NCBI GenBank assembly: GCA_034002785.1
Contig: JAVEZX010000001.1
Span: 2,984-66,983 of the forward strand
DNA: 64,000 nucleotides
Direction: 5' to 3'
DNA from: Bacteroidales bacterium
GTDB taxonomy: Bacteria; Bacteroidota; Bacteroidia; Bacteroidales; VadinHA17
Both the position numbers and the translations under genes were made by a program. The number at the start of each line of letters is the position of its first letter. Positions within the stretch are counted from its first letter, which is position 1. The notes beneath the pieces were generated by a model, which searched no databases, was not told where the DNA came from, and saw only the letters and a program-made list of their open reading frames with translations. Positions 1-64,000 of the stretch are shown here, piece after piece.

Positions 1-423
1 GGCTCTCAGGCTGTCGGTTATCCATGCCAGTTTAGGAAAATTATCGATAGCTGCGTGCATGTCATTCACGGCGAAGATGACTGCCTGCCTATCAGCCTGA
101 GCAGGTACCGGTGTTTGTTTCCCGGGGGCATGGGAAGCTCCGGTGTATTTCGCGGAGCTGCAGGCCGCAAGTAGTCCGGTGGCCAGTATGAAAAGAAGCA
201 GGCGGATGATCCGGGTTCTCTTTTTGCGTCCTGAAAGAATAAACAGTGTGTTTCCGTCTGTCAGTGCCCCGTCGGGGGCGACAACATTACCGAACCGGTC
301 TTCCGCTACCGGAAGCCTCGCCGGTACTTTTCGCCCTGCGTGTTTATAAAAAGCCGCAATTGCGTCTCTTACCCGGCCTCCGTTACGGAGCTCAAGCAGA
401 GTATTGTTTACTGTGATTTTCAT
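1..423 (-). CDS. Partial CDS (N-terminus only, continues left of the window): lipoprotein-type 5'-nucleotidase/metallophosphoesterase-like protein with a ~65-aa N-terminal extension
   Basis: Absent from the ORF track because it runs off the window. My minus-strand translation from ATG 423..421 is open for 141 codons to position 1: MKITVNNTLLELRNGG...LFILSGRKKRTRIIRLLLFILATGLLAACSSAKYTG...QAVIFAVNDMHAAIDNFPKLAWITDSLRA. It has a lipobox (LAAC). VNDMHA resembles the first D-x-H metal motif of UshA/5'-nucleotidase-type phosphoesterases. Confidence 0.5.
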   Translation of the reverse strand, partial: MKITVNNTLLELRNGGRVRDAIAAFYKHAGRKVPARLPVAEDRFGNVVAPDGALTDGNTLFILSGRKKRTRIIRLLLFILATGLLAACSSAKYTGASHAPGKQTPVPAQADRQAVIFAVNDMHAAIDNFPKLAWITDSLRA

Positions 424-484
424 CTGACAGGTATTTGAATTCGATATGACGGATCAAAATACAATTTTTTTCTGATCCTTCAGA

Positions 485-1933
485 TCAGCTTCTCCTGAAC
501 GGTTTCGTAAAGACTGTAATAAATGTAAAGAGCTCGAGTCGTCCGATGATCATGAGGAATATCATTGTGATCTTGGCTATCGGGTTGAAATGGGCGAAGT
601 TGCCGGTATTACCTGACGGACCCAGTCCCGGGCCTATGTTTGCCATTGAGGTGGCAGCGGCTCCTGCGGATTCCATAATTGATATTCCTGATATCTGAAG
701 GATCAGCACGCTGGCCAGAAAGATTACAAAATAGAGAGAAATGAAGACCATAGTCTGGTTTACGACTACCTCGGGAACGGCATGGCCGTTTATCTTGACC
801 GGGATGACTGCATTTGGGTGATGAAGCCTGATAAATGAATTACTGAGGTTTTTGAAGAAGATCAGGTGCCTGGCAATTTTAATCCCGCCCGTGGTTGATC
901 CGGTTGAACCGCCTGAGAACATAAGCAGGAACATAATGAACCATCCCAGCGGTGAGAAGGCCATATAGTCGGTCGTTGCATATCCGGTACAGGTAATCTG
1001 GGAGACAACATGGAAAAAGCTGTGCCTGAATGACATTGCAAAGTTTCTGTCAGTTCCCGTGTATAGGATAACTGTAACGGCTGCTACAGCGGCTGTAATG
1101 GCGAACAGGTAGAACCAAAGTTCCTCATTGGCCTTCACCTTTCGGAAACTGCCTTTCAGAAGGTGATAGTAAACGACATAGCTCACTGCAGACAGCAGCA
1201 TGAAGACTGCGATAACATATTGCAGGTATGGCGAATACTCTGCGATGCTTGAATTTCGGGGTGAGAATCCTCCTGTGGCAACGGTTCCGAACGAATGACA
1301 GAGGCTGTCGAACAGATTCATTCCGCCAAGCAGGAGGAATAGCGTTTCGAGTGCAGTGATACCCACGTAGATAAACATGATCCGGTAAACCACCCCCTTT
1401 GCCTTCGGGTGAATCTTTTCCTTCATAGACGATTCCAGACTGAAGAGCTGGTACCCGGTAACCTTCAGTGATGGAAGCACCAGTATTACAAGCACTATTA
1501 TCCCGATACCACCGATCCAGTGGGTCATGCTTCTCCAGAAAAGGATTGAATGCGGCAGGGATTCGATATCTGACAGGATTGACGCACCGGTAGTTGTCAA
1601 TCCCGATGCTGCTTCGAAAAGTGCATCGATAAAGGATGGGATTGACTTCCCGATAAGGTAAGGAAGTGCGCCGGCAAGAGAGATCAACAGCCAGGCTGAT
1701 GTCACTATGAGATAAGTATCTCTGTGGGTAATCAGGCTGGTATCTGCTTTCCTGGTAAAAAACCACAGTAATCCGCCCAGCAGACCGCATATCGCAGCTG
1801 AAAGGATAAATGGTCCTCCCGGTTCATTGTAGATAACCGATACAGGAAGGCACAGAAGGATCGCTGCTGCCTCAATAAGCAGAATCGAGCTAAGTACCCT
1901 TGCAATATGGACCGGATTAATGAGCCTCATCAA
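485..1933 (-). CDS. trkH: TrkH/KtrB-family potassium uptake membrane subunit
   Basis: 482-aa polytopic membrane protein with four pore-loop glycine motifs typical of TrkH: GLTTTGAS, TVATGGFS, CTGYATT, GGSTGSTTGGIK. Confidence 0.9.
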   Translation of the reverse strand: MMRLINPVHIARVLSSILLIEAAAILLCLPVSVIYNEPGGPFILSAAICGLLGGLLWFFTRKADTSLITHRDTYLIVTSAWLLISLAGALPYLIGKSIPSFIDALFEAASGLTTTGASILSDIESLPHSILFWRSMTHWIGGIGIIVLVILVLPSLKVTGYQLFSLESSMKEKIHPKAKGVVYRIMFIYVGITALETLFLLLGGMNLFDSLCHSFGTVATGGFSPRNSSIAEYSPYLQYVIAVFMLLSAVSYVVYYHLLKGSFRKVKANEELWFYLFAITAAVAAVTVILYTGTDRNFAMSFRHSFFHVVSQITCTGYATTDYMAFSPLGWFIMFLLMFSGGSTGSTTGGIKIARHLIFFKNLSNSFIRLHHPNAVIPVKINGHAVPEVVVNQTMVFISLYFVIFLASVLILQISGISIMESAGAAATSMANIGPGLGPSGNTGNFAHFNPIAKITMIFLMIIGRLELFTFITVFTKPFRRS

Positions 1934-2009
1934 TTGATTTGATAAATGCGGGTCAAAGATCCGTCCTTAATCATAAGAATATAATTAAGAATTGGATGGA
2001 GACTATAAA

Positions 2010-2051
2010 GATTTCATAAAGAGATGGTACCCGGGGGTACACTATGAAATC
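2010..2051 (-). terminator. Nested stem-loop between the kdpE stop and trkH; probable terminator or attenuator of the two-component operon
   Basis: Perfect 9-bp arms GATTTCATA (2010..2018) and TATGAAATC (2043..2051) enclose an inner GTACCC/GGGTAC palindrome (2027..2040). On the minus strand the structure is followed by TTTAT. Confidence 0.4.
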
Positions 2052-2086
2052 AGAGGACTGTAAGAAGAGGTTGGCCTGGTTCTTTT

Positions 2087-2770
2087 TCAGCTTCCGAACC
2101 TGTACCCGATCCCAGATTCGGTTATAAGAAGCACCGGGCTTGCCGGGTTATCTTCGATCTTCTTTCTCAGCTGGGCAACGAAGACCCTGAGGTATTGTGT
2201 CTGTTCCAGGTATCCGTATCCCCATATTTCCTTAAGGATGAACTGATGGGTCAGAACCCTTCCGCTGTTCTTTGCAAGCAGTGTCAGAAGTGAGTATTCG
2301 GTGGAGGTCAGCTTGACTATATCGCCGTTTTTGCGTACCACATGATTCAGCATATCTATTGTCAGCGATCCGAACTCCATCAGAGGCGTGTCCTTCTTTT
2401 CCTCGCTGAGCCTGATAGCGGCCCTGATCCTTGCAACGAGTTCGCCGCTCCTGAAGGGTTTGGTAAGGTAATCATTTGCACCGTTGTCAAGAGCATTGAT
2501 TATGTCTTCTTCGGAACTGCGCACGGAGAGGACAATTACAGGTTTTGCATACCATTCCCTTAGCTTCATCAACAGTTTCATACCATCAATATCAGGCAAA
2601 CCCAGGTCAAGGATAATAAGTGCAGGGCTGTGTGTAGCGGCTGCCACAAGGCCCTCTTTCCCGCTTGTGGCGAAGACGGTGTTGTAGCCGTATGTGGAAA
2701 GGGATATCTCCAGCAGCCTGCGGATCTGAACCTCATCGTCAACGATCAGTATAGTCCTTGTTTCCGTCAT
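2087..2770 (-). CDS. kdpE: OmpR-family response regulator, KdpE-like
   Basis: Receiver domain (IILDLGLPDIDG, KP motif) plus a winged-helix output domain. TQYLRVFVAQLRKKIE...ITESGIGYRF closely parallels E. coli KdpE (TQYLRIYMGHLRQKLE...ITETGIGYRF). Its start overlaps the upstream kinase stop by 4 bp. Confidence 0.85.
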   Translation of the reverse strand: MTETRTILIVDDEVQIRRLLEISLSTYGYNTVFATSGKEGLVAAATHSPALIILDLGLPDIDGMKLLMKLREWYAKPVIVLSVRSSEEDIINALDNGANDYLTKPFRSGELVARIRAAIRLSEEKKDTPLMEFGSLTIDMLNHVVRKNGDIVKLTSTEYSLLTLLAKNSGRVLTHQFILKEIWGYGYLEQTQYLRVFVAQLRKKIEDNPASPVLLITESGIGYRFGS

Positions 2771-4296
2771 TCTGAAAGGTTTAGATTATTCATGTCAGGG
2801 AGCTTTGATGGAATTGTGATTGTGAACTGTGCGCCTCCGTCATCGTTATTTCTTACTATGACAGTGCCTTTATGAACATCGATCAGGCCTTTAACTATTG
2901 AGAGTCCCAGCCCAAGACCTCCTGCAAGAGAGCCTTCTACTCGGAAGAATTTGTCAAACAGGCGTGGCAGGGCTTCAGGCGGAAATCCAGGGCCGCCGTC
3001 GGACACCCTGATAATCAGATGATTTCTTCTGTAAGAGGCTTCCAGCCTCAGTTCCGTTCCAGGCTTGGAGTGTTGTGAGGAGTTAAGCAGCAGATTAATA
3101 AGCACATGCTCCATAAGTGCAAAATCTATTCTGACCAGCGGCATGTCATCAGGAACAACAGTGACCAGTCGGAAGGGTTCCAGTTCCTGCTTCAGACTCC
3201 GGGTGGCCCTGTGAAACAGGTCATTCACATCATGCCAGTCGAGACGCAGTGAAATCCTTCCGCTCTCGATTCGTGACATATTGAGAAGGTTTTCAGTAAG
3301 ATGGTTGAGTCTGGCTGAGGCTTTAAATATTTCACCGTAAAGTTCCTCCCTGTTGCTCTCCGATGTCTCCGCAAGCATCAGTGTATCAGAGGCTCCCATA
3401 ATTGCAGCAATCGGGATCCTGAACTCATGTGAAATCAGGTTGAAAAGTGTGCCGTAGAAGCGGTCTGACTCATCGAGGACCCTTGCCTTGATTGCCATCT
3501 CCCCCAGGAATTCACGTTCCATGGCGTTTGCGATGTGGGTACAATAGGTATCCCAGAATATGTCTTTGTTTATGAACCTGTGCTCATCAATTTTGAATGT
3601 CACAACGCCCGGACTTATTCTTGCTCCGGTAAGGGGGTAGTATGTAAGGATTGCCTCATTCATTGTACCCGTGTGTCTGCCGGCTTTCTTCCGGTTGGTG
3701 AATACCCAGCCTGCAATTTCAGGGTCAGGTCGATCTGTCGCAATGATGTCTGAATCCGCAGACGGAGGAAGAAGGTTATTATTCCCATCCTGAATTATGA
3801 ACCATGCTTCAGCGCCGAAGCGTTTCATGAAATCGTCACCTGCCACCTTCATGACTCCGTCAATGCCTCTTGTTTTGGACAGTTCTCCCGTGAGCTGAAA
3901 CAGAGCATTGGTCTCGTCTTCCCTGGCCCGGACCAGCCTTTCCTGCCTCCTTATGCGGTTTGTCAGAATTCCGTTGAGAAGTGCAATTATGAAGAAGGAG
4001 ACGAACATCAGCCTGTCCTCGGTATTGGCGATATGGAAGGTATGGAAGGGAGGAATAAAGAAGTAGTTCCAGGCAACGGCGCTCATTGTTGATGCAAGCA
4101 GGACCGGGCCTATGCCCAGAAATACTGCCAGTATGGCTACCACAAACAACAGGATGAAGGAGACTGTATGATAACTCTGTGGGTTTGACAAGGGTATACA
4201 TGCCAGGGTTGTCAGACCAATTATCAGTACAACAAGCAGGTAAGGGTAGATATGCCGGAACATCCCCTTCGTGGGTGGTGATTCTTTGCCAGCCAT
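2767..4296 (-). CDS. Sensor histidine kinase corresponding to the C-terminal half of KdpD (membrane DUF4118-like region, GAF-like linker, HisKA, HATPase); no N-terminal KdpD/Usp module
   Basis: 509 aa. It has four N-terminal TM helices, the H-box SHEFRIPIAAI, an N-box LINLLLNSSQHS and G-boxes DGGPGF / GGLGLGLSIV. E. coli KdpD is about 890 aa, so the cytoplasmic N-terminal sensor half is absent. No such ORF lies upstream (4297..4518 is non-coding). Confidence 0.8.
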   Translation of the reverse strand: MAGKESPPTKGMFRHIYPYLLVVLIIGLTTLACIPLSNPQSYHTVSFILLFVVAILAVFLGIGPVLLASTMSAVAWNYFFIPPFHTFHIANTEDRLMFVSFFIIALLNGILTNRIRRQERLVRAREDETNALFQLTGELSKTRGIDGVMKVAGDDFMKRFGAEAWFIIQDGNNNLLPPSADSDIIATDRPDPEIAGWVFTNRKKAGRHTGTMNEAILTYYPLTGARISPGVVTFKIDEHRFINKDIFWDTYCTHIANAMEREFLGEMAIKARVLDESDRFYGTLFNLISHEFRIPIAAIMGASDTLMLAETSESNREELYGEIFKASARLNHLTENLLNMSRIESGRISLRLDWHDVNDLFHRATRSLKQELEPFRLVTVVPDDMPLVRIDFALMEHVLINLLLNSSQHSKPGTELRLEASYRRNHLIIRVSDGGPGFPPEALPRLFDKFFRVEGSLAGGLGLGLSIVKGLIDVHKGTVIVRNNDDGGAQFTITIPSKLPDMNNLNLSE

Positions 4297-4518
4297 GGTT
4301 TGTTATAAAATCATTCTCACAAAGTTAAATCCAATGTCTTCAATATACTGCTTTATTCACGCAACTAAATTGGGCTTATGTTTATAAAGACATTATTAAT
4401 ATTTGCTTCCGGACTGAAAAGATTTTATAAATATCCGGGCAGAATGTAACCCGGAAGCCGTCGGGGCCGTTTAACAATTTGCATTACACACCGGCGAGGG
4501 TATGTAGTCAAACGGTTC

Positions 4519-7050
4519 ATGAAGAGATGGATCCTATATATTATTTCAGTATTGTTGTCTTTGAGTGCCAATGGGCAGAGCTGTTCCATTCTCTCGAAGG
4601 CTAACAATATAACTCCGGATAAGCTCTGTTCCCCGGTGACTGCCACCTGGACCGTCAGCTATACAGGGGTTAACGATGACGGTTACCCGGTCAGCATCAG
4701 GTATGACTGGAATAATGGCAATGTTATCACGGTTCCTGCCGTTGAGACATCGCCCGGAGTCTTCGAAGCCACTTCAATAAACACCTACACATCAGCAGGT
4801 AACGTCTGCAACTATCATCCTCAGGCAACTCTTATGGTCAACGGGGTACTGTGTACTTCTTCATCCCAGGAACAGATAGTCACCGTCTGGGATGACGATG
4901 ACCACAACGGTGGTCATATGCACATAAACCCGGTAGTATACCCGATATGCTTCGGGAACAGTGCCAACGTCCGTTTTCAGGACCTGACTCAGTTCAACTG
5001 TGTGCCACCGCAGGAGAGGGATAACCCGAACGTCAACACCAGGTGGATACAGTGGATTTACGGTACAGACAACACCATGACCGGGATTCCGCTTACAATT
5101 GACGGGCACAACAGGGCCTTTCCATACATTGACAACGTAATTACGCTTACCGGACCCGTGACCGGATCAGGCGTATGGTCTGACGTGATTTTCGTGGCTA
5201 ATGACAAGCTTATCGGTCAGTATTTTGAGGTGACTCTCCGGAACTGGAACTACTGCAATCCTTATGATGATCCCAAGATCCCGGGACCTCCGCATGACCG
5301 TGACAACGGCGATTATCCGCCGGTGGAAACCACTGCCAGGATACTGATAGTTCCCTACCCAGATGCAACAATCACCCCGGTTAACCCGATGTGCGCAAAT
5401 GCACCCCCGGTAGCATTGTCGGCTGCTGATCCGGGCGGCACCTGGTCCGGAAACGGAGTGAGCGGCAATATATTTGATCCCTCACTGGCCGGCCCCGGAA
5501 ACCATACAATAAGATACAGTGTAACCAACGGTGACGGTTGCAGCGATAATGACCAGACTGTTATAACCGTTTATCCGGTTCCTGATGCCACAATTATCAC
5601 CGCAGGGATTGCATGTTCAACCGACCCGGCAATAACACTTCAGGCACAGGATCCGGGAGGGATATGGTCAGGCACAGGTATCTCGGGAAATATTTTCTAC
5701 CCAGCCATTGCCGGCTCGGGGAATCATATCATAACATATTCAATTACCGATGCAAACGGCTGTACGGATTCGGACTCCGCGATACTTACCGTTGCGACTC
5801 CCGACGCGACAATCAATCCGGTCGATACCCTTTGTGAGGACAGTCCCGCTGTCCCGCTGACCGCGCGTGACCTGGGCGGACTATGGTCAGGACCAGGTGT
5901 CGTGGGTAACCAGTTCATGCCGGCACTGGCCGGAACAGGGAGACATATTATCAGGTATGATATCCTTAATACGGATTGTGCGGCATGGGATACTGTTGTT
6001 ATAACTGTCATGCCGCTGCCTTCCATAATTATTGATGGGCCGGGAACACTTTTCCTGAATGGTCCACCGGTAAGCCTCACAGCCTGGCCCACCGGCGGAA
6101 CCTGGTCAGGGCCTGCTCTCACCGGCAACCAGTTTGATCCTTCTGCGGCAGGCATCGGTAATCATCTGCTGACCTATTCCATACCTCCTGAAAGCTGGGG
6201 TTGTGCAGCGCAGCGCGATGTTTATGTCAGTGTGATCATGCCCCCGATGCCTGTGGCCGATTTTGAAGGTGCAACAACTGGGTGCGCCCCGCTTACAGTA
6301 CAGTTCATCAACAAGAGCCAGCACGGTGAGAGCTATACCTGGGATTTTGGCGACAAGCAGTACTCATCCGATAAAGATCCGGCACACACTTATTTTGTCC
6401 CCGGGACCTACCTGGTGAAACTGACCGTCCACAACATTGCCGGTGAGTCTGTCCGAAACGGGGTAATAACCGTATTCCAGAATCCATCTGCCATCTTTGA
6501 TGCCTACCCCACACATGTGGTAAACAATGAGCAGATAGTGATCTTCTACAGCTATTCATACTTTGCCGAATCATGGCTATGGAGGTTTGGCGACGGAGAG
6601 ACCTCCACCGAGGAGAACCCGTATCACAAATATGAATCGCCCGGATCATATACGGTATCACTTGTAGTCTCCACAAATGAAGGCTGCATTGATTCTGCCG
6701 CCATGGAGACTCCGGTAACGGTTGAATGGAAGACCGGCACCATTAAGTATCCAAATGCCTTCAAATGGAATGAAACAGGCCCCACCGGCGGGGAATGGAC
6801 AGAAGGAATTAATCCATCAATGGATAATGTATTCAGACCGTTTTTTGAGAATGTCATTGAATACAGGCTTCAGATCTTCAACAGGTGGGGAGTGCTGATC
6901 TATGAAAGTTATGACCTTAAAAAGGGGTGGGACGGTTATTTCGGTGCCGGCAACCTGGCACCACAGGGTGTATATGTCTGGAAGGCTACCGGCAGGTATG
7001 CCGACGGAGAGTATTTTGACAAGGTGGGTGATGTGACGTTTCTGCACTGA
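4519..7050 (+). CDS. Secreted multi-domain surface protein: signal peptide, unknown N-domain, 4 tandem ~74-aa Cys-containing repeats, 2 PKD domains, gliding-motility/T9SS type-B C-terminal sorting domain
   Basis: Signal peptide MKRWILYIISVLLSLSANGQ. PKD motifs are WDFGDKQYSS...PAHTYFVPGTYLVKLTV and WRFGDGETST...PYHKYESPGSYTVSLVV. The C-terminus (NVFRPFFENVIEYRLQIFNRWGVLIYES...GWDGYF...APQGVYVWKA) matches the CHU_C/type-B sorting domain pattern. Confidence 0.8.
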   Translation: MKRWILYIISVLLSLSANGQSCSILSKANNITPDKLCSPVTATWTVSYTGVNDDGYPVSIRYDWNNGNVITVPAVETSPGVFEATSINTYTSAGNVCNYHPQATLMVNGVLCTSSSQEQIVTVWDDDDHNGGHMHINPVVYPICFGNSANVRFQDLTQFNCVPPQERDNPNVNTRWIQWIYGTDNTMTGIPLTIDGHNRAFPYIDNVITLTGPVTGSGVWSDVIFVANDKLIGQYFEVTLRNWNYCNPYDDPKIPGPPHDRDNGDYPPVETTARILIVPYPDATITPVNPMCANAPPVALSAADPGGTWSGNGVSGNIFDPSLAGPGNHTIRYSVTNGDGCSDNDQTVITVYPVPDATIITAGIACSTDPAITLQAQDPGGIWSGTGISGNIFYPAIAGSGNHIITYSITDANGCTDSDSAILTVATPDATINPVDTLCEDSPAVPLTARDLGGLWSGPGVVGNQFMPALAGTGRHIIRYDILNTDCAAWDTVVITVMPLPSIIIDGPGTLFLNGPPVSLTAWPTGGTWSGPALTGNQFDPSAAGIGNHLLTYSIPPESWGCAAQRDVYVSVIMPPMPVADFEGATTGCAPLTVQFINKSQHGESYTWDFGDKQYSSDKDPAHTYFVPGTYLVKLTVHNIAGESVRNGVITVFQNPSAIFDAYPTHVVNNEQIVIFYSYSYFAESWLWRFGDGETSTEENPYHKYESPGSYTVSLVVSTNEGCIDSAAMETPVTVEWKTGTIKYPNAFKWNETGPTGGEWTEGINPSMDNVFRPFFENVIEYRLQIFNRWGVLIYESYDLKKGWDGYFGAGNLAPQGVYVWKATGRYADGEYFDKVGDVTFLH
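5359..6246 (+). repeat. Four in-frame tandem protein repeats (starts about 5359, 5581, 5800, 6019; 73-75 aa each) inside the 843-aa protein
   Basis: Recurring pattern PDATIxPVxxxCxxxPxVxLxAxDPGGxWSGxGVxGNxFxPxxAGxGxHxIxYSxT..GC.D.D...ITV, read directly from the translation (residues ~281-576). Confidence 0.75.
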
Positions 7051-7090
7051 CACATTCGACTGTAACACAGAAATCATTTCCCATTACAAT

Positions 7091-7121
7091 AAAAAAAAGT
7101 ACCCGGCTTTTTGCCGGGCAC
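7091..7121 (-). terminator. Rho-independent terminator of the 7149..7967 lipoprotein gene, lying between convergent genes
   Basis: The minus strand reads GTGCCCGGC-AAAAA-GCCGGGTAC followed by T8. This is a 9-bp stem with one G-U pair. Confidence 0.7.
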
Positions 7122-7148
7122 TTGAGAATAGTCTTTTTGAAACAGTAA

Positions 7149-7967
7149 TTATTTAGCTGCAGGTGCAGGCTTGAACTTCCATACCCAGCCGGTACCATGA
7201 CCGCTGGCAGATACGAACAGGGTCAGGCGGTCAGCGGTAAATTCCTTGATTTCGAATACCTTGCCGTCACCATCTGTGAAGCCAAGAATATTGGCATCAC
7301 CTTTCAGTGTAAGCTTTGTAAAATCGGCATTGAAGGCCCATGTGGTTCCGGTAACGGGGGCTGCAGTGGGAGATGCATAATATGTGTAGTTTGCACCGCC
7401 ATTCAGGTCAAACTTTATCATCCCGGCAGCGTCTGGCGGCGGGCAGCATGTGCCGCCTGCATTCCACCACAATGCACCCCAGTTGCCCGGGTCTGTCATG
7501 TACCACCATAGTCCGTTATCACCCCCTACGCCATCAAAAACCCATGTCTTCCCTTCGAGGTTTTCACCTACGAGCTTATAATAAGCCTCAGGAAGTTCAT
7601 GATCAAGCTGGGTGATTGTCACATCTACTGATTTGGATATGTAGCTGACGTTTGAAACATCATTGCCATCCAGGTATGGTGTAGTGACATAGAATGTGAA
7701 GGTACTTGTTCCCGGTATAGGGAAGATAACATCCACCCTGTCTGAAAACTTCCTGTCAATCACGTAGTCCCAGTATCCGGCAACTCCCGGAGTATTCATA
7801 CGTATTGAGAGTTCGTTTCCTCCCGTAGTTGACTGCACAACTTCAAGCTGGATGTCATCCGGATCGAAGCTGTTTGAGAGGGCAGCCCTGTTCTCTATCG
7901 GCTCGCACGCTGCAAAGAAGATTGTCAGCGCCCCGACTATGATGCTTATTGCTTTATTCATTTTCAT
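7149..7967 (-). CDS. Hypothetical surface lipoprotein encoded downstream of susD (position typical of a PUL surface glycan-binding protein)
   Basis: Lipoprotein signal MKMNKAISIIVGALTIFFAAC. It is the third gene of the susC-susD string. I recognise no catalytic motif. Confidence 0.6.
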   Translation of the reverse strand: MKMNKAISIIVGALTIFFAACEPIENRAALSNSFDPDDIQLEVVQSTTGGNELSIRMNTPGVAGYWDYVIDRKFSDRVDVIFPIPGTSTFTFYVTTPYLDGNDVSNVSYISKSVDVTITQLDHELPEAYYKLVGENLEGKTWVFDGVGGDNGLWWYMTDPGNWGALWWNAGGTCCPPPDAAGMIKFDLNGGANYTYYASPTAAPVTGTTWAFNADFTKLTLKGDANILGFTDGDGKVFEIKEFTADRLTLFVSASGHGTGWVWKFKPAPAAK

Positions 7968-8000
7968 AATTATATGAATTTCATGTTATTACTAAGCCTG

Positions 8001-9719
8001 TTACCATCCGGGATTCTGTTCATAGACGCCGTTGGAAAGGCGGATCTCGGATTCAGGAATCGGAACCAATCCCTTTATTTCGGGGCGGTAGCTGTTCGTG
8101 TATACTGCAGCAACTCCTGAGTTCATTACATTACAGGGAGTTGAGAAGTAGTTTTTGGTAGGATCATCAACATCACCCCATCTTACCAGGTCAAACCACC
8201 TGAGACCCTCGAATGCCAGTTCATAGAGTCTCTCCTTTTTGAGGTTGTCAAGAGAGTAAGTTACCGGATCGAGGCCGACCCTTGCCCTGACCGCATTCAT
8301 TCCTGTTGCAGTTTCGGTAAGTTCGGAGTGCATCAGGAGCACATCGGCATATCTGAGGTAGAAGAAGTCCTGAGCTGTTTCAAGCTGCATGGGGTCACCG
8401 TTGTTCCAGTTGTAGATATAATAGAACATACCTTTCGTACCGTCAGCGCCACCATGCTGCAGGTGTGAGTATTTCTTGTTATACAGGCCGGTTTCATGGT
8501 CACCCTTGTTTGCCTGGTAACCGCCTGTACCCTGTTCTGCCTTGCCCATTTCGAGAACCGATGCAAGTTTCCTGGGATCATCGTTTGACCATGCATTGAA
8601 GAATACCGGGTGAATCGGGCCCCAGCCCCATCCTTCTGCAAAGGGTATCATGGAGTTACCCCTTATGCCGAAGAACAGCGGGATACGGTTGTTGTATTTC
8701 TGACCTTCGCTCCATCCCCAGTTGCCAAATGCATACCTGAGAGCAAACATTACCTCCTTGTTTCCTGTACCTATAGTGGAGTTCGGGCCATCCTGGCCAA
8801 CCCATGCAAGGTTTTCGGTTACTGCCCATGGCAGCACTTCGGTGCCTGCACTTGTGTTTGCATAGGAATAAGGCCACAGGTTGGCGAATTTTGGTGTCAG
8901 TTCATATTTGCTCTTGGTGATCACATCATCAAGGTGTGCAACTACCTGGGCCTTTGTAAGTGATCCGCCTTCAGGAAGAGGAAGTTCTGTGGCTGCCTGG
9001 CCTTCAATGTTTGTCATATAGCCTGTATAGAACAGGAAAGCGCGGGCGATATAAGCTTTCGCAACCCATACGTTGGCGTGTCCGTATTCTGAAAGCGGAG
9101 TCGTAAGGGGGTTGATCTCAGGCATTGTTTCGGCTGCCTTGATGAAGTCAGCTGCTATCTGGCTGAAAGTCTCGGTAAAGGTGGACCGGGGTACGTCGCG
9201 CGGAGAGTCTGTTTTTGGTATGATTGGCATTCCTCCGAAGAACCTTGCGGCCCTGTACATGAAGAAACCTCTCATGAAATAAGCCTCACCCATAGCAGTA
9301 TTGATAAAGTTTGTTGCTTCGGCCTCGGTATTGAAGTAGCTTGAGTAATCAGCGTCCGTGAGAGCTTCGATGATTGCGTTGGTTCTGTAGACACCGTTGT
9401 AGGTCTGTTTCCAGAGGTCACTGTAGGTATCTTCAGTCGGGTCAATGAAGTTATCGCAGTTTTTTGCGGTGATATCATCAGGACCGCCGCCGCCGAGCAT
9501 GTAGTCAGCCATCAGGTTTGCAGAGAGGTGTTCTTCGCTGAACACACCTCCGACATAGAGAGCGTTATAGACACCGCCCATTGCTTCAGTGATATCGGTC
9601 GGCGTTTTATAGAAGTTCGTCAGGTCTTTCTGATACAGGTTGCGTGTATCGAGAAAATCTTCGCAGCCGCTTACCAGCAGGGCCGTCAGGGCAACTATAA
9701 TTAAGGTTATCTTTTTCAT
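8001..9719 (-). CDS. susD: SusD/RagB-family nutrient-binding outer-membrane lipoprotein
   Basis: Lipobox LLVSGCEDFLD, immediately followed by the family-typical DTRNLYQKDL..FY. 572 aa, located 13 bp downstream of susC, with C-terminal RWFDLVRWG and PIPESEI..N motifs typical of SusD-like proteins. Confidence 0.9.
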   Translation of the reverse strand: MKKITLIIVALTALLVSGCEDFLDTRNLYQKDLTNFYKTPTDITEAMGGVYNALYVGGVFSEEHLSANLMADYMLGGGGPDDITAKNCDNFIDPTEDTYSDLWKQTYNGVYRTNAIIEALTDADYSSYFNTEAEATNFINTAMGEAYFMRGFFMYRAARFFGGMPIIPKTDSPRDVPRSTFTETFSQIAADFIKAAETMPEINPLTTPLSEYGHANVWVAKAYIARAFLFYTGYMTNIEGQAATELPLPEGGSLTKAQVVAHLDDVITKSKYELTPKFANLWPYSYANTSAGTEVLPWAVTENLAWVGQDGPNSTIGTGNKEVMFALRYAFGNWGWSEGQKYNNRIPLFFGIRGNSMIPFAEGWGWGPIHPVFFNAWSNDDPRKLASVLEMGKAEQGTGGYQANKGDHETGLYNKKYSHLQHGGADGTKGMFYYIYNWNNGDPMQLETAQDFFYLRYADVLLMHSELTETATGMNAVRARVGLDPVTYSLDNLKKERLYELAFEGLRWFDLVRWGDVDDPTKNYFSTPCNVMNSGVAAVYTNSYRPEIKGLVPIPESEIRLSNGVYEQNPGW

Positions 9720-9732
9720 CGTCGTGCTTTAT

Positions 9733-12700
9733 TTAGAATGTTACACTTGCACCAAACATAACCGTTCTCGGTAACGGATAGAGGCCCAGATCAGCACCTG
9801 TAGCCCAGCTAAAGTCATCCGGAGCATAGCCTACGTCAGGATCCATTCCGTCATACTTTGTGAAAGTAAAGAGGTTATTCACCGATGCATAGACAGATGC
9901 AGTCTTCATCCATTTGACGTTTTTAAGGAGATTGCTGAACCTGTAACCCAGGACCACGTTGCTGACTCTGACAAAATCGGCATCATGCACAAATATATCT
10001 GAGATCAGGTTTGTGTTGCGGGTAGAGGCATAACCGAGTCTCGGTATCCTGTTGGAGGTACCTTCGCCGTGCCAGCGTCCGAAGATCTGGGTGGTATAGT
10101 TCTGGGTGAAGTTATCTGCAAACGATCTGTATGACTGCATCACTTCCATTCCGAACTTACCTACAAGGGTAATATTTGTATAGATTCCCTTGTATTCGGC
10201 ATTCAGCTGGAAGCCCATTTCAAAATCCGGAAGCGGGCTGCCAATCATTACCTTGTCGTCATCGTTAATGAGCCCGTCAAGGTTCTGATCAACGAATTTT
10301 ACATCACCCGGGCGCAGATCCTCGAAATAAGGAAGGCCTTCAGGTGTTACGTATGCATCCACATCATCCTGGTTTTGCAGAAGGCCGTCTGTCTCAAGTC
10401 CGTAGAAGAAGCCGATGGGGAATCCCACTTCAACCCTTGATATGGAGGCAGTTCCCTGTGAAAGCACGTGCCCCGGACCGTTAATAATACCTTCAGCATT
10501 GGCAAGGCGTGTAACCACGTTTTTGTTCTTGGTACCGGTCAGTGTTGCGCCATAGATGAAGTCTGAGACTTCGCCTTTCCAGTTAAGAGTGAATTCAATA
10601 CCGGTGTTTTTTATGTCACCGCCGTTGATAAAGGGAGCGTTTGCACCGGAAGTGCCAAGGATGGGAGCTACAACGAGCCAGTCCCTGGTCATCTTGTTAT
10701 ACCAGTCGATTGACACACCAAGTGCTGAGTTGAATAAGCGGGCGTCAATACCGATATTAAGCTGTTCCGATGTCTCCCATGTCACATCCGGATTTGGTAC
10801 GTTGGCCGGAATAGCTGTAGGTGATGTTACAAGCTTGTCAGGGCCGAAATAGTATCCCTGGTCGAGATAGTCAATATTGGAACTGTAAATGAAGTTATCA
10901 ATACTCTCGTTTCCGTTCTGGCCCCAGCTGGCACGCAGCTTACCGAAGCTGATCCATGGATTGTTCTTCATGAAGTCTTCCTCGGTGAAGATCCATCCGA
11001 GAGATGCTGACGGGAAGTAACCCCAGCGGTTGCCTTTTGAAAAGTTCGAGGAACCGTCAGCACGGAAGGTGGCATCGAAAATGTATTTCTCCTTGAAGTT
11101 GTAGGATACACGTCCGTAGTATGACAACAGTCCGCCGCCCTGGGCAGCCCAGTCAGCTCCCCATGTGTTTATATCACTTATCTGGCCCGCAACCACGTTG
11201 TCAAGGTATGCATAGTCGGGGTTGCCGAAGATCGAATTTGCCTTCCATCCGCCGACGTTGGAATTCAGGATTCTGTCAAGTATTTCATTTCCTGCCAGAA
11301 GGCTGATCTTATGGTCTGCCGCCGTAAATTCATAGGAAACAGTGTTTGTAAGGGTATAGTCTATACCCTGGTACATTGACTGATTCACAGCATCGTTGGC
11401 GTTATTAAACTGAGTGGCAAGCTTGTAGGTAGGAGACCATGATCTGGAATTGCCAAACCATGAGTTTATCCCGAATGATGATCTGATTTTCAGATTCTTG
11501 ATCGGCTCAATGTTGATGTATGCATTACCGGTGACAGTATTGTTCTTTGACCACTGGTAGTTGGAGCGGTTATAAAAGAGAATTGCCAGTGGGTTATGCT
11601 GACCGAGTGAAATTCCCTCTAGCGTGGGGGTAAAGCCGTTCGGGTCCGGAGACTTGTCCCAGTATGCAGGAAGAAGCGGGTTGGTCACCAGGGCATTGTG
11701 GAGATCATTCCAGTATATATTACCTGTTCCCACACCCTTGTTCTGGGAGTTTGTAAATGTGAAGTTCTCCCCGATTGTGATGATGTCACGTGTGGTTCCC
11801 TTAACGAGGACCATCTCGCTGTTCAGACGGGCAGTAAGCCTTTTGTAACCGGCGTTGATGAGGTCACCGCCAAGAATACCGGCCTGGTCAAAGTAGGAAA
11901 CCCCCATTGCGTAGGTCACATCCTTTGATGAACCGGTAATATTAAGGGAGTGATTCTGAACCGGTGCGTTCTTCATTGACATCTCATCAACCCAGTCAGT
12001 ACCTTCCCAGCCATTCTGAAGGCGGGTCCAGATCTCTTCGCCGAGTTGGGTTCCAAGGTTTCCGGGGAAGTTGACCGGGTTATTCAGATAAGAATTGTTT
12101 TTAAGAATTTCTTCCCAGTTGTTTGGCGCGAGCTGGTCATTAGCACGCCCCTCATCCATAATAAACATATACTCCTGTGCGTTGAGTGCGGGAAGCTTTT
12201 TGTAGATGTTCTGCACACCGTAGTAGAAATCATAGGAAATGACAGGGGCAGCGCCCCTTGTTCCTTTCTTGGTTGTAACAAGAATAACCCCGTTGGCAGC
12301 TCTTGATCCGTAAATTGCGGAGGAGGCTGCATCCTTCAGTACATCAATTGACTCGATGTCTGAAGAGTTCAGGTAGTCAATGTTTCCGACGGATACACCG
12401 TCAACAATGTAGAGTGGAGCCGAGTTACCGATTGTGCCAAGGCCCCTGATGGATGCTTTGGTTCCGGCACCCGGTGCACCGCTGTTCCTGGTAACGCTGA
12501 TACCGGTTGCGATACCCTGAAGGGCTTCCATCGCTGTTGAGGTATTCAGCTCGGCGATCTGCTCACCTTTTACGTTCAGGTTGGCACCTGTCACAAGGGC
12601 TTTTTTCTGAACACCGTAACCGATGACAACAACCTCGTCGAGGTCTGTCGGCTCATCAGCCATTGTAACGTTGACTGTTGAGGATGTTACTGTCACCTCA

Positions 12701-12921
12701 ACCGGGGTCATCCCTATAAAGGAGAACCTCAGTGTTGACCCCATTCTTGCAGGAATGGAGAAGGTGCCGTCAACACCGGAGAGAACCCCGGTATTTGTTC
12801 CGACTACCATAATGGTCACCCCGGGGAGAGGACTCCCGTCGGCCTGGTAGGTCACGCGTCCCTGTACCGTAACCTCTTGTGCAACCAGGACCTGGGCAAG
12901 CAATGCAAGGACAAATAGCAT
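9733..12921 (-). CDS. susC: SusC/RagA-family TonB-dependent outer-membrane transporter, separated from its native start codon and promoter by the IS insertion (ORF now begins at native Met6)
   Basis: Carboxypeptidase-regulatory-like domain (VTVQGRVTYQADGSPLPGVTIMV), plug (VVVIGYGVQKKALVTGA, IESIDVLKDAASSAIYGSRAANGVILVTTKKG), a long barrel and a terminal ...FGASVTF. In frame upstream of 12921 the sequence reads ...TGA GGC CGA AAA ACC GCA CAA AAC AGG AAA AAA GCT GTA ATG, so the native ATG is replaced by AGG with a stop 12 codons upstream of that AGG. Confidence 0.85.
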   Translation of the reverse strand: MLFVLALLAQVLVAQEVTVQGRVTYQADGSPLPGVTIMVVGTNTGVLSGVDGTFSIPARMGSTLRFSFIGMTPVEVTVTSSTVNVTMADEPTDLDEVVVIGYGVQKKALVTGANLNVKGEQIAELNTSTAMEALQGIATGISVTRNSGAPGAGTKASIRGLGTIGNSAPLYIVDGVSVGNIDYLNSSDIESIDVLKDAASSAIYGSRAANGVILVTTKKGTRGAAPVISYDFYYGVQNIYKKLPALNAQEYMFIMDEGRANDQLAPNNWEEILKNNSYLNNPVNFPGNLGTQLGEEIWTRLQNGWEGTDWVDEMSMKNAPVQNHSLNITGSSKDVTYAMGVSYFDQAGILGGDLINAGYKRLTARLNSEMVLVKGTTRDIITIGENFTFTNSQNKGVGTGNIYWNDLHNALVTNPLLPAYWDKSPDPNGFTPTLEGISLGQHNPLAILFYNRSNYQWSKNNTVTGNAYINIEPIKNLKIRSSFGINSWFGNSRSWSPTYKLATQFNNANDAVNQSMYQGIDYTLTNTVSYEFTAADHKISLLAGNEILDRILNSNVGGWKANSIFGNPDYAYLDNVVAGQISDINTWGADWAAQGGGLLSYYGRVSYNFKEKYIFDATFRADGSSNFSKGNRWGYFPSASLGWIFTEEDFMKNNPWISFGKLRASWGQNGNESIDNFIYSSNIDYLDQGYYFGPDKLVTSPTAIPANVPNPDVTWETSEQLNIGIDARLFNSALGVSIDWYNKMTRDWLVVAPILGTSGANAPFINGGDIKNTGIEFTLNWKGEVSDFIYGATLTGTKNKNVVTRLANAEGIINGPGHVLSQGTASISRVEVGFPIGFFYGLETDGLLQNQDDVDAYVTPEGLPYFEDLRPGDVKFVDQNLDGLINDDDKVMIGSPLPDFEMGFQLNAEYKGIYTNITLVGKFGMEVMQSYRSFADNFTQNYTTQIFGRWHGEGTSNRIPRLGYASTRNTNLISDIFVHDADFVRVSNVVLGYRFSNLLKNVKWMKTASVYASVNNLFTFTKYDGMDPDVGYAPDDFSWATGADLGLYPLPRTVMFGASVTF

Positions 12922-12934
12922 TACAGCTTTTTTC
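12680..12934. repeat. Left copy of the 255-bp direct repeat (target-site duplication) flanking the IS
   Basis: Base-by-base comparison shows 12680..12934 is identical to 14569..14823 (255/255). Each boundary is ambiguous by 1 nt. Confidence 0.95.
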
Positions 12935-14568
12935 CTGTTTTGTGCGGTTTTTCGGCCTCAAAAAAGTCAACTATTTGATTAATAGCGAATAGAGAGAATT
13001 TTGATTGTAAATGTGGGTGTCTCAGCCTATATTTACTGAATGTTTGTGCGGCAGAAAATAAATAGAAGTGGCAGTGTAAGTGTTCAGATTGTCCAGAAGA
13101 TAGGCCGTATAAACAGAGTTGTGAGGACTATTGGCTGTTCCACTGACCCGGTTGAGTTGGAAGAGCTTCAGAGACTAGCTGAATACGAGAAGGACAGGAT
13201 TTATGGTCCCACTTTATTTGATCCCCGGCCAGTAGAAGATCTTAAGAATGTCACTAATGACTGTATCAGGGTAATCGGGCCTGACCTTGTCTTTAGTGAA
13301 TTGTATGCCCGTATAGGCTTTGATGTTATCGGAGAGCCACTTCTTAAGGCGCTTGCGATATCCCGGCTGACCCATCCCGGGAGCAAGCTTAAATTGAGTG
13401 AATATCTTAGTGTTACTGGGCGTGATAGTATATCGGTGTACTCCATATACCGATTTTTGGACAAGATCAGTGGCAGATATAAATCCCAGATTGAACATCT
13501 TTCGTTTGCCTATACAAAGCGGGTGCTTAACGGAGAGATCGGCATCGTATTCTATGATATGACTACAATCTACTTTGAGAGCAGCCAGCCTGATGATCTC
13601 AGGATCCCGGGGTTCTCCAAAGAAGGCAAACATCATCTTCCTCAGATCTTCTTGGGTTTATTGGTTGGCTGTAATGGATATCCAATTGGATATGACATTT
13701 TTGAGGGCAATATTTTTGAAGGCCACACACTGATCCCGATCCTGGAGAGGTTCGAAAAGCAGTTTTCCATAGGTCATCCAATTGTAGTTGCAGATGCTGG
13801 ATTGCTAAGCAAGTCAAATATCGAAGAGCTGACAAAGCGCAGATACAAATTTATCCTTGGGGCGCGGGTAAAGAATGAAGGAGCCAAAGTGGTCAAGGTT
13901 GTCCAGGGGCGTGAATGGGCAAATGGGGATATGGTTGAATATCTAAAACCTGATGGCAGTCGCCTGATTATCGAGTATACCGAGAGTCGGGCTAAGAAGG
14001 ATGAATTTAACCGCACAAGAGGAATCAGGAAGCTGGAAAAACAGATAAACGCTGGTAAACTGACAAAAAGTAATCTCAACAACAGAGGCTACAACAAGTA
14101 TCTCAAGTTAGAAGGCGATATATCTATCAGCATTGATTATCAGAAGTATGATAATGACAGGAAATGGGATGGTATCAAAGGATACGTTACAAATACTAAT
14201 CTCTCCAGAGAGTTGGTTGTGACCAGATACAGGGATCTGTGGCAAATTGAAAAGGCGTTCCGGATATCAAAGACCGACCTGCAAATAAGGCCAGTATATC
14301 ATCGTCGCAGAGACAGGATTGAATCTCATATATGCATCTCGTTCATGGCTTATCTAATGTACAAGGAGTTAGAGAGGTTGCTATATGCTAATAACCTGAA
14401 AACATCCGTCGAGAAGGCCATTGAGCAGATAAACAAGATATATGAGATTATAATCCCTGGTGATGATGGTAGTCAGTCATCATTTAGGCCACATAACAAT
14501 CCCCTTCAACAAAGAATTATTGAATTAATAAGCTCATCCTAATTTTGGGTGTCTTTCGCACAAAACAG
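12935..14568 (+). mobile_element. IS element, IS1634 family (IS4-related), ~1634 bp, single transposase gene
   Basis: Perfect 13-bp terminal inverted repeats: CCTGTTTTGTGCG (from 12934/12935) and CGCACAAAACAGG (ending 14568/14569). It carries a single 500-aa ORF, is flanked by a long direct repeat, and by eye is more AT-rich than its flanks. Confidence 0.9.
13040..14542 (+). CDS. IS1634-family DDE transposase
   Basis: The N-terminus MFVRQKINRSGSVSVQIVQKIGRINRVVRTIGCS is the pattern I associate with IS1634-group transposases. IVFYDMTTIYFES and VVADAGLLS are DDE-like segments. YRDLWQIEKAFRISK resembles the IS4-superfamily YREK region. Confidence 0.85.
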   Translation: MFVRQKINRSGSVSVQIVQKIGRINRVVRTIGCSTDPVELEELQRLAEYEKDRIYGPTLFDPRPVEDLKNVTNDCIRVIGPDLVFSELYARIGFDVIGEPLLKALAISRLTHPGSKLKLSEYLSVTGRDSISVYSIYRFLDKISGRYKSQIEHLSFAYTKRVLNGEIGIVFYDMTTIYFESSQPDDLRIPGFSKEGKHHLPQIFLGLLVGCNGYPIGYDIFEGNIFEGHTLIPILERFEKQFSIGHPIVVADAGLLSKSNIEELTKRRYKFILGARVKNEGAKVVKVVQGREWANGDMVEYLKPDGSRLIIEYTESRAKKDEFNRTRGIRKLEKQINAGKLTKSNLNNRGYNKYLKLEGDISISIDYQKYDNDRKWDGIKGYVTNTNLSRELVVTRYRDLWQIEKAFRISKTDLQIRPVYHRRRDRIESHICISFMAYLMYKELERLLYANNLKTSVEKAIEQINKIYEIIIPGDDGSQSSFRPHNNPLQQRIIELISSS

Positions 14569-14825
14569 GAGGATGTTACTGTCACCTCAACCGGGGTCAT
14601 CCCTATAAAGGAGAACCTCAGTGTTGACCCCATTCTTGCAGGAATGGAGAAGGTGCCGTCAACACCGGAGAGAACCCCGGTATTTGTTCCGACTACCATA
14701 ATGGTCACCCCGGGGAGAGGACTCCCGTCGGCCTGGTAGGTCACGCGTCCCTGTACCGTAACCTCTTGTGCAACCAGGACCTGGGCAAGCAATGCAAGGA
14801 CAAATAGCATTACAGCTTTTTTCAT
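14517..14825 (-). pseudogene. Orphan 5' fragment of susC (native ATG plus ~85 codons) reading into the IS right end
   Basis: MKKAVMLFVLALLAQVLVAQEVTVQGRV...VTVTSS, then IS-derived CFVRKTPKIRMSLLIQ*. From the third base of the native start codon, positions 14823..14569 are identical to 12934..12680. Confidence 0.9.
14569..14823. repeat. Right copy of the 255-bp direct repeat (target-site duplication)
   Basis: Identical to 12680..12934. Confidence 0.95.
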
Positions 14826-14863
14826 AGAATCAGGTTTTTAGGTTTGAAGAGCACTAATATAAT

Positions 14864-14891
14864 AAAAAGGAGAATCCTGCAAGGGATTTCC
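14864..14891 (-). terminator. Possible terminator of the lipid-type operon, upstream of the susC promoter region
   Basis: The minus strand reads GGAAATCC-CTTGCA-GGATT(C)TCC followed by TTTTTATTAT. This is an 8-bp stem with a one-base bulge. Confidence 0.35.
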
Positions 14892-14928
14892 TAATAAAGT
14901 GCATAAGAAATATTCTTAAAAAAAAGGA

Positions 14929-16050
14929 TTATAGTTCTTTCTGATAAATCCTGAACTTCTTGACAACCTTGCAGCCAATCCTCTCATATTCGCCCCTCAT
15001 CTTAAGGTTGTCTTCCAGAACAAGGTGACTGTCAATGGTTTCCATCCTGCTGTTTATGGCGTCCTGCAGGATTTTCACACCCATAAGCACATCGATTCCC
15101 TTCCCCCGGAAATCCTTACGTACTCCGCCGAGCATCATGATTAGCTTGCGTGAGCGCCTGGATTCTCTCAGCACTTTTAGAAACCCAAACGGCAGCAGTC
15201 TTCCACGGCATGCCCTGATACCGGCGCTTAGATCAGGCATTCCAATTGCAAAGCCTATCAGCCGGCCATCCTTCTCCACAGCCTTGATGAATTTAGGATC
15301 AAGTATGGGCAGATATCGCGCTGCAAAATCTGATTTTTCCTTGTCGGTGAGGGGAACAAAGCCGTAAATCTCAGCGAAAGTTTCGTTCATCAGTTCCAGG
15401 ATGGGAATGATGTATGGCTTCATCTTGCTTTTGCTCCTGAACTCAATGATGTCAAACTCCCTGTTGCGGTCAATTCTCTCAAGCACCCTCTCGTACACAG
15501 TCGGGAACTCTTTCGGGATGTCACCCAAATAGTTGACGAGGTCAATCTTTTTTGTATAACCCTCGTTTTCTATCAGAGAAACCATATAGGGAGAGTTATT
15601 GGCGCTCGTGATGAACTGCGGATATTCAAATCCCTCTGTCTGAAATCCCTGCGGATCCTTGTCGGAGAAGCCCAGCGGCCCAACCAGTCTTGTCATTCCG
15701 TTTTCCCTGACCCATTCCTCAATCCTGCTGATAAGTGAATGAAAAACTTCCTGGTCATTGTAGCACTCCATAAAGCAGAACCTGCCGTGGTTTTCATGGT
15801 TGATCTCATTGTATCTCCTGTTTATGAGACCCATAATCCTGCCGACAGGCTTGTTGTCCCTGTAAGCCAGAAGAAGCAGGCCGTCAGCATATCCGAACGA
15901 TTTGTTTTTCTTTTTGTCGTAAAGTTCCCACTCATCCATATAGAGCGGAGGGAGCCAGTCAGGTTCATTGTTATGTACCTTTTCAGGCAGATAGATAAAT
16001 TCACGGAGGTCCCTGCGGGTTGTCACCTCCTTAACGATAATTTCTCCCAT
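14929..16050 (-). CDS. GNAT-fold acyl/acetyl-transferase, 373 aa, uncharacterised subfamily
   Basis: C-terminal acyl-CoA binding signature LGGVRKDFRGKGIDVLM (R-x-x-G-x-G) followed by a beta-bulge region, plus a long N-terminal domain of unknown role. It is the last gene of a three-gene string. Confidence 0.65.
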   Translation of the reverse strand: MGEIIVKEVTTRRDLREFIYLPEKVHNNEPDWLPPLYMDEWELYDKKKNKSFGYADGLLLLAYRDNKPVGRIMGLINRRYNEINHENHGRFCFMECYNDQEVFHSLISRIEEWVRENGMTRLVGPLGFSDKDPQGFQTEGFEYPQFITSANNSPYMVSLIENEGYTKKIDLVNYLGDIPKEFPTVYERVLERIDRNREFDIIEFRSKSKMKPYIIPILELMNETFAEIYGFVPLTDKEKSDFAARYLPILDPKFIKAVEKDGRLIGFAIGMPDLSAGIRACRGRLLPFGFLKVLRESRRSRKLIMMLGGVRKDFRGKGIDVLMGVKILQDAINSRMETIDSHLVLEDNLKMRGEYERIGCKVVKKFRIYQKEL

Positions 16051-16080
16051 TTCAGTCAGGTTGAGTGGTTTTAAAGATAA

Positions 16081-16797
16081 TCAAGTTTTCTCTTGTCTTT
16101 CATGTTTGTCAATTTCATCAGCCACCCGCAGCAGCCGTTTGGTGTCGATGACATTGACAAAAAAGAGTACAACAACCACAAAACATGCTGAATAGTTTAG
16201 AGATCCGGGCAGCAGCACCTCAGCGATCATGATCAGGCCGACAACGATTCTGACCTCCGTTGGCCCCAGTTTTCCCGAATCGATTGAGTATTTGCCTGTG
16301 ATTTTATAGCGGATAAGGGCTATTATCATCTCCCAGCCGTAAAGTACAACGAAGCCATAACCCAGCAGTATCCAAGCGCCCTGAGCATAGAACATATAGC
16401 CGAAACCGATCAGGATGATGCTCATCCAGTCAATTGTGATGTCAAGGGTGAATCCGTAATTCTTCCTGGGTTTGTTTCTGAAGTATGCAAGCCTGCCGTC
16501 AAGTGAGTCTCCGAACCAGCTGATACAGAATCCGACCAGGCCCAGGAGCAGAAAAAGCCTGCTGAAGTATGACGCCATGATGAAACTTCCTGCAACTATA
16601 ATGTTCCCGAAGAACCCTATGCCAGTGAGCATATTCGATGTAATGAAGGGAGGGATCCTCTTTACCAGCCATGAGATGGCCATCTGTTCCTGTTTCTTCA
16701 GGAGGTTGGTTCTGGCCCTGTCAGCGAAGACATTCTTAAGAACCTCACCGTTGAACAGAGATTTCAGGTTATTTCCGTGTCTCTTCCTTTCAGGCAT
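16081..16797 (-). CDS. CDP-alcohol phosphatidyltransferase family protein
   Basis: The family signature D-x2-D-G-x2-A-x8-G-x3-D-x3-D is present as GDSLDGRLAYFRNKPRKNYGFTLDITID, in a protein with 5-6 TM helices. Confidence 0.8.
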   Translation of the reverse strand: MPERKRHGNNLKSLFNGEVLKNVFADRARTNLLKKQEQMAISWLVKRIPPFITSNMLTGIGFFGNIIVAGSFIMASYFSRLFLLLGLVGFCISWFGDSLDGRLAYFRNKPRKNYGFTLDITIDWMSIILIGFGYMFYAQGAWILLGYGFVVLYGWEMIIALIRYKITGKYSIDSGKLGPTEVRIVVGLIMIAEVLLPGSLNYSACFVVVVLFFVNVIDTKRLLRVADEIDKHERQEKT

Positions 16798-16817
16798 ATG
16801 GGGAATTTGGAACTAAG

Positions 16818-17666
16818 TTAAACTAAATTACCAGGAACAAACTCCTCCGGCATGGGCATTCCATATACTTTTTTTCTGAGAAAGTTGCCCAGTGATGCGA
16901 GATCAGGGCAATCCGACAATTCCCCCGGACTGATTATCTCACCAATGCCGATTCGCTGTACCCGGTCCTGTTTGTTGAAGACCTCGGACGGCAGTCTCAG
17001 CAACCTGATCCTCCAGTTGATAAGTCCGAGGAAGTAGAAGTACGCCGAGTTTTTATCGAAGAATCGCAGAGGCAGGACCGGCACCTTCGCCCTTGAGATC
17101 AGGTGGAGGATGCTCTCCTGCCATTTGCGGTCCCTCACCTTCATATCTCTGAGGGTGAAATCGGATACGGCTCCCGAGGGAAAGAAACCAAGAGGGTGCC
17201 CGTTGCGAATGTGCTCCAGGGCCTCACGTATTCCCTTTATACTGGCAGCCTTGATGCCGGTCTTTTTGTTTCCTGCCGGAACCACTGAGATGAAATTCCC
17301 TTCAAGGGTTTTGATCAGCGAGAGAATCCTGTTGACCATGAATTTGTAGTCTGGCCTCAGCCTGGCCATCAGGTCAATCGTCATGATTCCGTCCAGGCCT
17401 CCGTAAGGGTGATTTGAGATTGTAATGAAGGCGCCGTCAGGCAATTCATTGATTATCTGTGCATTCCCCACGACATAATTCACCCCCAGGTCATCAAGAA
17501 GTCTCGAAGTAAATTCTGCACCAGTCCAGGCACCTGAATTTTCATATACCCTGTTGATCTTATCTATTGCAAGCAGATGGATGACATTATCAGCAAGGCG
17601 ATGGCCATTTCTGCCTCTGAACAGGAATGACAACGGTTCCAGATCTTTGGGTTCAATAACCTTCAT
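16818..17666 (-). CDS. PlsC/lysophospholipid-acyltransferase-family protein (GlsA/OlsA-like O-acyltransferase type)
   Basis: Acyltransferase box ITISNHPYGGLDG, then FFPSGAVS (the block III-like FPEG equivalent). I chose the start at ATG 17666 (MKVIEPKDL). The longer track ORF (to 17843) runs into the divergent GH20 promoter and start codon. Confidence 0.7.
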   Translation of the reverse strand: MKVIEPKDLEPLSFLFRGRNGHRLADNVIHLLAIDKINRVYENSGAWTGAEFTSRLLDDLGVNYVVGNAQIINELPDGAFITISNHPYGGLDGIMTIDLMARLRPDYKFMVNRILSLIKTLEGNFISVVPAGNKKTGIKAASIKGIREALEHIRNGHPLGFFPSGAVSDFTLRDMKVRDRKWQESILHLISRAKVPVLPLRFFDKNSAYFYFLGLINWRIRLLRLPSEVFNKQDRVQRIGIGEIISPGELSDCPDLASLGNFLRKKVYGMPMPEEFVPGNLV

Positions 17667-17831
17667 AGCGGTAAAGACAAATTTACGAATTAAATGAAAT
17701 TGCACCTCACGGCAGGTATTCGGATCCGGCAATCGGTTAAAGGATGAACAATACGGTTTAATTACTGATGCAAAAAACATATATTTGAAACCAAGCAGAT
17801 TTAACACTGTAAAAGAAAAAACGGAATACAG

Positions 17832-19397
17832 ATGAAAATGCAATCTCTCATTCTTGCAGCCACAGCAGCGGTACTTGTGACCGGTTGTGCAGGCAGCGCC
17901 TCTGAGCCGACAGATCTTGCCAGAAACAGCATCATCCCGAAACCGGTTTCAGTAACTGCCACCGGAGAATCATTCACCCTGACCCAGAAAAGCGACATTT
18001 ATGTCATGCCGGGCGCTCCGGCTGAACTTGCATTCATTGGAAACTACCTTGCAGAAAAGCTGAATCCCTCCACAGGTCTTGACCTGAAGGTGATCACAGA
18101 TGGCGGCAAGCCAGGCAGGGGAGACATTCTTCTCAGCCTTAAGGAGGGGGACCCCGAGCTCGGAGATGAGGGATACGAGCTTGTAATAACAGATAAGTTA
18201 ATCACCGTCAACGCAAACAAACCGGCAGGAGTCTTTTACGGTATCCAGACGGTAAGGTTGTTGCTGCCCCATGAAGTTGAAGCCGGTACCCTTCAGGAAG
18301 TGCCCTGGGTAATTCCCACCGGGACAATACGCGATTATCCCTCGTACGGATATCGCGGGGTTATGCGTGATGTGGCACGTCACTTCTTCGGCCCGGAGGA
18401 TATCAAGAGTTACATTGACCAGCTGGCTCTGTACAAGATCAATGTTTTGCATATGCACCTCTCGGATGACCAGGGATGGAGGATAGAGATCAAATCATGG
18501 CCCAACCTGACGGCCCATGGCGGCAAAACAGAGGTTGGCGGCGGTGAAGGCGGCTTCTATACCCAGGAAGAGTATTCTGATATCGTAAAGTACGCTGCTG
18601 ACAGGTTTATTACAATCATTCCCGAGATTGACATGCCGGGTCATACAAACGCAGCTCTCTCATCTTACCCTGAGCTCAACATGGACGGAAAGGCTCCGGA
18701 GCCTTACACAGGAACTAATGTGGGATTCAGTACTCTTGACACCCGTTCAGAAATCACCTACAAATTTGTGGATGACGTGGTGCGTGAGATCGCAGCACTG
18801 ACCCCGGGGGAGTATTTCCATATAGGGGGAGACGAATCACATTCAACCAAAATTGATGACTACATCTATTTTGTCAACAGGGTGCAGGATATAGTTGAGT
18901 CACACGGGAAGAAAGTCATAGGGTGGGATGAGATTGCCCATTCAACCCTGAAGCCAGGCGCTGTTGTCCAGTACTGGGCACGGGCCGAGAATGCAATCAA
19001 AGGGATCAGCCAGGGGGCGAAGGTGCTGATGTCACCGTCCAAGTATGCCTATTCCGATATGCAGTATGACACTGCCTCTGTTTTCGGACTGCACTGGGCG
19101 GCCTACATCGAGGTCGATGATGCGTACAACTGGGATCCCGCCACACTGGTCCCCGAGATCACAAGGGAAAACATCGTCGGGGTTGAGGCTCCGCTCTGGG
19201 CTGAGACTATTTCAACCGAAAAAGAGGCTCAATACCTTATCTATCCGCGTCTTCCGGGGTATGCCGAGATCGGTTGGACCCAGGCATGGATGCGCAGCTG
19301 GGAGGAGTACAGGACACGTCTTGCCTCGCACGGGAAGCGCATGCAGATAATGGATATAAACTTCTACCGCTCCCCACTGGTTGACTGGGAACCCTAG
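17832..19397 (+). CDS. Beta-N-acetylhexosaminidase, GH20, lipoprotein
   Basis: Lipobox LVTGCAGS. GH20 catalytic region NVLHMHLSDDQGWRIEIKSWPNLT and HIGGDE (D-E pair). Confidence 0.9.
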   Translation: MKMQSLILAATAAVLVTGCAGSASEPTDLARNSIIPKPVSVTATGESFTLTQKSDIYVMPGAPAELAFIGNYLAEKLNPSTGLDLKVITDGGKPGRGDILLSLKEGDPELGDEGYELVITDKLITVNANKPAGVFYGIQTVRLLLPHEVEAGTLQEVPWVIPTGTIRDYPSYGYRGVMRDVARHFFGPEDIKSYIDQLALYKINVLHMHLSDDQGWRIEIKSWPNLTAHGGKTEVGGGEGGFYTQEEYSDIVKYAADRFITIIPEIDMPGHTNAALSSYPELNMDGKAPEPYTGTNVGFSTLDTRSEITYKFVDDVVREIAALTPGEYFHIGGDESHSTKIDDYIYFVNRVQDIVESHGKKVIGWDEIAHSTLKPGAVVQYWARAENAIKGISQGAKVLMSPSKYAYSDMQYDTASVFGLHWAAYIEVDDAYNWDPATLVPEITRENIVGVEAPLWAETISTEKEAQYLIYPRLPGYAEIGWTQAWMRSWEEYRTRLASHGKRMQIMDINFYRSPLVDWEP

Positions 19398-22174
19398 AAA
19401 TCGCCTTCGGCATTGCCGAAGATCCTGAAGTTGTAGGTCAGCATAAAGATGGGCTTTGCAAAGATTGTCATCTGGTAGCCTTTGATAAAGCCGTTCTCAT
19501 TCTTGAAAAATATCGAATAGGGATTCTTCCTTCCGAGGACGTTGTAAACCGTGGCGGTAAACGAAGAGTGGTTCAGTTTTTTGGCCTGGAGGTTGCCGTT
19601 TATCGTGGCAGCCAGGTCAAGCCTCATGTAATAAGGTATACGGTAGTCATTCCTGTTGGAATAGTATACGTGAGTTGAGTTGTAGAACTGGTAGAACGCC
19701 ACAGGGTATGTGATAGGTCTTCCGGAGCTGTAAACGAAGTTGGATGTCAGGTTGAACCGCCTTGAGGCCTTTGCATTCAGGACTATCTTCAGGTCATGAG
19801 GTTTATCGTAGTTGGCAGGGAAGTATCTTCCCCTGTTGACCTTTTCCTCCTCAAACTGGCCGTCTACCTTCATGAAGACTCTTGACCAGGTATAGCTGAC
19901 CCAGCCAGTGAGGCTGCCGGACTGTTTTTTCAGCATCAGTTCCACGCCGTAGGCCTTGCCGTCGCCGTTTATAATATCTGCTTCGAGGGCCGGGTTCATG
20001 AGCAGTTCGGCGCCTCCCTTATAGTCAAGGGTGTTGGTGAGCCATTTGTAGTATCCCTCAACGGAGGTTTCGATGGCCCGTTTGTCAAAGTTGAAATACA
20101 ATCCGGCTGATACCTGGTCACCTTTCTGAGGCCTTATGTATGTGTCGCTCAGCTTCCAGATATCGACGGGGGACATCGAGGTAGTGTTTGAGATCATGTG
20201 GAGGTACTGGTATGCTCTCTGTGCTCCGATCTTCAGTGAGGCGCCGGGGCCCATCATGAAGCGGGAGGAGAATCTGAAGTCGAGGCCCGGGTAGGTGCTT
20301 ACAATATCTTTTTTTGAGTAAGCCACCGTATCCGTTATTGTTTCGGTGCTTCTGGGCAGTCCATCGGCATAAATGAATTCGCTGCGCGGACCGAAGCTTG
20401 TATAGAGTGTTCCCCTCACCCCGGCGGATACTGAAAGCCAGGGAGTGATCTCAATCTCGTCGCTGAGGTAGAGTGAGGGTTCAAGTGCCTTTTCGCTCTG
20501 CAATTCCATCGGAATTGCTTCCGAAAAGTCGCCTAATGGTTCTCGTCTGCCCGGCTCAAGTGAGTAAAGCGTGGCATCAAAACCAAACTCCATCCTGTTT
20601 TTGGCTGAGCTGAGGAATGTAAAATCGGCTCTGCCTATCTTCTGGTCCAGCCTGTAATATGTATTGCTGGATTCAAGCGAATCGGCTGATGATGTCAGCC
20701 GGTAGCTGTAGTTGCTCAGGATGGCGAAATACTGGCCTGTAAGTCTTTTGCCGAAGGAGTGTTTCCATTTGAGGGTAGCGGCAGTGTTACCGTATCTGAA
20801 ACCGCTCTCCATGAAGTAATCGAACCTGTCGTCACTGTAATATCCGGAGAGAGAGACAGAGTTTTTCTCGTTTATGTCGGCGGTGAGGCTTCCCTGGAGA
20901 TCATAGAATCCGGCGGAGCTCTTCTTCAGCCTCTCATCGTTGAGCATACCAAGAAGCCAGTCGGAGTAGGTGGAGCGGGCGCCGATTATAAAGGAGACCT
21001 TATCGCTGAAGAGCGGGCCGTCAATCATCAGCCTGCCGGTAACGGGACTGATGCCACCGCTTACCTTTACCTTGTCACGGTTGCCCTCTGCCGGGATTAT
21101 CTCCATCACGGAAGAGAGTCTTCCCCCGTATTTTGCCGGCATGCCGCTCTTGAAAAGGGTTACGTCTGTAATCATGTCAGAGTTGAAGGCCGAAAAGAAG
21201 CCAAAGAAGTGCGATGAATTTATTATCGGGGCATAGTTCAGCAGGACAAGGTTCTGGTCAGTGCTGCCGCCACGCACGTTGAAGCCTGCCGATGCCTCAC
21301 CCACCGTCTGGATGCCCGGCAGCATAAGGGTGCTCTTAAGCAGGTCCGCCTCTCCGAGGCCGAGGGGTATCTGCTTAAGCATCTTTACGCTTATCTTTTC
21401 AGTTCCCATCCGTGTGTTTCTGACGTTGTTGTCACGGTTGGCCGAGATAAATACCGCATCAATCTCGCTGGGGCTCTCCGTCAGTGATACATCGAGGGAG
21501 CCGTCAGAATAGATCAGCACATTCCTGATGGCGGATTTCATTCCCATCATCCTGTATTCGATCCTGTACTGGCCGGGAGGAAGGGAGAGCGAGTAGAAGC
21601 CGGTACTGTTGGTCATTGCGCCTGAACGGAGCTTCTCAACATAGACAACCACACTCTGCATTCCCGTGCCGTCAAAGGCATCCCTGACCACACCGGTGAG
21701 GGTGACTCTTTCCGGCATCCCTTCGGAAGAGGGCCTGCCTATCCTGAAGAGCCGGTAATCATCGCTGACCACAGACTGCTCATCCTGAGCGGCAGGCCTC
21801 AGGAATTCAGCCGAGGCCGCCTCTGCATACCTTTCCCTGATATAGGTCTCATACTCCCTGGCAAAGTTTGTCTTGATGGCGTAGCCTTTCGACAGAATGA
21901 TCCTGTTGTCAGGGGTGATCATGAACAGCAGGCCGTCACGCCGGAGGTTGTTGTCAAGCACCCCCTCAAGTGTGGCATTCTCGGCAGAGACATTGAGATA
22001 GAGTGAGTCGGTCCACCTGGGTGAATAATAGACCCTTACCGGTACTTTCCTTTCGAGTGTATCAACGAAGTCATCAAAGAGAATCCTGTTGAACTGGAAG
22101 GTAAGGTTGTTGACCTGACCGGATGTGTACAGTGAAATTCCAAGCAAAACCGTTATCAGGAGGTTCTTTTTCAT
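19394..22174 (-). CDS. TonB-dependent receptor with N-terminal STN-like domain and carboxypeptidase-regulatory-like domain
   Basis: Signal peptide. The STN-like segment is LTFQFNRILFDDFVDTLERKVPVRVYY...LEGVLDNNLRRDGLLFMITPDNRIIL. The CarboxypepD_reg segment is VTLTGVVRDAFDGTGMQSVVVYVE...GFYSLSLPPGQYRIEY. There is also a plug-like region, and the barrel ends in ...AEGDF. Confidence 0.8.
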   Translation of the reverse strand: MKKNLLITVLLGISLYTSGQVNNLTFQFNRILFDDFVDTLERKVPVRVYYSPRWTDSLYLNVSAENATLEGVLDNNLRRDGLLFMITPDNRIILSKGYAIKTNFAREYETYIRERYAEAASAEFLRPAAQDEQSVVSDDYRLFRIGRPSSEGMPERVTLTGVVRDAFDGTGMQSVVVYVEKLRSGAMTNSTGFYSLSLPPGQYRIEYRMMGMKSAIRNVLIYSDGSLDVSLTESPSEIDAVFISANRDNNVRNTRMGTEKISVKMLKQIPLGLGEADLLKSTLMLPGIQTVGEASAGFNVRGGSTDQNLVLLNYAPIINSSHFFGFFSAFNSDMITDVTLFKSGMPAKYGGRLSSVMEIIPAEGNRDKVKVSGGISPVTGRLMIDGPLFSDKVSFIIGARSTYSDWLLGMLNDERLKKSSAGFYDLQGSLTADINEKNSVSLSGYYSDDRFDYFMESGFRYGNTAATLKWKHSFGKRLTGQYFAILSNYSYRLTSSADSLESSNTYYRLDQKIGRADFTFLSSAKNRMEFGFDATLYSLEPGRREPLGDFSEAIPMELQSEKALEPSLYLSDEIEITPWLSVSAGVRGTLYTSFGPRSEFIYADGLPRSTETITDTVAYSKKDIVSTYPGLDFRFSSRFMMGPGASLKIGAQRAYQYLHMISNTTSMSPVDIWKLSDTYIRPQKGDQVSAGLYFNFDKRAIETSVEGYYKWLTNTLDYKGGAELLMNPALEADIINGDGKAYGVELMLKKQSGSLTGWVSYTWSRVFMKVDGQFEEEKVNRGRYFPANYDKPHDLKIVLNAKASRRFNLTSNFVYSSGRPITYPVAFYQFYNSTHVYYSNRNDYRIPYYMRLDLAATINGNLQAKKLNHSSFTATVYNVLGRKNPYSIFFKNENGFIKGYQMTIFAKPIFMLTYNFRIFGNAEGDF

Positions 22175-22953
22175 AATTCCCGGGCGGTCCCGCGTTGATT
22201 GTCGAATGATTGTAAAATATTGATTATCTGTCTTTTGCTTGCTTTGCGAAGTTTGATTTTTCGCTGGGCTACAATTTTTTTCATCACTTCTGAGTCAGGG
22301 CCGAACTGCTTCGCGAGTTTACCTCCGGATGTTATTTTGCTGTATCCTGACGGTGTCTTGACGTACCCGACGGGAGAATAGTAGTATTCATCGATTCCGT
22401 TGCGCTGATGCACAACTGCCCTGTGCCTGATAATGTAGCCTGTTGGTCCTTCATAGGCCATCTCATAGAATCCTGAAGGAATGTCACCGCCTGTATCACT
22501 GTCATTAAGGTATCTGAACCGGAGCGTGTCTGTCCGGAAGAAAAGGGTGAAAGCGCTGATGAAGTCACGTGTGATTGAAATATTATAGCGGTTCTGTCCG
22601 AAACCATTGTCCATCTCGGAAAAGATAACCTCATCTGTAAAGGTATCATACTGAAGCACCAGGTCATCGTATTTTCTTCCTTTGACGATGATGTCAGAGG
22701 TGCGCTCCGTACCGTAGAACAGGAGTGGCTTGTTTTTGGCCCGGTAGTGGTAGGGGTAGTATTCGGCTCCGTTGATAAATGCGTGTGTGGTGCCGGTACG
22801 GACTGCATAGATGCTGTCCAGCAACTCTCTCTGAGCAGCTTCAACCGCAGCAAACCGGTCTGGTCTCCTGTCCGGAGTGCCTGTGGTTGCCTGCTGCGCA
22901 TACCCTTGTACAGTAAGGCTGAAGAGAAGTGCAAGCAGGTATATATTTTTCAT
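22171..22953 (-). CDS. Hypothetical secreted protein, co-transcribed with the TonB-dependent receptor (4-bp ATGA overlap)
   Basis: With the start at ATG 22953 the N-terminus is a clean signal peptide, MKNIYLLALLFSLTVQGYAQQ. I recognise no domain. Confidence 0.55.
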   Translation of the reverse strand: MKNIYLLALLFSLTVQGYAQQATTGTPDRRPDRFAAVEAAQRELLDSIYAVRTGTTHAFINGAEYYPYHYRAKNKPLLFYGTERTSDIIVKGRKYDDLVLQYDTFTDEVIFSEMDNGFGQNRYNISITRDFISAFTLFFRTDTLRFRYLNDSDTGGDIPSGFYEMAYEGPTGYIIRHRAVVHQRNGIDEYYYSPVGYVKTPSGYSKITSGGKLAKQFGPDSEVMKKIVAQRKIKLRKASKRQIINILQSFDNQRGTAREL

Positions 22954-23084
22954 TTCAGATCGGGAGGCTAAAAGCAATGCCGAAATAACAAATATTATTT
23001 CTAATTGCAGGACAGTTAACAAATTTTAATGTTTGCAGCGTCTTATTTTTCGGCAAATCGTGATATCGGGGAGCGATTAAGTTC

Positions 23085-23092
23085 TATTTTTG
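23085..23092 (+). promoter_or_regulatory. Bacteroidota sigma-A -7 motif (TAnnTTTG) upstream of the DUF4249 gene
   Basis: The octamer TATTTTTG lies 52 bp upstream of ATG 23144. The track's TTG start (23090) falls inside this motif, which argues for the downstream ATG. No clear -33 TTTG was seen. Confidence 0.4.
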
Positions 23093-23143
23093 TCAATTCT
23101 TCAGAAACTAACAACACTCGGACTGACTATACAGCGAAGGACC

Positions 23144-24367
23144 ATGATTAAAAGATGGCACAGGATTATTTTTGCGTTGGTCATATCCTTTACAATGCTG
23201 ACATGCATTGATCCCTACACTCCTCAGCTGAAGGCCTTCGAATCCCTGCTTGTGGTTGACGCACTTCTCACTGATGAGATTACCTCAAGCTACGTGCATC
23301 TCACGCGCACCACGCTTTACCCTGACTCGGATCCGATGATGGTATCAGGAGCAACAGTTACAATCACCGATGACCAGGGTACCTCTGCATTACTTAGGGA
23401 GCGAAGCCCGGGAGACTACCATACTGACTCTCTCACCTTCAGGGCAGAGGTGGGCAGGACCTATCAGCTTGTCATTGAGACCGGGGACGGGAATAAATAT
23501 GAGTCGAGTCCCTGCCTGATGCATCCGGTACCTGATATTGACAGCATCTATTACGGTGTGGACCAGGTTTTCTCTGAGCAGACGGGCGAATTCCGTGAGG
23601 GAATAAGCTTCTACATTGATACGAAGAACGAGGAACCGGGAAGCTATTATCGCTGGTCATATGAAGAGTGGTGGAAGTTCTCGGTTCCGGATCCGGCTCT
23701 GTTCAGGTATTTCAACGATTCAACAATTGTTCCCCTTCAGACGATCAACAGGACCTGTTATGCCCATACAAGTTCAGATATCATCGACATTGAAAATACT
23801 GTATCCGGCCACATCGGCGATTTTATCATGAAGCCGGTGCTGTTCGTCGCTTCGAGGGAGAGTGACAGGCTGCTGATTCAGTATTGTCTTGGTGTGAAGC
23901 AGATGTCTCTTTCGGCTGAGGAATATGAGTTCTGGCATCTGATGACGGAGATCAACGATGCCGGTGGTGATATTTTTGACAAGCAGCCTTTCCAGGTATT
24001 CAGCAATATAAAGAACCTGGCTGACCCGGATGACCAGGTTATAGGGTATTTCCAGGTTTCCGGGGTGAAACAGAAGCGTATATATGTAACCTTGAGGGAG
24101 GCTGCTGCCCTGAATCTTCCGCTGTATAATTATGAATGTGACAGGCAGGAAAAGGGCGAGATAGATTATCCTCCCACCTCCCCCGGTGAAGGGTATACCT
24201 TTAATGAGATCTATGCTGGTTTTCTTAACTCAGGTTACGCTTTTGTAGGTCCGATCTTTGATAAGGATAATTTGCTCTTCCGGCTGATCTTTGTAAGGCC
24301 TGACTGTGCTGACTGCACCCGGCGGGGGAGCCTTCTCAGGCCATGGTTCTGGGTTGATCTCGATTAA
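23144..24367 (+). CDS. DUF4249-like lipoprotein
   Basis: MIKRWHRIIFALVISFTMLTCIDPY (lipobox) followed by LLVVDALLTDE...YVHLTRT, the pattern I associate with DUF4249. That family is usually adjacent to CarboxypepD_reg-type TonB receptors. Confidence 0.6.
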   Translation: MIKRWHRIIFALVISFTMLTCIDPYTPQLKAFESLLVVDALLTDEITSSYVHLTRTTLYPDSDPMMVSGATVTITDDQGTSALLRERSPGDYHTDSLTFRAEVGRTYQLVIETGDGNKYESSPCLMHPVPDIDSIYYGVDQVFSEQTGEFREGISFYIDTKNEEPGSYYRWSYEEWWKFSVPDPALFRYFNDSTIVPLQTINRTCYAHTSSDIIDIENTVSGHIGDFIMKPVLFVASRESDRLLIQYCLGVKQMSLSAEEYEFWHLMTEINDAGGDIFDKQPFQVFSNIKNLADPDDQVIGYFQVSGVKQKRIYVTLREAAALNLPLYNYECDRQEKGEIDYPPTSPGEGYTFNEIYAGFLNSGYAFVGPIFDKDNLLFRLIFVRPDCADCTRRGSLLRPWFWVDLD

Positions 24368-24379
24368 GACAAGAAACGG

Positions 24380-26767
24380 ATGATAGTGCCTGATAATAAT
24401 AATAGCATTCTCCGCCTTACGCAGAAATCGATGTGCTTTTTTTGCCTCCTGCTGCTGGTATCGGCTTCGCTTTGCGGCCAGGGAGCAGTTAACTTCAGCA
24501 ATGCTCCGGGGAAGGTCTTGCTGAATCCGGAGGAGATCCGTCTTGTTACAGACAGGGATATCTATGTTGCCGGGGAGGAGGTACTGTTCAGCGTTACGCA
24601 GGTGGGGCGTCTCACTCACACGCCGGGAACCATAAGCAGGGTTGTGTACGTTGATCTTCTGGACAGTCACAGAACCCCGGTTGTACAGGTCAGGGCAGGT
24701 AGTGACGGTTTCACCGGGGCAGGGGCATTCAGGATACCTGACACCCTTCGCACGGGTAACTACTTCATCCGCTCCTTCACCAGCCTGATGAAAAACTATC
24801 CGCAGTCGCTGTTTGCCTACCGGATGATTACAGTCATCAACCCTTTCAGAAGCCTGGCTTCGATAAAGATACCTCCATCTGATCACCAGGCTGACAGCGT
24901 GGTGTTTTTTCCTGAGACAGGTGCTCTGGTGGCAGGGTTGCAGAGCCGTGTAGGAATCAGATGCTTCAATGACGCCGGCGATCCGGTTGTTACGCGTGGC
25001 ACGGTTCTAACAGCCTCCGGCGATACGGCTGCCGTTTTCAGCACTGACAGATTCGGATCTGCGCTTTTCACACTGACGCCGCCTGATGCGGGTCGGCTGA
25101 GCCTTATCACAACTGACAGGACAGGAGCCGGCAGGCGTTTTGAGATGCCACGGGTGCAGGCTGCAGGAGTGACATTTTATGCAAGCCCGCAGGACAATAA
25201 AGGCGGAGTGATCCTTCGCCTGGCTGCAAGTGCCGGTTATACCCCGGGAATGGTGAAAGTGATCATTGCCCCGGTCTGTTTTTCGCCAGTAGTAAAGGAG
25301 GTATATGCTGCCGGTAGCCAGGATGTGACTTTTGAATCAGGAACCCTGCCGGAGGGGCTGGCGAGGATAACGGTCGCCGATATGCAGGGGAGGGAGCTTG
25401 CTTCCAGGTGGTATTATCACTCCAGGATACCCGGGCTGCAGCTTGATGTCAGCATCAGTTCCGCCACTATCTCTCTCCGTGATAAGGCAGAGGTCTCAGT
25501 CAGGGCCACTGACGGGAACGGGAAAACACTTGCAGGTGTTATGTCGGTGTCTGTTGTGAAGCCTGTGCTCGTCAATGAGCACCGTTTTGACGAATTCGCC
25601 CGTAACCTGCAGTTTCCGTCGGTTCAGGCTTTCAGAACAGAAATGAAACTGCCGGGCATTAATGATTACCTGATCTTCAGTGAGGAGAACGGTGATCTTC
25701 GCGTTCCCTCAGGCGCACAAGGCGATATAGTCTACCTTCCCGAGCCGGAAGGTCATCTGATCTCAGGCGTTGTCAGGGACAGCGAGACGGATGAACCGCT
25801 TGCCGGAGAGGACCTTTCCCTTTCGATAGTCGGCAGGTCAGCCAGGTGCACCTTCACAAAGAGCGACAGTGAGGGACGGTTCAGGTTTCCTGTCATGGAA
25901 TATGGCAGGAAGGAGATCGTAATCCAGAGACTGAGGCCTGCCGAAAGAGGTTATTACATCGATCTCATTGATCCGTTTCTCTTTGAGATGAGGCTCAGGC
26001 AGGTGCCCGGCCCGTACTATCCTGACACAACAAGGCTTGATGAGCTGAATGATGCAATAGTAAGCATGCAGGTCAGCAATATTTATGACCCGTTCCTGAG
26101 GAAGCGGAGCGCAAGACTCTTCAGCGGAAATTTTCCGGGATTCTTTGGCGAACCTGACCGGACCGTGATACTTTCAGACTATATACAGCTCTCCACACTG
26201 AGGGAGGTATTCAAGGAACTGGTACCGGGCCTTGCATCAGGCGGCAGGGAGGAAAACCTGACTCTGACACTTACCAACCGATATCCGGGTATCTCATTCA
26301 ATTCACCACCCCTGGTAATCCTTGACGGGGTGCCGGTATATGATCTCGATAAACTGCTTGACATCCCTTCTTCCCGGATAGAAAAGGTTGAGGTATTGAG
26401 CGTGAGGTACTTTACTGGCGACATTGTGACGGATGGCATCATCAACATCGTTTCGCACAAGGGAGACCTCAGTGCGATGGAGTTTGACAGGTCAATCCTG
26501 AGGCAGGAGTATGATATGCTTCTCGACAGCTACGATATTTTCGCACCTGATTATTCTACCGACTCACTCAGGTTAAGCAGGATTCCCGATTACCGGAACA
26601 CCCTCTACTGGAATCCTTCAGTCATGACTGATTCCCATGGCGAGGCTGCAGTGGATTTCTGGACTTCTGACGAGGCAGGGGAATTTTTGGTGATCACGGA
26701 GTTCACTGCCTCTGACGGACGGCGCGGAAGAAAAGTAATCCCGTTCAGGGTCGCAAAAAAATTGTAA
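24380..26767 (+). CDS. Large secreted protein: MG2-like (alpha-2-macroglobulin-type) N-domain, carboxypeptidase-regulatory-like domain and a Plug-like C-terminal region, without a beta-barrel
   Basis: The MG2-like segment is VTDRDIYVAGEEVLFSVTQ...YVDLLD. The CarboxypepD_reg-like segment is LISGVVRDSETDEPLAGEDLSLSIVG...SDSEGRFRFPV. The Plug-like segment is NSPPLVILDGVPVYDLDKLLDIPSSRIEKVEVLS...DGIINIVSHKG. The protein ends about 100 aa later (..FRVAKKL) with no barrel or terminal aromatic residue. An alternative start is ATG 24431 (MCFFCLLLLVSASLCGQ). Confidence 0.6.
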   Translation: MIVPDNNNSILRLTQKSMCFFCLLLLVSASLCGQGAVNFSNAPGKVLLNPEEIRLVTDRDIYVAGEEVLFSVTQVGRLTHTPGTISRVVYVDLLDSHRTPVVQVRAGSDGFTGAGAFRIPDTLRTGNYFIRSFTSLMKNYPQSLFAYRMITVINPFRSLASIKIPPSDHQADSVVFFPETGALVAGLQSRVGIRCFNDAGDPVVTRGTVLTASGDTAAVFSTDRFGSALFTLTPPDAGRLSLITTDRTGAGRRFEMPRVQAAGVTFYASPQDNKGGVILRLAASAGYTPGMVKVIIAPVCFSPVVKEVYAAGSQDVTFESGTLPEGLARITVADMQGRELASRWYYHSRIPGLQLDVSISSATISLRDKAEVSVRATDGNGKTLAGVMSVSVVKPVLVNEHRFDEFARNLQFPSVQAFRTEMKLPGINDYLIFSEENGDLRVPSGAQGDIVYLPEPEGHLISGVVRDSETDEPLAGEDLSLSIVGRSARCTFTKSDSEGRFRFPVMEYGRKEIVIQRLRPAERGYYIDLIDPFLFEMRLRQVPGPYYPDTTRLDELNDAIVSMQVSNIYDPFLRKRSARLFSGNFPGFFGEPDRTVILSDYIQLSTLREVFKELVPGLASGGREENLTLTLTNRYPGISFNSPPLVILDGVPVYDLDKLLDIPSSRIEKVEVLSVRYFTGDIVTDGIINIVSHKGDLSAMEFDRSILRQEYDMLLDSYDIFAPDYSTDSLRLSRIPDYRNTLYWNPSVMTDSHGEAAVDFWTSDEAGEFLVITEFTASDGRRGRKVIPFRVAKKL

Positions 26768-26830
26768 CTTTATCAGGCCGTTCTCTCCCCGGGAGAGATC
26801 CGTGCATTAGTCGGACTAACCAGTGAACGG

Positions 26831-27229
26831 ATGAAAAAAGCACTGTTACTGATGTTTGTAGCCACTTTGGCATCCTGCAGCTCTCTGAGGAAGAGTTCTT
26901 CTGCAGTTCCGGAGGATGACCTGATTATGACCAGAAAGTATGTGGGCGATTTCATTGAGTACCGTCATACCGGGCCGGAAAACTACGAGGGACCGAATAT
27001 AATCTGGATCAAGACCACACTTGAAAACCAGTATGGCAAGATTTCGGCATACGGCAAGAAATGCGATTTTGAAGCAGGAGACAGACTCTATCTCAGGAGG
27101 GTTTATTACAGTCCCGGAATTGTTTCAGGCTACTGGGTTTATATTCTCGAGAATAACGCTGCTGTTTCATACAGGGCAACCGACCTCCAGCATGACCGTG
27201 AGGTGTTCATCAAGACATGGTTTGAGTAA
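26831..27229 (+). CDS. Small hypothetical lipoprotein (132 aa)
   Basis: Lipobox MKKALLLMFVATLASCSS. No recognisable domain. Confidence 0.55.
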   Translation: MKKALLLMFVATLASCSSLRKSSSAVPEDDLIMTRKYVGDFIEYRHTGPENYEGPNIIWIKTTLENQYGKISAYGKKCDFEAGDRLYLRRVYYSPGIVSGYWVYILENNAAVSYRATDLQHDREVFIKTWFE

Positions 27230-27251
27230 TTTCCCTTGTAATTTTGTGTAA

Positions 27252-28565
27252 ATGAAGAGCCTTATCCTGACCGCTTTCCAGAAATTTGACCGTTCACAGA
27301 GTCTTGGCGGTATTCTGCTGTTTGGTGCTACTATTGTTGCGCTGATATTTGCCAATACTCCATTGGGCGATTTATATGACAGTATCAGGGAGACGAAGTT
27401 TGGGTTCGGGGCGGGTAGCTTCAGTCTGAATAAGCCGTTGATTCTCTGGGTTAATGACGGGCTGATGGCGATCTTCTTCTTCATGATCGGGCTGGAGATA
27501 AAGCGGGAGCTGATGATAGGGGAGCTGAACTCGCCATCGAAGGCTGCCCTGCCGCTGGTAGCCGCATTTGGAGGGATGCTTGTTCCTGTGGTGTTATACC
27601 TGGTTCTTAACAAAAATCCGGAGGCATCACATGGATGGGGCATACCGATGGCTACCGATATTGCCTTTTCGCTGGCCATACTGAAGCTGCTGGGCAAGAG
27701 GGTCCCTGTAGGTCTCAAGGTCTTTCTGGCAGCGTTTGCTATTATTGATGACATAGGTGCCGTTCTTGTGATAGCCCTGTTCTACAGTTCTTCAATTGAC
27801 TGGATGATGCTGCTATGGGCAGCGATACCACTTGCGCTCCTTGTAGTACTGAACCTGTTGAATCTGTTTCCCAAGTACCTGCACCTGGCCTGCGGATTAA
27901 TTATCTGGTATTTCTTTCTCAAGTCGGGCATTCACCCTACAATTGCCGGTGTGCTTCTGGCCTTCACGGTGCCGCTGAGGCAGAAGACAGACGCTCATAC
28001 ATTCACCGAGGAGATGTGCAGGATTGCAGATGAATTCAGGGAACATGATTCTGACAGGACGCCCTTGCTGACTCCGGCACAGATTGAGCGTATAGATGAC
28101 ATTGAGCAGTGGACGGAGAAGGTGCAGTCGCCACTGCAGCATATCGAACACGTATTAAACGGCTGGGTAGCATATTTTATAATGCCTGTCTTTGCCTTTT
28201 TCAATGCCGGTGTTGCCTTTCGCGCCGGTATGGATCCGAATATTCCGCTTATCACCAGCCTGGCTGTCAGCCTCTTCCTGGGGAAGACAGTCGGTGTGGC
28301 CCTCTTCTCGTTTGCAGGATTGAAGTTCAGAATTGCCAGCCTGCCTGAGGGAGTCAATTTCGGTCAGATATTCGGTACGGCCATGCTTGCCGGGGTAGGG
28401 TTTACAATGTCGATGTTCATCGCGAACCTGGCATTTTCAAACGCTGCTGTACTCATGGATTCGGCGAAGATCGGGATCATGGCCGGATCACTGGTGTCTG
28501 GTATCGGAGGATACATCATGCTCCGGTTCTTCTGGAAGAAAAACGGTGAGGGCATTACCAGCTGA
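27252..28565 (+). CDS. nhaA: Na+/H+ antiporter NhaA
   Basis: WVNDGLMAIFFFMIGLEIKRE and AIIDDIGAVLVIALFY match the NhaA signatures, including the catalytic DD pair. Confidence 0.9.
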   Translation: MKSLILTAFQKFDRSQSLGGILLFGATIVALIFANTPLGDLYDSIRETKFGFGAGSFSLNKPLILWVNDGLMAIFFFMIGLEIKRELMIGELNSPSKAALPLVAAFGGMLVPVVLYLVLNKNPEASHGWGIPMATDIAFSLAILKLLGKRVPVGLKVFLAAFAIIDDIGAVLVIALFYSSSIDWMMLLWAAIPLALLVVLNLLNLFPKYLHLACGLIIWYFFLKSGIHPTIAGVLLAFTVPLRQKTDAHTFTEEMCRIADEFREHDSDRTPLLTPAQIERIDDIEQWTEKVQSPLQHIEHVLNGWVAYFIMPVFAFFNAGVAFRAGMDPNIPLITSLAVSLFLGKTVGVALFSFAGLKFRIASLPEGVNFGQIFGTAMLAGVGFTMSMFIANLAFSNAAVLMDSAKIGIMAGSLVSGIGGYIMLRFFWKKNGEGITS

Positions 28566-28569
28566 GCCC

Positions 28570-29130
28570 ATGCATGATCCTGACGCCAATCTCTACTTCA
28601 TAGCCCTGGTTCCCGGGAAGGAACTGAGGGATAGGGTACTCATGATCAAGGAAAGAATGAAGGCGGAATTTAATGCAGGCCATGCATTGAAATCACCGGC
28701 ACACATTACGTTACAGATGCCCTTCAGGAGGAAGACAGCCGCGGAACAGTCCATCATAGAAGAACTCGACCGGTTTACAGCGGGCGTAGCCCCATTTCAT
28801 CTGCATCTTGACGGTTTCGGATGCTTTGCTCCCAGGGTTATTTTCATCAAACTGGTCAACCCGGATCCTGTCATTGAACTGCACCGTCGGCTTAAGGCAA
28901 TTCTCCTGGAAAGCCTTGGTTTTGACGACAGCGAAATCATGAAGAGCGTCCAGCCTCATATGACGGTTGCCACGAGAGATCTTACGAAGCAGGCCTTTGC
29001 AGAAGCCTGGCCTGAATATCAGGATGAGGAATTCATCGGGTCATTCCGGGTGAACAGCCTCTTCCTGCTGAAGCATAACGGAAGGCACTGGGACATATTC
29101 AGGGAGTTTCAATTCCGTGCAGATGGATAG
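28570..29130 (+). CDS. 2H phosphoesterase superfamily protein (LigT/2'-5' RNA ligase-like)
   Basis: Two H-x-T/S-x motifs are present: AHITLQ and PHMTVA. I chose ATG 28570, 5 nt after the nhaA stop. Confidence 0.7.
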   Translation: MHDPDANLYFIALVPGKELRDRVLMIKERMKAEFNAGHALKSPAHITLQMPFRRKTAAEQSIIEELDRFTAGVAPFHLHLDGFGCFAPRVIFIKLVNPDPVIELHRRLKAILLESLGFDDSEIMKSVQPHMTVATRDLTKQAFAEAWPEYQDEEFIGSFRVNSLFLLKHNGRHWDIFREFQFRADG

Positions 29131-32005
29131 GAGAAGGTTCATATCGGGAAGCACCCTGGCGGCGGCGTGGTGGATGATACCCGGCCGGCTGTCACTGATT
29201 GCATCCTCACCTTCGGATCCGGTGTTGCATCCAGCCGGCAGCGGATTGTATGAGCTGTTCCGTGACCCTGCCTCCGGCTATAGGCCTTTCGTAAGGTGGT
29301 GGTGGAACGGCAACAAGGTTGAAGCAGGCGAACTGGTAAGGGAGCTTCAGCTGCTGAAGGCGGCAGGTATCGGAGGGGTTGAGATCAATCCGGTGGCGTT
29401 CCCTTCAAGATTTAAGGGTGATGACCTGGGCAGGCCTTCCCTCAGATGGCTCAGCGAAGAATGGAGCGCGATGCTGGCGGTGACCTTTGAGGAGGCGAAG
29501 AGGCTTGGGATGACCTGCGATCTGATCGTTGGATCGGGATGGCCTTTCGGCTCCGAAGATCTCGCCGAAGAGGAGTGGTCACAGATCGTTGTGATAGCAG
29601 TGAAAAAGCTGACAGGTCCTCTCACTCATCCGGTTTCCCGCGATGAGATTTTCCTGGAGGCGGGACCGGCTGTCAGCTCTCCCCGGACAGGGAGGAAGCA
29701 TACTTTGTTGTCTTTGCTGCTGGTTCCTGATCCGCTCTCCACAACTGATGAGATCACTGACCTGTCAGACAGGAGAGAAGAGGAGTACTTTGACATTTTT
29801 ATCCCGGAGGGTGATCATGCGCTTTATGCACTTGTGCAGGTGAGCGGTTTCATGGAGGTGATCAACGGCACCCCGGGTGCCAGCGGCCCGGTGCTGGATC
29901 ACTACAATGAGAAGGCAGTCAGGAGGTACCTGGGTGAAATGTCCGGTACCATTGAGTCTGTGACAGGACCGCTGTCATCACACCTGCGTGCCCTGTTTAC
30001 TGACAGCATGGAGCTCGAGGGATCCAACTGGACCGGTGACATGAGGGAGGAATTTTTCAGGCGTCGTGGTTATGACATTTATCCTTTCCTGCCCTTCATT
30101 CTCTTCAGGACAGGCTCAATGGGGAATGTCACAGACTGGAACTACGGATCCGGATTCAGCCCGGTAATCAGGGATATGATCAGCCGGATGCGGTATGATT
30201 TTGAGACAACAAAGGCCGAACTGCTTGAGGAGAGATTCCTGAAAAGCTTTGCGCTGTGGTGCAGTGATCTGGGCGTCAGATCACGCATGCAGGCCTATGG
30301 CAGGGGCTTCTTCCCGCTGGAGAGCAGCATGGCCGTGGATATTCCCGAGGGGGAGTCATGGACCATGAACTGGCTCAAGCACCGGATAGGAGAGGAGATG
30401 CCCGAGAGCGACTACCGCCGCGGCAGAGCCTATACAATGGTCAACAAATACGTCTCATCCGCAGCGCACCTTGCTGGCAAAAGGCTTATAAGCTGCGAGG
30501 AGATGACCGACACGTACACCGTCTTCAATACATCACTTGAAAATCTGAAGGTGGGCAGTGACCAGAGCATAATCTCCGGGGTAACACATTCAGTATTCCA
30601 CGGGTTCAATTACTCCCCGCCGGAAGCACCGTGGCCGGGATGGATAAGGTACGGCGGGTATTTCAATGAGAATAATACCTGGTGGCCTCATTTTCATCTT
30701 CTGAACGAGTATAAGGCACGACTTTCGGCATTGCTGCAGCACTGTGACATGTATGCCGGTATTGCCCTTCTGCCGCCGACTGCTGATATGTGGAGCCTGA
30801 TCGGGATGCAGAATGAGCCTTTCCCGTCAGTGCTTCATGCCGAGCATCTCTCACTTGTATGGGAGGCAATTGCGAAAAACGGCAGCGGCTGTGACTATAT
30901 ATCCGAAAGAATTCTGCAGAATGCTACTGTTAAGGGAAGGAAGCTCTGTTACGGGCCACGTAAATACAACACACTGATCCTGGTAAGTGTGGAGAGCCTT
31001 TCGCCGTCGAGCGCACGCAAGCTGCTGCAGTTTGTAAGAGCGGGAGGAAAGGTCTTCTGTATTGACACAGTTCCCTCAAAAGTGGCCGGATGGAGTGATC
31101 ATGAAAGAAATGATGCCTCCGTCAGACTGATGATTGAAAAGATGAAAGCATACCCGAACCGGTTTATTGTGCTAAAAAAGCCGGAAAATGACTATATAGG
31201 TTGGTACAGAACAGTTCAGGAACGGTACCGCATTGAATCATGGCTGAAAATTGAAGATCCTGATCCTTTCCTTATGCAGACGAGGTACAGTGGGCCGGAC
31301 GGATCGGAATACATCTTCATAGCTTACTCTCATTTGCACAATTCCCACAGGACACGGGTAATTTTCTCCGAGGCACTTACAAGGCGTCACAGCTGCTCTG
31401 TATGGATCCCGGAAACGGGAGAAAGGAAGCGGGTGCAGCTTGATCCGGATGGAGGCCTGACCATCGACCTTGGTCCGGCCGACTCGTTGCTGTTTGCCTT
31501 TGACCGTGTGAAGGCTGAGGAGGAGTGGAGACCGCTGCCTGTGGCCGGCAATGAGATGCAGACGCTTGAAGAAGACTGGACTGTGGAGTTCAGGCATTGC
31601 CGCGACGTATCCGTAAGAGAGATCGGGATGGAGAGACCTACCGACCTTAAGGAGATATCGGAATTCCTAAACTTTGCCGGAACGGTGACCTACAGGAACA
31701 GGCTGGTTTGTGAAGACCCTGCAGGAACCGTGCTGAACCTGGGCAAAGTATACGGAACTTCCGAGCTCAGGATTAACGGCGAGAGCTGCGGTGTGAAGTG
31801 GTATGGCCGCAGGATTTTTAACATCGGCAAATACATGAAATGCGGAACAAACCTGGTTGAGGTCATCGTAACCACTTCCATGGGCAACTATATGAAATCA
31901 CTTGATGACAATCCCGTAGCACAGTACTGGACGAATGCCGGAACGAAAAATCAGCCTCTTCAGTCGATGGGAATGACGGGACCTGTCAGTTATTATAAAA
32001 TCTGA
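29123..32005 (+). CDS. Large glycoside hydrolase, GH106-like (alpha-L-rhamnosidase-type) with a jelly-roll C-terminal domain and a Tat-type signal
   Basis: Twin-arginine leader MDRRRFISGSTLAAAWW. FVRWWWNGNKVE...LKAAGIGGVEINPV is the N-terminal pattern I associate with Glyco_hydro_106. The C-terminal galactose-binding-like segment is LNLGKVYGTSELRINGESCGVKWYG. The family assignment is from memory only. Confidence 0.55.
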   Translation: MDRRRFISGSTLAAAWWMIPGRLSLIASSPSDPVLHPAGSGLYELFRDPASGYRPFVRWWWNGNKVEAGELVRELQLLKAAGIGGVEINPVAFPSRFKGDDLGRPSLRWLSEEWSAMLAVTFEEAKRLGMTCDLIVGSGWPFGSEDLAEEEWSQIVVIAVKKLTGPLTHPVSRDEIFLEAGPAVSSPRTGRKHTLLSLLLVPDPLSTTDEITDLSDRREEEYFDIFIPEGDHALYALVQVSGFMEVINGTPGASGPVLDHYNEKAVRRYLGEMSGTIESVTGPLSSHLRALFTDSMELEGSNWTGDMREEFFRRRGYDIYPFLPFILFRTGSMGNVTDWNYGSGFSPVIRDMISRMRYDFETTKAELLEERFLKSFALWCSDLGVRSRMQAYGRGFFPLESSMAVDIPEGESWTMNWLKHRIGEEMPESDYRRGRAYTMVNKYVSSAAHLAGKRLISCEEMTDTYTVFNTSLENLKVGSDQSIISGVTHSVFHGFNYSPPEAPWPGWIRYGGYFNENNTWWPHFHLLNEYKARLSALLQHCDMYAGIALLPPTADMWSLIGMQNEPFPSVLHAEHLSLVWEAIAKNGSGCDYISERILQNATVKGRKLCYGPRKYNTLILVSVESLSPSSARKLLQFVRAGGKVFCIDTVPSKVAGWSDHERNDASVRLMIEKMKAYPNRFIVLKKPENDYIGWYRTVQERYRIESWLKIEDPDPFLMQTRYSGPDGSEYIFIAYSHLHNSHRTRVIFSEALTRRHSCSVWIPETGERKRVQLDPDGGLTIDLGPADSLLFAFDRVKAEEEWRPLPVAGNEMQTLEEDWTVEFRHCRDVSVREIGMERPTDLKEISEFLNFAGTVTYRNRLVCEDPAGTVLNLGKVYGTSELRINGESCGVKWYGRRIFNIGKYMKCGTNLVEVIVTTSMGNYMKSLDDNPVAQYWTNAGTKNQPLQSMGMTGPVSYYKI

Positions 32006-32006
32006 T

Positions 32007-33473
32007 ATGAAGACAGCAAAGATTCTATTATTTGCCATTCTTTCAGCCGCGGCGCTTCAGCTGCATGCGAAGGATTACAATGCATCGATGTTCGGTGCAA
32101 AATCAAACGGAACCACTCTCAACACAAATTCAATCCAGAAGGGAATTGACTACATAAGCGAGAACGGCGGCGGCCGTCTTGTATTCTATGTAGGCCGGTA
32201 CCTGACAGGAACTGTCTACCTGAAATCAAACGTAACAATCCACCTGGAGGAAGGTGCAATACTTGTCGGTTCAACCAATCCCTTCGATTATGAAAGGAAC
32301 TTTAACTGGACTGCCCTGATTTTTGCGCTGGACCAGGAGAATATAGGGATCACCGGCAAGGGCGTGATTGACGGACAGGGATTCCAGGTGGCCACCAACC
32401 TCGTGGACATGATCCACAAGGGGGTAGTAAAAGATCCTCTGAAATATGACCGTCCCAATGAAACCATCAGGCCGCAGAACATCTATTTCAGGGGCTGCCG
32501 GAACATAGTTATCCGGGACATCAACCTGCGGGATCCGGGCAGCTGGAACCAGCAATACGACCAGTGCCGCAATCTGGTCATTGATAATATAAGGGTCGAC
32601 AGCAAGTCATACTGGAACAATGACGGGGTTGACATCGTGGACTGTGACAGCGTGGTTGTTTCAAATTCCTACTTTGATGCAGCTGATGACGGTATCTGCC
32701 TGAAATCGCACAGTGCCGACTTCGTTTGCCAGAACGTATGGATCCGCAACAACACAGTCAGGACCAGTGCCAACGGCATCAAGTTCGGCACTGTGGGACA
32801 CGGCGGATTCCGTAATATAAGTATAGTTAATAACCTTGTGTTTGACACATACAGGTCGGCAATCACCTTTGCCGCTGTTGACGGGGGTTTTGTCGAGAAT
32901 ATTGTTGTTGACAGCCTGCGGTCGCTTAATACAGGCAATGTCATCTTCCTGAGGATAGGAGAACGGCGGGCCGGGAAAAAAGGGAGGATGAACGGTGTGA
33001 CGATATCCAACGTATATGCGGAGGTTCCGGCAACCAAGCCTGATGCCGGCTACAACTATGAGGGACCGGTGGAGGATCTTCCCCGGAATATCTCTCCCTC
33101 GGCAATTGTGGGCATGCCTGATGCCATGATTGAGAATATTACCCTTCGAAATATTGAGATTCACTACCCCGGAGGAGGCAACCCGCATTATGCGAAAGTC
33201 GGGCTTGACGAACTGGACAAGGTGCCGGAGATGGGGGCGAGTTACCCGGAGTTTTCGATGTTCAAGGAGTTGCCGGCCTGGGGATTCTATATCAGGCACG
33301 CAAAAGGAATAACATTTGAGAATGTGAGACTGGTGTGCGATAATAAGGATTACCGGACAGCAGTGGTACTGGATGATGTCAATGGCGCCACATTCAGAAA
33401 CCTGGCGGTGAAGGAACCAGGAGGCAGAAAGGCGCCGGTGTTTCATTTCAGATCATCGGAAATTGTGCTCTAA
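32007..33473 (+). CDS. Glycoside hydrolase family 28 (polygalacturonase/rhamnogalacturonase-like, right-handed beta-helix)
   Basis: GH28 motifs WNNDGVDIVDC, AADDGICLKSH and SANGIKFGT.GHGG, plus a signal peptide. Confidence 0.85.
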   Translation: MKTAKILLFAILSAAALQLHAKDYNASMFGAKSNGTTLNTNSIQKGIDYISENGGGRLVFYVGRYLTGTVYLKSNVTIHLEEGAILVGSTNPFDYERNFNWTALIFALDQENIGITGKGVIDGQGFQVATNLVDMIHKGVVKDPLKYDRPNETIRPQNIYFRGCRNIVIRDINLRDPGSWNQQYDQCRNLVIDNIRVDSKSYWNNDGVDIVDCDSVVVSNSYFDAADDGICLKSHSADFVCQNVWIRNNTVRTSANGIKFGTVGHGGFRNISIVNNLVFDTYRSAITFAAVDGGFVENIVVDSLRSLNTGNVIFLRIGERRAGKKGRMNGVTISNVYAEVPATKPDAGYNYEGPVEDLPRNISPSAIVGMPDAMIENITLRNIEIHYPGGGNPHYAKVGLDELDKVPEMGASYPEFSMFKELPAWGFYIRHAKGITFENVRLVCDNKDYRTAVVLDDVNGATFRNLAVKEPGGRKAPVFHFRSSEIVL

Positions 33474-33487
33474 GATTTTGCAGACCA

Positions 33488-34177
33488 TCATCCCAGTTCT
33501 GAAATCTTACTGAGAAAGACATTGTCGATAATTGTGACGTCACGTCCGTGGACACTGATAATGCCTTCGTTTTTGAGTTCTGTTAGCAGCCTTACCGTAT
33601 TCTCCTCTGAGATTGCTGACATTTCTCCCAGTTCTTTCCTTGTCACCGGCAGTCTGAAGCTGTCAGTTCCGTAAAACGAAGCCAGTGAGAGCAGGCTTTC
33701 TGCAATTCTCCCCCTGATGTTTTTCTGATTGAGGCAGATTATCTTTTTCATTATCAGGGCAACTGACTTACCAAATGCCTTATTGAGCCTGAGAAGCACC
33801 TCGTGGTTCTCCAGGTACAGTTCCTTCAGAAGATCGAGCTTTACCATGCAGACCTGTGAATCTTCAATTGCAGTCACGGAATATGTATAATGAATACTCT
33901 CGAAGAATGATAGCAGGCCGATGTATGCAGGGGGCCTCATGAGATACAGTATTATGTTGTGGCCGTTGATGCCTTCAATGTACAGTTTCGCAGTTCCTCC
34001 GGTCAGGTAGATGGCATGGCTGACACTGTCTCCCTGCCTGCAGATCATCTCATGCTTGCGGAATCCTGCCCGGATAATACTTGATTCGGGTACAATTCTC
34101 CCGGACCTCCTGAAGGCATCATGGAGATCACACTTGTTCCTGCATGCCTCACAGGGCATCTTGCCGTTAATCCTCAT
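33488..34177 (-). CDS. Crp/Fnr-family transcription factor of the FNR type (putative Fe-S cluster cysteines)
   Basis: The N-terminal C9-x2-C12-x3-C16 (PCEACRNKCDL), together with C110 in AIEDSQVCMVKLDLL, aligns with E. coli FNR ALETSMVC122EIPFETL. The recognition helix SEENTVRLL keeps the E and R of the FNR E--SR motif (FNR: VETISRLL). Confidence 0.8.
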   Translation of the reverse strand: MRINGKMPCEACRNKCDLHDAFRRSGRIVPESSIIRAGFRKHEMICRQGDSVSHAIYLTGGTAKLYIEGINGHNIILYLMRPPAYIGLLSFFESIHYTYSVTAIEDSQVCMVKLDLLKELYLENHEVLLRLNKAFGKSVALIMKKIICLNQKNIRGRIAESLLSLASFYGTDSFRLPVTRKELGEMSAISEENTVRLLTELKNEGIISVHGRDVTIIDNVFLSKISELG

Positions 34178-34278
34178 TTCCAGCAGGTTAAGACATAGAG
34201 TCGAATCGATTTAACATTACACCTTCTGTAATCCGCGCATCAAGCCGTTAAAAACCGGGTTGTCATTGTCAAATATAG

Positions 34279-34292
34279 TTGATTTATATCAA
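34279..34292. promoter_or_regulatory. Perfect FNR-type box TTGAT-N4-ATCAA in the divergent intergenic region
   Basis: TTGATTTATATCAA is read directly at 34279..34292. This is about 91 bp upstream of ATG 34383 and about 102 bp upstream of the fnr-like start (34177). Confidence 0.65.
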
Positions 34293-34382
34293 TGTTACAT
34301 TGCAAGATTATGCCTGGAATTCCATATTTCAAAATCTCTATTTTAGCTAATCCTTAATGGAATATTAAAAACCCTACACTAC

Positions 34383-35153
34383 ATGGAATCTAGCGATCAG
34401 TACAATTTCAGTATCTTCGCCCCCCGCAACAGACACGGCAGGAAGAACAGGAATGTAATCTTCACCATGCTTGCCATCTGGGCGGTGGCAGTATTCGGTT
34501 TTCAGTTTCTTCTCAGGATAATAGAGAAGCCGACGCCCGAAAAGGCTCTTGGAGTATTTGAATCAGCCTGGCCGGTAGTAACGGGAGGAAATGGGGAGCA
34601 GGCTGATTACAGCGCTGTTCTCAATTCTCTCATTATGGTAAAGGGGAAGATTACTGTTTCGGCAGCTGATCAGAGGGTTCTGGGTGATGCAATAAGTTCC
34701 GTCACCTTCAGAATAGTGCCGGACTCCCTCAGTACAATGGTAATGGAGAAAGTTGGAGAGCTGGAGATGATGCATGAGGAAATCTCCACCTTAAAGGGCA
34801 AACAGTATATGGATCTTAAATACCGTATACAGGACGCAAGCGCCAGCCTGATAGGCATTCTTGAGCCCTTTACAGGATACACGACATCAAGCCTGGAGGC
34901 GCCGATACTTGCAGCAAGTCTTAAAAAGGAATTCCCGGCTTCACTGACTGAGACATCGCTCATACGGCTCCCTGAGATCATGAAACTTTATCTCACTCAT
35001 AACCAGTCGGTGCTTACCGATACGAAATTCCTGGGATTTCCTTTCCATTATTTTTATACCGCCGTCTTTCTGCTGGTACTTTTCGTAGTGCTTTGCATTG
35101 TCTATAACAGGATGATAGAGTGGCGCCTGAGCAAGGAAGGCATTGTTGAATAA
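34383..35153 (+). CDS. DUF4212-like small subunit of an SSS permease, expanded by a ~155-aa insertion between its two TM helices
   Basis: The N-terminal segment NRNVIFTMLAIWAVAVFGFQFLL and the C-terminal segment FLGFPFHYFYTAVFLLVLFVVLCIVYNRMIEW resemble the two halves of ~85-aa DUF4212 proteins. Residues ~50-205 between them have no counterpart that I know of. Confidence 0.6.
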   Translation: MESSDQYNFSIFAPRNRHGRKNRNVIFTMLAIWAVAVFGFQFLLRIIEKPTPEKALGVFESAWPVVTGGNGEQADYSAVLNSLIMVKGKITVSAADQRVLGDAISSVTFRIVPDSLSTMVMEKVGELEMMHEEISTLKGKQYMDLKYRIQDASASLIGILEPFTGYTTSSLEAPILAASLKKEFPASLTETSLIRLPEIMKLYLTHNQSVLTDTKFLGFPFHYFYTAVFLLVLFVVLCIVYNRMIEWRLSKEGIVE

Positions 35154-35171
35154 GTAAATAAGCAGAGCGAG

Positions 35172-36851
35172 ATGAAAAAGTTATACTTCACACTTATATT
35201 ACTCCTGTCGGGAGCAGTTTCAGCCAGTGCACAAAATCTGACCCAGCTCGAAGGAAGTTTCAAGACAGGTCCGGCAATCATACTTATTACTATTCTTGTA
35301 GTATTTGTCCTGGTAGGAATCTTTTTCCGGGCCAAGGATCCAACTGACTATTATGCTGCCGGAAGGAGTATTTCCAAGGTCGGTTCGGGTATGGCAATTG
35401 CCTCAAACTGGATGAGTGCAGCATCAGTCCTGGGCATGGCGGGGATGATGTACGGTTTCGGTTATAACGGGTTGGCTTATGTTGTTGGATGGACCGGAGG
35501 CTATGTTCTTCTGCTGATACTGATGGCTGCCCAGATCAGGAAATACGGTAAGTATACGGCACCTGACTTCATCGGCGACCGTTTCTACTCACGTGATCTC
35601 AGGATCATCAGCGCCATATTCACGATCCTGATATCATTTGCCTACTGCGTCGGGCAGTTCGGAGGCATAGGGCTGATGTTCAAATGGATCCTGGGGCTTA
35701 ACTATACCTGGGCAGTCATCATAGGCTCCTCGGTAGTACTGCTTTATACCCTCATTTCGGGTATGATAGGGGCGACAAAGAACATGCAGATTCAGTATGT
35801 TATCATTGTGATCTCATTTCTTATGCCTGTATTCATTCTGGCGTTCAAGTTTGATTATTTCTGGCTCCTGCCTCAGATCGGGTACGGTGCAGCTGTGACT
35901 GATATTGTACAGGGTATACCCGCACCAAATTTATCTGACGGAGTGGCATTGCTGAATGCGTACGGGCACGATTTCTCAATCGTACCCAGTCCTGAATTTG
36001 CAATGCCCTGGGATCCGTCAACAGGGACAACTTTCTTCCAGTGGATGGCAATCTGTTTTTCCCTGATGGTTGGCACAGCAGGTCTTCCGCACGTGATACA
36101 GAGGTTTTATGTAGTGCCTAAGATTACAGATGCGAGATGGTCGGTTGTATGGGGGCTCTTTTTCATATGCCTGGTCTACTGGACAGCTCCCGCATATGCA
36201 ACATTTGGAAAGATTCTTTCTTCGAATCCTGAGGTGGGGGTGCTTGCAAAGGATGCCATTGTTGTCTACACAGCGCAGCTTGGAGGTGTCAACTCCCTGA
36301 TTGTCGGTCTGCTTGCTGCAGGCGCGGTATCAGCTGCTTTCTCCACCGTCTCAGGGTTGCTCGTGGCAGGTGCCTCTGCCTTCTCGCATGACCTTTATGT
36401 CAAGGTCATCAATCCAGCCTCCACCCCGAAGCAGCAGTTGAAGATAGCCCGCATAGGCACTGTTCTGATGGCCGTGCTGGTAACGATTGTGGCATTAATG
36501 AAACTTGGGCTGATTGCACAGCTGGTCTCCGTAGCGTTCTCGATGGCAGCCTGTACAATTTTTCCGCTGTTTCTCCTCGGCATCTGGTGGAGCGGCTCAA
36601 ATAGGGCAGGCGCAAAGGCCGGACTGCTGGCAGGCAGTCTTGTCACCTTCATCGCGCTGACGTACTTCATTGTGGGCCTCAGTGGTGGCTCTCTTCCCGG
36701 GCAGGCCTTTATCTCTTACTGGCTTAATGTCTGGTATTTTGCATGGTTTGGAGCACCACTGGCGATAGTGGTGAATATTATTGTCTCGAAGCTGACCAAA
36801 CCGACCCCCCTGGAGATTAAAAGATTTCTGGCCGAACAGGTTCATAATTGA
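35172..36851 (+). CDS. Sodium:solute symporter (SSS) family permease, ActP/VC_2705-like
   Basis: 559 aa with about 13-14 TM helices. The SSS N-terminal signature region is YYAAGRSISKVGSGMAIASNWMSAASVLGMAG. It follows a DUF4212-like gene by 18 bp. The N-terminus MKKLYFTLILLLSGAVSASAQN is unusual in looking like a signal peptide. Confidence 0.85.
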   Translation: MKKLYFTLILLLSGAVSASAQNLTQLEGSFKTGPAIILITILVVFVLVGIFFRAKDPTDYYAAGRSISKVGSGMAIASNWMSAASVLGMAGMMYGFGYNGLAYVVGWTGGYVLLLILMAAQIRKYGKYTAPDFIGDRFYSRDLRIISAIFTILISFAYCVGQFGGIGLMFKWILGLNYTWAVIIGSSVVLLYTLISGMIGATKNMQIQYVIIVISFLMPVFILAFKFDYFWLLPQIGYGAAVTDIVQGIPAPNLSDGVALLNAYGHDFSIVPSPEFAMPWDPSTGTTFFQWMAICFSLMVGTAGLPHVIQRFYVVPKITDARWSVVWGLFFICLVYWTAPAYATFGKILSSNPEVGVLAKDAIVVYTAQLGGVNSLIVGLLAAGAVSAAFSTVSGLLVAGASAFSHDLYVKVINPASTPKQQLKIARIGTVLMAVLVTIVALMKLGLIAQLVSVAFSMAACTIFPLFLLGIWWSGSNRAGAKAGLLAGSLVTFIALTYFIVGLSGGSLPGQAFISYWLNVWYFAWFGAPLAIVVNIIVSKLTKPTPLEIKRFLAEQVHN

Positions 36852-37627
36852 TGAGTCTTAACGATCTGACTGTCATATCACCCGGAACCAGGAAATTACT
36901 TGCAATCACTTTATCGGTTGCATCGCTGGCAGTGATCTTTGCTTTCTTCTACTACCGGGGAGTCAACCGGTCAGAAGACCCGCGAGTTGCAAAGGCACAT
37001 GAGTATATGGCGGAATATGACCGTCTGTCTGGCGGCACTGAGAGCGTCTCCCTATTCTACCTGCTCGATTCAGCCGGGAGTATCTACAGGCGGGTACCCG
37101 GTTACGGCTCATCATATGAGACAGGGGTTATTTACAACAACAAGGGCAGCAGCATGCTGCTTAAGGCGTTGTATGACAGCTCGCTGGCCTCAACTGAAAA
37201 GGTCACTCTGCTGGAGCTTTCAGTCAGCTATTGTGACAGCGCTGTTATGGTTTACAGAAACTGGCTTGCACACTGGGACTCTCTTGCTGAAGATGAGGTT
37301 GCAGTGAGGCTGAAGGAGGAGATGAGTGAAAGCGACCCTGCCTTCGCGGGCCTGAATTTCAGGCGTGTTTTCAAAAGGAGAGTCAGGGATATCATGCTTG
37401 CCAGTGTTGAGACTCCACGGAGGCTCTCCGTAAGCTATACCAACAAAGGCATGGCATACCGTCATATGATGATGCCGGATTCCGCACTGGTGTATTATGA
37501 CAAGGCTCTGATACTATGGAAGCACAATCGCACCGCTGAGAGCAACCTGAGTGTGCTCCTTGGAGGAGAACCGGTGAAGCCGGGAATAATTGAATCGTTA
37601 TTTCCTCCTGACAGAAAGAAGAGGTAA
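36848..37627 (+). CDS. Hypothetical single-pass membrane protein with a TPR-like C-terminal motif
   Basis: TM helix LLAITLSVASLAVIFAFFYY. TPR-like segment YTNKGMAYRHMMMPDSALVYYDKALILWKHN. Its start overlaps the permease stop by 4 bp. Confidence 0.5.
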   Translation: MMSLNDLTVISPGTRKLLAITLSVASLAVIFAFFYYRGVNRSEDPRVAKAHEYMAEYDRLSGGTESVSLFYLLDSAGSIYRRVPGYGSSYETGVIYNNKGSSMLLKALYDSSLASTEKVTLLELSVSYCDSAVMVYRNWLAHWDSLAEDEVAVRLKEEMSESDPAFAGLNFRRVFKRRVRDIMLASVETPRRLSVSYTNKGMAYRHMMMPDSALVYYDKALILWKHNRTAESNLSVLLGGEPVKPGIIESLFPPDRKKR

Positions 37628-37685
37628 CCGGCTGACTTTTCTAATGCCGGTATCATGATCAGATATGAACTTAAAACAAACCGAA

Positions 37686-38927
37686 ATGAAAAAGGTATCG
37701 CTTATAATCGTTTCCATTCTTTGCTTCGGGCAGGTTATAGAAGCCCAGGATGAAGACAAGGGGTGGGGAATAAAGTTCTCAGGTTTCGTAAAGACTGACA
37801 TCTTCTATGATACCAGGCAGTCAACCGCTTCAAACGGCCTGAGGGAAGGCCACTTTTACCTCTTTCCTGACAATGTGCTATATGACGATGAGATGAACGA
37901 CCTCAATGCCAATCCGTCGTTTCACATTCTTAATATTCAGACCAGGGTAAGGGGTGATATCTCAGGCCCAGACGCTTTCGGAGCGAAGACTTCGGGAGCC
38001 ATTGAGGCCGAATTCTTCGGAACCGGTGAGAGTGACATCAACGGCTTCAGGCTGAGGCACTCTTATGTAAAGATGGAATGGCCAAAGGTGACGCTTCTTG
38101 CCGGACAATACTGGCATCCGATGTTCCCGGCAGAGAATTTCCCCGGCACGGTGAGCTTCAATACCGGTGCCCCCTTTGTTCCGTTCAGTCGTAATCCACA
38201 GGTCAGGGTTGTTTACACTCCGGGTAAAATGTTAAGCATGACGCTTGCAGCATACTCACAGCGCGACTTCACCTCACCGGGCCCTGACGGTAACAGCAGT
38301 AAATATATCAGGAACAGCGGGATGCCCGGTATGCATCTGCAGCTCAGACTGCCTGTCAGTAATAGTCTGACAGCCTGGGGAGGGGTGGATTATAAGGTTC
38401 TCCGTCCTGAAATCAAGACCCCGGCTAATACTGAGACCTCTGCCACCGTGGGAAGCCTTTCAGCGTTTGCCACACTGAAACTGAAGAGAGGGCCGGTTAA
38501 TTTTTCGGTCATGGGAGTTTATGCAGAGAACGCCGCTGACCTGATGATGATCGGGGGGTATGCATCAGCCGGATATACTGATCCTGTCGTTCAGGAAAGG
38601 GAGTGGACAAACCTGAATACAGCCTCTTTCTGGGCTGATATCAGCACAACCGTAAAGAAGACAAGTCTCGGACTGTTTTCAGGCTACAGCAAGAACCTTG
38701 GATCAAGATTGCCCATTGACGGAGATTTTTATGGCAGGGGAGGTAACATTGATCATCTGTTCAGGCTGTCACCACGGATAACGGTTTCGGAAGACAAGCT
38801 GAGCATTGCGACAGAGCTTGAAAGCACTCTGGCTGCCTATGGCACGACACAGCCCGACGGAAGAGTGACGGATACCGGCAGTGTCACCAACGTGCGTCTG
38901 CTGCTCAGTTTCATCTACCGTTTTTAA
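37686..38927 (+). CDS. Putative outer-membrane beta-barrel porin
   Basis: Signal peptide MKKVSLIIVSILCFGQVIEAQ, alternating beta-strand pattern throughout, and a C-terminal ...LLLSFIYRF (terminal Phe). It is the last gene of the permease operon. Confidence 0.55.
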   Translation: MKKVSLIIVSILCFGQVIEAQDEDKGWGIKFSGFVKTDIFYDTRQSTASNGLREGHFYLFPDNVLYDDEMNDLNANPSFHILNIQTRVRGDISGPDAFGAKTSGAIEAEFFGTGESDINGFRLRHSYVKMEWPKVTLLAGQYWHPMFPAENFPGTVSFNTGAPFVPFSRNPQVRVVYTPGKMLSMTLAAYSQRDFTSPGPDGNSSKYIRNSGMPGMHLQLRLPVSNSLTAWGGVDYKVLRPEIKTPANTETSATVGSLSAFATLKLKRGPVNFSVMGVYAENAADLMMIGGYASAGYTDPVVQEREWTNLNTASFWADISTTVKKTSLGLFSGYSKNLGSRLPIDGDFYGRGGNIDHLFRLSPRITVSEDKLSIATELESTLAAYGTTQPDGRVTDTGSVTNVRLLLSFIYRF

Positions 38928-41785
38928 ATGATCACGGTGTGGAAGTCGTTCCCTGCCTTCAGCATCAGCTCATTAATTTCCTCAATTGCCAGGGCAGCAA
39001 GGTATCGCTTATCGGCCAGCCTGACCCTGAAATCAACACTGTTATCCGGCTCGCGGCCACTGCTGATGCATGCAGCCTGGTGCGTGAGACGGATGAATGA
39101 GAGGTCTTTCCAGGCCCGCAACGACTTCCTGAGAAGGTCATGACTGATATGGTTGCCTTCGTGAAGCCCGAGGATCCTGTCAACAGTTGAATGTACGTCG
39201 AGTCCGTGTTTAAGTGCATACAGACGGATGACTCCCGTAAGTGCCATTAGCAGTCGCTTGATATCTGTTGTCTCTTCAGACAGGACCGAGTGTGAGGGAT
39301 TGAACTGCCTGAGTGCCGAAGACATATGATAAAAGAAAATATCGCTTGCCCGAAGGCTTGTTTTGACGTAATCCCTCAGTTCGCCGCACAGTTTTTCATC
39401 TCCGTAACAGAACCTGAAATCGAAAAAGATTGTGACATCAAGTATCTCGGAAGGCCCTGGTATCCTTATCCAGTCGGAAAAATAACTCTTCCATCTGTCG
39501 AGGGGCTGACACCATTTCGGGTTACCGGCCATATTATTCCCTTTGCAGAGGGTAAACCCGATCATGTCAAGCATGGAGTTGACTCTTTTTCCGAGGTCAA
39601 GGAAATAAACCGATGCCTCATCAAGCCTCTCTCCTGCGAGGTTTTCGAAGATTATAGCATTATCCTGATCCGTAAGGAAGCTTTGTTCCCGGCGTCCGGC
39701 GCTGCCTGTCTGGATAAAGGCGAAGCGGCACGGCGGTTCCCCGACTGCCTCGATGGCGAGAGCAATGACTCTCTGACAGATTGTATCAGCGATGGATGAG
39801 ATATTTAGTGATACTGCATACGCATCGGAATGGCCCTGCATCATGGCGAGGGATGCTCTCCGGCTTGACTGGCAGATCTTTCTGAGTTCTTCGGTGGAGG
39901 TTGCCCCGGCGATTTCCTTCATGATCAGCACAGGGGTCATTGCTGCTGCATGAGCGAGATCACGATATGTGACAATCCCGGTCACCTTGTTTTCCGCACC
40001 GGTAACGAGAAGGCATCCGGAAGAGCTGCTGCTAATCCGGCCGAGTGCAGAGTTTACCGTGGCATCATCCCGGATAAGAAACGGTGGCGAATGCATGAAT
40101 CTGAAGATCTCCGTACCGGGCAGCATTCCCTCCGCAATGCCAAATCCCATCGCTGCTGCATCTGCCGTACCCAATGGTTCCCCGTTGTTGTTAACCACAA
40201 TGATAACATCGGTGTCATTCTCCTTCATCAGGGAGAAGACTCGCTTAACCGGAGTCTCCTCACTGCACGTCACCGGAAGCCTCATGATAGCTGCCACCGG
40301 GGCTTCAGAAATATATGAAGCCCCAAAGTGACCATGCCCTGACAGCGGCAATGACGGTCCTGAAGCTGCCGCAGACAGCAGATCAACCATTCCGTCACAC
40401 CATGTTTCATCCGTTCCGGTATTTACAACGGCGAGGCTAACCAGTGCCCGGAACTCTGTGCCATCTCTTTTCCTCAGAAGGACCTCCTCATTGAATAATT
40501 GATTGCTCTGCTGAAGCATCTGTCTGATATTATCCAACTGCCCTGCATCGGCAAAAAGGGAATTAACATTATGTTTCTGCAGCTCCGGTAAATCATGATA
40601 GCCGAACAGTTCAAGGACCGGATCAGTGGCGTAGATGAATCTTGGGTTTCTCGCATAGGTCAGTCGGAATAAACCTGTGCCGGCACGGTTAAGAATCGAG
40701 ACAGGAATCTGTAAGGCTGAGGCCGGTGCCAGGCTTGTTGCCGGTCGGATAACGATAAGTACGGCATTCCGGTCACCAAGCGTCAGCCTCGAAAAATCAG
40801 CATGACAGTTAATCATGTCGCCTGTTCCTGTTTTAAGCCTGCAATCCGTATATTGTCTTGCAGTAAGCTCGTCATATAGCACTTTATGATTATTTGTGCC
40901 GCTGATTCCATCTGAGACCAAGATATCTGACAATGTGCGGTTCAGAAGCTCTTCCTCGGTCAGCCCTATCCATGATAACAACGTTTTATTGGCCTGCATC
41001 CCACTGTATGACCATATTATCACCCCTTCGGATGCTGCCTCAGCCAGTGTCCTGTACAGTTCCCTGGATTTTCTCAGCTCGTCTTCAGTCCTGCTTCTTT
41101 TCTGTTCTATCTTATGACTCTGCCGTGAAATGGCAATGAGAAGAGCAAGAATCAAGAGTCCGAAAATACCTGATATTGCTACTGCACTGATCTCCATTCT
41201 TCGAATCTCACTTCTGACATCCTCTATATAAATGCCAGTCCCTATAACCCACTCCCATGGTTCAAACAGTCTTACATATGACAGTTTTGGGACAATGCGT
41301 GTGGAATCATCATTCCACTGCCACATATACTCTACATAACTTTCTCCGGTTTCAGCCACGGCATCAACGAACTCGACGAAAATTGCCTTCCCCTTCGAAT
41401 CGTGGAATCCGGTGAGGTCCTGTCCGTTGAGTTCCGGCCTGTAAGGATGGGTTATCATCACTGGCTGTCTGTCAGTGATCCAGAAATAATCCTTGAGATC
41501 CTCTCCGTACCTGATGTTGCTTACGGCTCTCTTTGCCTGTTCCTGTGCCTCAGCCATGTCGGCGGCACCCGCACTCTCAAGTGAGTGGTAGTATTCAAGC
41601 AGGCTGTAAACCGAGGCAGTCATTTCATGAATAAGGTTCCTCTTCCGGTCCATCATTACTTTTTCAAATCCCGGTATCAGGTAGAGGAAGATCATGCCGG
41701 CAAAAAGAATGAATGCCAGCAATGCAGGGAGATCCACCTTAAGCAGGAAGAGCCTTCTTCTTCCTTTCGAAGCCTTCTCTTTCAT
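38924..41785 (-). CDS. Membrane sensor: sCache_2 - TM - 2x PAS-like - CBS pair - DUF294 nucleotidyltransferase - DUF294_C
   Basis: TM1 is LLAFILFAGMIFLYLIP. The sCache_2 pattern is AKRAVSNIRYGEDLKDYFWITD...ITHPYRPELNGQDL...VEYMWQWND..PKLSYVRLFEPWEWVIGTGIYIEDV. TM2 is AVAISGIFGLLILALLIAI. The CBS pair covers ~495-625. The pol-beta NTase motif FIQTGSAGRREQSFLTDQDNAIIF (G-S-x10-D-x-D) lies at nt 39659..39709, followed by a helical C-terminal domain. Confidence 0.8.
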   Translation of the reverse strand: MKEKASKGRRRLFLLKVDLPALLAFILFAGMIFLYLIPGFEKVMMDRKRNLIHEMTASVYSLLEYYHSLESAGAADMAEAQEQAKRAVSNIRYGEDLKDYFWITDRQPVMITHPYRPELNGQDLTGFHDSKGKAIFVEFVDAVAETGESYVEYMWQWNDDSTRIVPKLSYVRLFEPWEWVIGTGIYIEDVRSEIRRMEISAVAISGIFGLLILALLIAISRQSHKIEQKRSRTEDELRKSRELYRTLAEAASEGVIIWSYSGMQANKTLLSWIGLTEEELLNRTLSDILVSDGISGTNNHKVLYDELTARQYTDCRLKTGTGDMINCHADFSRLTLGDRNAVLIVIRPATSLAPASALQIPVSILNRAGTGLFRLTYARNPRFIYATDPVLELFGYHDLPELQKHNVNSLFADAGQLDNIRQMLQQSNQLFNEEVLLRKRDGTEFRALVSLAVVNTGTDETWCDGMVDLLSAAASGPSLPLSGHGHFGASYISEAPVAAIMRLPVTCSEETPVKRVFSLMKENDTDVIIVVNNNGEPLGTADAAAMGFGIAEGMLPGTEIFRFMHSPPFLIRDDATVNSALGRISSSSSGCLLVTGAENKVTGIVTYRDLAHAAAMTPVLIMKEIAGATSTEELRKICQSSRRASLAMMQGHSDAYAVSLNISSIADTICQRVIALAIEAVGEPPCRFAFIQTGSAGRREQSFLTDQDNAIIFENLAGERLDEASVYFLDLGKRVNSMLDMIGFTLCKGNNMAGNPKWCQPLDRWKSYFSDWIRIPGPSEILDVTIFFDFRFCYGDEKLCGELRDYVKTSLRASDIFFYHMSSALRQFNPSHSVLSEETTDIKRLLMALTGVIRLYALKHGLDVHSTVDRILGLHEGNHISHDLLRKSLRAWKDLSFIRLTHQAACISSGREPDNSVDFRVRLADKRYLAALAIEEINELMLKAGNDFHTVII

Positions 41786-41789
41786 GATC

Positions 41790-42566
41790 TTATCCAGGTG
41801 TTACCTTTTCATGTATAAGATTCAACATCCCGGTCTCTGTATCTATAACCGAGAAGGAAGTTCTTCCGTTGCCTCCCGTCAGAGGGGGAAGCAGAATCAT
41901 TGTCATCTCATGTCCGAGAAAAATCCGGTCGCCGGGAACAGGATGCAGGGCTTTCACAAATGATATAGTACCGTTGTGTGAGAAATATGCAAACGGCTTG
42001 TGTGAATGACCTGACAGTGAGTAAGTGATACCGTGATTGCGCATGAATTTCCACAGCTCTTTTAAGTGGTGCTGACGTTCAACATACCGTGTTGTTGAGC
42101 CTGTAAAATCGGGACAGACATAATGTGACAGGAGAATAGCTGACCCGTTTTCAGATACAATTTCATATTCGGGTATGGATCTGAGATAATCTGTCTCCTC
42201 ATCACCAAGGTCACTGGTGTCTTCCCCTTCAAAGGACCAAACAAGGCCCGCCGAGGTATCCCTTCTTTCTGAGGGGGTCATTTGGAACCAGTTTTCAGGG
42301 TACCTGTATCCGTTTGACCATGAGGGCAGTCTGCCGGCGGCAAAGAGATCATGATTTCCGGCCACCACCCACCGGCAACTTGATTTAATCAGCGATACAC
42401 ATAGTCTGGCGCTTCTCCGGAAGTGGTAATTATAGAACCTGCGGTCATAACCTGCAATGTCACCGAGGCAAGCCAGCTCATCGCAACCATGAGCCTCTGC
42501 CACCCTGAGCACGGCTTCAAGCATTGACACATTCTCATGGATGTCAGTTATTATTCCGATTTTCAT
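41790..42566 (-). CDS. Calcineurin-like metallophosphoesterase
   Basis: Motifs DIH (ITDIHEN), GD (CLGDIAG), GNHD (VAGNHD) and GHSH (LSGHSHKP). I chose the start at ATG 42566 (MKIGIITD). The stop lies 4 bp upstream of the sensor-NTase start. Confidence 0.8.
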   Translation of the reverse strand: MKIGIITDIHENVSMLEAVLRVAEAHGCDELACLGDIAGYDRRFYNYHFRRSARLCVSLIKSSCRWVVAGNHDLFAAGRLPSWSNGYRYPENWFQMTPSERRDTSAGLVWSFEGEDTSDLGDEETDYLRSIPEYEIVSENGSAILLSHYVCPDFTGSTTRYVERQHHLKELWKFMRNHGITYSLSGHSHKPFAYFSHNGTISFVKALHPVPGDRIFLGHEMTMILLPPLTGGNGRTSFSVIDTETGMLNLIHEKVTPG

Positions 42567-42707
42567 CTCTTCCTGAGGATGAAAGTGCCTCATCAGGCAC
42601 TGTTATCAGTTACCAATTTACGCACATTTGCCGGAATAGTGTACAGCGCAACAGGATCAGGCAATAAAATTGAAAATATCAGTACTATTGTGAAAAGATT
42701 TTTCTTA

Positions 42708-43616
42708 ATGAATCGCGATTACTCAGATTTCTGTGACAGAGGTGCAACCTGGAAGGAAGAATACGTTTCACTTCCCACGGGGGTGGAGCTGCTGTCGGTA
42801 GTTTTCACCCCTCCGGAGCCGGTGGCGGGTCCGGTAATCCTCTTCATACCCGGATTTGTTTCACTGATTGATAACTTCAGGGGGACACTTGTTGAGCTCA
42901 CTCGAACCCATACCGTAATCTATGTTGAAACCCGCGAGAAAAGCACAGCCAGAATTAGTCAAGATCACCGGTTTTCTGTAGATGATATTACATCAGATGT
43001 AGTTCATTTTGCGGAGCTCCGGATTCCTGAAGGACTACACTTTGTCATGGCAGGCTGGTCCCTTGGAGCCACTGCCATTGCAGAGGCCTTCCCTCGTCTT
43101 GTGCGCAAGCCCGGGGCGGTGCTCCTGATTGAGCCCAACAGTTCGTTCCCCTTCAATAATCTGGCACTCTTCTTTGCGAGGCTGGCAAAATTTATATACA
43201 GGCCGGTGGTTCCATTTGTGAAGTGGTATATGAGGACCTTCCTCATCGATATTAAGACCGATGAAGAGATGTATCTCATCAACTGCCGCAATCTTGACAC
43301 AGCCGAGCCGGCCAGGCTGGGAATGGCAGTCAGGGAGCTCAGCCGTTACCGGATGGCCGGTAGTCTTGAACAGATATCCGTACCTGCGCTTGTGGTCGTT
43401 ACCTCAAAGGACCGGTTCCACAGTCACGGTGAGGGTACAGAGATAGCTGCCCGGATACCGGGCGCACAATGCCTTGATATGGAGGACAATAAAAGAACAC
43501 ACAGCGCTGAAATGGGCCGTGTGATCAGTGATTTTATTTCTTCTCAGGCAGGAAAACAAGCTCCATCAGGTCAGCCTTATCAAGAAATTTCTTTGTCATC
43601 TTCTTTACTTTCTTGA
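42708..43616 (+). CDS. Alpha/beta-fold hydrolase
   Basis: Nucleophile elbow GWSLGA, oxyanion region ILFIPGF, and a late His (KRTHSAEM). I chose the start at ATG 42708 (MNRDYSDF). The 3' end overlaps the convergent M16 peptidase gene by 83 bp. Confidence 0.65.
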   Translation: MNRDYSDFCDRGATWKEEYVSLPTGVELLSVVFTPPEPVAGPVILFIPGFVSLIDNFRGTLVELTRTHTVIYVETREKSTARISQDHRFSVDDITSDVVHFAELRIPEGLHFVMAGWSLGATAIAEAFPRLVRKPGAVLLIEPNSSFPFNNLALFFARLAKFIYRPVVPFVKWYMRTFLIDIKTDEEMYLINCRNLDTAEPARLGMAVRELSRYRMAGSLEQISVPALVVVTSKDRFHSHGEGTEIAARIPGAQCLDMEDNKRTHSAEMGRVISDFISSQAGKQAPSGQPYQEISLSSSLLS

Positions 43617-46338
43617 CGGTGAACTTGTTAAGTACATCTGCATAGTTTCTGTCATCATTGCTGTCGATCCCTGTGAGGTAGTAGTTGCGGATAGCATTTG
43701 CCCAGTAACTGTTGTGTTCACGTTCCTCCTCACGGGTTTTCATCAGGTTACTTACAGTCTTGTCCAGATCAACCTGCTTCGGGCCGTTGACGGCGATATT
43801 CTCCAGCTCCCTGTAGATGATGGCTTTCAGTTCCTGTGCTCTTGCAGGGTCACACTCGAAAGCAACCATGAGCATTGATTTCTCCTCCGGCCTTTTTTGT
43901 ATTGAAGCATTGACGGAGACACCGTACGTGCCACCCTCTTCCTCGCGAACCTGCTCTGTGTAGACGAGATCAAGGATGCCTTTGAGAATATCCATTCCCA
44001 GGTACTCAACGGGCTTGTATTTGAAGTCGGCCGAGTAGCTCATGACTACTGTTGCCTTTGGAACGGTAAGCGGAATAGCTATCTCTTTTTTGACCGTGCC
44101 CTCAGGCTGATCCATTCCCAGGTTCCTGTAGGTTTCGGTGAGATATTTCGAGGGGAGTGATCCGATATAGAGGGATGCCATCTCGCGGGCCACTGCTTCA
44201 TCGATATTGCCTGTTATGAAGAAGGTGAATGACGAAGCATCATCAAATGCAGTCTGATAGATGTAGTTGATGTCATCGTATTTCAGGAGCTTCATTGATT
44301 CAGGAGTCAGGAGGAACGTTCTCGGGTGATATCCTGACATGTTCATCTGGAGGCTGTCAGACATAATTTTATTCGGGTCTTTCTGCATCATCGTGATTAC
44401 CGCCGTAAATCTTCCGATGATGGCATTGTATGCCTCCCTGTTAAAGTTGGGGCGGGCGAAGCGGAGATACAGCAGTTGCATCATTGTCTCGAAATCCTTA
44501 GGCGTGGAGGATCCAGTTATGGTCTGCACTGTCTCCTGTATGCCCAGTGAGACAGAGGCCTTTTTTCCGGCAAGCATCTTTGTCAGGGCCACGTTGTCAT
44601 ATTCACCTGCTCCGTACATGGATATTACCTGCGGGAAGAGGTTCAGTGCCGGTTCAAGTGAATCCGGGTAAAACGATGAACCGCCGAAGGCGTAAGCGCT
44701 GATACTTACGTTATCCTTTTCATAATCAGCATGTTTAAAGATTACTTTAGCGCCGTTGGCAAGGGTCCACTCGGTGGCTCCAAACTGAGGCAGAGAAACG
44801 GTCTTTATAATCTCAGCTCCCTTCAGCTCCTCTGAAATAAGGTCTGTACCGCCGGTTATATCTTCGTAGGGTTTGATCTCTGCTGAAGCTACCTTCTCCA
44901 ATATTGCCATCGCTTCAGCCTCTGTCATATGCTCCTTGTCAGCCGGTCCCTGGATACTGATAAACCTGTTGTCTTCAGTGGTCAGTTCCCTTAGCCTGGA
45001 GGTTACCTCCTCAGCGGTAATCTTTGGCAGGATTTCCTTATAGTAACCATACTGCACATCCATTGTCGGTATGGGTTCTCCGGTAAGGAAATGGTCCCTT
45101 ATCTGTGCAGCCCAGTCGTCATTGCTGATCTTGTCCTTCTGCTTGTAGAGATTTTCGAAATTTGAGAGCATGCTGGCTTTGGCCCTTTCGAGTTCCCCCT
45201 TTGTGAAGCCGTGACGCCGTGCCCTCTCCAGCTCAGTGACGGCGGCTTCAAATCCTTTCGCCTCCTGACCGTCATTGGTGTACGCAGCCACGTTAAGAGC
45301 GTTGTAGCTTCTTGGCAGGTCAGCAGAGTAGCTGAGTGCCCCGGCGATGAATGGAGGTGTTCCTTTCTGTACTATCTCGCTGAAACGGTTACCCATCATC
45401 GTGTTTATCAGGGATGTGACGAATCCGTCACGTATATAATCCAGGTCCCTGGCCCTCTTATCCGGTTCCTGATCAAGGATCATGAGGCTTACGGTTGTCC
45501 TCGGGGCCTCGGGATCGGTGATGAGGAGATACTTAGTACCCTTCTTTGTTGTGAGGAGGTTCTCCGGTCTTGGTATCGGGTTCTCAATTGCCGGGATGGG
45601 TGAGAATATCTCTCTGATCCTGGCTTCGACCTCATCCACGTTGATGTCGCCCACGACTGCAATAGCCTGCAGGTCAGCGCGGTACCAGTCGTGATAGAAG
45701 GCCCTGAGTGTCTCCGGGTCAAAGTTTTTAATGACTGCGGTGTCACCTATTATATCACGTTTGGCATACATCGAGCCTTCATATACTACGGGCAGCATCT
45801 GTGTCATCATCCTCCACTGGGCGTTTCGCCTGCTGCGCCACTCCTCCAGGATGACGCCTCGCTCCTTGTTTATCTCCTCCTCATCAAGAGTGAGGAAATC
45901 GGACCAGTCGGCCAGGATCATAAGGCAGGTGTCAACAAGGCCAGGCTTGTCAACAGGTACATCGCTCAGGTTATAGACAGTCTCGTCAAAGCTGGTGTAA
46001 GCATTGATGTTACGGCCGAAGGCTACACCGTGGCGTTCAAGGGTATTCAGGATACCCTTCCCGGGGAAGTGTTTTGTGCCGTTGAAAGCCATATGTTCCA
46101 GGAAATGAGCGAGTCCGTTCTGATTATCCTTTTCCAGGATGGCGCCAACGTTCTGTATTATGTAGTAGCTTGCCCTGCCTGCCGGCTCAGTGTTGTGACG
46201 GATGTAATAGGTGAGGCCGTTTTCTAGTTTACCGATCCGGTAATCAGGATCAACAGGAATAGCTTTGTCTGTGTTGCCCTGTGAAGAAGCTGACAAGCAG
46301 ACAGCAGCAAGAATCAGAAAAACTAAAGTCTTTTTCAT
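43534..46338 (-). CDS. M16 (pitrilysin/insulinase) family zinc peptidase, secreted, 934 aa
   Basis: Signal peptide MKKTLVFLILAAVCLSASSQG. Inverted zinc motif HFLEHMAFNGT (HxxEH) with a downstream glutamate in ERGVILEEW. Its size is consistent with a four-domain M16 enzyme. Confidence 0.9.
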   Translation of the reverse strand: MKKTLVFLILAAVCLSASSQGNTDKAIPVDPDYRIGKLENGLTYYIRHNTEPAGRASYYIIQNVGAILEKDNQNGLAHFLEHMAFNGTKHFPGKGILNTLERHGVAFGRNINAYTSFDETVYNLSDVPVDKPGLVDTCLMILADWSDFLTLDEEEINKERGVILEEWRSRRNAQWRMMTQMLPVVYEGSMYAKRDIIGDTAVIKNFDPETLRAFYHDWYRADLQAIAVVGDINVDEVEARIREIFSPIPAIENPIPRPENLLTTKKGTKYLLITDPEAPRTTVSLMILDQEPDKRARDLDYIRDGFVTSLINTMMGNRFSEIVQKGTPPFIAGALSYSADLPRSYNALNVAAYTNDGQEAKGFEAAVTELERARRHGFTKGELERAKASMLSNFENLYKQKDKISNDDWAAQIRDHFLTGEPIPTMDVQYGYYKEILPKITAEEVTSRLRELTTEDNRFISIQGPADKEHMTEAEAMAILEKVASAEIKPYEDITGGTDLISEELKGAEIIKTVSLPQFGATEWTLANGAKVIFKHADYEKDNVSISAYAFGGSSFYPDSLEPALNLFPQVISMYGAGEYDNVALTKMLAGKKASVSLGIQETVQTITGSSTPKDFETMMQLLYLRFARPNFNREAYNAIIGRFTAVITMMQKDPNKIMSDSLQMNMSGYHPRTFLLTPESMKLLKYDDINYIYQTAFDDASSFTFFITGNIDEAVAREMASLYIGSLPSKYLTETYRNLGMDQPEGTVKKEIAIPLTVPKATVVMSYSADFKYKPVEYLGMDILKGILDLVYTEQVREEEGGTYGVSVNASIQKRPEEKSMLMVAFECDPARAQELKAIIYRELENIAVNGPKQVDLDKTVSNLMKTREEEREHNSYWANAIRNYYLTGIDSNDDRNYADVLNKFTVKKVKKMTKKFLDKADLMELVFLPEKK

Positions 46339-46394
46339 GATTTACATTTTATGAGATTGTGAGACATTGAAACACTTATCAATATCAAAATTAG

Positions 46395-46422
46395 AAAAAA
46401 AACCATCACGAGGATGGTTTTT
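46395..46422 (-). terminator. Rho-independent terminator after the deoxynucleoside kinase gene (symmetrical A/T flanks, potentially bidirectional)
   Basis: AACCATC-ACGAG-GATGGTT, flanked by A8 on the plus strand (T8 downstream on the minus strand). Confidence 0.65.
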
Positions 46423-46443
46423 AATCTCTTTTTAAAGGACTGT

Positions 46444-47058
46444 TCAGAAGAGCCCGTGCAGTTCTGCATTGATTCTGTCAATCACCTCGCTCAGGTGCTC
46501 CTTGTTCTCGGGGAAGTCGTAGTAGTCGGCTTCGAGTATCAGCAGCCTGCCCAGTTTGTAGGATTCGATCCAAGCTTCGTAGCGTTCGTTTAGCCTCTTC
46601 AGGTAATCGAGTCTTATGGAGCTTTCATATTCGCGGCCCCGTTTCTGGATCTGGTTGACAAGGGTAGGGACGGAAGCCCTGAGGTAAAGGAGCAGGTCCG
46701 GGGGTTCCACCAGCGAGCTCATCAGTTTGAAGAGGGTGAAGTAGTTTTCGAAGTCACGGGTTGACATCAGCCCCATGGCGTGAAGGTTCGGGGCGAAAAT
46801 ATAGGCGTCTTCGTATATGGTGCGGTCCTGGATGATTGTGTTCTTTGCCTTTTTTATTTCGAGCACCTGGCTGAATCGTGAGTTCAGGAAGTAGATCTGC
46901 AGGTTGAATGACCACCGCTGCATGTCTTCATAGAAGTCATTCAGGTATGGGTTGTCATCAACATCCTCGTAATGAGGCTGCCAGCCGTAGTGTTTTGAGA
47001 GCAGTCCGGCCAGGGTTGTCTTGCCTGACCCGATATTACCTGCAATGGCTATATGCAT
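46444..47058 (-). CDS. Deoxynucleoside kinase
   Basis: P-loop IAGNIGSGKTT, then YEDVDDNPYL, FNLQIYFLNSRF and QDRTIYED, which is the typical dNK/dCK-dGK family pattern. Confidence 0.85.
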   Translation of the reverse strand: MHIAIAGNIGSGKTTLAGLLSKHYGWQPHYEDVDDNPYLNDFYEDMQRWSFNLQIYFLNSRFSQVLEIKKAKNTIIQDRTIYEDAYIFAPNLHAMGLMSTRDFENYFTLFKLMSSLVEPPDLLLYLRASVPTLVNQIQKRGREYESSIRLDYLKRLNERYEAWIESYKLGRLLILEADYYDFPENKEHLSEVIDRINAELHGLF

Positions 47059-47133
47059 AAAAATGACTGTTTGATTACGTGGTTAAATATAGGAAAAAGG
47101 GAAGGAGAAGCGCCTTCTGTTGATAAAAAGATT

Positions 47134-48648
47134 TCACATCCCGGCGGTTTTCAGGATACTCTCAACGAACTCCCTGCTGTTGGAGAGGCGCGGCATCTTG
47201 TTTTGTCCCCCGAGTTTGTCCTTCTCCCTGAACCACCTGTAGAATGTGCCTCCTGGCACCATCCTCAGTACAGGGCGTGCCAGTGTCAGGTTCTTGTATC
47301 TTTTGGCCTCATAGTCGGAGTTCAGTGCTTTCAGGGTGGTATCAAGTATCTCTACGAAATGCTCGGGATCATCGGGAGCTCTTTCAAATTCGATCACCCA
47401 TTCGTGTGCACCGCGGCTATCGTCGCCCATATAGACAGGTCCGGCGGTGTATTCGGTAATATGTGCGTTAGTGCCGTGGCATGCCTTTTCAAGCGCCTTT
47501 TCCGCATTATCAATAATAACTTCTTCGCCGAAAGCGTTGATAAAGAACTTGGTACGACCGGTAATCCTGATCTTGTGCGGGAACAGGCTGGTAAACTCAA
47601 TTGTGTCACCAATCCTGTATCGCCAGAGACCTCCGTCAGTCGAGATCACTACAGCGTAATTGACTCCTTTCTCAACCTCCCCGATTGTCAGGGTACGAGG
47701 GTTATCGGTGTCTGCTTCTTCGGCGCGAATGAATTCATAGTAGACTCCATAGTCGAGCATCAGGAGCATTGAGCTGTCCGTAAGGTCATCCTGGATGGCG
47801 AAGAATCCTTCGGAGGCGTTATAGGTCTCCATGAAGTTCATCTTCGGGTCAGGAAGCAGCTTCCGGTACTGCTCACGGTACGGTGCAAAGCTGACACCGC
47901 CGTGGAAAAACACCTCCAGGTTTGGCCATACCTGGTGAAGGTTCGTTTTGCCGGTGGTTTTAAGTATATGGCGGATCAGGACCAGGTTCCATGACGGTAC
48001 TCCGGAGATGCTGGTGATATTCATCTCGACTGTTTTCTCCGTTATCAGCTTCATCTTTTCCTCGAAGTCCTTAATGAGGGCTATGCGTGCCGGCGGTGTA
48101 CGGATCAGGTCAGCGTAGGCCGGTGCATTTTCAATCAGGATGGCCGAGAGATCACCGTAAAGCGAGTTATTGCTGAAGTTGTTTATCTGGTGGCTGCCCC
48201 CGAGGGTAAGACCCTTGCCTAAAAAAATACGTGTTGCAGGGTTAAGGCTTGTGTAGAGCACGATGCAGTCCCTGGTGCCCCTGTAATGAGTATCTTCGAG
48301 AGAATCGCCGGTGATGGGAATGAACTTGCTCTTTGTGCTTGTTGTGCCTGAAGACTTGGCGAACCACTTCACCTCACCTGGCCAGAGCACGTTTTTCTCT
48401 CCCGCCCTCAGCCGGTCAACGTAAGGAATAAGATCCTCGTAAGTCTGTATCGGGACATTCATGCAGAACTGCTGATGGGTGTCCACCGAAGCATAACCGT
48501 GTGCCCTGCCCCAAAGGGTATCCCTGCTACTGGCAACCAGACGGGTCAGTACCTCCTGCTGGCTCTCAGCCGGATATTTCCTGAAGAGCTCAATCTGCGA
48601 AAGACGTTTGGTGTTGATCCACTTTATAACAGAGGGTATGAAAGGCAT
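47134..48648 (-). CDS. GH3 (auxin-responsive promoter) family acyl-adenylate-forming enzyme homolog
   Basis: FAKSSGTTSTKSKFIP (the GH3 SSGTT nucleotide motif), YASSEGFFA-like NASEGFFAIQ, RYRIGD and GGQNKMPRL. I chose the start at ATG 48648, not the track's TTG 48666. Confidence 0.8.
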   Translation of the reverse strand: MPFIPSVIKWINTKRLSQIELFRKYPAESQQEVLTRLVASSRDTLWGRAHGYASVDTHQQFCMNVPIQTYEDLIPYVDRLRAGEKNVLWPGEVKWFAKSSGTTSTKSKFIPITGDSLEDTHYRGTRDCIVLYTSLNPATRIFLGKGLTLGGSHQINNFSNNSLYGDLSAILIENAPAYADLIRTPPARIALIKDFEEKMKLITEKTVEMNITSISGVPSWNLVLIRHILKTTGKTNLHQVWPNLEVFFHGGVSFAPYREQYRKLLPDPKMNFMETYNASEGFFAIQDDLTDSSMLLMLDYGVYYEFIRAEEADTDNPRTLTIGEVEKGVNYAVVISTDGGLWRYRIGDTIEFTSLFPHKIRITGRTKFFINAFGEEVIIDNAEKALEKACHGTNAHITEYTAGPVYMGDDSRGAHEWVIEFERAPDDPEHFVEILDTTLKALNSDYEAKRYKNLTLARPVLRMVPGGTFYRWFREKDKLGGQNKMPRLSNSREFVESILKTAGM

Positions 48649-48688
48649 CGGTTTTAATTTGTTCAAAGATAGCTAAAGAGTGATTAAT

Positions 48689-49411
48689 TCAGCTAAAAAT
48701 ATCCTTCAGGACCTGCAGGGACCGAATTTCCCTGATGCCGGGAAGGTGGAGGCTGTAGTACTTCAGCAGCCTGGCCAGCAGGTCACTGCGCTCATCCCCG
48801 GAGAGTCTGAGAGATGCAATCTCAACCGCCGGCATCTGAAGAAGCAGATTCAGAGTCCGCGCCCCTGCCGGATCAAGGGAGTCGGGATGAAGCGGCTGCT
48901 GTAGGGTGAACTGTCCGGTCAGCATGTCAAACCAGCAGTTGCTCATGTCAGTATGTGACGGTCCTATACCGGCATAGTCGGTGAATGCCACCAGGAACCA
49001 GAGATGAAAGTTGCTTATGCCTTCATTTATCTCGTCCAGGGTGATTACCGATGACTCGATGAAATCAAACAGAAGCCTGTTGGCATCTTCCTCACGGATG
49101 ACATTATATAGGATCTCGCTGATGAACATCGCCACAGCGGTACGGGTTATGTCACCGTTAATTTTCCGCGGGATAAAGGCAAGGCTCATCTCCTTCAGAT
49201 TGTAGAGTTCCCTGTTTTCGCGGTGATAGAGCTCGAGGTTAAAGATATTCAGAGGCTGGAAATAATTGAATTTCGCGCTGCCGCGCCTTGAGGAGATGCC
49301 CTTCGCCATAACTGAAATGCGCCCGTATTCCTGGGTATAGAACCGGGCAATCAATGAATTGTCCGAATACCGGACGTGATGCAGCAGTATGGCTTTTGTC
49401 CTTATCAGCAT
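48689..49411 (-). CDS. recO: DNA repair protein RecO
   Basis: The N-terminal OB-fold pattern MLIRTKAILLHHVRYSDNSLIARFYTQEYGRISVMAKG is typical of RecO, as is the size. I chose the start at ATG 49411 (the track uses GTG 49426). Confidence 0.8.
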   Translation of the reverse strand: MLIRTKAILLHHVRYSDNSLIARFYTQEYGRISVMAKGISSRRGSAKFNYFQPLNIFNLELYHRENRELYNLKEMSLAFIPRKINGDITRTAVAMFISEILYNVIREEDANRLLFDFIESSVITLDEINEGISNFHLWFLVAFTDYAGIGPSHTDMSNCWFDMLTGQFTLQQPLHPDSLDPAGARTLNLLLQMPAVEIASLRLSGDERSDLLARLLKYYSLHLPGIREIRSLQVLKDIFS

Positions 49412-49513
49412 GGCTGGCCTGATCACATCAAATGTATTAAAGTTTCATCACAGCATACTGAGAACCGGGACTCTGAGTTTATAAGAAAGGATAATAACAG
49501 CAATTCAGCGAAG

Positions 49514-50908
49514 ATGGAATCAGCATCCAGGGATCAGCTTCTCAAGCGAATAGCCAGGCTTGTTCGTCAGAACAAGGAGCTGGAGGAAAAGGTAAAAAAA
49601 CTGGAAAAGGAGAAGGACCGGCTGCTGGAAACAACGGAGAAATACCGGCTTCTTATTGAGAACAATGAACTTAAGGGCGTCAGGGTGGCCGAAGAGGAGA
49701 AGACTCTCAAGTTCAACATGGTTACCGTCTTGTTTGCTGACATCCAGGGCTTTACTAACCTTACGGAAGGTATGGACTCCGGAGCGGTGATGGATGAGCT
49801 GGATGAAATCTTCTTTGAATTTGACAGGATAATCAGCAAATACCATGTTGAAAAGATAAGGACCATTGGTGACACCTATATGTGCGCCGGAGGGATCCCT
49901 TCAAAGAATATCACCAACCCGGTTGAGGTTGTGATGGCGGCAGTTGAGCTGAGACGCTTCCTCCGGGAGTATGAGGCGGCTCGCAGGGGCGAACAGAGGA
50001 TCTGGAACCTTAAGATAGGCATACACACGGGACCGGTCTCTGCTACTATTTCGGGGAAAAGCAAGGTGTCATACGATATCAAGGGACGGGCGGTGAACAC
50101 TGCAAGCCGCATACAGGGTGTCTCAGACAGGGATTCAATCCTGATCTCAGTGATGACATACGAGCTGGTCAAGGAGTTTTTCAACTGCGGCTATTACGGA
50201 AAGCTGCCTGTGAAATATACGGGTAACATCCAGATGTACCAGGTTGAGGGATTGCTGCCGGCGCTCTCCGCTAACGGCACCGGATCAGTACCCAACGATG
50301 CTTTCAGGGTCAAGTTCGGGCTTATCCAGTTCACTGATATCCAGGAGATAATTCTGGATAAGCTCGAAAAGGAACTTCCGGATTACCTCTTCTATCACAA
50401 TGTCAAGCATACTGTTGACGTGGTCACTGAGGTTGAGCTTATCGGCTGGGCCGAAGGGTGCTCCGACGAGGAGATACTGCTGCTGAAGACTGCAGCGTTG
50501 TTCCACGATGCCGGTCATACAATCTCGTATGACGATCATGAATACCAGGGGACACTCCTGGCCCGCAGCATGTTGCCTGCATACGGATACAACAATGAAC
50601 AGATTGAACGCATCTGCGGTATCATCTTGTCAACAAAGCTTCCGCCCCGTCCATCAGATCTGCTCGAGCAGATCATCTGCGATTCTGATCTCGATTATCT
50701 TGGACGCAGTGATTTCATTCCGGTTTCCAACACCCTGTACGAGGAGTTGAAGGCGCAGGATAAGATTACCTGTCTGAACGACTGGAACAAATTACAGGTT
50801 AAGTTTATCTCGGGGCACCAGTATTTCACCGGAACTGCCCGCCATCTGAGGGAGGTTAACAAGAAACTGCAGATCGAAAGGATAAAAAGCCTTATTCCCG
50901 AAAACTGA
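49514..50908 (+). CDS. Coiled-coil + class III adenylate/guanylate cyclase + intact HD phosphohydrolase domain
   Basis: Cyclase motifs VLFADIQGFT, TIGDTYMCAGGIP, YDIKGRAVNTASR. HD domain HNVKHT...AALFHDAGH...CDSDLDYLG, with the HD codons at 50504..50509. I chose the start at ATG 49514 (MESASRDQLL); the longer track ORF overlaps recO. Confidence 0.8.
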   Translation: MESASRDQLLKRIARLVRQNKELEEKVKKLEKEKDRLLETTEKYRLLIENNELKGVRVAEEEKTLKFNMVTVLFADIQGFTNLTEGMDSGAVMDELDEIFFEFDRIISKYHVEKIRTIGDTYMCAGGIPSKNITNPVEVVMAAVELRRFLREYEAARRGEQRIWNLKIGIHTGPVSATISGKSKVSYDIKGRAVNTASRIQGVSDRDSILISVMTYELVKEFFNCGYYGKLPVKYTGNIQMYQVEGLLPALSANGTGSVPNDAFRVKFGLIQFTDIQEIILDKLEKELPDYLFYHNVKHTVDVVTEVELIGWAEGCSDEEILLLKTAALFHDAGHTISYDDHEYQGTLLARSMLPAYGYNNEQIERICGIILSTKLPPRPSDLLEQIICDSDLDYLGRSDFIPVSNTLYEELKAQDKITCLNDWNKLQVKFISGHQYFTGTARHLREVNKKLQIERIKSLIPEN

Positions 50909-50922
50909 GAACCGGTAACTAT

Positions 50923-53229
50923 TCAATTAATCACCAGCATCTTCGTCACCCCGGCCAGGGTTCCGTCTTCTGTAGAGCAAAACACCAGGTAGACGCCTGT
51001 TGCCACCCTCTGACCCCTGTAGTTTTTCAGGTCCCATGTGGCCTGTCCACCGAGTGAGGTGCTCTCCCATACCAGGTTTCCGCTTACATCGGTGATCTTG
51101 ACTGATGAATTCTCAACGAGACCGGTGACGGTAACAATGCCTTCAAAATCTTCCCTTACCGGGTTCGGGAAGGCGTACATTTCCGAATAGTCCTCTACTC
51201 CGGAGGTGGCTTCGCCCCGGTACGAAATGATTCCTTCCGCTGTGCCGAACCACACTTCACCGCTGATGCCGTTGACGGCTATTTTAACTATGTTGTCAGA
51301 GAGGAGCGGGCTGTTTCCGGCATCGAAACGGGCCAGTTCCTTCCTGGCATCGTCAGACATAAGAAAGGCTCCCGAGCTGAGAGTACCGAACCATTTCCTG
51401 TTGGCACCGTCAACGGCGATTGCGGTTACCGTCTGTGTACCCAGGAGGTAGTCGGCAAGCCCTGATCCGTCATTTCTCGGTATCTTGATGCGGGAGGCTT
51501 TGATTTCGGATGAGAATGCCCTTCCCGGGTTATAGTATACAGCCGGTCCCAAATCGGTCCCAATCCAGATATTTCCGTCCAGATCCTGTTCTATTGAATA
51601 GAGGTTGTTCATTGTATAGCCCTCAGTATCCTGTACCTGGAGCCTGATGTACCTGTCATCGGTGGTATTGGCCGGGGTGCCGGCGGGGTCATAGACCAGC
51701 AGCCCGTTTCCCCTCGGGAGAACGACCCAGATGTACTGGTTGCGGTCAATTATCATGTCACCCACTGCCGTTACGCTGAGGTTTACAGGTGTGATTATCC
51801 AGTTGCCTTCCGGGGTCAGGGCCTTCAGGTTGCCCGTGACGCCGGTCTGTGTCATCCAGAGGTTACCGGAGCGGTCCCAGGCCAGGCCGCAGATACGGGT
51901 GTAATTCTCCCCTGGCCTGATGCTGGCCAGCGGGGAGTTATACTGGTTATAATTATTTATCACTTCACCGTCAAGGAATTCATAGAGGCCGTTTCCCCAC
52001 GAAGAGACGAAAAAGTGTTTCTCATTTTCGGGATCAGCAATCACGCGCATGGCGTCCCTGTCTGCTTCACCGTAAAGGATGTGACTGCTCCAGCTGTCTC
52101 CGCTGCCGGTAAAGATCTGTAGCGGGCGATAGACGTTGCCCCACGCATTGTCAACCGTTCCGCCGGTCACATAGAAGTTGCTGCCTGAGAATACTATATC
52201 TGCAACATTGTGAGTGTATGGGCCGGGGAGTGTATGGCTGGCAAACCGTGTATAGTCCTGAGTTGAGACCAGTCCTGATGAAGCATCCGCTATCCAGAGC
52301 TCCTGACCGGCAGTAAGAGTCCCGTATGGATTGGTTCCTGCCCATCCGTAGCCGGTGATCTGCCTCGTTACTTCGCCCTGCGCGGAAAAGATTACAACAG
52401 AGGAGGAGAGGGATGCGACCACCTGATTGCCGTTGCCGTCAAGTGCCCTGTAGGTTCCGGCCGGTTCTTCGGCTATGAGTGCTGCTGGCTGGCCGGGGGT
52501 GATGAGGAACAGGGAGTCTCGTGAGCCTGCAAGTGAGGGGTTTCCCGGCTTTGTTATCATCAGTGCGGAACCTGCGATGGCGATCTGGCTGTAACCAGCA
52601 TCGGGTTCGGGAAGGCCTTCGAGTCTTTCCCAGTTGCCAAAATAGGAGAGTCCCTGGCGATTCAGAGGGGCTGACCAGATGCCCCTGTCAGTAGATGCAT
52701 AAATATGGCTGTTCAGTATTTCCGACTCGCTCACGCCGTTTGTTTCTCCATCTGGTCCGGGCCTCCATGTGTCAGCTATGTAACGGCCCTTTACGTCAAC
52801 CACTACGATTCCGAAACTTGCTGCGAGCAGTGCACGGCTTCCGGTGACAGTGATACTGTTTATCTCCTTCAGACCGGGGATGTATTTATTTTTAATATCC
52901 GGGATATTGGTGACGATCCCTTTCTTAATTATGTCAATGCCGGTACTACGGTAGACGATTATCAGGGATTCTTCGTCTTCACACCAGGCAAGGTGAGAGA
53001 TGGCTGTCTCTGTCAGTCCGGAAACCTTTGAGAGCTTTGAAGCTACGCCGTTTGTGAGGTCATGAATGAGGATTGCCGATCCTGTTGATGACCAGATCTT
53101 GCCTCCGCCGGCGGCAATGCCGTATGACCTGCTGTAGGGCAGATGATCATTCCAGGAACCCACAGCACCCTGTCCCGAGGCCAGAAGCGTCGAGAGGAGA
53201 AGGTATGCTAACGGAATGATCTGTTTCAT
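50923..53229 (-). CDS. Double beta-propeller (two-component-regulator-propeller repeats) protein with a T9SS type-A C-terminal domain; PorZ-like
   Basis: Signal peptide. Repeated Reg_prop-like blades (e.g. IWIGTDLGPAVY, VWFGTAEGIISY, LWMTQTGVTG). The CTD is YAFPNPVREDFEGIVTVTGLVENSSVKITDVSGNLV...ATGVYLVFCST...KMLVIN. The 768-aa size and architecture match what I recall of P. gingivalis PorZ (two propellers plus CTD). Confidence 0.6.
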   Translation of the reverse strand: MKQIIPLAYLLLSTLLASGQGAVGSWNDHLPYSRSYGIAAGGGKIWSSTGSAILIHDLTNGVASKLSKVSGLTETAISHLAWCEDEESLIIVYRSTGIDIIKKGIVTNIPDIKNKYIPGLKEINSITVTGSRALLAASFGIVVVDVKGRYIADTWRPGPDGETNGVSESEILNSHIYASTDRGIWSAPLNRQGLSYFGNWERLEGLPEPDAGYSQIAIAGSALMITKPGNPSLAGSRDSLFLITPGQPAALIAEEPAGTYRALDGNGNQVVASLSSSVVIFSAQGEVTRQITGYGWAGTNPYGTLTAGQELWIADASSGLVSTQDYTRFASHTLPGPYTHNVADIVFSGSNFYVTGGTVDNAWGNVYRPLQIFTGSGDSWSSHILYGEADRDAMRVIADPENEKHFFVSSWGNGLYEFLDGEVINNYNQYNSPLASIRPGENYTRICGLAWDRSGNLWMTQTGVTGNLKALTPEGNWIITPVNLSVTAVGDMIIDRNQYIWVVLPRGNGLLVYDPAGTPANTTDDRYIRLQVQDTEGYTMNNLYSIEQDLDGNIWIGTDLGPAVYYNPGRAFSSEIKASRIKIPRNDGSGLADYLLGTQTVTAIAVDGANRKWFGTLSSGAFLMSDDARKELARFDAGNSPLLSDNIVKIAVNGISGEVWFGTAEGIISYRGEATSGVEDYSEMYAFPNPVREDFEGIVTVTGLVENSSVKITDVSGNLVWESTSLGGQATWDLKNYRGQRVATGVYLVFCSTEDGTLAGVTKMLVIN

Positions 53230-53260
53230 TTTGCCGTTGTTGACTGCAATTCAGGGCAAA

Positions 53261-53842
53261 TTATTCATCTGAGCCTTTCAGGAAGGATATGAGCTTTCGC
53301 ATCGCCCTGGCCCTGTGGGAGATGTTGTTTTTCTCCTGCAGCGGGATCTCGGCAAAGGTTTTGTCAGAACCCGTAGCCCTGAAGACCGGATCATATCCGA
53401 AGCCGCCGCTGCCTTTTCTTTCCGTTATTATTTCACCTTCTATGATACCCTCGAAAAGAAACTCCTTCTTATCGAGAATCAGTGCTATAACAGTTCTGAA
53501 CCGGGCGCTTCTGTCAGTCACGCCGTCCATCTCACGAAGAAGCTTGTCAATGTTGTCATCGAAGCTTTTGCTCTCGCCGGCGTACCTGGCGGACCAGACT
53601 CCAGGGGCACCTCCGAGGGCGGTGACCTCCAGCCCTGTATCGTCAGCGAAGACGTTCATCCCTGTCTTCTCATAAATATACCGGGCTTTGAAGAGTGCGT
53701 TTTCGTCAAGCGTATCGGCATCCTCCGGGATATCTTCGGAAATATTGAGGTCAGACAGGCCAACGATCCTGAAATCTCCGTCGAGAAGATCACTTATCTC
53801 CCTGACTTTATGTTTGTTGTTTGTTGCGAATACAAGTTCCAT
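53261..53842 (-). CDS. rdgB: Non-canonical purine NTP pyrophosphatase (RdgB/HAM1 family)
   Basis: LVFATNNKHKVREI, ETG.TF..NA-like region and GSGGFGYDPVF. Confidence 0.9.
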   Translation of the reverse strand: MELVFATNNKHKVREISDLLDGDFRIVGLSDLNISEDIPEDADTLDENALFKARYIYEKTGMNVFADDTGLEVTALGGAPGVWSARYAGESKSFDDNIDKLLREMDGVTDRSARFRTVIALILDKKEFLFEGIIEGEIITERKGSGGFGYDPVFRATGSDKTFAEIPLQEKNNISHRARAMRKLISFLKGSDE

Positions 53843-53923
53843 AGTTTCAAAGGGTACAAGGCAAAATTAATCATTGGATCGTGACAGGCTGCTGCAGTAT
53901 ACCAAAACAGTAAAATATTAGTT

Positions 53924-53931
53924 TATTTTTG
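53924..53931 (+). promoter_or_regulatory. TAnnTTTG -7 promoter motif upstream of the second cyclase gene
   Basis: TATTTTTG lies 26 bp upstream of ATG 53957. Confidence 0.4.
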
Positions 53932-53956
53932 TATAGATCACACTTTGAAATCCTCT

Positions 53957-55810
53957 ATGGTTATCAACTTGTTCCGAGGGCTTGTCATTACCGGCGTCAT
54001 GCTATGTGCAGGTACGGTTTACGGCCGTATTGACCTCGGGGGAGTTCAGGGAGATGAACTACAGGCTGGCAGCAGCATAACCGGAGTGTATGACTACAGG
54101 AGCGGCAGGAGCATTGATGCTTCGGCTGGCATACCTGTACTGGAATACCGTGACGGGATAATTTTCATAATGAAGAAAGACACGGCTGTGGAATACTCAT
54201 ATTTCCTGGCCGGTCCGGATCTTGACTGGACTGCCTGGAGTGACCGGGCTTACAAGGAATACACGGATCTTGATCGCGGCAGGTATACTTTCCTTTATCG
54301 TTACCGTACCCGCGGTGATGATGTGTCAGGGGAAGGTTCTTACAGTTTCAGGGTTAGGGCTCCCTGGTACTTATCGCCTCTCGCATGGATTATTTATCCT
54401 CTGCTGCTGGTGCTGGGGGGTGTGCTTCTGCGGATTCGGACACATAAACTGTACATGGCCCGGCAGAAAAGGCTTGAGCAGCTTATTGCCGAAAGGACCG
54501 AGGAGTTGCAGCATGAGAAGGAGAAGTCGGACAACCTGCTGGCCAACATGTTACCCAAAGGCACGGCTGAGGAGATAATGCTTAAGGGCAAGGCAGACAA
54601 GAGGAAGTATAATTTTGTTACGGTTCTGTTCTCGGATATCCAGGGATTTACCAGGATAGCAGAAGAGATGAATCCGGAAATGCTGATAGACGAGCTTGAC
54701 CGTTTTTTCTTCCATTTCGACTCCGTTGCCGAGAAGTACCGCATTGAAAAGATCAAGACCATAGGTGATGCCTACATGTGTGCCGGGGGCATCCCGGAGA
54801 GGAACAGGACCAACCCCGTTGAGGTGGTGCTGGCAGCTCTCGAGATGCAGAAGTACATGCAGCAGATGAAGAATGACCCGTCGAAGCCGGCAGCAAGGTT
54901 CTGGGATATCAGGATAGGGATCCATACAGGGACCGTGGTGGCCGGGGTGGTGGGACACAAGAAGATTACATATGACATCTGGGGCGATACGGTAAACACT
55001 GCAAGCAGGATGGAGTCGTCCGGTGAGCCTGGGAAAATCAACATCTCCGGCACCACCTACGAGTTTGTAAAGGAATATTTTACCTGTGATTACCGCGGCC
55101 GGATGCCGGTGAAGTACAAGGGCGACCTCGACATGTATTTTGTTACGGGTATAAGGCCTGAACTGCGCGAGGAGGATGGGTCGCCCAACGGGCGGTTTCT
55201 TACAAAGATCGAGATGATTCGCGTTCTCGATGTAGAGGAGCACGTCTTCAGCAAATATTCAGAGATCTCCTCGCCGGATCTCTTCTTCCACAGTGCTGAC
55301 TATATCAGGAGTGTCGCTCTGCAGGCTGAACTGCTTGCCAGGGCCGAAAAGCTGACAGACCGCGAGTATGTTCATCTGAGGCTGGCATCGGTCTTCATCA
55401 ATTTCGGGTATGCCTTTGACTATAATGATCCGGAGACTGCAACACTGAAGCGTGCGGGTGAGATACTTCTTGTTTACGGTTTCGGAGGACAGACACTCAA
55501 GGCGGTTTCTGACCTGGTAATATCCGCAGCCTCACCGGTGCAGGAGAGTGCAGCGGGCAGGGTGCTTCATGATGCTGTGTATGACTTTACGGGCAGGGTC
55601 GATTTTGTGGCTATGATTGACAGGCTGTACCGTGAGGAAAAGGCCTACGGAAAGATAAATGATGAAAAGGCCTGGTTCAGGAAGATTGCTTTGCAGATTC
55701 AGAATAACGGGTTCCTTACTGAGAGTGCACAGAAGTTGCGGTCTGTGCCTGCTGATGAGCAACTTAATGCGCTTCGCGTATTTGCCGGGGGCAAGCTCAA
55801 CAATATTTAA
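53957..55810 (+). CDS. Y_Y_Y domain - TM - coiled coil - class III adenylate cyclase - degenerate HD-like domain
   Basis: The extracytoplasmic Y_Y_Y-type segment is VEYSYFLAGPDLDWTAWSDRAYKEYTDLDRGRYTFLYRY. The TM helix is LAWIIYPLLLVLGGVLL. Cyclase motifs are VLFSDIQGFT, KTIGDAYMCAGGIP and YDIWGDTVNTASRMESSG. The C-terminal domain is homologous to the paralog's HD domain, but HD is replaced by IN (ASVFINFGY, nt 55397..55402). I chose the start at ATG 53957. Confidence 0.8.
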   Translation: MVINLFRGLVITGVMLCAGTVYGRIDLGGVQGDELQAGSSITGVYDYRSGRSIDASAGIPVLEYRDGIIFIMKKDTAVEYSYFLAGPDLDWTAWSDRAYKEYTDLDRGRYTFLYRYRTRGDDVSGEGSYSFRVRAPWYLSPLAWIIYPLLLVLGGVLLRIRTHKLYMARQKRLEQLIAERTEELQHEKEKSDNLLANMLPKGTAEEIMLKGKADKRKYNFVTVLFSDIQGFTRIAEEMNPEMLIDELDRFFFHFDSVAEKYRIEKIKTIGDAYMCAGGIPERNRTNPVEVVLAALEMQKYMQQMKNDPSKPAARFWDIRIGIHTGTVVAGVVGHKKITYDIWGDTVNTASRMESSGEPGKINISGTTYEFVKEYFTCDYRGRMPVKYKGDLDMYFVTGIRPELREEDGSPNGRFLTKIEMIRVLDVEEHVFSKYSEISSPDLFFHSADYIRSVALQAELLARAEKLTDREYVHLRLASVFINFGYAFDYNDPETATLKRAGEILLVYGFGGQTLKAVSDLVISAASPVQESAAGRVLHDAVYDFTGRVDFVAMIDRLYREEKAYGKINDEKAWFRKIALQIQNNGFLTESAQKLRSVPADEQLNALRVFAGGKLNNI

Positions 55811-55815
55811 AATCA

Positions 55816-55846
55816 TTTGGAACTTTGGTTTTAAAACGTACATTTG
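55816..55846 (+). promoter_or_regulatory. Bacteroidota-type promoter of ilvE: -33 TTTG (55816..55819) and -7 TACATTTG (55839..55846)
   Basis: Both elements are read directly, with 19 nt between them, and the ATG lies 22 bp downstream. The track's TTG start (55844) falls inside the -7 box. Confidence 0.5.
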
Positions 55847-55867
55847 AAAAATCCAAAAATTGAGATC

Positions 55868-56890
55868 ATGGTAAATTTAGACTGGAATAATCTTCCTTTT
55901 GGCTACATTAAGACGGACTTCAATGTACGGTGTTACTATAAGAACGGGCAGTGGAGCAAGCCTGAGATATCGGATTCCGAAACCATCAGTATTCATATTG
56001 CTGCCACCGGGCTGCATTACGGCCAGGAGGCCTTTGAAGGCATGAAGGCTTACAGGGGCCGTGACGGCAAGGTAAGACTTTTTCGTTGGGATGAAAACGC
56101 CAAAAGACTAATCTCCTCAGCCAATGGGGTGCATATGGCTCCGGTGCCGGTTGAACTGTTCAAAGAGGCTGTTTTTACTGCCGTGAGTCTAAATGAGAAA
56201 TTTGTTCCCCCTTACGGTTCAGGCGCATCGCTTTATGTCAGGCCAGTGCTATACGGAAGTGGAGCTGAAGTAGGTGTCAAGCCTGCATCGGAATACACCT
56301 TTATCGTGTTCGTTTCACCTGTCGGCCCTTACTTCAAGGGGGGCGTTAAGCCTGTGAACATGATGATCTGTCGTGATGTTGACCGTGCTGCACCGCTTGG
56401 GACCGGGAATATCAAGGTAGGGGGCAACTATGCTGCCAGCCTCAGGGCCATCGTCAAGGCCCGTGATCTCGGTTACGGCAACGCACTCTTCCTGGATGCA
56501 AGGGAGAAGAAATACATCGATGAATGCGGACCTGCCAACTTCTTCGGCATAAAGAACAATACATACATCACTCCCAAGTCAGAGTCGATCCTTCCTTCAA
56601 TAACAAATAAGAGCCTCATCGCGATAGCTGAGAGCATGGGGATAACCACCGAGCGCCGCAGGGTACCGATTGAGGAGCTGGAAGAATTTGAGGAGACCGG
56701 AGCCTGCGGTACTGCTGCCGTTATCAGCCCTATTGCGAAAATCTTTGATCCGGATACCGGAAAGGTATATGAGTACTGCAAGGATGGGAAGCCCGGACCT
56801 GTCTCCATGAAGCTGTTCAACAAGCTGGTTGGCATCCAGTACGGGGATGAACCTGATGAATTTGGCTGGATGACAGTGGTGGAGGCCTGA
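55868..56890 (+). CDS. ilvE: Branched-chain amino acid aminotransferase (fold type IV)
   Basis: LHYGQEAFEGMKAYR, GNIKVGGNYAAS and EETGACGTAAVISPI are typical of the long IlvE/BCAT type. Confidence 0.9.
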   Translation: MVNLDWNNLPFGYIKTDFNVRCYYKNGQWSKPEISDSETISIHIAATGLHYGQEAFEGMKAYRGRDGKVRLFRWDENAKRLISSANGVHMAPVPVELFKEAVFTAVSLNEKFVPPYGSGASLYVRPVLYGSGAEVGVKPASEYTFIVFVSPVGPYFKGGVKPVNMMICRDVDRAAPLGTGNIKVGGNYAASLRAIVKARDLGYGNALFLDAREKKYIDECGPANFFGIKNNTYITPKSESILPSITNKSLIAIAESMGITTERRRVPIEELEEFEETGACGTAAVISPIAKIFDPDTGKVYEYCKDGKPGPVSMKLFNKLVGIQYGDEPDEFGWMTVVEA

Positions 56891-57032
56891 GCTCATTTTT
56901 TATACCGTTGGCTCAAGCCGGCCCTGATGACGGTCTTGAGGCCCTCTGGCCTTTACCGCCATGCAATGTCCCGATTGGCCCTGTATGCTTAAAAAAATGC
57001 AGTGTGATTGAAGGATTTGGCGGTTTGTGTGC

Positions 57033-57040
57033 TATTTTTG
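57033..57040 (+). promoter_or_regulatory. TAnnTTTG -7 motif upstream of ftsX
   Basis: TATTTTTG lies 17 bp upstream of the GTG start at 57057. Confidence 0.35.
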
Positions 57041-57056
57041 ACGCAAAGTTTTAGTA

Positions 57057-57935
57057 GTGGCAAAAACAACGGGAGGAATATCCAGGTACAGGCTCGGCAG
57101 TTCATATGTAACACTGGTTATTAGTGTCTCGCTGGTTCTCTTTCTCATAGGCATTCTCGGGATGGTGCTGATAAACGCACGGCAGCTGTCCGACTACTTC
57201 AGGGAGAGTCTCTCATTTACAATCATGCTCAAGGAGGATGCCCGTGAAGCTGATATCAGGATGTTGCAGAAGGAGCTTGATGCCAGGCCTTTTGTCAAAC
57301 AAACCGAATATGTTTCAAAAGATCAGGCTGCTGTCAAGCTGCAGGAGGAACTTGGTGAGGACTTCCTGAACTTTCTTGGTTACAATCCGCTGATGCCGAC
57401 AATCGATGTCTATTTGCAGGCCAGGTACACTCACCCCGACAGTGTGATAAAGCTTGAGAAGATAATTTCGGAATACCCGGTTGTGGATGAGGTTTATTAC
57501 CAGGAATCAATACTGAACCTGATCAATGACAATGTGCGGAAGATCAGTGTATTCCTTATGATAATCAGTCTCTTGCTGTTCCTGATTGCCATGACAATCA
57601 TCAATAACACGATTCGTCTTTCGATTTATTCGAAAAGATTCCTGATAAACACGATGCAGCTGATAGGAGCAAACAGGTCGTTTATCAGGAAGCCCTTTTT
57701 GCTACGGAGTCTTTTTTTCGGCTTTCTTGCCGCTCTGATTGCCATCGGGCTGCTGATGGGGCTTATGTATCTCATAGAAAAAGAATTCTTTACTCTTTTC
57801 ACCTATGAGAACATCAATCTGTTTCTCCTTCTCTGCCTGGCACTGGTGGTTGCGGGGGTGGTTATAAACGGGATTTCGACTTTTTTTGCCGTGAACAGGT
57901 ATCTCGGCATGCACGAGGATAAATTATATTACTAG
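57057..57935 (+). CDS. ftsX: Cell division protein FtsX-like permease
   Basis: TM1, then a periplasmic alpha/beta domain (FTIMLKEDAREADIRMLQKELDARPFVKQTEYVSKDQA), then three C-terminal TM helices. It has a GTG start and no adjacent ftsE. Confidence 0.8.
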   Translation: MAKTTGGISRYRLGSSYVTLVISVSLVLFLIGILGMVLINARQLSDYFRESLSFTIMLKEDAREADIRMLQKELDARPFVKQTEYVSKDQAAVKLQEELGEDFLNFLGYNPLMPTIDVYLQARYTHPDSVIKLEKIISEYPVVDEVYYQESILNLINDNVRKISVFLMIISLLLFLIAMTIINNTIRLSIYSKRFLINTMQLIGANRSFIRKPFLLRSLFFGFLAALIAIGLLMGLMYLIEKEFFTLFTYENINLFLLLCLALVVAGVVINGISTFFAVNRYLGMHEDKLYY

Positions 57936-57940
57936 AAATT

Positions 57941-58189
57941 ATGGTCGCTAAAAAGGAAGAAGAAAAGAAGACCGGTTTTGCCCTGGGAAGGGAGAATTAT
58001 AAGCTGATGGCGATAGGCTTCGCCGTCATAATTATCGGTTTTATTTTAATGGCCGGCGGGAGATCTGATGACCCGAAGGTTTTTTCGGAAGAGATCTTCA
58101 GTTTCCGCAGGGTCACTCTTGCCCCGCTGATTGTGCTGGCCGGGTTTATTTTCGAGATTTATGCAATAATGAAGAGGCCGCGGGAATAA
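57941..58189 (+). CDS. DUF3098-like small membrane protein
   Basis: 82 aa with two TM helices. The pattern FALGRENYKLMAIGFAVIIIGFILMAGG...IFSFRRVTLAPLIVLAGFIFEIYAI matches, as does its conserved position between ftsX and uppP in Bacteroidota. Confidence 0.65.
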   Translation: MVAKKEEEKKTGFALGRENYKLMAIGFAVIIIGFILMAGGRSDDPKVFSEEIFSFRRVTLAPLIVLAGFIFEIYAIMKRPRE

Positions 58190-58222
58190 GGAACAGGGCT
58201 TTGATTAATCTTACGACTTGGA

Positions 58223-58999
58223 ATGAATTGGTATGAAGCCCTGATCTTCGGGCTGGTGCAGGGATTGACAGAGTTTCTTCCTGTAAGCAGTGACGGACAT
58301 CTTGAGATTGTGAAGTTTCTCTTTGGAGGGATCGAGGAAAGTTTCCTCTTTTCCGTGGCGGTACATGGTGCAACTGTGCTTAGTATACTGGTTGTCTTCT
58401 GGAAGGATATTATGAAATTGCTGGGAGGAGTGTTCAAATTCAGGATGAATGAGGAGACTGTCTTTGCACTGAAGCTTATTGTTTCGATGATACCGGTTGC
58501 TATTGTCGGGTTTACGATGAGAGGGATGGTTGAAAAGCTGTTTGTTGCCGATATGGATATTACCGGGTCCTTTCTGCTTGTTACAGCCCTGTTTTTGATT
58601 ATGGGTCATTTTGTCCCGAAGAGGGATAAACCGATCACCTACGGTGGTGCTTTCCTGATGGGAATAGCACAGGCAATGGCTGTTCTGCCTGGATTGTCAA
58701 GGTCGGGATCGACGATCTCAACCGGCCTGGCGCTTGGAAACAGCAAGAATGAATTGGCGAGGTTCTCGTTCCTGATGGTAATCGTACCTATCATTGGAGC
58801 CAATTTCATGGAGGTGGTTACAATGGAACCACAGGCAGTTGACGGAGTGTTATTTCCGCTGATTGTGGCGTTTGTTGCTGCGTTTGTGTCGGGGTACGCC
58901 GCCTGCAGATGGATGATTAACATAGTGAAGAAGGGCAAGCTTGGATGGTTTGCCCTCTATTGCGTACTTGTTGGACTTGCATTGATAATATTTGCCTGA
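58223..58999 (+). CDS. uppP: Undecaprenyl-diphosphate phosphatase
   Basis: GLVQGLTEFLPVSSDGHL, and the GLSRSGSTI motif (PGLSRSGSTISTGL). Confidence 0.9.
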   Translation: MNWYEALIFGLVQGLTEFLPVSSDGHLEIVKFLFGGIEESFLFSVAVHGATVLSILVVFWKDIMKLLGGVFKFRMNEETVFALKLIVSMIPVAIVGFTMRGMVEKLFVADMDITGSFLLVTALFLIMGHFVPKRDKPITYGGAFLMGIAQAMAVLPGLSRSGSTISTGLALGNSKNELARFSFLMVIVPIIGANFMEVVTMEPQAVDGVLFPLIVAFVAAFVSGYAACRWMINIVKKGKLGWFALYCVLVGLALIIFA

Positions 59000-59001
59000 G
59001 A

Positions 59002-59724
59002 GTGCTGAAGAGCTGTACTGATTTTGAGGTAGGGGAGGTGTTGCTTCTGCAGAAGCCGCTTTACTGGACATCCTTTGACCTGGTTAACAAGGTGAAGATG
59101 GCTATAAGGCATCACTGCGGGCTGAAGAAGCTTAAGGTAGGTCATGCCGGGACGCTGGATCCGTTGGCCACCGGGCTGATGATTGTCTGCACGGGAAAAG
59201 CCACTCGTCGTGTGGAAGAGTTCAGGGACCTGGACAAGAAATACACGGCAGTGATACGATTCGGTCAGACGACACCCTCTTTTGATCTTGAAAGCGAGGT
59301 GGACGGAGAGTATCCTGCCGGTCATATAACAGAGGAGATGGTAAGGGCTTCGCTAAGGGATTTTTTGGGTGAGCATGACCAGGAGCCTCCGCTCTTCTCT
59401 GCCAAGTTTGTTGACGGAAAGAGGGCATACGAGCTTGCGAGGAAGAAGATTGACAGAAAACTTGACAAGGTAAAGGTTGTGTTTCATGAGCTGGAGCTTC
59501 TCAGTTTCACCGGAGCTGATGCCACGGTAAGGATAGTTTGCAGCAAGGGGACATATGTCAGGGCATTTGCACGAGATCTTGGCCTGGCTCTTGGCAGCGG
59601 CGGTCATCTAATAGCCCTGGTACGGAATGGTATAGGTGATTACACCCTTGAAAAGGCGCTGACTGTAGAAGAGTTGAAATTTATTTTGGAAAATTTGAAA
59701 CAAAGTGATAATTCATTCGTATAA
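59002..59724 (+). CDS. truB: tRNA pseudouridine(55) synthase
   Basis: LLLQKPLYWTSFDLVNKVK and KVGHAGTLDPLATGLMIV (catalytic Asp). The start is uncertain. I place it at GTG 59002, right after the uppP stop, whereas the track ORF (58945) overlaps uppP. Confidence 0.8.
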   Translation: MLKSCTDFEVGEVLLLQKPLYWTSFDLVNKVKMAIRHHCGLKKLKVGHAGTLDPLATGLMIVCTGKATRRVEEFRDLDKKYTAVIRFGQTTPSFDLESEVDGEYPAGHITEEMVRASLRDFLGEHDQEPPLFSAKFVDGKRAYELARKKIDRKLDKVKVVFHELELLSFTGADATVRIVCSKGTYVRAFARDLGLALGSGGHLIALVRNGIGDYTLEKALTVEELKFILENLKQSDNSFV

Positions 59725-59751
59725 ATATTCTTGCACTAACGGATTTTGATC

Positions 59752-60801
59752 ATGAAACTATCTCAATTTAAGTACACGCTGCCCCAGGAACTGATCGCAC
59801 TTTATCCCTCTAAAAACAGGGATGAATCGAGGCTGATGGTAGTGCACAGGGATACCGGTGAGGTTGAGCACAGGGTTTTCAAGGACATAGTTGAGTATTT
59901 CAGGGAACAGGATGTGGTTGTTTTCAACAACACGAAAGTATTTCCTGCGAGGTTGTACGGGAACAAGGAGAAGACCGGGGCTGAGATCGAGGTCTTCCTG
60001 CTGCGGGAGTTGAACCGGGATCAGAGGCTCTGGGATGTTCTGGTTGATCCCGCGAGGAAAATCAGGATTGGCAACAAGCTCTACTTCGGGGAGGATGACC
60101 TGCTCGTAGCTGAGGTGATCGATAATACCACGTCGAGGGGCAGGACCCTTCGCTTCCTGTTTGACGGAACATATGAGGAGTTCAAGCAGACTCTCTATTC
60201 GCTCGGCGAGACTCCTCTGCCCAAGTTTATAAACAGGCCTGTTGAGCCCGAGGACAACGAGCGTTATCAGACAATCTTTGCGAAACATGAAGGTGCTGTG
60301 GCAGCTCCGACGGCCGGATTACATTTCAGCAGGGAGCTGCTCAAAAGGCTCGAGATTGTGGGTGTTGAGTTTGCAGAAATAACGCTGCATGTGGGACTGG
60401 GAAATTTCCGGAATGTGGATGTTGAGGATCTGACAAAGCATAAAGTTGATTCCGAGAGAATTCTTATCTCCGAGGAGGCAGCTGTGCTGATCAACAGGGC
60501 GAAGGAGAGAAAAAGCCGGGTTTGTGCAGTTGGAACAACTGTTATCAGGACGCTTGAGAGCTCGGTTTCGACGTCAGGATTGGTAAAGCCTTTCAACGGA
60601 TGGACCAACAAGTTCATCTTCCCGCCTTATGATTTCAAGGTTCCTGATATGTTGGTGAGCAACTTCCACCTGCCATATTCTACACTTCTGATGATGGTTT
60701 CTGCCTTTACCGGCTACAATCTTTTGTTTGAAGCATACCGCACAGCCGTCAAGGAGAAATACAGGTTCGGAACCTATGGAGATGCCATGCTAATACTCTA
60801 G
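59752..60801 (+). CDS. queA: S-adenosylmethionine:tRNA ribosyltransferase-isomerase
   Basis: [42 protein letters not shown] and [12 protein letters not shown]. Confidence 0.9.
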
Positions 60802-60850
60802 CATACAGGTGATAGCGACTCTGTAGCTCAAGTTAAAGTTTACATAGATT

Positions 60851-60882
60851 GTGCCGGCAAACAGTGCCGGCACTTTTATTTT
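60851..60882 (+). terminator. Rho-independent terminator of queA
   Basis: GTGCCGGC-AAACAGT-GCCGGCAC (perfect 8-bp stem) followed by TTTTATTTT. Confidence 0.75.
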
Positions 60883-60999
60883 ATCTGAAATTCAGGGTTT
60901 CAGTGATGAAAAGTTCTGCAATGAAGCAACCATTTCTCCGTTTCCTGAGTATAAGTATCGTGCAGAAGCTTGCCTCTCGGAAGGTTTTGTTACCATAGT

Positions 61000-63900
61000 A
61001 TGAGTATGTCTGAACATAATTTTTTCTTTAAAAACGTGCTTTCAAGTCGTTTTGATCATTCAATTTCAGCTTTGGAAGATGATGGATCAAGAACAGTATT
61101 TATCATCCGGCGGTTTGTTATCCAATTTCTTTTGCTTGTGGCCACAGTTTATCCTCTGTTGAGTCAGTCGGCAGGTGATTACAGAACAAATGGGAATGTT
61201 CAGTTTAACACACCGACAAACTGGCAGGTTTACGATGGCACCTCCTGGGTAGCGGCTTCATCTGACCCCGGGGCAGGAAGCGGATTGATTACTGTACGCA
61301 GTGGTCATATCGCAACACTGACTACATCGGAAACACTCGATCAACTTATAGTTGAGGCCGGAGGTACTCTGCGGATCAATAATTCAAGGACTCTCTACAT
61401 CGGTAACGGATCTGAGCCGTTCGATCTGGATGTTTACGGTACGGTAGACAATTATGGCAGCATTAACATAACATCAAATCCTGGTTCAGCAATCCGGTTC
61501 AATAATGACTCATTTTATAATCACAGGCTCAACGGTGGGACTATACCTGAGGCTAATTGGTTACTCAATTCAACATGTGCGATAGTAGCCGTATCCGGAA
61601 CTCTCCCGTCTGGACTAAACCAGATTTTCGGAAACCTGACATGGAATTGTCCCGGTCAGACTTCTGATATTGATATAAATACCAATCTGGATGTGGCCGG
61701 GGTCTTTACAATGGCGAACACCGGCAGCAGATACCTTCGAATAGCAACTTCCGGAAGTTATGTCGTTAACCTTGGAGGATACTCTCAGACTGGAGGAAGG
61801 CTGAATCTTGCTATTGGCGGTTTTACTTGTAATCTTAATCTGTCGGGTGATTTTAACTTTTCGGGAGGAAGTTTTCTGACAAGTGGCTCAGGGATTGGGA
61901 ATGTGAATTTCATAGGACCAGGAGTTCAGCGCTTCAACAGAACAGGGGGAAACTTTTCAAATACAAGACTGAATTATACTGTCTACAGCGGTGCGATCCT
62001 TGATATGGGTACAAGCATTATTGATGTTTCCGGACCATTTGTTGCAGCCGGGACATTCACACTAAACGATGGCGGTGGATTGATGCTTGGCGATCCTTAT
62101 GGAATAACATTGTCTGAAACCGGGATGACGGGAGGCAACATAAGGGTGATCGGAGCAAGGACTTTCAGTACAGCAGCTGATTACACCTATAACGGTAGTG
62201 TTGCACAGGAAACAGGAGACGGACTTCCGGCGACTGTTCGCAATTTTACCGTCAACAATCCTTCCGGGGTAACACTTACGGACGACCTGGACGTGACAGG
62301 CATCTTAACCATGCTCCAGGGTAATATCTCTGTTGCCGGCAACAGCTTTGTTCTCTCCAATAGCAGTGCTGCATCGCTGGCCTATATCTCAGGAACGGTA
62401 GTAGGCGCCTTCGAACGATACATCGCCCAGGCAATGCAGAGCTACCTCTTCCCGGTAGGTTCTGAAGTCAGAACGCAGTCGTTTATTGTCAGTTTTTCTG
62501 ACATGACACCTGGAAGCCTCTTGGTGGATTTCAGCGAAGGTGATCCGGGAAATGCCGGACTCCCACTGACGGACGACGGCTCTTATACAATAACTAATCA
62601 ATATACAACCGGATATTGGGTTGCTTTGTCCAAAAACTCCTTTGCTTCCTCGAATTATACCCTTGATCTCGATGCAACCGGATTTGGACCATACCCTGTA
62701 ACCGCAGGGACAAGAGGAATTCGCAGAAACGGTACAGATGACTGGACTCTTGACGGAACGCATTCAGGGGTTGCCGGATCGGTGGTAAGTCGGTCAGGAA
62801 TGACTCAGTCGTTCTCCTCCGCAATCGGTGGATCTCAATTTTGTATTGGAAAAACCGGGCCTTTTATAATTGCACAACCAGCCGATAAAACAGTATGCCC
62901 GGGCTCTTCTGACCCTTCACTGTTCCAGGTTACCGCAGTAGGATTTCTTCCGTTAAGTTATCAATGGTATAAAGATTCGGGAGAGATTCTGACTAATGAC
63001 GGTCATTTCGCCGGAGTCACTTCCTCAACCTTGAGTATCACCAATACTAGTATCGATGATGCGGGTGAATATTACTGTGTGGTTACTGACGGAAGGGGAG
63101 AGAGTATTATGACACGTCGGGCTATTTTACATGTGCCCCAGGTTACCTTTGGATTCAATTATTTCTCTGATATCTCTGTTAGTCAGGCTTCCGGGACACA
63201 GGACCTGACTGATTTTCCGGTATTGGTAGATATTACGCAGAGTTGGCTCAGAACCATTGGAAACGGTGGACATGTAACCAGCAACAATGGATACGACATT
63301 CTTTTTACTGATACCGAGAACGCCAAACTGGACCATGAGATTGAGTCTTATGATCCTGTGACAGGAAGGCTTGTTGCCTGGGTACGCGTTCCTGTTTTGT
63401 CCTCAGCAGGTCCCTCCTCAATCAGAATGTTATATGGTAATCCCGTTATTACAACGGATCCTTCCTCTGAGGCCACATGGATCAGCAGTTACAAGGGAGT
63501 ATGGCATCTCAGCAATAATGCAGTTAACGATGCCACCTCTTTCAATAATGACCTTACAAATAATGGTACCACAGACACACCAGGTCTGATTGAGGAAGCA
63601 AGGAATTTTGATGGCTACAATGACAATCTGAGAGCCATTACTACCACCGGATTTGGCGGAAATGCCTATAATCAGACAATAAGTGCCTGGGGCAGACATA
63701 CATCTTCACCTGATGGTACTAATAATATAATGGTTCTCCAGAGGGCAGGATCTACTTCAGCCATACAAATGGGTTTCAGGGAAGTTAGTGGATCGTACAG
63801 GGTTGTAGTGTGGAACTGGGGAGGAACGCCACTACTGTGGAGCAACTTTCTGCCTACTGCAAATGAGTGGCACTATTATTCATATACTTTTGACGGAACA

Positions 63901-64000
63901 ACTCACCGTTTGTATATAGATGGGGTCGAAGCCAGCACTTCAACTACTGCCGCAACACAGGGCGCGGTGCCCCAATTTGTGTATCTTGGAAGTTACAGTG
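61000..64000 (+). CDS. Partial CDS (more than 1000 codons, continues right of the window): giant cell-surface protein with a beta-helix-like N-region, Ig-like domain, DUF2341-like domain and LamG/ConA-like domain
   Basis: Absent from the ORF track because no stop occurs before the window end. My translation from ATG 61000 begins MSMSEHNFFFKN...RRFVIQFLLLVATVYPLLSQSAGDYRTNGNVQFN. The Ig-like segment is SYQWYKDSGEILTNDGHFAGVTSSTLSITNTSIDDAGEYYCVV (~62860..63135). The DUF2341-like segment is LTDFPVLVDIT...GYDILFTD...LDHEIESYDPVTGRLVAWVRVP...IRMLYGNP. The LamG-like segment is GVWHLSNN...ARNFDGYNDNL...WHYYSYTFDGTTHRLYIDGVE. The start could instead be an in-frame TTG slightly downstream. Confidence 0.75.
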   Translation, partial: MSMSEHNFFFKNVLSSRFDHSISALEDDGSRTVFIIRRFVIQFLLLVATVYPLLSQSAGDYRTNGNVQFNTPTNWQVYDGTSWVAASSDPGAGSGLITVRSGHIATLTTSETLDQLIVEAGGTLRINNSRTLYIGNGSEPFDLDVYGTVDNYGSINITSNPGSAIRFNNDSFYNHRLNGGTIPEANWLLNSTCAIVAVSGTLPSGLNQIFGNLTWNCPGQTSDIDINTNLDVAGVFTMANTGSRYLRIATSGSYVVNLGGYSQTGGRLNLAIGGFTCNLNLSGDFNFSGGSFLTSGSGIGNVNFIGPGVQRFNRTGGNFSNTRLNYTVYSGAILDMGTSIIDVSGPFVAAGTFTLNDGGGLMLGDPYGITLSETGMTGGNIRVIGARTFSTAADYTYNGSVAQETGDGLPATVRNFTVNNPSGVTLTDDLDVTGILTMLQGNISVAGNSFVLSNSSAASLAYISGTVVGAFERYIAQAMQSYLFPVGSEVRTQSFIVSFSDMTPGSLLVDFSEGDPGNAGLPLTDDGSYTITNQYTTGYWVALSKNSFASSNYTLDLDATGFGPYPVTAGTRGIRRNGTDDWTLDGTHSGVAGSVVSRSGMTQSFSSAIGGSQFCIGKTGPFIIAQPADKTVCPGSSDPSLFQVTAVGFLPLSYQWYKDSGEILTNDGHFAGVTSSTLSITNTSIDDAGEYYCVVTDGRGESIMTRRAILHVPQVTFGFNYFSDISVSQASGTQDLTDFPVLVDITQSWLRTIGNGGHVTSNNGYDILFTDTENAKLDHEIESYDPVTGRLVAWVRVPVLSSAGPSSIRMLYGNPVITTDPSSEATWISSYKGVWHLSNNAVNDATSFNNDLTNNGTTDTPGLIEEARNFDGYNDNLRAITTTGFGGNAYNQTISAWGRHTSSPDGTNNIMVLQRAGSTSAIQMGFREVSGSYRVVVWNWGGTPLLWSNFLPTANEWHYYSYTFDGTTHRLYIDGVEASTSTTAATQGAVPQFVYLGSYS

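Follow-up and report, generated by a model that had tools for sequence, protein, structure and literature searches.

Insertion sequences (IS) of the IS1634 family are 1,500-2,000 bp long, possess one open reading frame (ORF) and end in inverted repeats (IRs) with the consensus C-----YT (PMC2266710, Table 1), and their usual target duplication is AT-rich and measures 5-6 bp (PMC2266710). Documented exceptions are IS1634 itself and IS1549, whose direct repeats together span 8-514 bp and for whose long duplications there was no mechanistic model as of 2008 (PMC2266710). A first-pass annotation of the DNA studied here had likewise named long, variable repeats as a known trait of IS1634.

The window, i.e., the whole stretch of 64 kb from a Bacteroidales bacterium that was analysed, contains a single direct or inverted repeat of at least 30 nt, which excludes chance as its origin. 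Positions 12680-12934 and 14569-14823 match over 255 nt with 100% identity and a start-to-start spacing of 1889, and our recomparison confirmed the previously claimed identity at all 255 positions. Between these copies lies an IS1634-family IS of 1,636 bp (12934..14569, plus strand), which runs from CCTG to CAGG with tips that are ambiguous by 1-2 nt and is bounded by perfect 13-bp IRs, CCTGTTTTGTGCG on the left (12934..12946, plus strand) and its reverse complement on the right (14557..14569, minus strand; CGCACAAAACAGG when read on the plus strand). On each side, the outermost IR base is common to the 13-nt IR and the 255-nt repeat; hence, the true duplication is 253 bp long, with an ambiguity of 251-255 bp, and the IRs reach 14 nt if the flanking T/A is included. 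Two statements of the first-pass annotation, that the element lies exactly between the copies and that its IRs are 13 bp long, cannot hold jointly, since the end base of the IR is also the end base of the repeat, and the earlier size of ~1634 bp holds as 1,634 bp when the shared C/G is assigned to the target. The left junction, from the repeat end into the left IS end, reads …CAGCTTTTTT/CCTGTTTTG, and the right junction, from the right IS end into the repeat start, reads …AAAACAGG/AGGATGTT. The tip CCTGTTTT is present at both ends, is kept in relatives and agrees with the family consensus C-----YT (PMC2266710). Two subterminal motifs are conserved as well: TAAATGTGGGTGTCT (13008..13022, plus strand) lies ~20 nt before the transposase ATG, repeats the right-end motif in direct orientation and occupies one fixed position in 64 of the 84 relatives, while TAATTTTGGGTGTCT (14540..14554, plus strand), located 23 nt inside the right tip, was found in 79 of 84 and includes an outward-pointing Bacteroidetes -7-like box, TAATTTTG.

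The element encodes one intact DDE-type transposase of 500 aa (13040..14542, plus strand), as had been annotated. With the NCBIfam model NF033559 ('IS1634 family transposase', cut-off 100) it scores 354.6 bits and aligns to model positions 3-479 of 483 (E=1e-105). IS4, the runner-up among the family models, yields 40 bits and stays under its own cut-off, and the Pfam domain DDE_Tnp_1 (PF01609) covers residues 169-440 (E=1.5e-16). By inspection, FYDMTT and VVADAG each contain a putative catalytic D and WQIEK contains the putative E, which is separated from the second D by ~150 aa. The YREK motif in YRDLWQIEKAFRISK is incomplete, Y-(6)-E-(6)-K (YxxLxxxE......K), with Leu replacing an Arg that is retained by just 5 of 32 IS1634-family members (PMC2266710). 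The closest annotated records are labelled 'IS1634 family transposase' only. Length, single ORF and IR tips (1,636 bp; 500 aa; CCTGTTTT) are those of the family, and A/T tracts adjoin the tips, whereas the duplication of 253 bp departs from the usual 5-6 bp and fits the exceptions IS1634 and IS1549. The profile matches, size, single ORF and tips thus bear out the family assignment, against the alternative of another family with short duplications; long duplications are documented within the IS1634 family (PMC2266710).

The target is the 5′ end of a susC gene on the minus strand, with its start codon at 14825-14823. The repeat begins at the G of this ATG and spans codons 2-85 plus 2 nt, which agrees with the earlier description of a duplication from the third base of the start codon over ~85 codons. 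The native promoter region and start codon of susC adjoin the right copy (14569..14823), and behind this start codon an ORF of 102 aa (14517..14825, minus strand) comprises ~86 SusC residues and 16 IS-encoded ones. The left copy (12680..12934), in which A and T of the start codon are missing, is joined to the susC body (9733..12921, minus strand). This body is separated from its native upstream region and could be translated no earlier than from an internal ATG, for a product of 1,062 aa that lacks the native MKKAV N-terminus; susC orthologues encode 1,063-1,068 aa. Domains PF13715 (CarbopepD_reg_2) and PF07715 (Plug) were found in 9733-12921. Downstream of susC follows susD (8001..9719, minus strand; PF07980 and PF14322) in an operon-like order that is identical in IS-free relatives, so that the two genes, for a TonB-dependent receptor and a SusD-family lipoprotein, constitute the SusC/SusD pair of a polysaccharide-utilisation locus (PUL). 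An exact search for TAnnTTTG gave no outward promoter from the left IS end into susC, a scan for sigma-70 promoters and terminators around the IS performed no better than on shuffled sequences, and scanning the window with Rfam and for tRNAs gave no hits.

Three syntenic, IS-free orthologous loci (L047-L049) contain the 255-bp segment once each, not twice, which answers the search for an empty site in related genomes proposed in the first-pass annotation. Window positions 19500 to 14569 align with 324 to 5257 of L048, and 12934 to 7308 with 5003 to 10626; the overlap of both alignments shows that 5003-5257, the match of the left copy, is single-copy in this orthologue. With the segment present once and the alignment breakpoints falling at the repeat ends, the 253-bp repeats are, on the evidence of these alignments, a genuine target-site duplication, which supports the reading of the first-pass annotation. 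No mismatch separates the repeats (0/253), and two other samples contain the IS at 99.9% identity, once with different flanks (L001) and once as a collapsed contig of 1,641 nt (L002), from which it is plausible that the insertion is very recent.

Flanking repeats were also inspected at other copies and relatives, as had been suggested, and 22 other independent insertions were found with abutting direct repeats of 25-682 bp (23 including the window). They comprise 16 loci from metagenome-assembled genomes (MAGs) or metagenomes, mostly Bacteroidota (451, 294, 236, 221, 149, 112, ~96, 92, 91, 76, 68, 60, 45, 37, 28 and 25 bp), closed isolate plasmids of Persicobacter (406 and 33 bp) and Aliarcobacter (682 bp) and closed actinobacterial plasmids of Mycobacterium (45 bp), Actinomyces (58 bp) and Rhodococcus (148 bp). 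The proposal that long duplications arise in a Bacteroidota host is strengthened by the 16 loci together with the two insertions in the closed Persicobacter genome. Of the 23 insertions flanked by 1 kb or more on each side, 14 have an abutting repeat; in nine relatives with such flanks, long repeats and short duplications are both absent, so the long-repeat rule is not universal or repeats have been erased by later rearrangement. Repeat lengths vary between closely related copies, as in the IS1549/IS1634-like long-repeat subgroup: 253 bp in the window, 91 bp in L050 (97% aa identity), 451 bp in L004 (90%) and 45 and 149 bp in L059 and L060 (88-89%). A control scan of proteobacterial family members returned only 5-6-bp duplications (Cupriavidus CGCCCA; Sulfitobacter TTAAC(A)), in agreement with published data for short-duplication members (PMC3281130, PMC8024623). 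In a rough NJ tree, the actinobacterial long-repeat relatives share the branch of the window element, while the short-duplication members are placed on another. A search for the empty site of the 682-bp Aliarcobacter repeat gave partial matches only. Restoring ORFs across reconstructed empty sites of relatives was uninformative, as most of the insertions occupy the ends of genes or A/T tracts between genes.

A T/A tract adjoins each IS tip in the arrangement TTTYT/CCTG...CAGG/ARAAA. The frequency of T at position -1 of the left flanks is 0.91 and that of A at position +1 of the right flanks 0.86, against a background of 0.31; T or Y predominates at positions -2 to -5, in a pattern mirrored between both ends (n=77 and 81). 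These flanking bases lie inside the duplications and hence derive from the target, for which reason we rejected the idea that the IS tip itself reaches into the T-run. The mirrored pattern suggests that the two IS ends choose their sites independently from such tracts.

We consider it very probable that an intact, autonomous IS1634-family IS transposed into the susC 5′ end by staggered strand transfer and gap fill, with the staggered cut deduced from the insertion products. At two points separated by 253 bp in a 5′ stagger, the 3′ ends of the IS would have been connected to opposite strands of the target, one at the susC start codon (AT/GAAAAAAGC) and the other past codon 85 (...CATCCTC/AACAG), and host repair synthesis would have filled the two 253-nt single-stranded gaps, leaving identical repeats directly against the IS tips. 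Within this family branch the stagger would be variable, with each end taking its own A/T tract and IS...CAGG joined to 5′-ARAAA on the transferred strand, and the duplication length would then equal the distance between the two chosen sites. More tentatively, and with somewhat more doubt than confidence, we propose that long variable duplications (25 to ~700 bp) may be normal for the whole deep branch rather than a peculiarity of two elements, through ends that integrate independently beside their own 5′-ARAAA tracts on opposite strands, followed by host fill-in. On this reading, independent integration of the ends might be assisted by a clamp-binding C-terminus, as shown for other IS1634-family members (PMC4549789); the transposase of the window terminates in ...QQRIIELISSS (C-terminal peptide …PLQQRIIELISSS). 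The long-duplication branch includes Bacteroidota, Campylobacterota and Actinomycetota on the data presented here, and Mycoplasma by published report only.

Other histories could lead to the same arrangement. An assembler might have threaded two variants of the IS site 253 bp apart, or an empty site and an IS located elsewhere, into a repeat-IS-repeat loop. The 255-bp exact repeat is longer than usual k-mers and read lengths and, flanking an IS that may be multicopy, poses difficulties for short-read assembly; a related sample (L001) has the IS of the window at a different site. In three relatives, which are 'circular' contigs, the terminal overlaps equal typical k values (77 in L003, 141 in L055 and 99 in L102), showing that this architecture does form graph loops. 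Moreover, exact-protein look-ups of SusD, the 102-aa SusC-IS fusion ORF and the 1,062-aa susC ORF returned no record, so neither junction was recovered from an independent assembly, and that of the GNAT neighbour returned just a contig of 1,276 nt (L046), which ends 14 nt inside the repeat. Nevertheless, we regard an artefact as improbable because this architecture recurs in closed replicons of isolates and in a MAG with contig names that suggest long-read assembly (L036, 294-bp repeat), and several repeat pairs in relatives have diverged (97.6-99.9% identical), which is beyond what a loop can generate and makes it impossible for those pairs. The two-variant version further needs ordinary short duplications, of which none of at least 5 nt was seen in any well-flanked relative, and the window is contiguous across the IS for 64 kb.

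Duplications mediated by IS through recombination between copies are known in general, and two same-orientation copies inserted 253 bp apart, for example on sister chromosomes, followed by unequal homologous recombination would yield an identical final structure. Such a two-step origin would demand two rare nearby insertions per case, yet repeats of 25-682 bp recur at no fewer than 22 other independent loci, and it predicts short-duplication remnants, which were not found at well-flanked relatives; we rejected it on both grounds and hold it to be highly improbable. In addition, the published work cited in PMC2266710 has the long repeats of IS1549 and IS1634 forming in a single step. Less credible still is a tandem duplication of the susC 5′ end that existed before an ordinary IS entered its junction, given that the segment is single-copy in the three syntenic IS-free loci, where the breakpoints coincide with the repeat ends, and that the IS tips adjoin both repeat boundaries to the nucleotide. 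The best 120 SusC orthologues listed, known by length alone, are mostly 1,052-1,082 aa long, with a few shorter partial matches and two longer ones (1,153 and 1,175 aa); the single-copy state in orthologues led us to reject this origin, too.

After the insertion, the native promoter and ATG would drive only the 102-aa fragment, while the susC body would be deprived of its promoter, of the first two bases (A and T) of its start codon and of MKKAV, with which its signal peptide begins. The susD gene behind it is probably also cut off from the promoter, and, judging from this gene arrangement, the PUL was most likely switched off by the insertion. The 253-bp repeats should enable precise reversion by homologous recombination: each insertion would bring its own homology arms and make knock-outs such as that of susC precisely reversible by RecA recombination, so this genome's PUL, probably off through a very recent insertion, would be potentially revertible. 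The 23 insertions, the mirrored A/T preference and the contrast to short-duplication members could make the long-duplication mechanism testable, and the collection shows that the textbook figure of '5-6 bp' fails for a large part of the IS1634 family. For sequence analysis, IS1634-type long-repeat elements loop assembly graphs, so that contigs are broken or, at 1.8-2.6 kb, falsely 'circular', and gene fragments that have been duplicated are annotated as separate genes, such as the two Crp/Fnr CDSs in Aliarcobacter pCNAC48.

Among the described elements, IS1549 of Mycobacterium smegmatis is reportedly 1,634 bp long, with 11-bp IRs and 71-246-bp repeats. It belongs to the same family as the window element and resembles it in its single DDE transposase of ~500 aa, short IRs and long, variable target repeats upon insertion (Plikaytis et al. 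1998, cited in PMC2266710). It differs in its phylum (the host of the window has a low GC content), in the IR sequence beyond the tip and in that transposition of the window element is known from sequence alone. Relatives on Mycobacterium, Actinomyces and Rhodococcus plasmids have the CCTG tip and 45-148-bp repeats in common with the window element, but the actinobacterial members share only ~29-31% protein identity with its transposase. The family namesake IS1634, which is said to measure ~1.87 kb, is a larger element from a Mycoplasma host. Long variable repeats are likewise described for it in Mycoplasma mycoides subsp. mycoides SC (Vilei et al. 1999, cited in PMC2266710). ISPfe2, ISGka5 and ISAzo6-like proteobacterial elements belong to the same NCBIfam/ISfinder family and have a DDE transposase and a single ORF, but the short-duplication members are ~1.9 kb long with different tips, lie on the other branch of the rough NJ tree and duplicate 6 bp (ISPfe2, PMC3281130; ISGka5, PMC8024623). 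The element described here adds to a known phenomenon, as long repeats were already known for IS1634 and IS1549.

The repeat finder, run on the window sequence, returned two segments (12680–12934 and 14569–14823, 1,889 nt from start to start) that match at all 255 nt, in agreement with the identity claimed by the first-pass annotation. A scan of all 64 kb gave no further repeat, whether direct or inverted, of at least 30 nt, which excludes a chance match. The copies enclose an element whose 13-nt terminal inverted repeats are perfect (CCTGTTTTGTGCG at 12934–12946 and CGCACAAAACAGG at 14557–14569) and which has, as also annotated at first, a single ORF encoding a 500-aa transposase (13040–14542, plus strand). 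The inverted repeats had been recognized correctly, but the element does not fit exactly between the 255-nt copies, because the outermost base of each inverted repeat doubles as the terminal base of the identity. Defined as CCTG...CAGG, the element is 1,636 bp long and the duplication 253 bp, with an ambiguity range of 251–255 bp.

The transposase matched the NCBIfam model NF033559 ("IS1634 family transposase") with 354.6 bits (E=1e-105, model positions 3–479 of 483) against a cut-off of 100 bits, while all other IS-family profiles remained far under their cut-offs for this ORF. It further contains a DDE_Tnp_1 match (Pfam) and the motif Y-(6)-E-(6)-K, with Leu replacing the Arg of YREK. The tips, CCTGTTTT, agree with the family end consensus C-----YT and the length lies inside the family range of 1,500–2,000 bp (PMC2266710), so that the initial assignment to the IS1634 family stands. 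IS1634-family transposases bind the beta sliding clamp via a C-terminal motif, and for motifs of the types QLxLF and QxxIxxFF, binding to the beta clamp or to PCNA has been shown in further members of the family (PMC4549789). The C-terminus of the window transposase (14498–14539, ...PLQQRIIELISSS) includes QQRIIELI, which bears a loose likeness to these motifs; it is speculation, by analogy, that such a C-terminus might recruit processive gap repair.

The insertion disrupts a susC gene with CarbopepD_reg_2 and Plug domains, which is followed by a SusD-family gene. The duplication starts at the G of the native susC ATG (14825–14823, minus strand) and extends through codon 85, leaving behind the native start codon a minus-strand ORF of 102 aa that consists of ~86 SusC residues and then 16 IS-encoded ones. 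The first start of the susC body is an internal ATG at 12921, yielding 1,062 aa without MKKAV, and the IS tip directly upstream of it, as read from the window sequence, holds an in-frame stop. The transposase gene and susC are divergently oriented, and no Bacteroidetes-type -7 box directed out of the left IS end was found. Judged from this arrangement, expression of susC and susD was probably lost after the insertion; the 253-bp repeats would allow precise excision through homologous recombination. At the other end, TAATTTTG (14540–14547, plus strand) fits the Bacteroidetes -7 consensus TAnnTTTG and faces outward, 22 nt from the right IS tip. This box could drive transcription of the flanking DNA, and the transcripts would here run antisense to the susC fragment and a GNAT-like gene.

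The closest SusC orthologues among the matches listed (90–92% amino acid identity, 1,065 aa) are found in syntenic loci with the order GH20, acyltransferase, CDP-alcohol phosphatidyltransferase, 373-aa GNAT-like protein, SusC and SusD, and the IS insertion is absent from these loci. In the DNA alignment with one of them, L048, window 19500→14569 corresponds to 324→5257 and window 12934→7308 to 5003→10626. Since the two alignments overlap at L048 5003–5257, the duplicated segment is present there once, which provides the IS-free, single-copy relative that the first-pass annotation had proposed to look for. Both breakpoints fall at repeat ends, and the target sequences at the integration points, ATGAAAAAAGC and ...TCCTC|AACAG, are kept in the orthologues. 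Elsewhere in the window, 4519–7050 (plus strand) encodes a PKD-domain protein that carries a CHU_C signal for type IX secretion, and ORFs of 926–962 aa are located at 19394–22174 (minus), 29117–32005 (plus), 38924–41785 (minus) and 43534–46338 (minus); the orthologue of 19394–22174 in L048 and L049, another syntenic locus, has CarboxypepD_reg and Plug matches. None of these five ORFs contains an IS copy.

Two short contigs of other runs also encode the exact transposase, with the whole IS 99.9% identical. One near-identical copy (L001) has different flanks and the other contig (L002) is collapsed to the bare element, so that the element is multicopy or mobile in related communities. Together with the 0/253 divergence between the repeats, the near-identity of these copies points to a recent event, as had been proposed. 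We then compared the upstream and downstream flanks of relatives (44–97% amino acid identity, nearly all in Bacteroidota MAGs) at 43 loci from species-representative genomes and in the best 80 of 185 metagenome-contig relatives. Besides the 253 bp of the window, the search for other copies and their flanking repeats, suggested at the outset, yielded 16 further loci with direct repeats of 451 (L004, the same insertion as L057), 294 (L036), 236 (L021), 221 (L013), 149 (L060), 112 (L019), ~96 (L035), 92 (L078), 91 (L050), 76 (L022), 68 (L023), 60 (L100), 45 (L059), 37 (L030), 28 (L025) and 25 bp (L017), adjoining the CCTG/CAGG tips within 0–1 nt. At L036, the repeat adjoins the right tip exactly and the left copy is 23 nt away from the CCTG tip; these 23 nt (AGTTACGTTTTCCTATTTTTCTT, 2874–2896) are not present behind the second copy. 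Of the 23 insertions flanked by 1 kb or more on each side, 14 have an abutting repeat. The other nine (L008, L016, L018, L053, L058, L068, L075, L092 and L101) showed neither a long repeat nor a short duplication of at least 5 nt, and may reflect recombination between copies, later rearrangement, loss of one repeat or repeats exceeding the flank length.

Members on finished replicons were found by tblastn against PLSDB. Persicobacter psychrovividus pPP1 and pPP7 (47% identity) carry a 406-bp repeat, its copies 99.5% identical, and a 33-bp repeat; with the relatives almost all from Bacteroidota MAGs, these plasmids bear out the claim that long duplications arise in a Bacteroidota host. In Aliarcobacter cryaerophilus pCNAC48 (40% identity; L132, NZ_CP099557.1), a 682-bp repeat (2205–2886 and 4621–5302, 99.85% identical) surrounds the element and duplicates most of a Crp/Fnr gene. 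The record annotates the copies as two separate Crp/Fnr CDSs and the transposase CDS at only 380 aa, apparently truncated. Actinobacterial members (~30% identity, CCTG tips) have repeats of 45, 58 and 148 bp. The identical flank procedure gave no long repeats in proteobacterial family members; where their tips are clear, the duplications are CGCCCA (Cupriavidus) and TTAAC(A) (Sulfitobacter), in agreement with the 6 bp observed experimentally for ISPfe2 (PMC3281130) and ISGka5 (PMC8024623). In a rough NJ tree, which is no more than indicative, the elements with long repeats (Bacteroidota, Aliarcobacter, Actinomycetota) share one branch, and the proteobacterial elements with short duplications fall on the other.

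The flanks share a target motif. The tip-adjacent base is T in 0.91 of 77 distinct left flanks and A in 0.86 of 81 distinct right flanks (background 0.31), followed by Y (left) or R (right) at ~0.95 and by three T- or A-rich positions (0.5–0.6), and the two profiles coincide as TTTYT|CCTG once one side is reverse-complemented. The duplication extends up to the left tip, or overlaps it by 1 nt, in 17/17 repeat-bearing loci analysed, and does likewise at the right tip in 16/17, the exception being L021, where repeat divergence ended exact extension early; the tract bases thus belong to the target and not to the IS. Because one 5-nt duplication cannot be T-rich on the left and A-rich on the right simultaneously, two separate integration points fit the data. 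Seen from the strands transferred, both IS 3′ ends (...CAGG) are attached to 5′-ARAAA; in the window, the Lys-Lys codons that follow the ATG form one such site, and a run of purines 253 bp inside the gene forms the other. A direct, not inverted, motif (A/T)TGGGTG(T/A)C is located near both IS ends (13015–13021 and 14547–14553, context 13008–13022 and 14540–14554). At the left end it starts 80–82 nt from the tip in 64/84 relatives and lies ~20 nt ahead of the transposase start codon; at the right end the distance to the tip is 23 nt in 79/84. It could be a transposase-binding site or a promoter element.

The window insertion is thus very probably a genuine single-step transposition, in which, we infer, the two strand transfers would have struck opposite strands at points separated by 253 bp, with 5′ polarity, each IS end picking its own site independently, before gap-filling synthesis by the host. 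That the window locus is an assembly artefact appears unlikely. Repeat-IS-repeat architecture does form graph loops: the short contigs L003 (2,588 nt), L055 (2,249 nt) and L102 (1,869 nt) overlap at their termini by 77, 141 and 99 nt, all of them common assembler k values, and as "circles" combine an IS relative with 875, 472 and 133 nt of DNA from outside the IS, respectively; they are most likely such loops in the de Bruijn graph, confusable with small circular elements. The phenomenon itself, however, is no artefact, as long repeats are present in finished genomes, in the L036 MAG, a likely long-read assembly to judge by its contig names, and as diverged pairs (L021 97.9%, L022 ~98% and L023 98.6% identical). 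Two insertions followed by unequal crossing-over would have had to recur at least 22 times with no short duplications seen, which makes this origin very improbable. We give still less credence to a pre-existing tandem duplication of the susC 5′ end, a candidate rejected on the single-copy orthologue segment, the breakpoints at repeat ends and the conserved target sites, that is, contradicted by the orthologous empty sites.

In the literature searched, whose coverage is incomplete, we found no published account of long-repeat behaviour in Bacteroidota. What this analysis adds is the comparative insertion set and the mirrored target motif, and with them an old mechanistic question becomes approachable. 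Long, variable direct repeats of 8–514 bp have been documented for exactly two members of the family, IS1549 and IS1634 (PMC2266710). In the family tests run, the window element agrees with the family in all but the typical duplication length, from which its long duplication departs and in which it resembles IS1549 and IS1634.

Follow-up and report, generated by a model that had tools for sequence, protein, structure and literature searches.

A Bacteroidales locus linking a Cache-PAS-CBS-DUF294 nucleotidyltransferase and a phosphoesterase to a putative carboxylate uptake operon

The window analysed here, meaning the whole stretch of 64,000 nucleotides (64 kb) of Bacteroidales DNA, carries a sodium:solute symporter (SSS) operon that converges on two genes encoding a metallophosphoesterase (MPE) and a transmembrane receptor whose output is a DUF294 nucleotidyltransferase (NTase). 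We propose that together they form a switch, gated by the Cache domain, that reversibly nucleotidylylates protein and is linked to the uptake of short-chain carboxylates, a reading to which we assign a probability of roughly 45%. The locus is an undescribed variant of the COG2905-exonuclease pairs known from the CrbS/R acetate regulon. It had been called an undescribed module in the first-pass annotation, which is right for the variant but not in the sense of a one-off, as the module is common (593 genomes matched).

Gene content, convergence and conservation

The gene list of the locus holds seven genes and not the nine consecutive genes announced by the first-pass annotation, although all of its coordinates and spacings were reproduced, including the overlapping stops of the converging arms. 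The palindrome TTAA is common to the stop codons of the sensor-NTase gene (38924-41785, minus strand, 953 aa) and of the outer-membrane (OM) barrel gene facing it. The MPE gene (41790-42566, minus strand, 258 aa) is co-oriented with the NTase gene and lies 4 bp upstream of it; an open reading frame start is possible at 42593, but the orthologues are 255-260 aa long. Searches with Pfam and NCBIfam models confirmed every domain that had been named, that is DUF294, DUF294_C, DUF4212, SSF, sCache_2, PAS, CBS and Metallophos.

The core order (MPE>NTase><porin<TPR<SSS<DUF4212) recurs in synteny in about 40 Bacteroidales MAGs, between flanks that are unrelated. Among 43 close loci, the MPE gene is present in 41, the TPR gene in 39, the SSS gene and the OM barrel family adjoining it in 38 each, and the DUF4212 gene in 35. 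The gene order is scrambled in 39 distant loci from other phyla (about 33% identity), which include Ignavibacteriota, Lentimicrobiaceae, Thermodesulfobacteriota and others; there the NTase gene adjoins an SSS gene in 32 loci and has none adjacent in the other 7, and the same OM barrel family stands beside the symporter in 21. The distant symporters are either of the VC_2705 type with DUF4212 or of the ActP/MctC type with DUF485. The convergent pairing is thus kept across the Bacteroidales and, in rearranged form, across several phyla. With the domain assignments confirmed as well, neither of the outcomes that the first-pass annotation named as refuting came about.

Could it be chance that the transporter and NTase operons converge? 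The two arms lie on opposite strands without a shared promoter, and no FNR-type box is found upstream of the MPE gene. However, the same gene families are combined in about 70 loci across several phyla, in varied order and between unrelated flanks. The adjacency is not due to chance, given that dozens of genomes with unrelated flanks carry this set of genes, and we regard the chance explanation as effectively refuted.

The transport arm and its Crp/Fnr regulator

The first gene of the plus-strand arm (34383-35153, 256 aa) encodes a DUF4212-like subunit, matched in two stretches by PF13937 (47.9 bits, cut-off 30) and also by TIGR03647 (36.4 bits, cut-off 26.05). Hydropathy and the positive-inside rule predict an N-in topology with TM1 at residues 25-43 and TM2 at 223-241, and the domain is split between them by a non-canonical insertion of about 165 aa, predicted to be periplasmic, that is conserved and shorter in the Ignavibacteriota. 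No PDB relative was found. After a gap of 18 bp follows the SSS gene (35172-36851, plus strand, 559 aa), whose product reaches 495.7 bits against TIGR03648 (cut-off 320.75) and 204-205 bits, under cut-off, against the ActP and MctC models. By these scores it is a VC_2705-family sodium:solute symporter, from the clade that is sister to the ActP/MctC monocarboxylate symporters, and the arrangement of a TIGR03648 large subunit with an adjacent upstream TIGR03647/PF13937 subunit is that of the VC_2705 type. Fitness data have shown that members of the VC_2705 family and DUF4212 are required for the use of D,L-lactate or D-alanine, and ActP homologues are members of acetate/propionate regulons.

Overlapping the SSS gene by 4 bp, the third gene (36848-37627, plus strand, 259 aa) encodes a membrane-anchored protein with a single TM at residues 17-35 and a C-terminal TPR motif. 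TPR_1 scores 27.0 bits, slightly below cut-off, and the family profile matches consensus TPR proteins over residues 195-246 (E 4e-14). With just one occurrence in the 39 distant loci, this accessory protein is essentially confined to the Bacteroidales form of the locus. The last gene of the arm (37665-38927, plus strand, 420 aa) starts 37 bp further on, or 58 bp if its second ATG is used, and its product has a signal-peptide-like N-terminus and the C-terminal residues ...IYRF. The Pfam DcaP score is borderline (27.1 bits against 27) and is reached by only 3 of 24 family members, while the family profile matches Acinetobacter baumannii DcaP (6eus) with an E-value of 2e-5 over about 140 residues. 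We take the protein to be a probable, distant DcaP-like channel and a putative carboxylate porin; A. baumannii DcaP is likewise an OM beta-barrel tied to the uptake of anionic carboxylates. An OM channel and an inner-membrane symporter are therefore both encoded, as the earlier description of the system as envelope-spanning requires, whereas a physical complex between them goes beyond the evidence.

Divergent from this arm lies a Crp/Fnr gene (33488-34177, minus strand, 229 aa), with Pfam scores of 56.9 bits for cNMP_binding and 48.7 bits for HTH_Crp_2. Its best NCBIfam matches are CRP and FNR, both far under cut-off (52 bits against 228 for the FNR model NF008365). The protein has five cysteines, arranged as Cys9-x2-Cys12-x3-Cys16, Cys46 and Cys109, all of which are invariant in 29 orthologues, and Cys109 appears to align with C122 of E. 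coli FNR. The 205-bp divergent intergenic region contains the unstranded FNR-type palindrome TTGATTTATATCAA (34279-34292), 104 bp upstream of the DUF4212 ATG, which is the only exact TTGAT-N4-ATCAA in the 64 kb (0.10 expected by chance; at least one site in 9 of 100 shuffles). The regulator gene is adjacent in only about half of the loci (20/43 close, 10/39 distant), and the box goes with it: where the regulator adjoins the DUF4212 gene, TTGwT-N4-AwCAA with 0-2 mismatches occurs at -90 to -107 (in one case -78) in 21 of 22 loci; in loci without the regulator, no site with 0-1 mismatch occurs there; and the box is again present in 7-8 of the 9 distant loci where the regulator diverges from a DUF485-ActP pair.

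The FNR-type control suspected at first reading is thus supported by the invariant cysteines and by the co-occurrence of box and regulator, and the protein is probably an Fe-S redox/O2 sensor dedicated to the transporter operon. It resembles E. coli FNR in its Crp/Fnr fold, its N-terminal cysteine cluster with a cysteine that appears to align with C122 and an identical consensus box, but differs in the spacing of the cluster (Cx2Cx3C instead of Cx2Cx5C), in a fifth invariant cysteine (C46), in the recognition helix (E-x2-VR instead of E-x2-SR) and in that it appears to be local and dedicated.

The receptor, its nucleotidyltransferase output and the partner phosphoesterases

The N-terminal part of the 953-aa protein is predicted to sense carboxylates outside the cytoplasm. 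An sCache_2 domain (41195-41656, minus strand, residues 44-197; Pfam 131 bits) lies between TM segments at 19-37 and 201-219 and matches PDB entries 5g4y (PscD, E 1.4e-32) and 4k08 (Adeh_3718, E 1.4e-31). All seven ligand contacts of PscD (Y90, W92, H103, F126, Y143, W145 and K156) are kept, as Y100, W102, H113, F136, Y153, W155 and K167, and the seven pocket residues are invariant in 14 homologues. Ligands are known for close Cache homologues, and PscD is a sensor of C2/C3 carboxylates, the class of monocarboxylate that we predict the domain to bind. The PscD pocket, the lactate and D-alanine data for VC_2705/DUF4212 and the regulons of ActP jointly point to short-chain carboxylates as the substrate class of the locus. 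PscD, McpP, Adeh_3718 and MctS have the same type of sCache_2 domain with an identical seven-residue pocket, but their output is an MCP signalling domain or a histidine kinase in place of a nucleotidyltransferase, and in full-text literature searches we came across no account of a Cache receptor with the latter output.

Between sensor and output lies a cytoplasmic PAS-PAS and CBS-pair region (39938-41074, minus strand, residues 238-616), in which TIGR00229 matches residues 238-350 and PAS_9/PAS residues 364-457. Two CBS stretches (53.1 bits, residues ~497-616) immediately precede the NTase, and the profile of this region matches many CBS-pair structures. No cNMP_binding match was found in the protein, whose N-terminus is instead built as TM-sCache_2-TM-PAS-PAS.

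The C-terminal module (38924-39853, minus strand, residues 645-953) consists of DUF294 (PF03445, 133.3 bits against 21) and DUF294_C (PF10335, 56.2 bits against 22.5). Its motif G694-SAGRREQSFLT-D706-Q-D708 (G-x11-D-x-D) is accompanied by D789, and the catalytic residues are invariant in the family. The motif G-x11-[DE]-x-[DE] is the catalytic signature of GlnE/DrrA-type adenylyltransferases. Sequence matches to GlnE are weak (Pfam GlnE PF03710, 14 bits against 24, E 0.034), and we queried Foldseek with an AF2 model of residues 630-953 (pLDDT 88.3). Only DrrA and GlnE were matched at E < 1e-3: DrrA (6yx5_B) was the best structural match (E 3.7e-8, TMq 0.69, 12% identity), the GlnE structures 1v4a and 3k7d gave a TMq of 0.63-0.68 (0.67 for 1v4a), and the next class, ANT(4'), fell to a TM of 0.36. 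The helical domain DUF294_C corresponds to the substrate-side domain of GlnE and DrrA. In the predicted structure, then, the NTase and helical domains resemble the GlnE/DrrA-type fold, which strengthens the nucleotidylylation idea put forward earlier. Counting against it, the literature on DUF294 proteins yielded no biochemical datum. The DUF294/COG2905 family has been without an assigned function since 1999.

The neighbouring MPE (Metallophos 57.3 bits; AF2 pLDDT 85.6) belongs to a small, dedicated family of 201 clusters with invariant metal motifs (D8-I-H10, G35-D36, G70-N71-H72-D73, H148 and G186-H187-S-H189). Its closest folds are 3rqz and SapH (3qfm/3qfn, Ap4A hydrolase/phosphodiesterase), followed by YfcE/MJ0936/Vps29. 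This Metallophos lineage 1 partners the NTase in 41 of the 43 close loci and in 16 of the 39 distant ones, and its place is taken elsewhere by lineage 2 (5 distant loci), by lineage 3 (2 distant loci) or by an AP_endonuc_2 TIM barrel (8 distant loci). A PHP domain, closest to pAp phosphatase and TrpH/RNase AM-type enzymes, is fused N-terminally to the NTase polypeptide in locus L083 and in 6 of the 8 long representatives of the family. A fusion of RNase_T to the NTase is seen in one representative (P0321), and RNase_T is a separate neighbouring exonuclease gene in Proteobacteria and Cytophagales. Apart from 7 of the 39 distant loci with no phosphoesterase adjacent to the NTase gene, the NTase is almost always partnered by a phosphoesterase of varying, interchangeable fold.

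These partner folds include nucleases and nucleotide hydrolases and are just as compatible with nucleic acids or small nucleotides as substrates, which speaks against protein nucleotidylylation; moreover, SapH, the nearest characterised relative of the MPE, cleaves Ap4A and ATP and not modified proteins, which speaks against an eraser. The NTase might tail RNA and the exonuclease or phosphoesterase trim it, so that symporter expression would be set post-transcriptionally; enzymes with RNase_T, PHP (TrpH/RNase AM), Endo IV-like or Mre11-like Metallophos folds can all act as nucleases. We judge this very unlikely, since neither a poly(A) polymerase nor a CCA-adding enzyme or TUTase is among the matches listed, where the neighbours are protein AMPylases, and since the NTase is anchored in the membrane and the MPE fold is closer to small phosphodiesterases than to Mre11/SbcD. 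An RNA-binding domain was not detected in the Pfam search, nor an Rfam element or conserved structured RNA at 33000-43800.

Pol-beta-fold nucleotidyltransferases include cyclases and cGAS/DncV-like enzymes, and the pair could alternatively make and degrade a nucleotide second messenger, or a small conjugate, when carboxylate is present in the periplasm, its receptor possibly being the adjacent regulator of cNMP-binding fold. Such a role would suit the proximity of PHP to pAp phosphatase and RNase AM and of the MPE to SapH, as well as the frequent adjacency of a Crp/Fnr-fold protein and the cNMP-binding domain that proteobacterial DUF294 proteins themselves possess. Even so, we find it quite unlikely: the Foldseek matches listed include DrrA and GlnE but neither a cyclase nor a cGAS-like enzyme, DUF294_C matches their substrate-side domain, and the regulator is missing from half of the loci and carries five invariant cysteines typical of Fe-S and not of nucleotide sensing.

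A possible writer/eraser switch and its known relatives

In the protein-nucleotidylylation switch that we infer, including its direction of regulation, short-chain monocarboxylates of the acetate, propionate, lactate and pyruvate class would enter through the DcaP-like OM channel and be taken up by the VC_2705-type Na+/solute symporter, which with the enlarged DUF4212 subunit and the TPR accessory would make up the transport arm. Transcription of this arm would be driven by the FNR-like Fe-S regulator through the TTGAT-N4-ATCAA box. The periplasmic sCache_2 domain of the receptor would bind C2/C3 carboxylates, the cytoplasmic PAS, PAS and CBS domains would probably integrate redox and adenylate status and control the NTase, and the GlnE/DrrA-type NTase would nucleotidylylate (AMPylate or UMPylate) a protein target, for which the likeliest candidates are the permease complex and, within the same pathway, a cytoplasmic enzyme or regulator. 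The MPE, presumably co-transcribed, would hydrolyse the phosphodiester and so undo the modification, which would make the pair a writer/eraser switch comparable to GlnD (NTase+HD), GlnE (AT+AR) and DrrA/SidD.

A bolder version, which we consider doubtful, makes the Cache-PAS-CBS-DUF294 protein a new class of receptor, in which periplasmic acetate, propionate or lactate would switch a GlnE/DrrA-like AMPylase or UMPylase that modifies the symporter complex directly, and interchangeable phosphoesterases would erase the mark. If true, DUF294/COG2905 would gain its first function, nucleotidylylation would for the first time be seen to act as a post-translational switch on a solute transporter of bacteria, and a new de-AMPylase family (Metallophos, PHP, RNase_T and an Endo IV-like TIM barrel) would be defined. 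Conversely, the NTase and MPE could be a general carboxylate or energy sensor that modifies an enzyme or global regulator elsewhere, the adjacency to the transporter reflecting a shared regulon. NTase-phosphoesterase pairs with no symporter beside them do exist (L043, L044, L064, L077, L083 and some Proteobacteria), acs is found in the Paracoccus locus, and the Pseudomonas pair is in the CrbS/R regulon together with acs. We nonetheless think this unlikely, as the symporter stays adjacent in 38/43 close and 32/39 distant loci despite scrambling and swaps of transporter type, cofitness with a symporter subunit has been reported, and the membrane tether of the receptor favours a membrane target.

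Signal-dependent control of nutrient assimilation by a writer and an eraser kept together is known from GlnE (AT+AR) and GlnD (NTase+HD). The window NTase has in common with them the NTase and helical-domain fold and the G-x11-D-x-D signature, but it falls outside Pfam GlnE by sequence, its putative eraser is a separate Metallophos protein, its input is an extracytoplasmic Cache domain, and no PII or GS target is encoded in the locus. In Legionella, SidD is a metal-dependent enzyme of phosphatase fold that reverses the tyrosine AMPylation by DrrA/SidM. Unlike the window NTase, DrrA is secreted as an effector that targets Rab GTPases of the host and has no sensor domains, and the PPM fold of SidD differs from the calcineurin-like Metallophos fold of the MPE.

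The closest known systems are proteobacterial, and here a setting that the first-pass annotation had named proved real: cNMP-CBS-DUF294 proteins adjoin SSS-type symporters and an RNase_T-type exonuclease. They lie beside DUF4212 and SSS or beside DUF485 and ActP on annotated proteobacterial plasmids, with the canonical architecture found in Shinella; of seven proteobacterial loci sampled, 6 had the exonuclease and 4 the symporter, and some NTase/exonuclease pairs have no transporter nearby. In Pseudomonas the COG2905-exonuclease pair belongs, with acs, to the CrbS/R acetate/propionate regulon. Deletions of the proteobacterial DUF294 and exonuclease genes gave weak phenotypes, with mild defects on propionate and pyruvate, a DUF294 homologue showed cofitness with the symporter subunit, and protein nucleotidylation has already been proposed for these homologues. 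The earlier statement that only the permease family is characterised therefore holds only in part, in view of the DUF4212 fitness data, the ligands of the Cache homologues and the place of the proteobacterial pair in the CrbS/R regulon.

We compared the locus with P. alloputida PP_0354/PP_0353, P. fluorescens Pflu5625, P. aeruginosa PA3232-PA3235 and Shewanella Sama_1522-1525. Common to these pairs and the locus are the CBS-DUF294-DUF294_C output with a phosphodiester-cleaving partner, the linkage to monocarboxylate symporters that have small subunits and come from one pair of sister clades, and a physiological link, predicted for the present locus, to acetate, propionate, pyruvate or lactate. 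The linkage of permease and DUF294 is thus conserved but rebuilt here, as had been suggested: a soluble cNMP-binding domain is replaced by a transmembrane sCache_2 and two PAS domains, the RNase_T-type exonuclease by a Metallophos enzyme, and CrbS/R (MxtR/ErdR) control by an FNR-like regulator, while the locus adds the OM channel, the TPR protein and the enlarged DUF4212 subunit.

Gene layout and conservation of the locus

The first-pass annotation proposed nine genes at 33488-42566; our ORF table gives seven, with coordinates and spacings as it had reported them, and each of its domain calls was upheld by Pfam and NCBIfam. A Crp/Fnr-like gene (33488-34177, minus strand; cNMP_binding and HTH_Crp_2) is followed on the plus strand by a DUF4212 gene (34383-35153), whose DUF4212/TIGR03647 match falls in two stretches around an insertion, and 18 bp later by a sodium:solute symporter (SSS) gene (35172-36851; SSF and TIGR03648, VC_2705 family, 495.7 bits vs 320.75). 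A gene with a sub-threshold TPR match (36848-37627) overlaps the latter by 4 bp, and an outer-membrane barrel gene (OMP, 37665-38927), matching DcaP exactly at threshold, comes after a gap of 37 bp (58 bp with the second ATG as start). On the minus strand lie the 953-aa sensor-nucleotidyltransferase (NTase, 38924-41785), with sCache_2, two PAS, a CBS pair, DUF294 and DUF294_C, and, 4 bp upstream of it, a metallophosphoesterase (MPE, 41790-42566; Metallophos). A Bacteroidales MAG encodes a protein that matches the 953-aa one at 100% identity.

The stop codons of the convergent NTase and porin genes lie within a common palindrome, TTAA (38924-38927), and this 4-bp overlap is seen again in most Bacteroidales loci. 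With no intergenic room for terminators, the transcripts must either overlap in antisense or end within the opposite gene; consensus scans gave about as many promoter and terminator matches as chance predicts (16 vs 12.4 and 7 vs 8.0, respectively) and are uninformative on transcript ends at the TTAA. A riboswitch explanation was dropped, since no Rfam family was found at E <= 0.1 within 33000-43800. A 359-aa ORF at 42537-43616 (plus strand) overlaps the start of the MPE gene; judging by orthologous alpha/beta-hydrolase genes of about 295 aa, its true start is probably further downstream. In some relatives (e.g. fetched locus L002:8161-9243) the hydrolase and MPE genes are separated by a further gene of 360 aa, with no Pfam match, which is absent from the window. 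Just past the regulator, genes for GH106 (962 aa) and GH28 (488 aa) at 29117-33473 suggest a pectin/rhamnogalacturonan context. The GH106/GH28, M16 peptidase and alpha/beta-hydrolase flanks were excluded from the system because their synteny does not reach beyond close relatives (NTase identity of about 57% or more).

Proteins of the 953-aa architecture are common: at 51-100% identity they form at least 120 clusters (90% identity) of about 953 aa, and a scan of one genome per species gave 593 encoding stretches. The window proteins were used as queries against the ORFs of 83 fetched loci. Across a close set of 43 Bacteroidales/Rikenellaceae MAG loci (47-78% identity), the convergent linkage on which the first-pass annotation had built its module is kept in the order MPE>NTase><OMP<TPR<SSS<DUF4212, the MPE being present in 41, the TPR protein in 39, the SSS and the OMP in 38 each, and DUF4212 in 35; contig ends account for most absences of core genes. 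This core order survives wholly different flanks, as in locus L001, which is bordered by MarR/RND efflux genes and, at its opposite end, by a methyltransferase. A distant set of 39 loci, whose full-length identity is about 33%, belongs to Ignavibacteriota/Melioribacter, Lentimicrobiaceae, Saprospiraceae, Thermodesulfobacteriota, Aminicenantes, Sumerlaeota and Acidobacteriota; here gene order is scrambled, yet an SSS neighbours the NTase in 32/39 and the same outer-membrane barrel family does so in 21/39. The neighbouring permease is either of the VC_2705 type with the enlarged DUF4212 subunit, or an acetate/monocarboxylate symporter of the ActP/MctC type, scoring as high as 740 bits with the ActP model, with a small DUF485 (YjcH-like) subunit. 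That the families stay together despite rearrangement and a swap to a sister transporter argues for a functional link, and the alternative of a chance adjacency of the two arms is very improbable. In some loci the porin, symporter or NTase is broken into several ORFs (L002:12859-14094, L012:14933-16394, L020:183-3044, L040:9998-12845); near-identical loci are intact (L003 vs L002), and the splits are probably assembly or sequencing frameshifts, not pseudogenes.

Both membranes are served by the transport arm. The outer-membrane protein, with a signal-peptide-like N-terminus and an aromatic C-terminal residue, appears from its sequence to be a distant DcaP-like channel: A. baumannii DcaP (6eus) is matched by the family profile at E 2e-5, but only 3 of 24 members reach the Pfam DcaP threshold. 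The DUF4212 subunit is predicted to be N-in and to carry, on the periplasmic side, an insertion of about 165 aa, kept across the family; a PDB relative of this insertion domain was not detected. The TPR protein, essentially confined to Bacteroidales, has one TM anchor and a TPR motif at residues 195-246 that was confirmed as genuine at the profile level. A physical envelope-spanning complex of these proteins is speculation.

The sensor-nucleotidyltransferase and its phosphoesterase partner

By hydropathy, the sCache_2 domain of the NTase (residues 44-197) sits between TM 19-37 and TM 201-219, behind a strongly basic N-terminus, an arrangement that predicts a periplasmic sensor. In the PDB it is most closely related to PscD-SD (5g4y, E 1.4e-32) and Adeh_3718 (4k08, E 1.4e-31). 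Glycolate, acetate, propionate and pyruvate are ligands of PscD, carboxylates of C4 and larger being kept out of the PscD-type pocket by bulky hydrophobic residues, and acetate is present in the Adeh_3718 crystal. All seven PscD contacts (Y90, W92, H103, F126, Y143, W145, K156) recur in the NTase as Y100, W102, H113, F136, Y153, W155 and K167, which are invariant across 14 homologues, to 51% identity, and the top NCBIfam whole-family match for the sensor region is the monocarboxylate sensor kinase MctS. C2/C3 carboxylates are the predicted ligand of the Cache domain, whose binding we infer from this likeness, and the ligand class agrees with the two adjoining transporter clades; we hold the linkage and the substrate class to be highly probable. 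A histidine kinase with the same sCache_2 type (sCache_2-PAS-HisKA-HATPase) is encoded two genes downstream of the NTase in a Thermodesulfobacteriota locus (L061:11740-13533), which suggests parallel carboxylate-sensing pathways in one locus.

At the other end of the protein, G694-x11-D706-x-D708, the nucleotidyltransferase signature, is invariant, as is D789, a third acidic residue. No solved structure was matched by the sequence of the DUF294 module, family profile included. An AlphaFold2 model of residues 630-953, made from 19 homologues (pLDDT 88.3, pTM 0.86), matched four PDB chains at E < 1e-3 in Foldseek, namely the DrrA AMPylation domain with Rab8a (6yx5_B, E 3.7e-8, TMq 0.69) and the two halves of GlnE (1v4a and two 3k7d chains, TMq 0.63-0.68). 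Aminoglycoside nucleotidyltransferases, the next class, gave a TM of only about 0.36, and GlnE was also matched weakly by sequence, in the same direction as the fold. Although the window NTase is not a sequence member of the GlnE/DrrA families, its output module, as modelled, resembles a GlnE/DrrA-type protein adenylyltransferase, and this is its likely reaction class.

The most informative new result is a partner rule: the NTase has a phosphoesterase partner whose fold is interchangeable and which is at times fused with it. Of the 43 close loci, 41 have a Metallophos gene ahead of the NTase. Among the distant loci, 16 have a partner of this Metallophos family upstream, 5 have one of a second Metallophos lineage downstream in convergent orientation, 2 (Thermodesulfobacteriota) have one of a third lineage, downstream and co-oriented, and 8 have an AP_endonuc_2/xylose-isomerase-like TIM barrel (7 abutting, L053 one gene away) with MJ1311 as its closest PDB entry; in a Sumerlaeota MAG (L083:9281-12907) a fused PHP domain makes up the N-terminus of a receptor polypeptide of 1208 aa in all. 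Together these kinds cover 32/39 distant loci. The TIM-barrel genes (L046:3273-4097 and equivalents in L052, L053, L055, L056, L059, L071 and L079; Ignavibacteriota-type) occupy the slot held elsewhere by the Metallophos gene and encode candidate Endo IV-type phosphodiesterases. An HMM search of 1.84 billion representatives yielded about 3,900 DUF294-module proteins (50%-identity clusters), 2,844 of them at E <= 1e-10. Eight representatives among the matches listed exceed 1,060 aa, and six of these carry an N-terminal PHP domain (P0329, P0369, P0381, P0345, P0281, P0312) and one an N-terminal RNase_T (P0321), placed before Cache-PAS-CBS-DUF294. The PHP domain is nearest to TrpH/RNase AM-type and pAp-phosphatase-type enzymes.

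The window MPE belongs to a small, dedicated family (201 clusters) and retains all metal ligands. The folds closest to its model (pLDDT 85.6) are 3rqz and the Ap4A hydrolase/phosphodiesterase SapH, then YfcE/MJ0936/Vps29, with Mre11/SbcD and PP1 further down the ranking as weaker matches. The fold matches listed included no class III cNMP phosphodiesterase, and an assignment of the MPE to that class or to Mre11 is unsupported.

Four unrelated phosphodiester-cleaving folds adjoin the NTase or are fused with it, and this non-orthologous displacement, together with the Rosetta-stone fusions, points to a two-activity unit. The same two-activity construction is found in GlnD (NTase+HD) and GlnE (AT+AR). 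We propose that the Cache domain would gate a switch based on reversible protein nucleotidylylation and tied to the uptake of C2/C3 carboxylates, and give this whole chain a probability of roughly 0.45. All the partner folds include nucleases and nucleotide hydrolases, so they would equally suit a pair that makes and degrades a nucleotide messenger, a pair that tails and trims RNA ends, or a switch aimed at a target other than the transporter. The balance is tipped toward protein nucleotidylylation by the NTase fold: cyclases, cGAS-like proteins, poly(A) polymerases and CCA-adding enzymes were absent among its Foldseek PDB matches listed. The cyclase/cGAS-like reading was down-weighted on this ground, which leaves the messenger unlikely, and we judge RNA tailing more unlikely still. 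A target outside the transporter, which differs from the proposed uptake switch in target alone, seems to us rather doubtful.

Proteobacterial relatives and significance

The first-pass annotation placed DUF294 proteins beside permeases and an exonuclease in Proteobacteria, and this setting was indeed found on plasmids, where tblastn of the CBS-NTase region against annotated records returned 60, seven of which were sampled. Shinella, Agrobacterium and Skermanella have DUF4212-SSS-DUF294, and Paracoccus has acs-DUF485-ActP-DUF294-response regulator-exonuclease; on two Vibrio plasmids and one Hymenobacter plasmid DUF294 abuts a 3'-5' exonuclease, without a transporter. By Pfam, the Shinella protein is cNMP-CBSx2-DUF294-DUF294_C and the exonucleases are RNase_T. 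A small alpha-proteobacterial gene (174-193 aa; L084:7386-7916, L088:5766-6347, L089:5930-6454), for which Pfam gave no hit and hence no hint of a target, holds a conserved position between DUF294 and the exonuclease, and in Paracoccus a stand-alone response-regulator receiver (L087:5916-6287) takes that slot; these proteins could be targets or adaptors of the NTase.

A prediction by Aravind and Koonin, dating from 1999, has DUF294/COG2905 as a signal-transducing nucleotidyltransferase. Price et al. found DUF4212 and the symporter to be needed for the use of D,L-lactate (Shewanella) or D-alanine (P. stutzeri), and to be cofit with a neighbouring COG2905-labelled gene. PA3232-PA3235 are induced by acetate and propionate, DUF294/COG2905 sits in acetate/propionate regulons of pathogens, and Pflu5625 and PP_0353/PP_0354, for which protein nucleotidylation was explicitly proposed, are members of the CrbS/R (MxtR/ErdR) regulon with no or mild phenotypes. 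Biochemical or functional work was not found in the searchable literature on DUF294, COG2905 or PF03445.

A DUF294 NTase and a phosphodiesterase beside a monocarboxylate symporter were thus already known in Proteobacteria from genome context and regulon studies, whereas the window has a periplasmic Cache receptor, a non-exonuclease partner, an FNR-like local regulator with its box, and a dedicated porin. Within the searchable literature we found no description of the Cache-input receptor form of DUF294, of the fusions, of Metallophos, PHP or TIM-barrel enzymes in place of the exonuclease, or of the local regulator, box and porin. The Cache form gives DUF294/COG2905, long without an assigned activity, a predicted input ligand, and ligand, reaction class and partner rule together make an annotation dead-end open to direct experiments. 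Anaerobic, gut-like and digester communities have short-chain fatty acids as major intermediates, and the locus may bear on how abundant Bacteroidota and Ignavibacteriota there control the uptake of these acids. For Bacteroidota, in which thinking on uptake is at present dominated by SusC/D systems, the locus also offers a candidate way in for small anions, by porin and symporter.

The Crp/Fnr-like regulator and its box

The sole exact TTGAT-N4-ATCAA in the window (0.10 expected) is TTGATTTATATCAA at 34279-34292. The Crp/Fnr protein scores far under the curated NCBIfam cut-offs for FNR and CRP. Across an alignment of 29 orthologues, five Cys are invariant (C9-x2-C12-x3-C16, C46 and C109) and the recognition helix is kept as E-x2-VR; C109 aligns with what we take to be C122 of E. 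coli FNR. From the sequence we reasonably infer a putative Fe-S based O2/redox sensor.

The regulator is adjacent in 20/43 close and 10/39 distant loci. Where it adjoins the DUF4212 gene (22 loci), TTG[A/T]T-N4-A[T/A]CAA occurs with 0-2 mismatches in 21/22, between positions -107 and -90 relative to the ATG (-78 in one locus), and none of the regulator-less loci has such a site there at 0-1 mismatch. Distant loci with the regulator divergent from DUF485-ActP carry an intergenic TTG-N8-CAA palindrome in 7-8/9. This phylogenetic footprint argues that the Crp/Fnr protein is a dedicated regulator of the transporter operon, and we consider the link between regulator and box probable. Joint control of both arms is unsupported, as no FNR-type box lies upstream of the MPE-NTase operon. 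The sole other near-match in the window, TTGATCTCGATTAA at 24354-24367 (one mismatch), ends 13 bp ahead of an ORF starting at 24380, and probably sits too near the start codon for a comparable operator.
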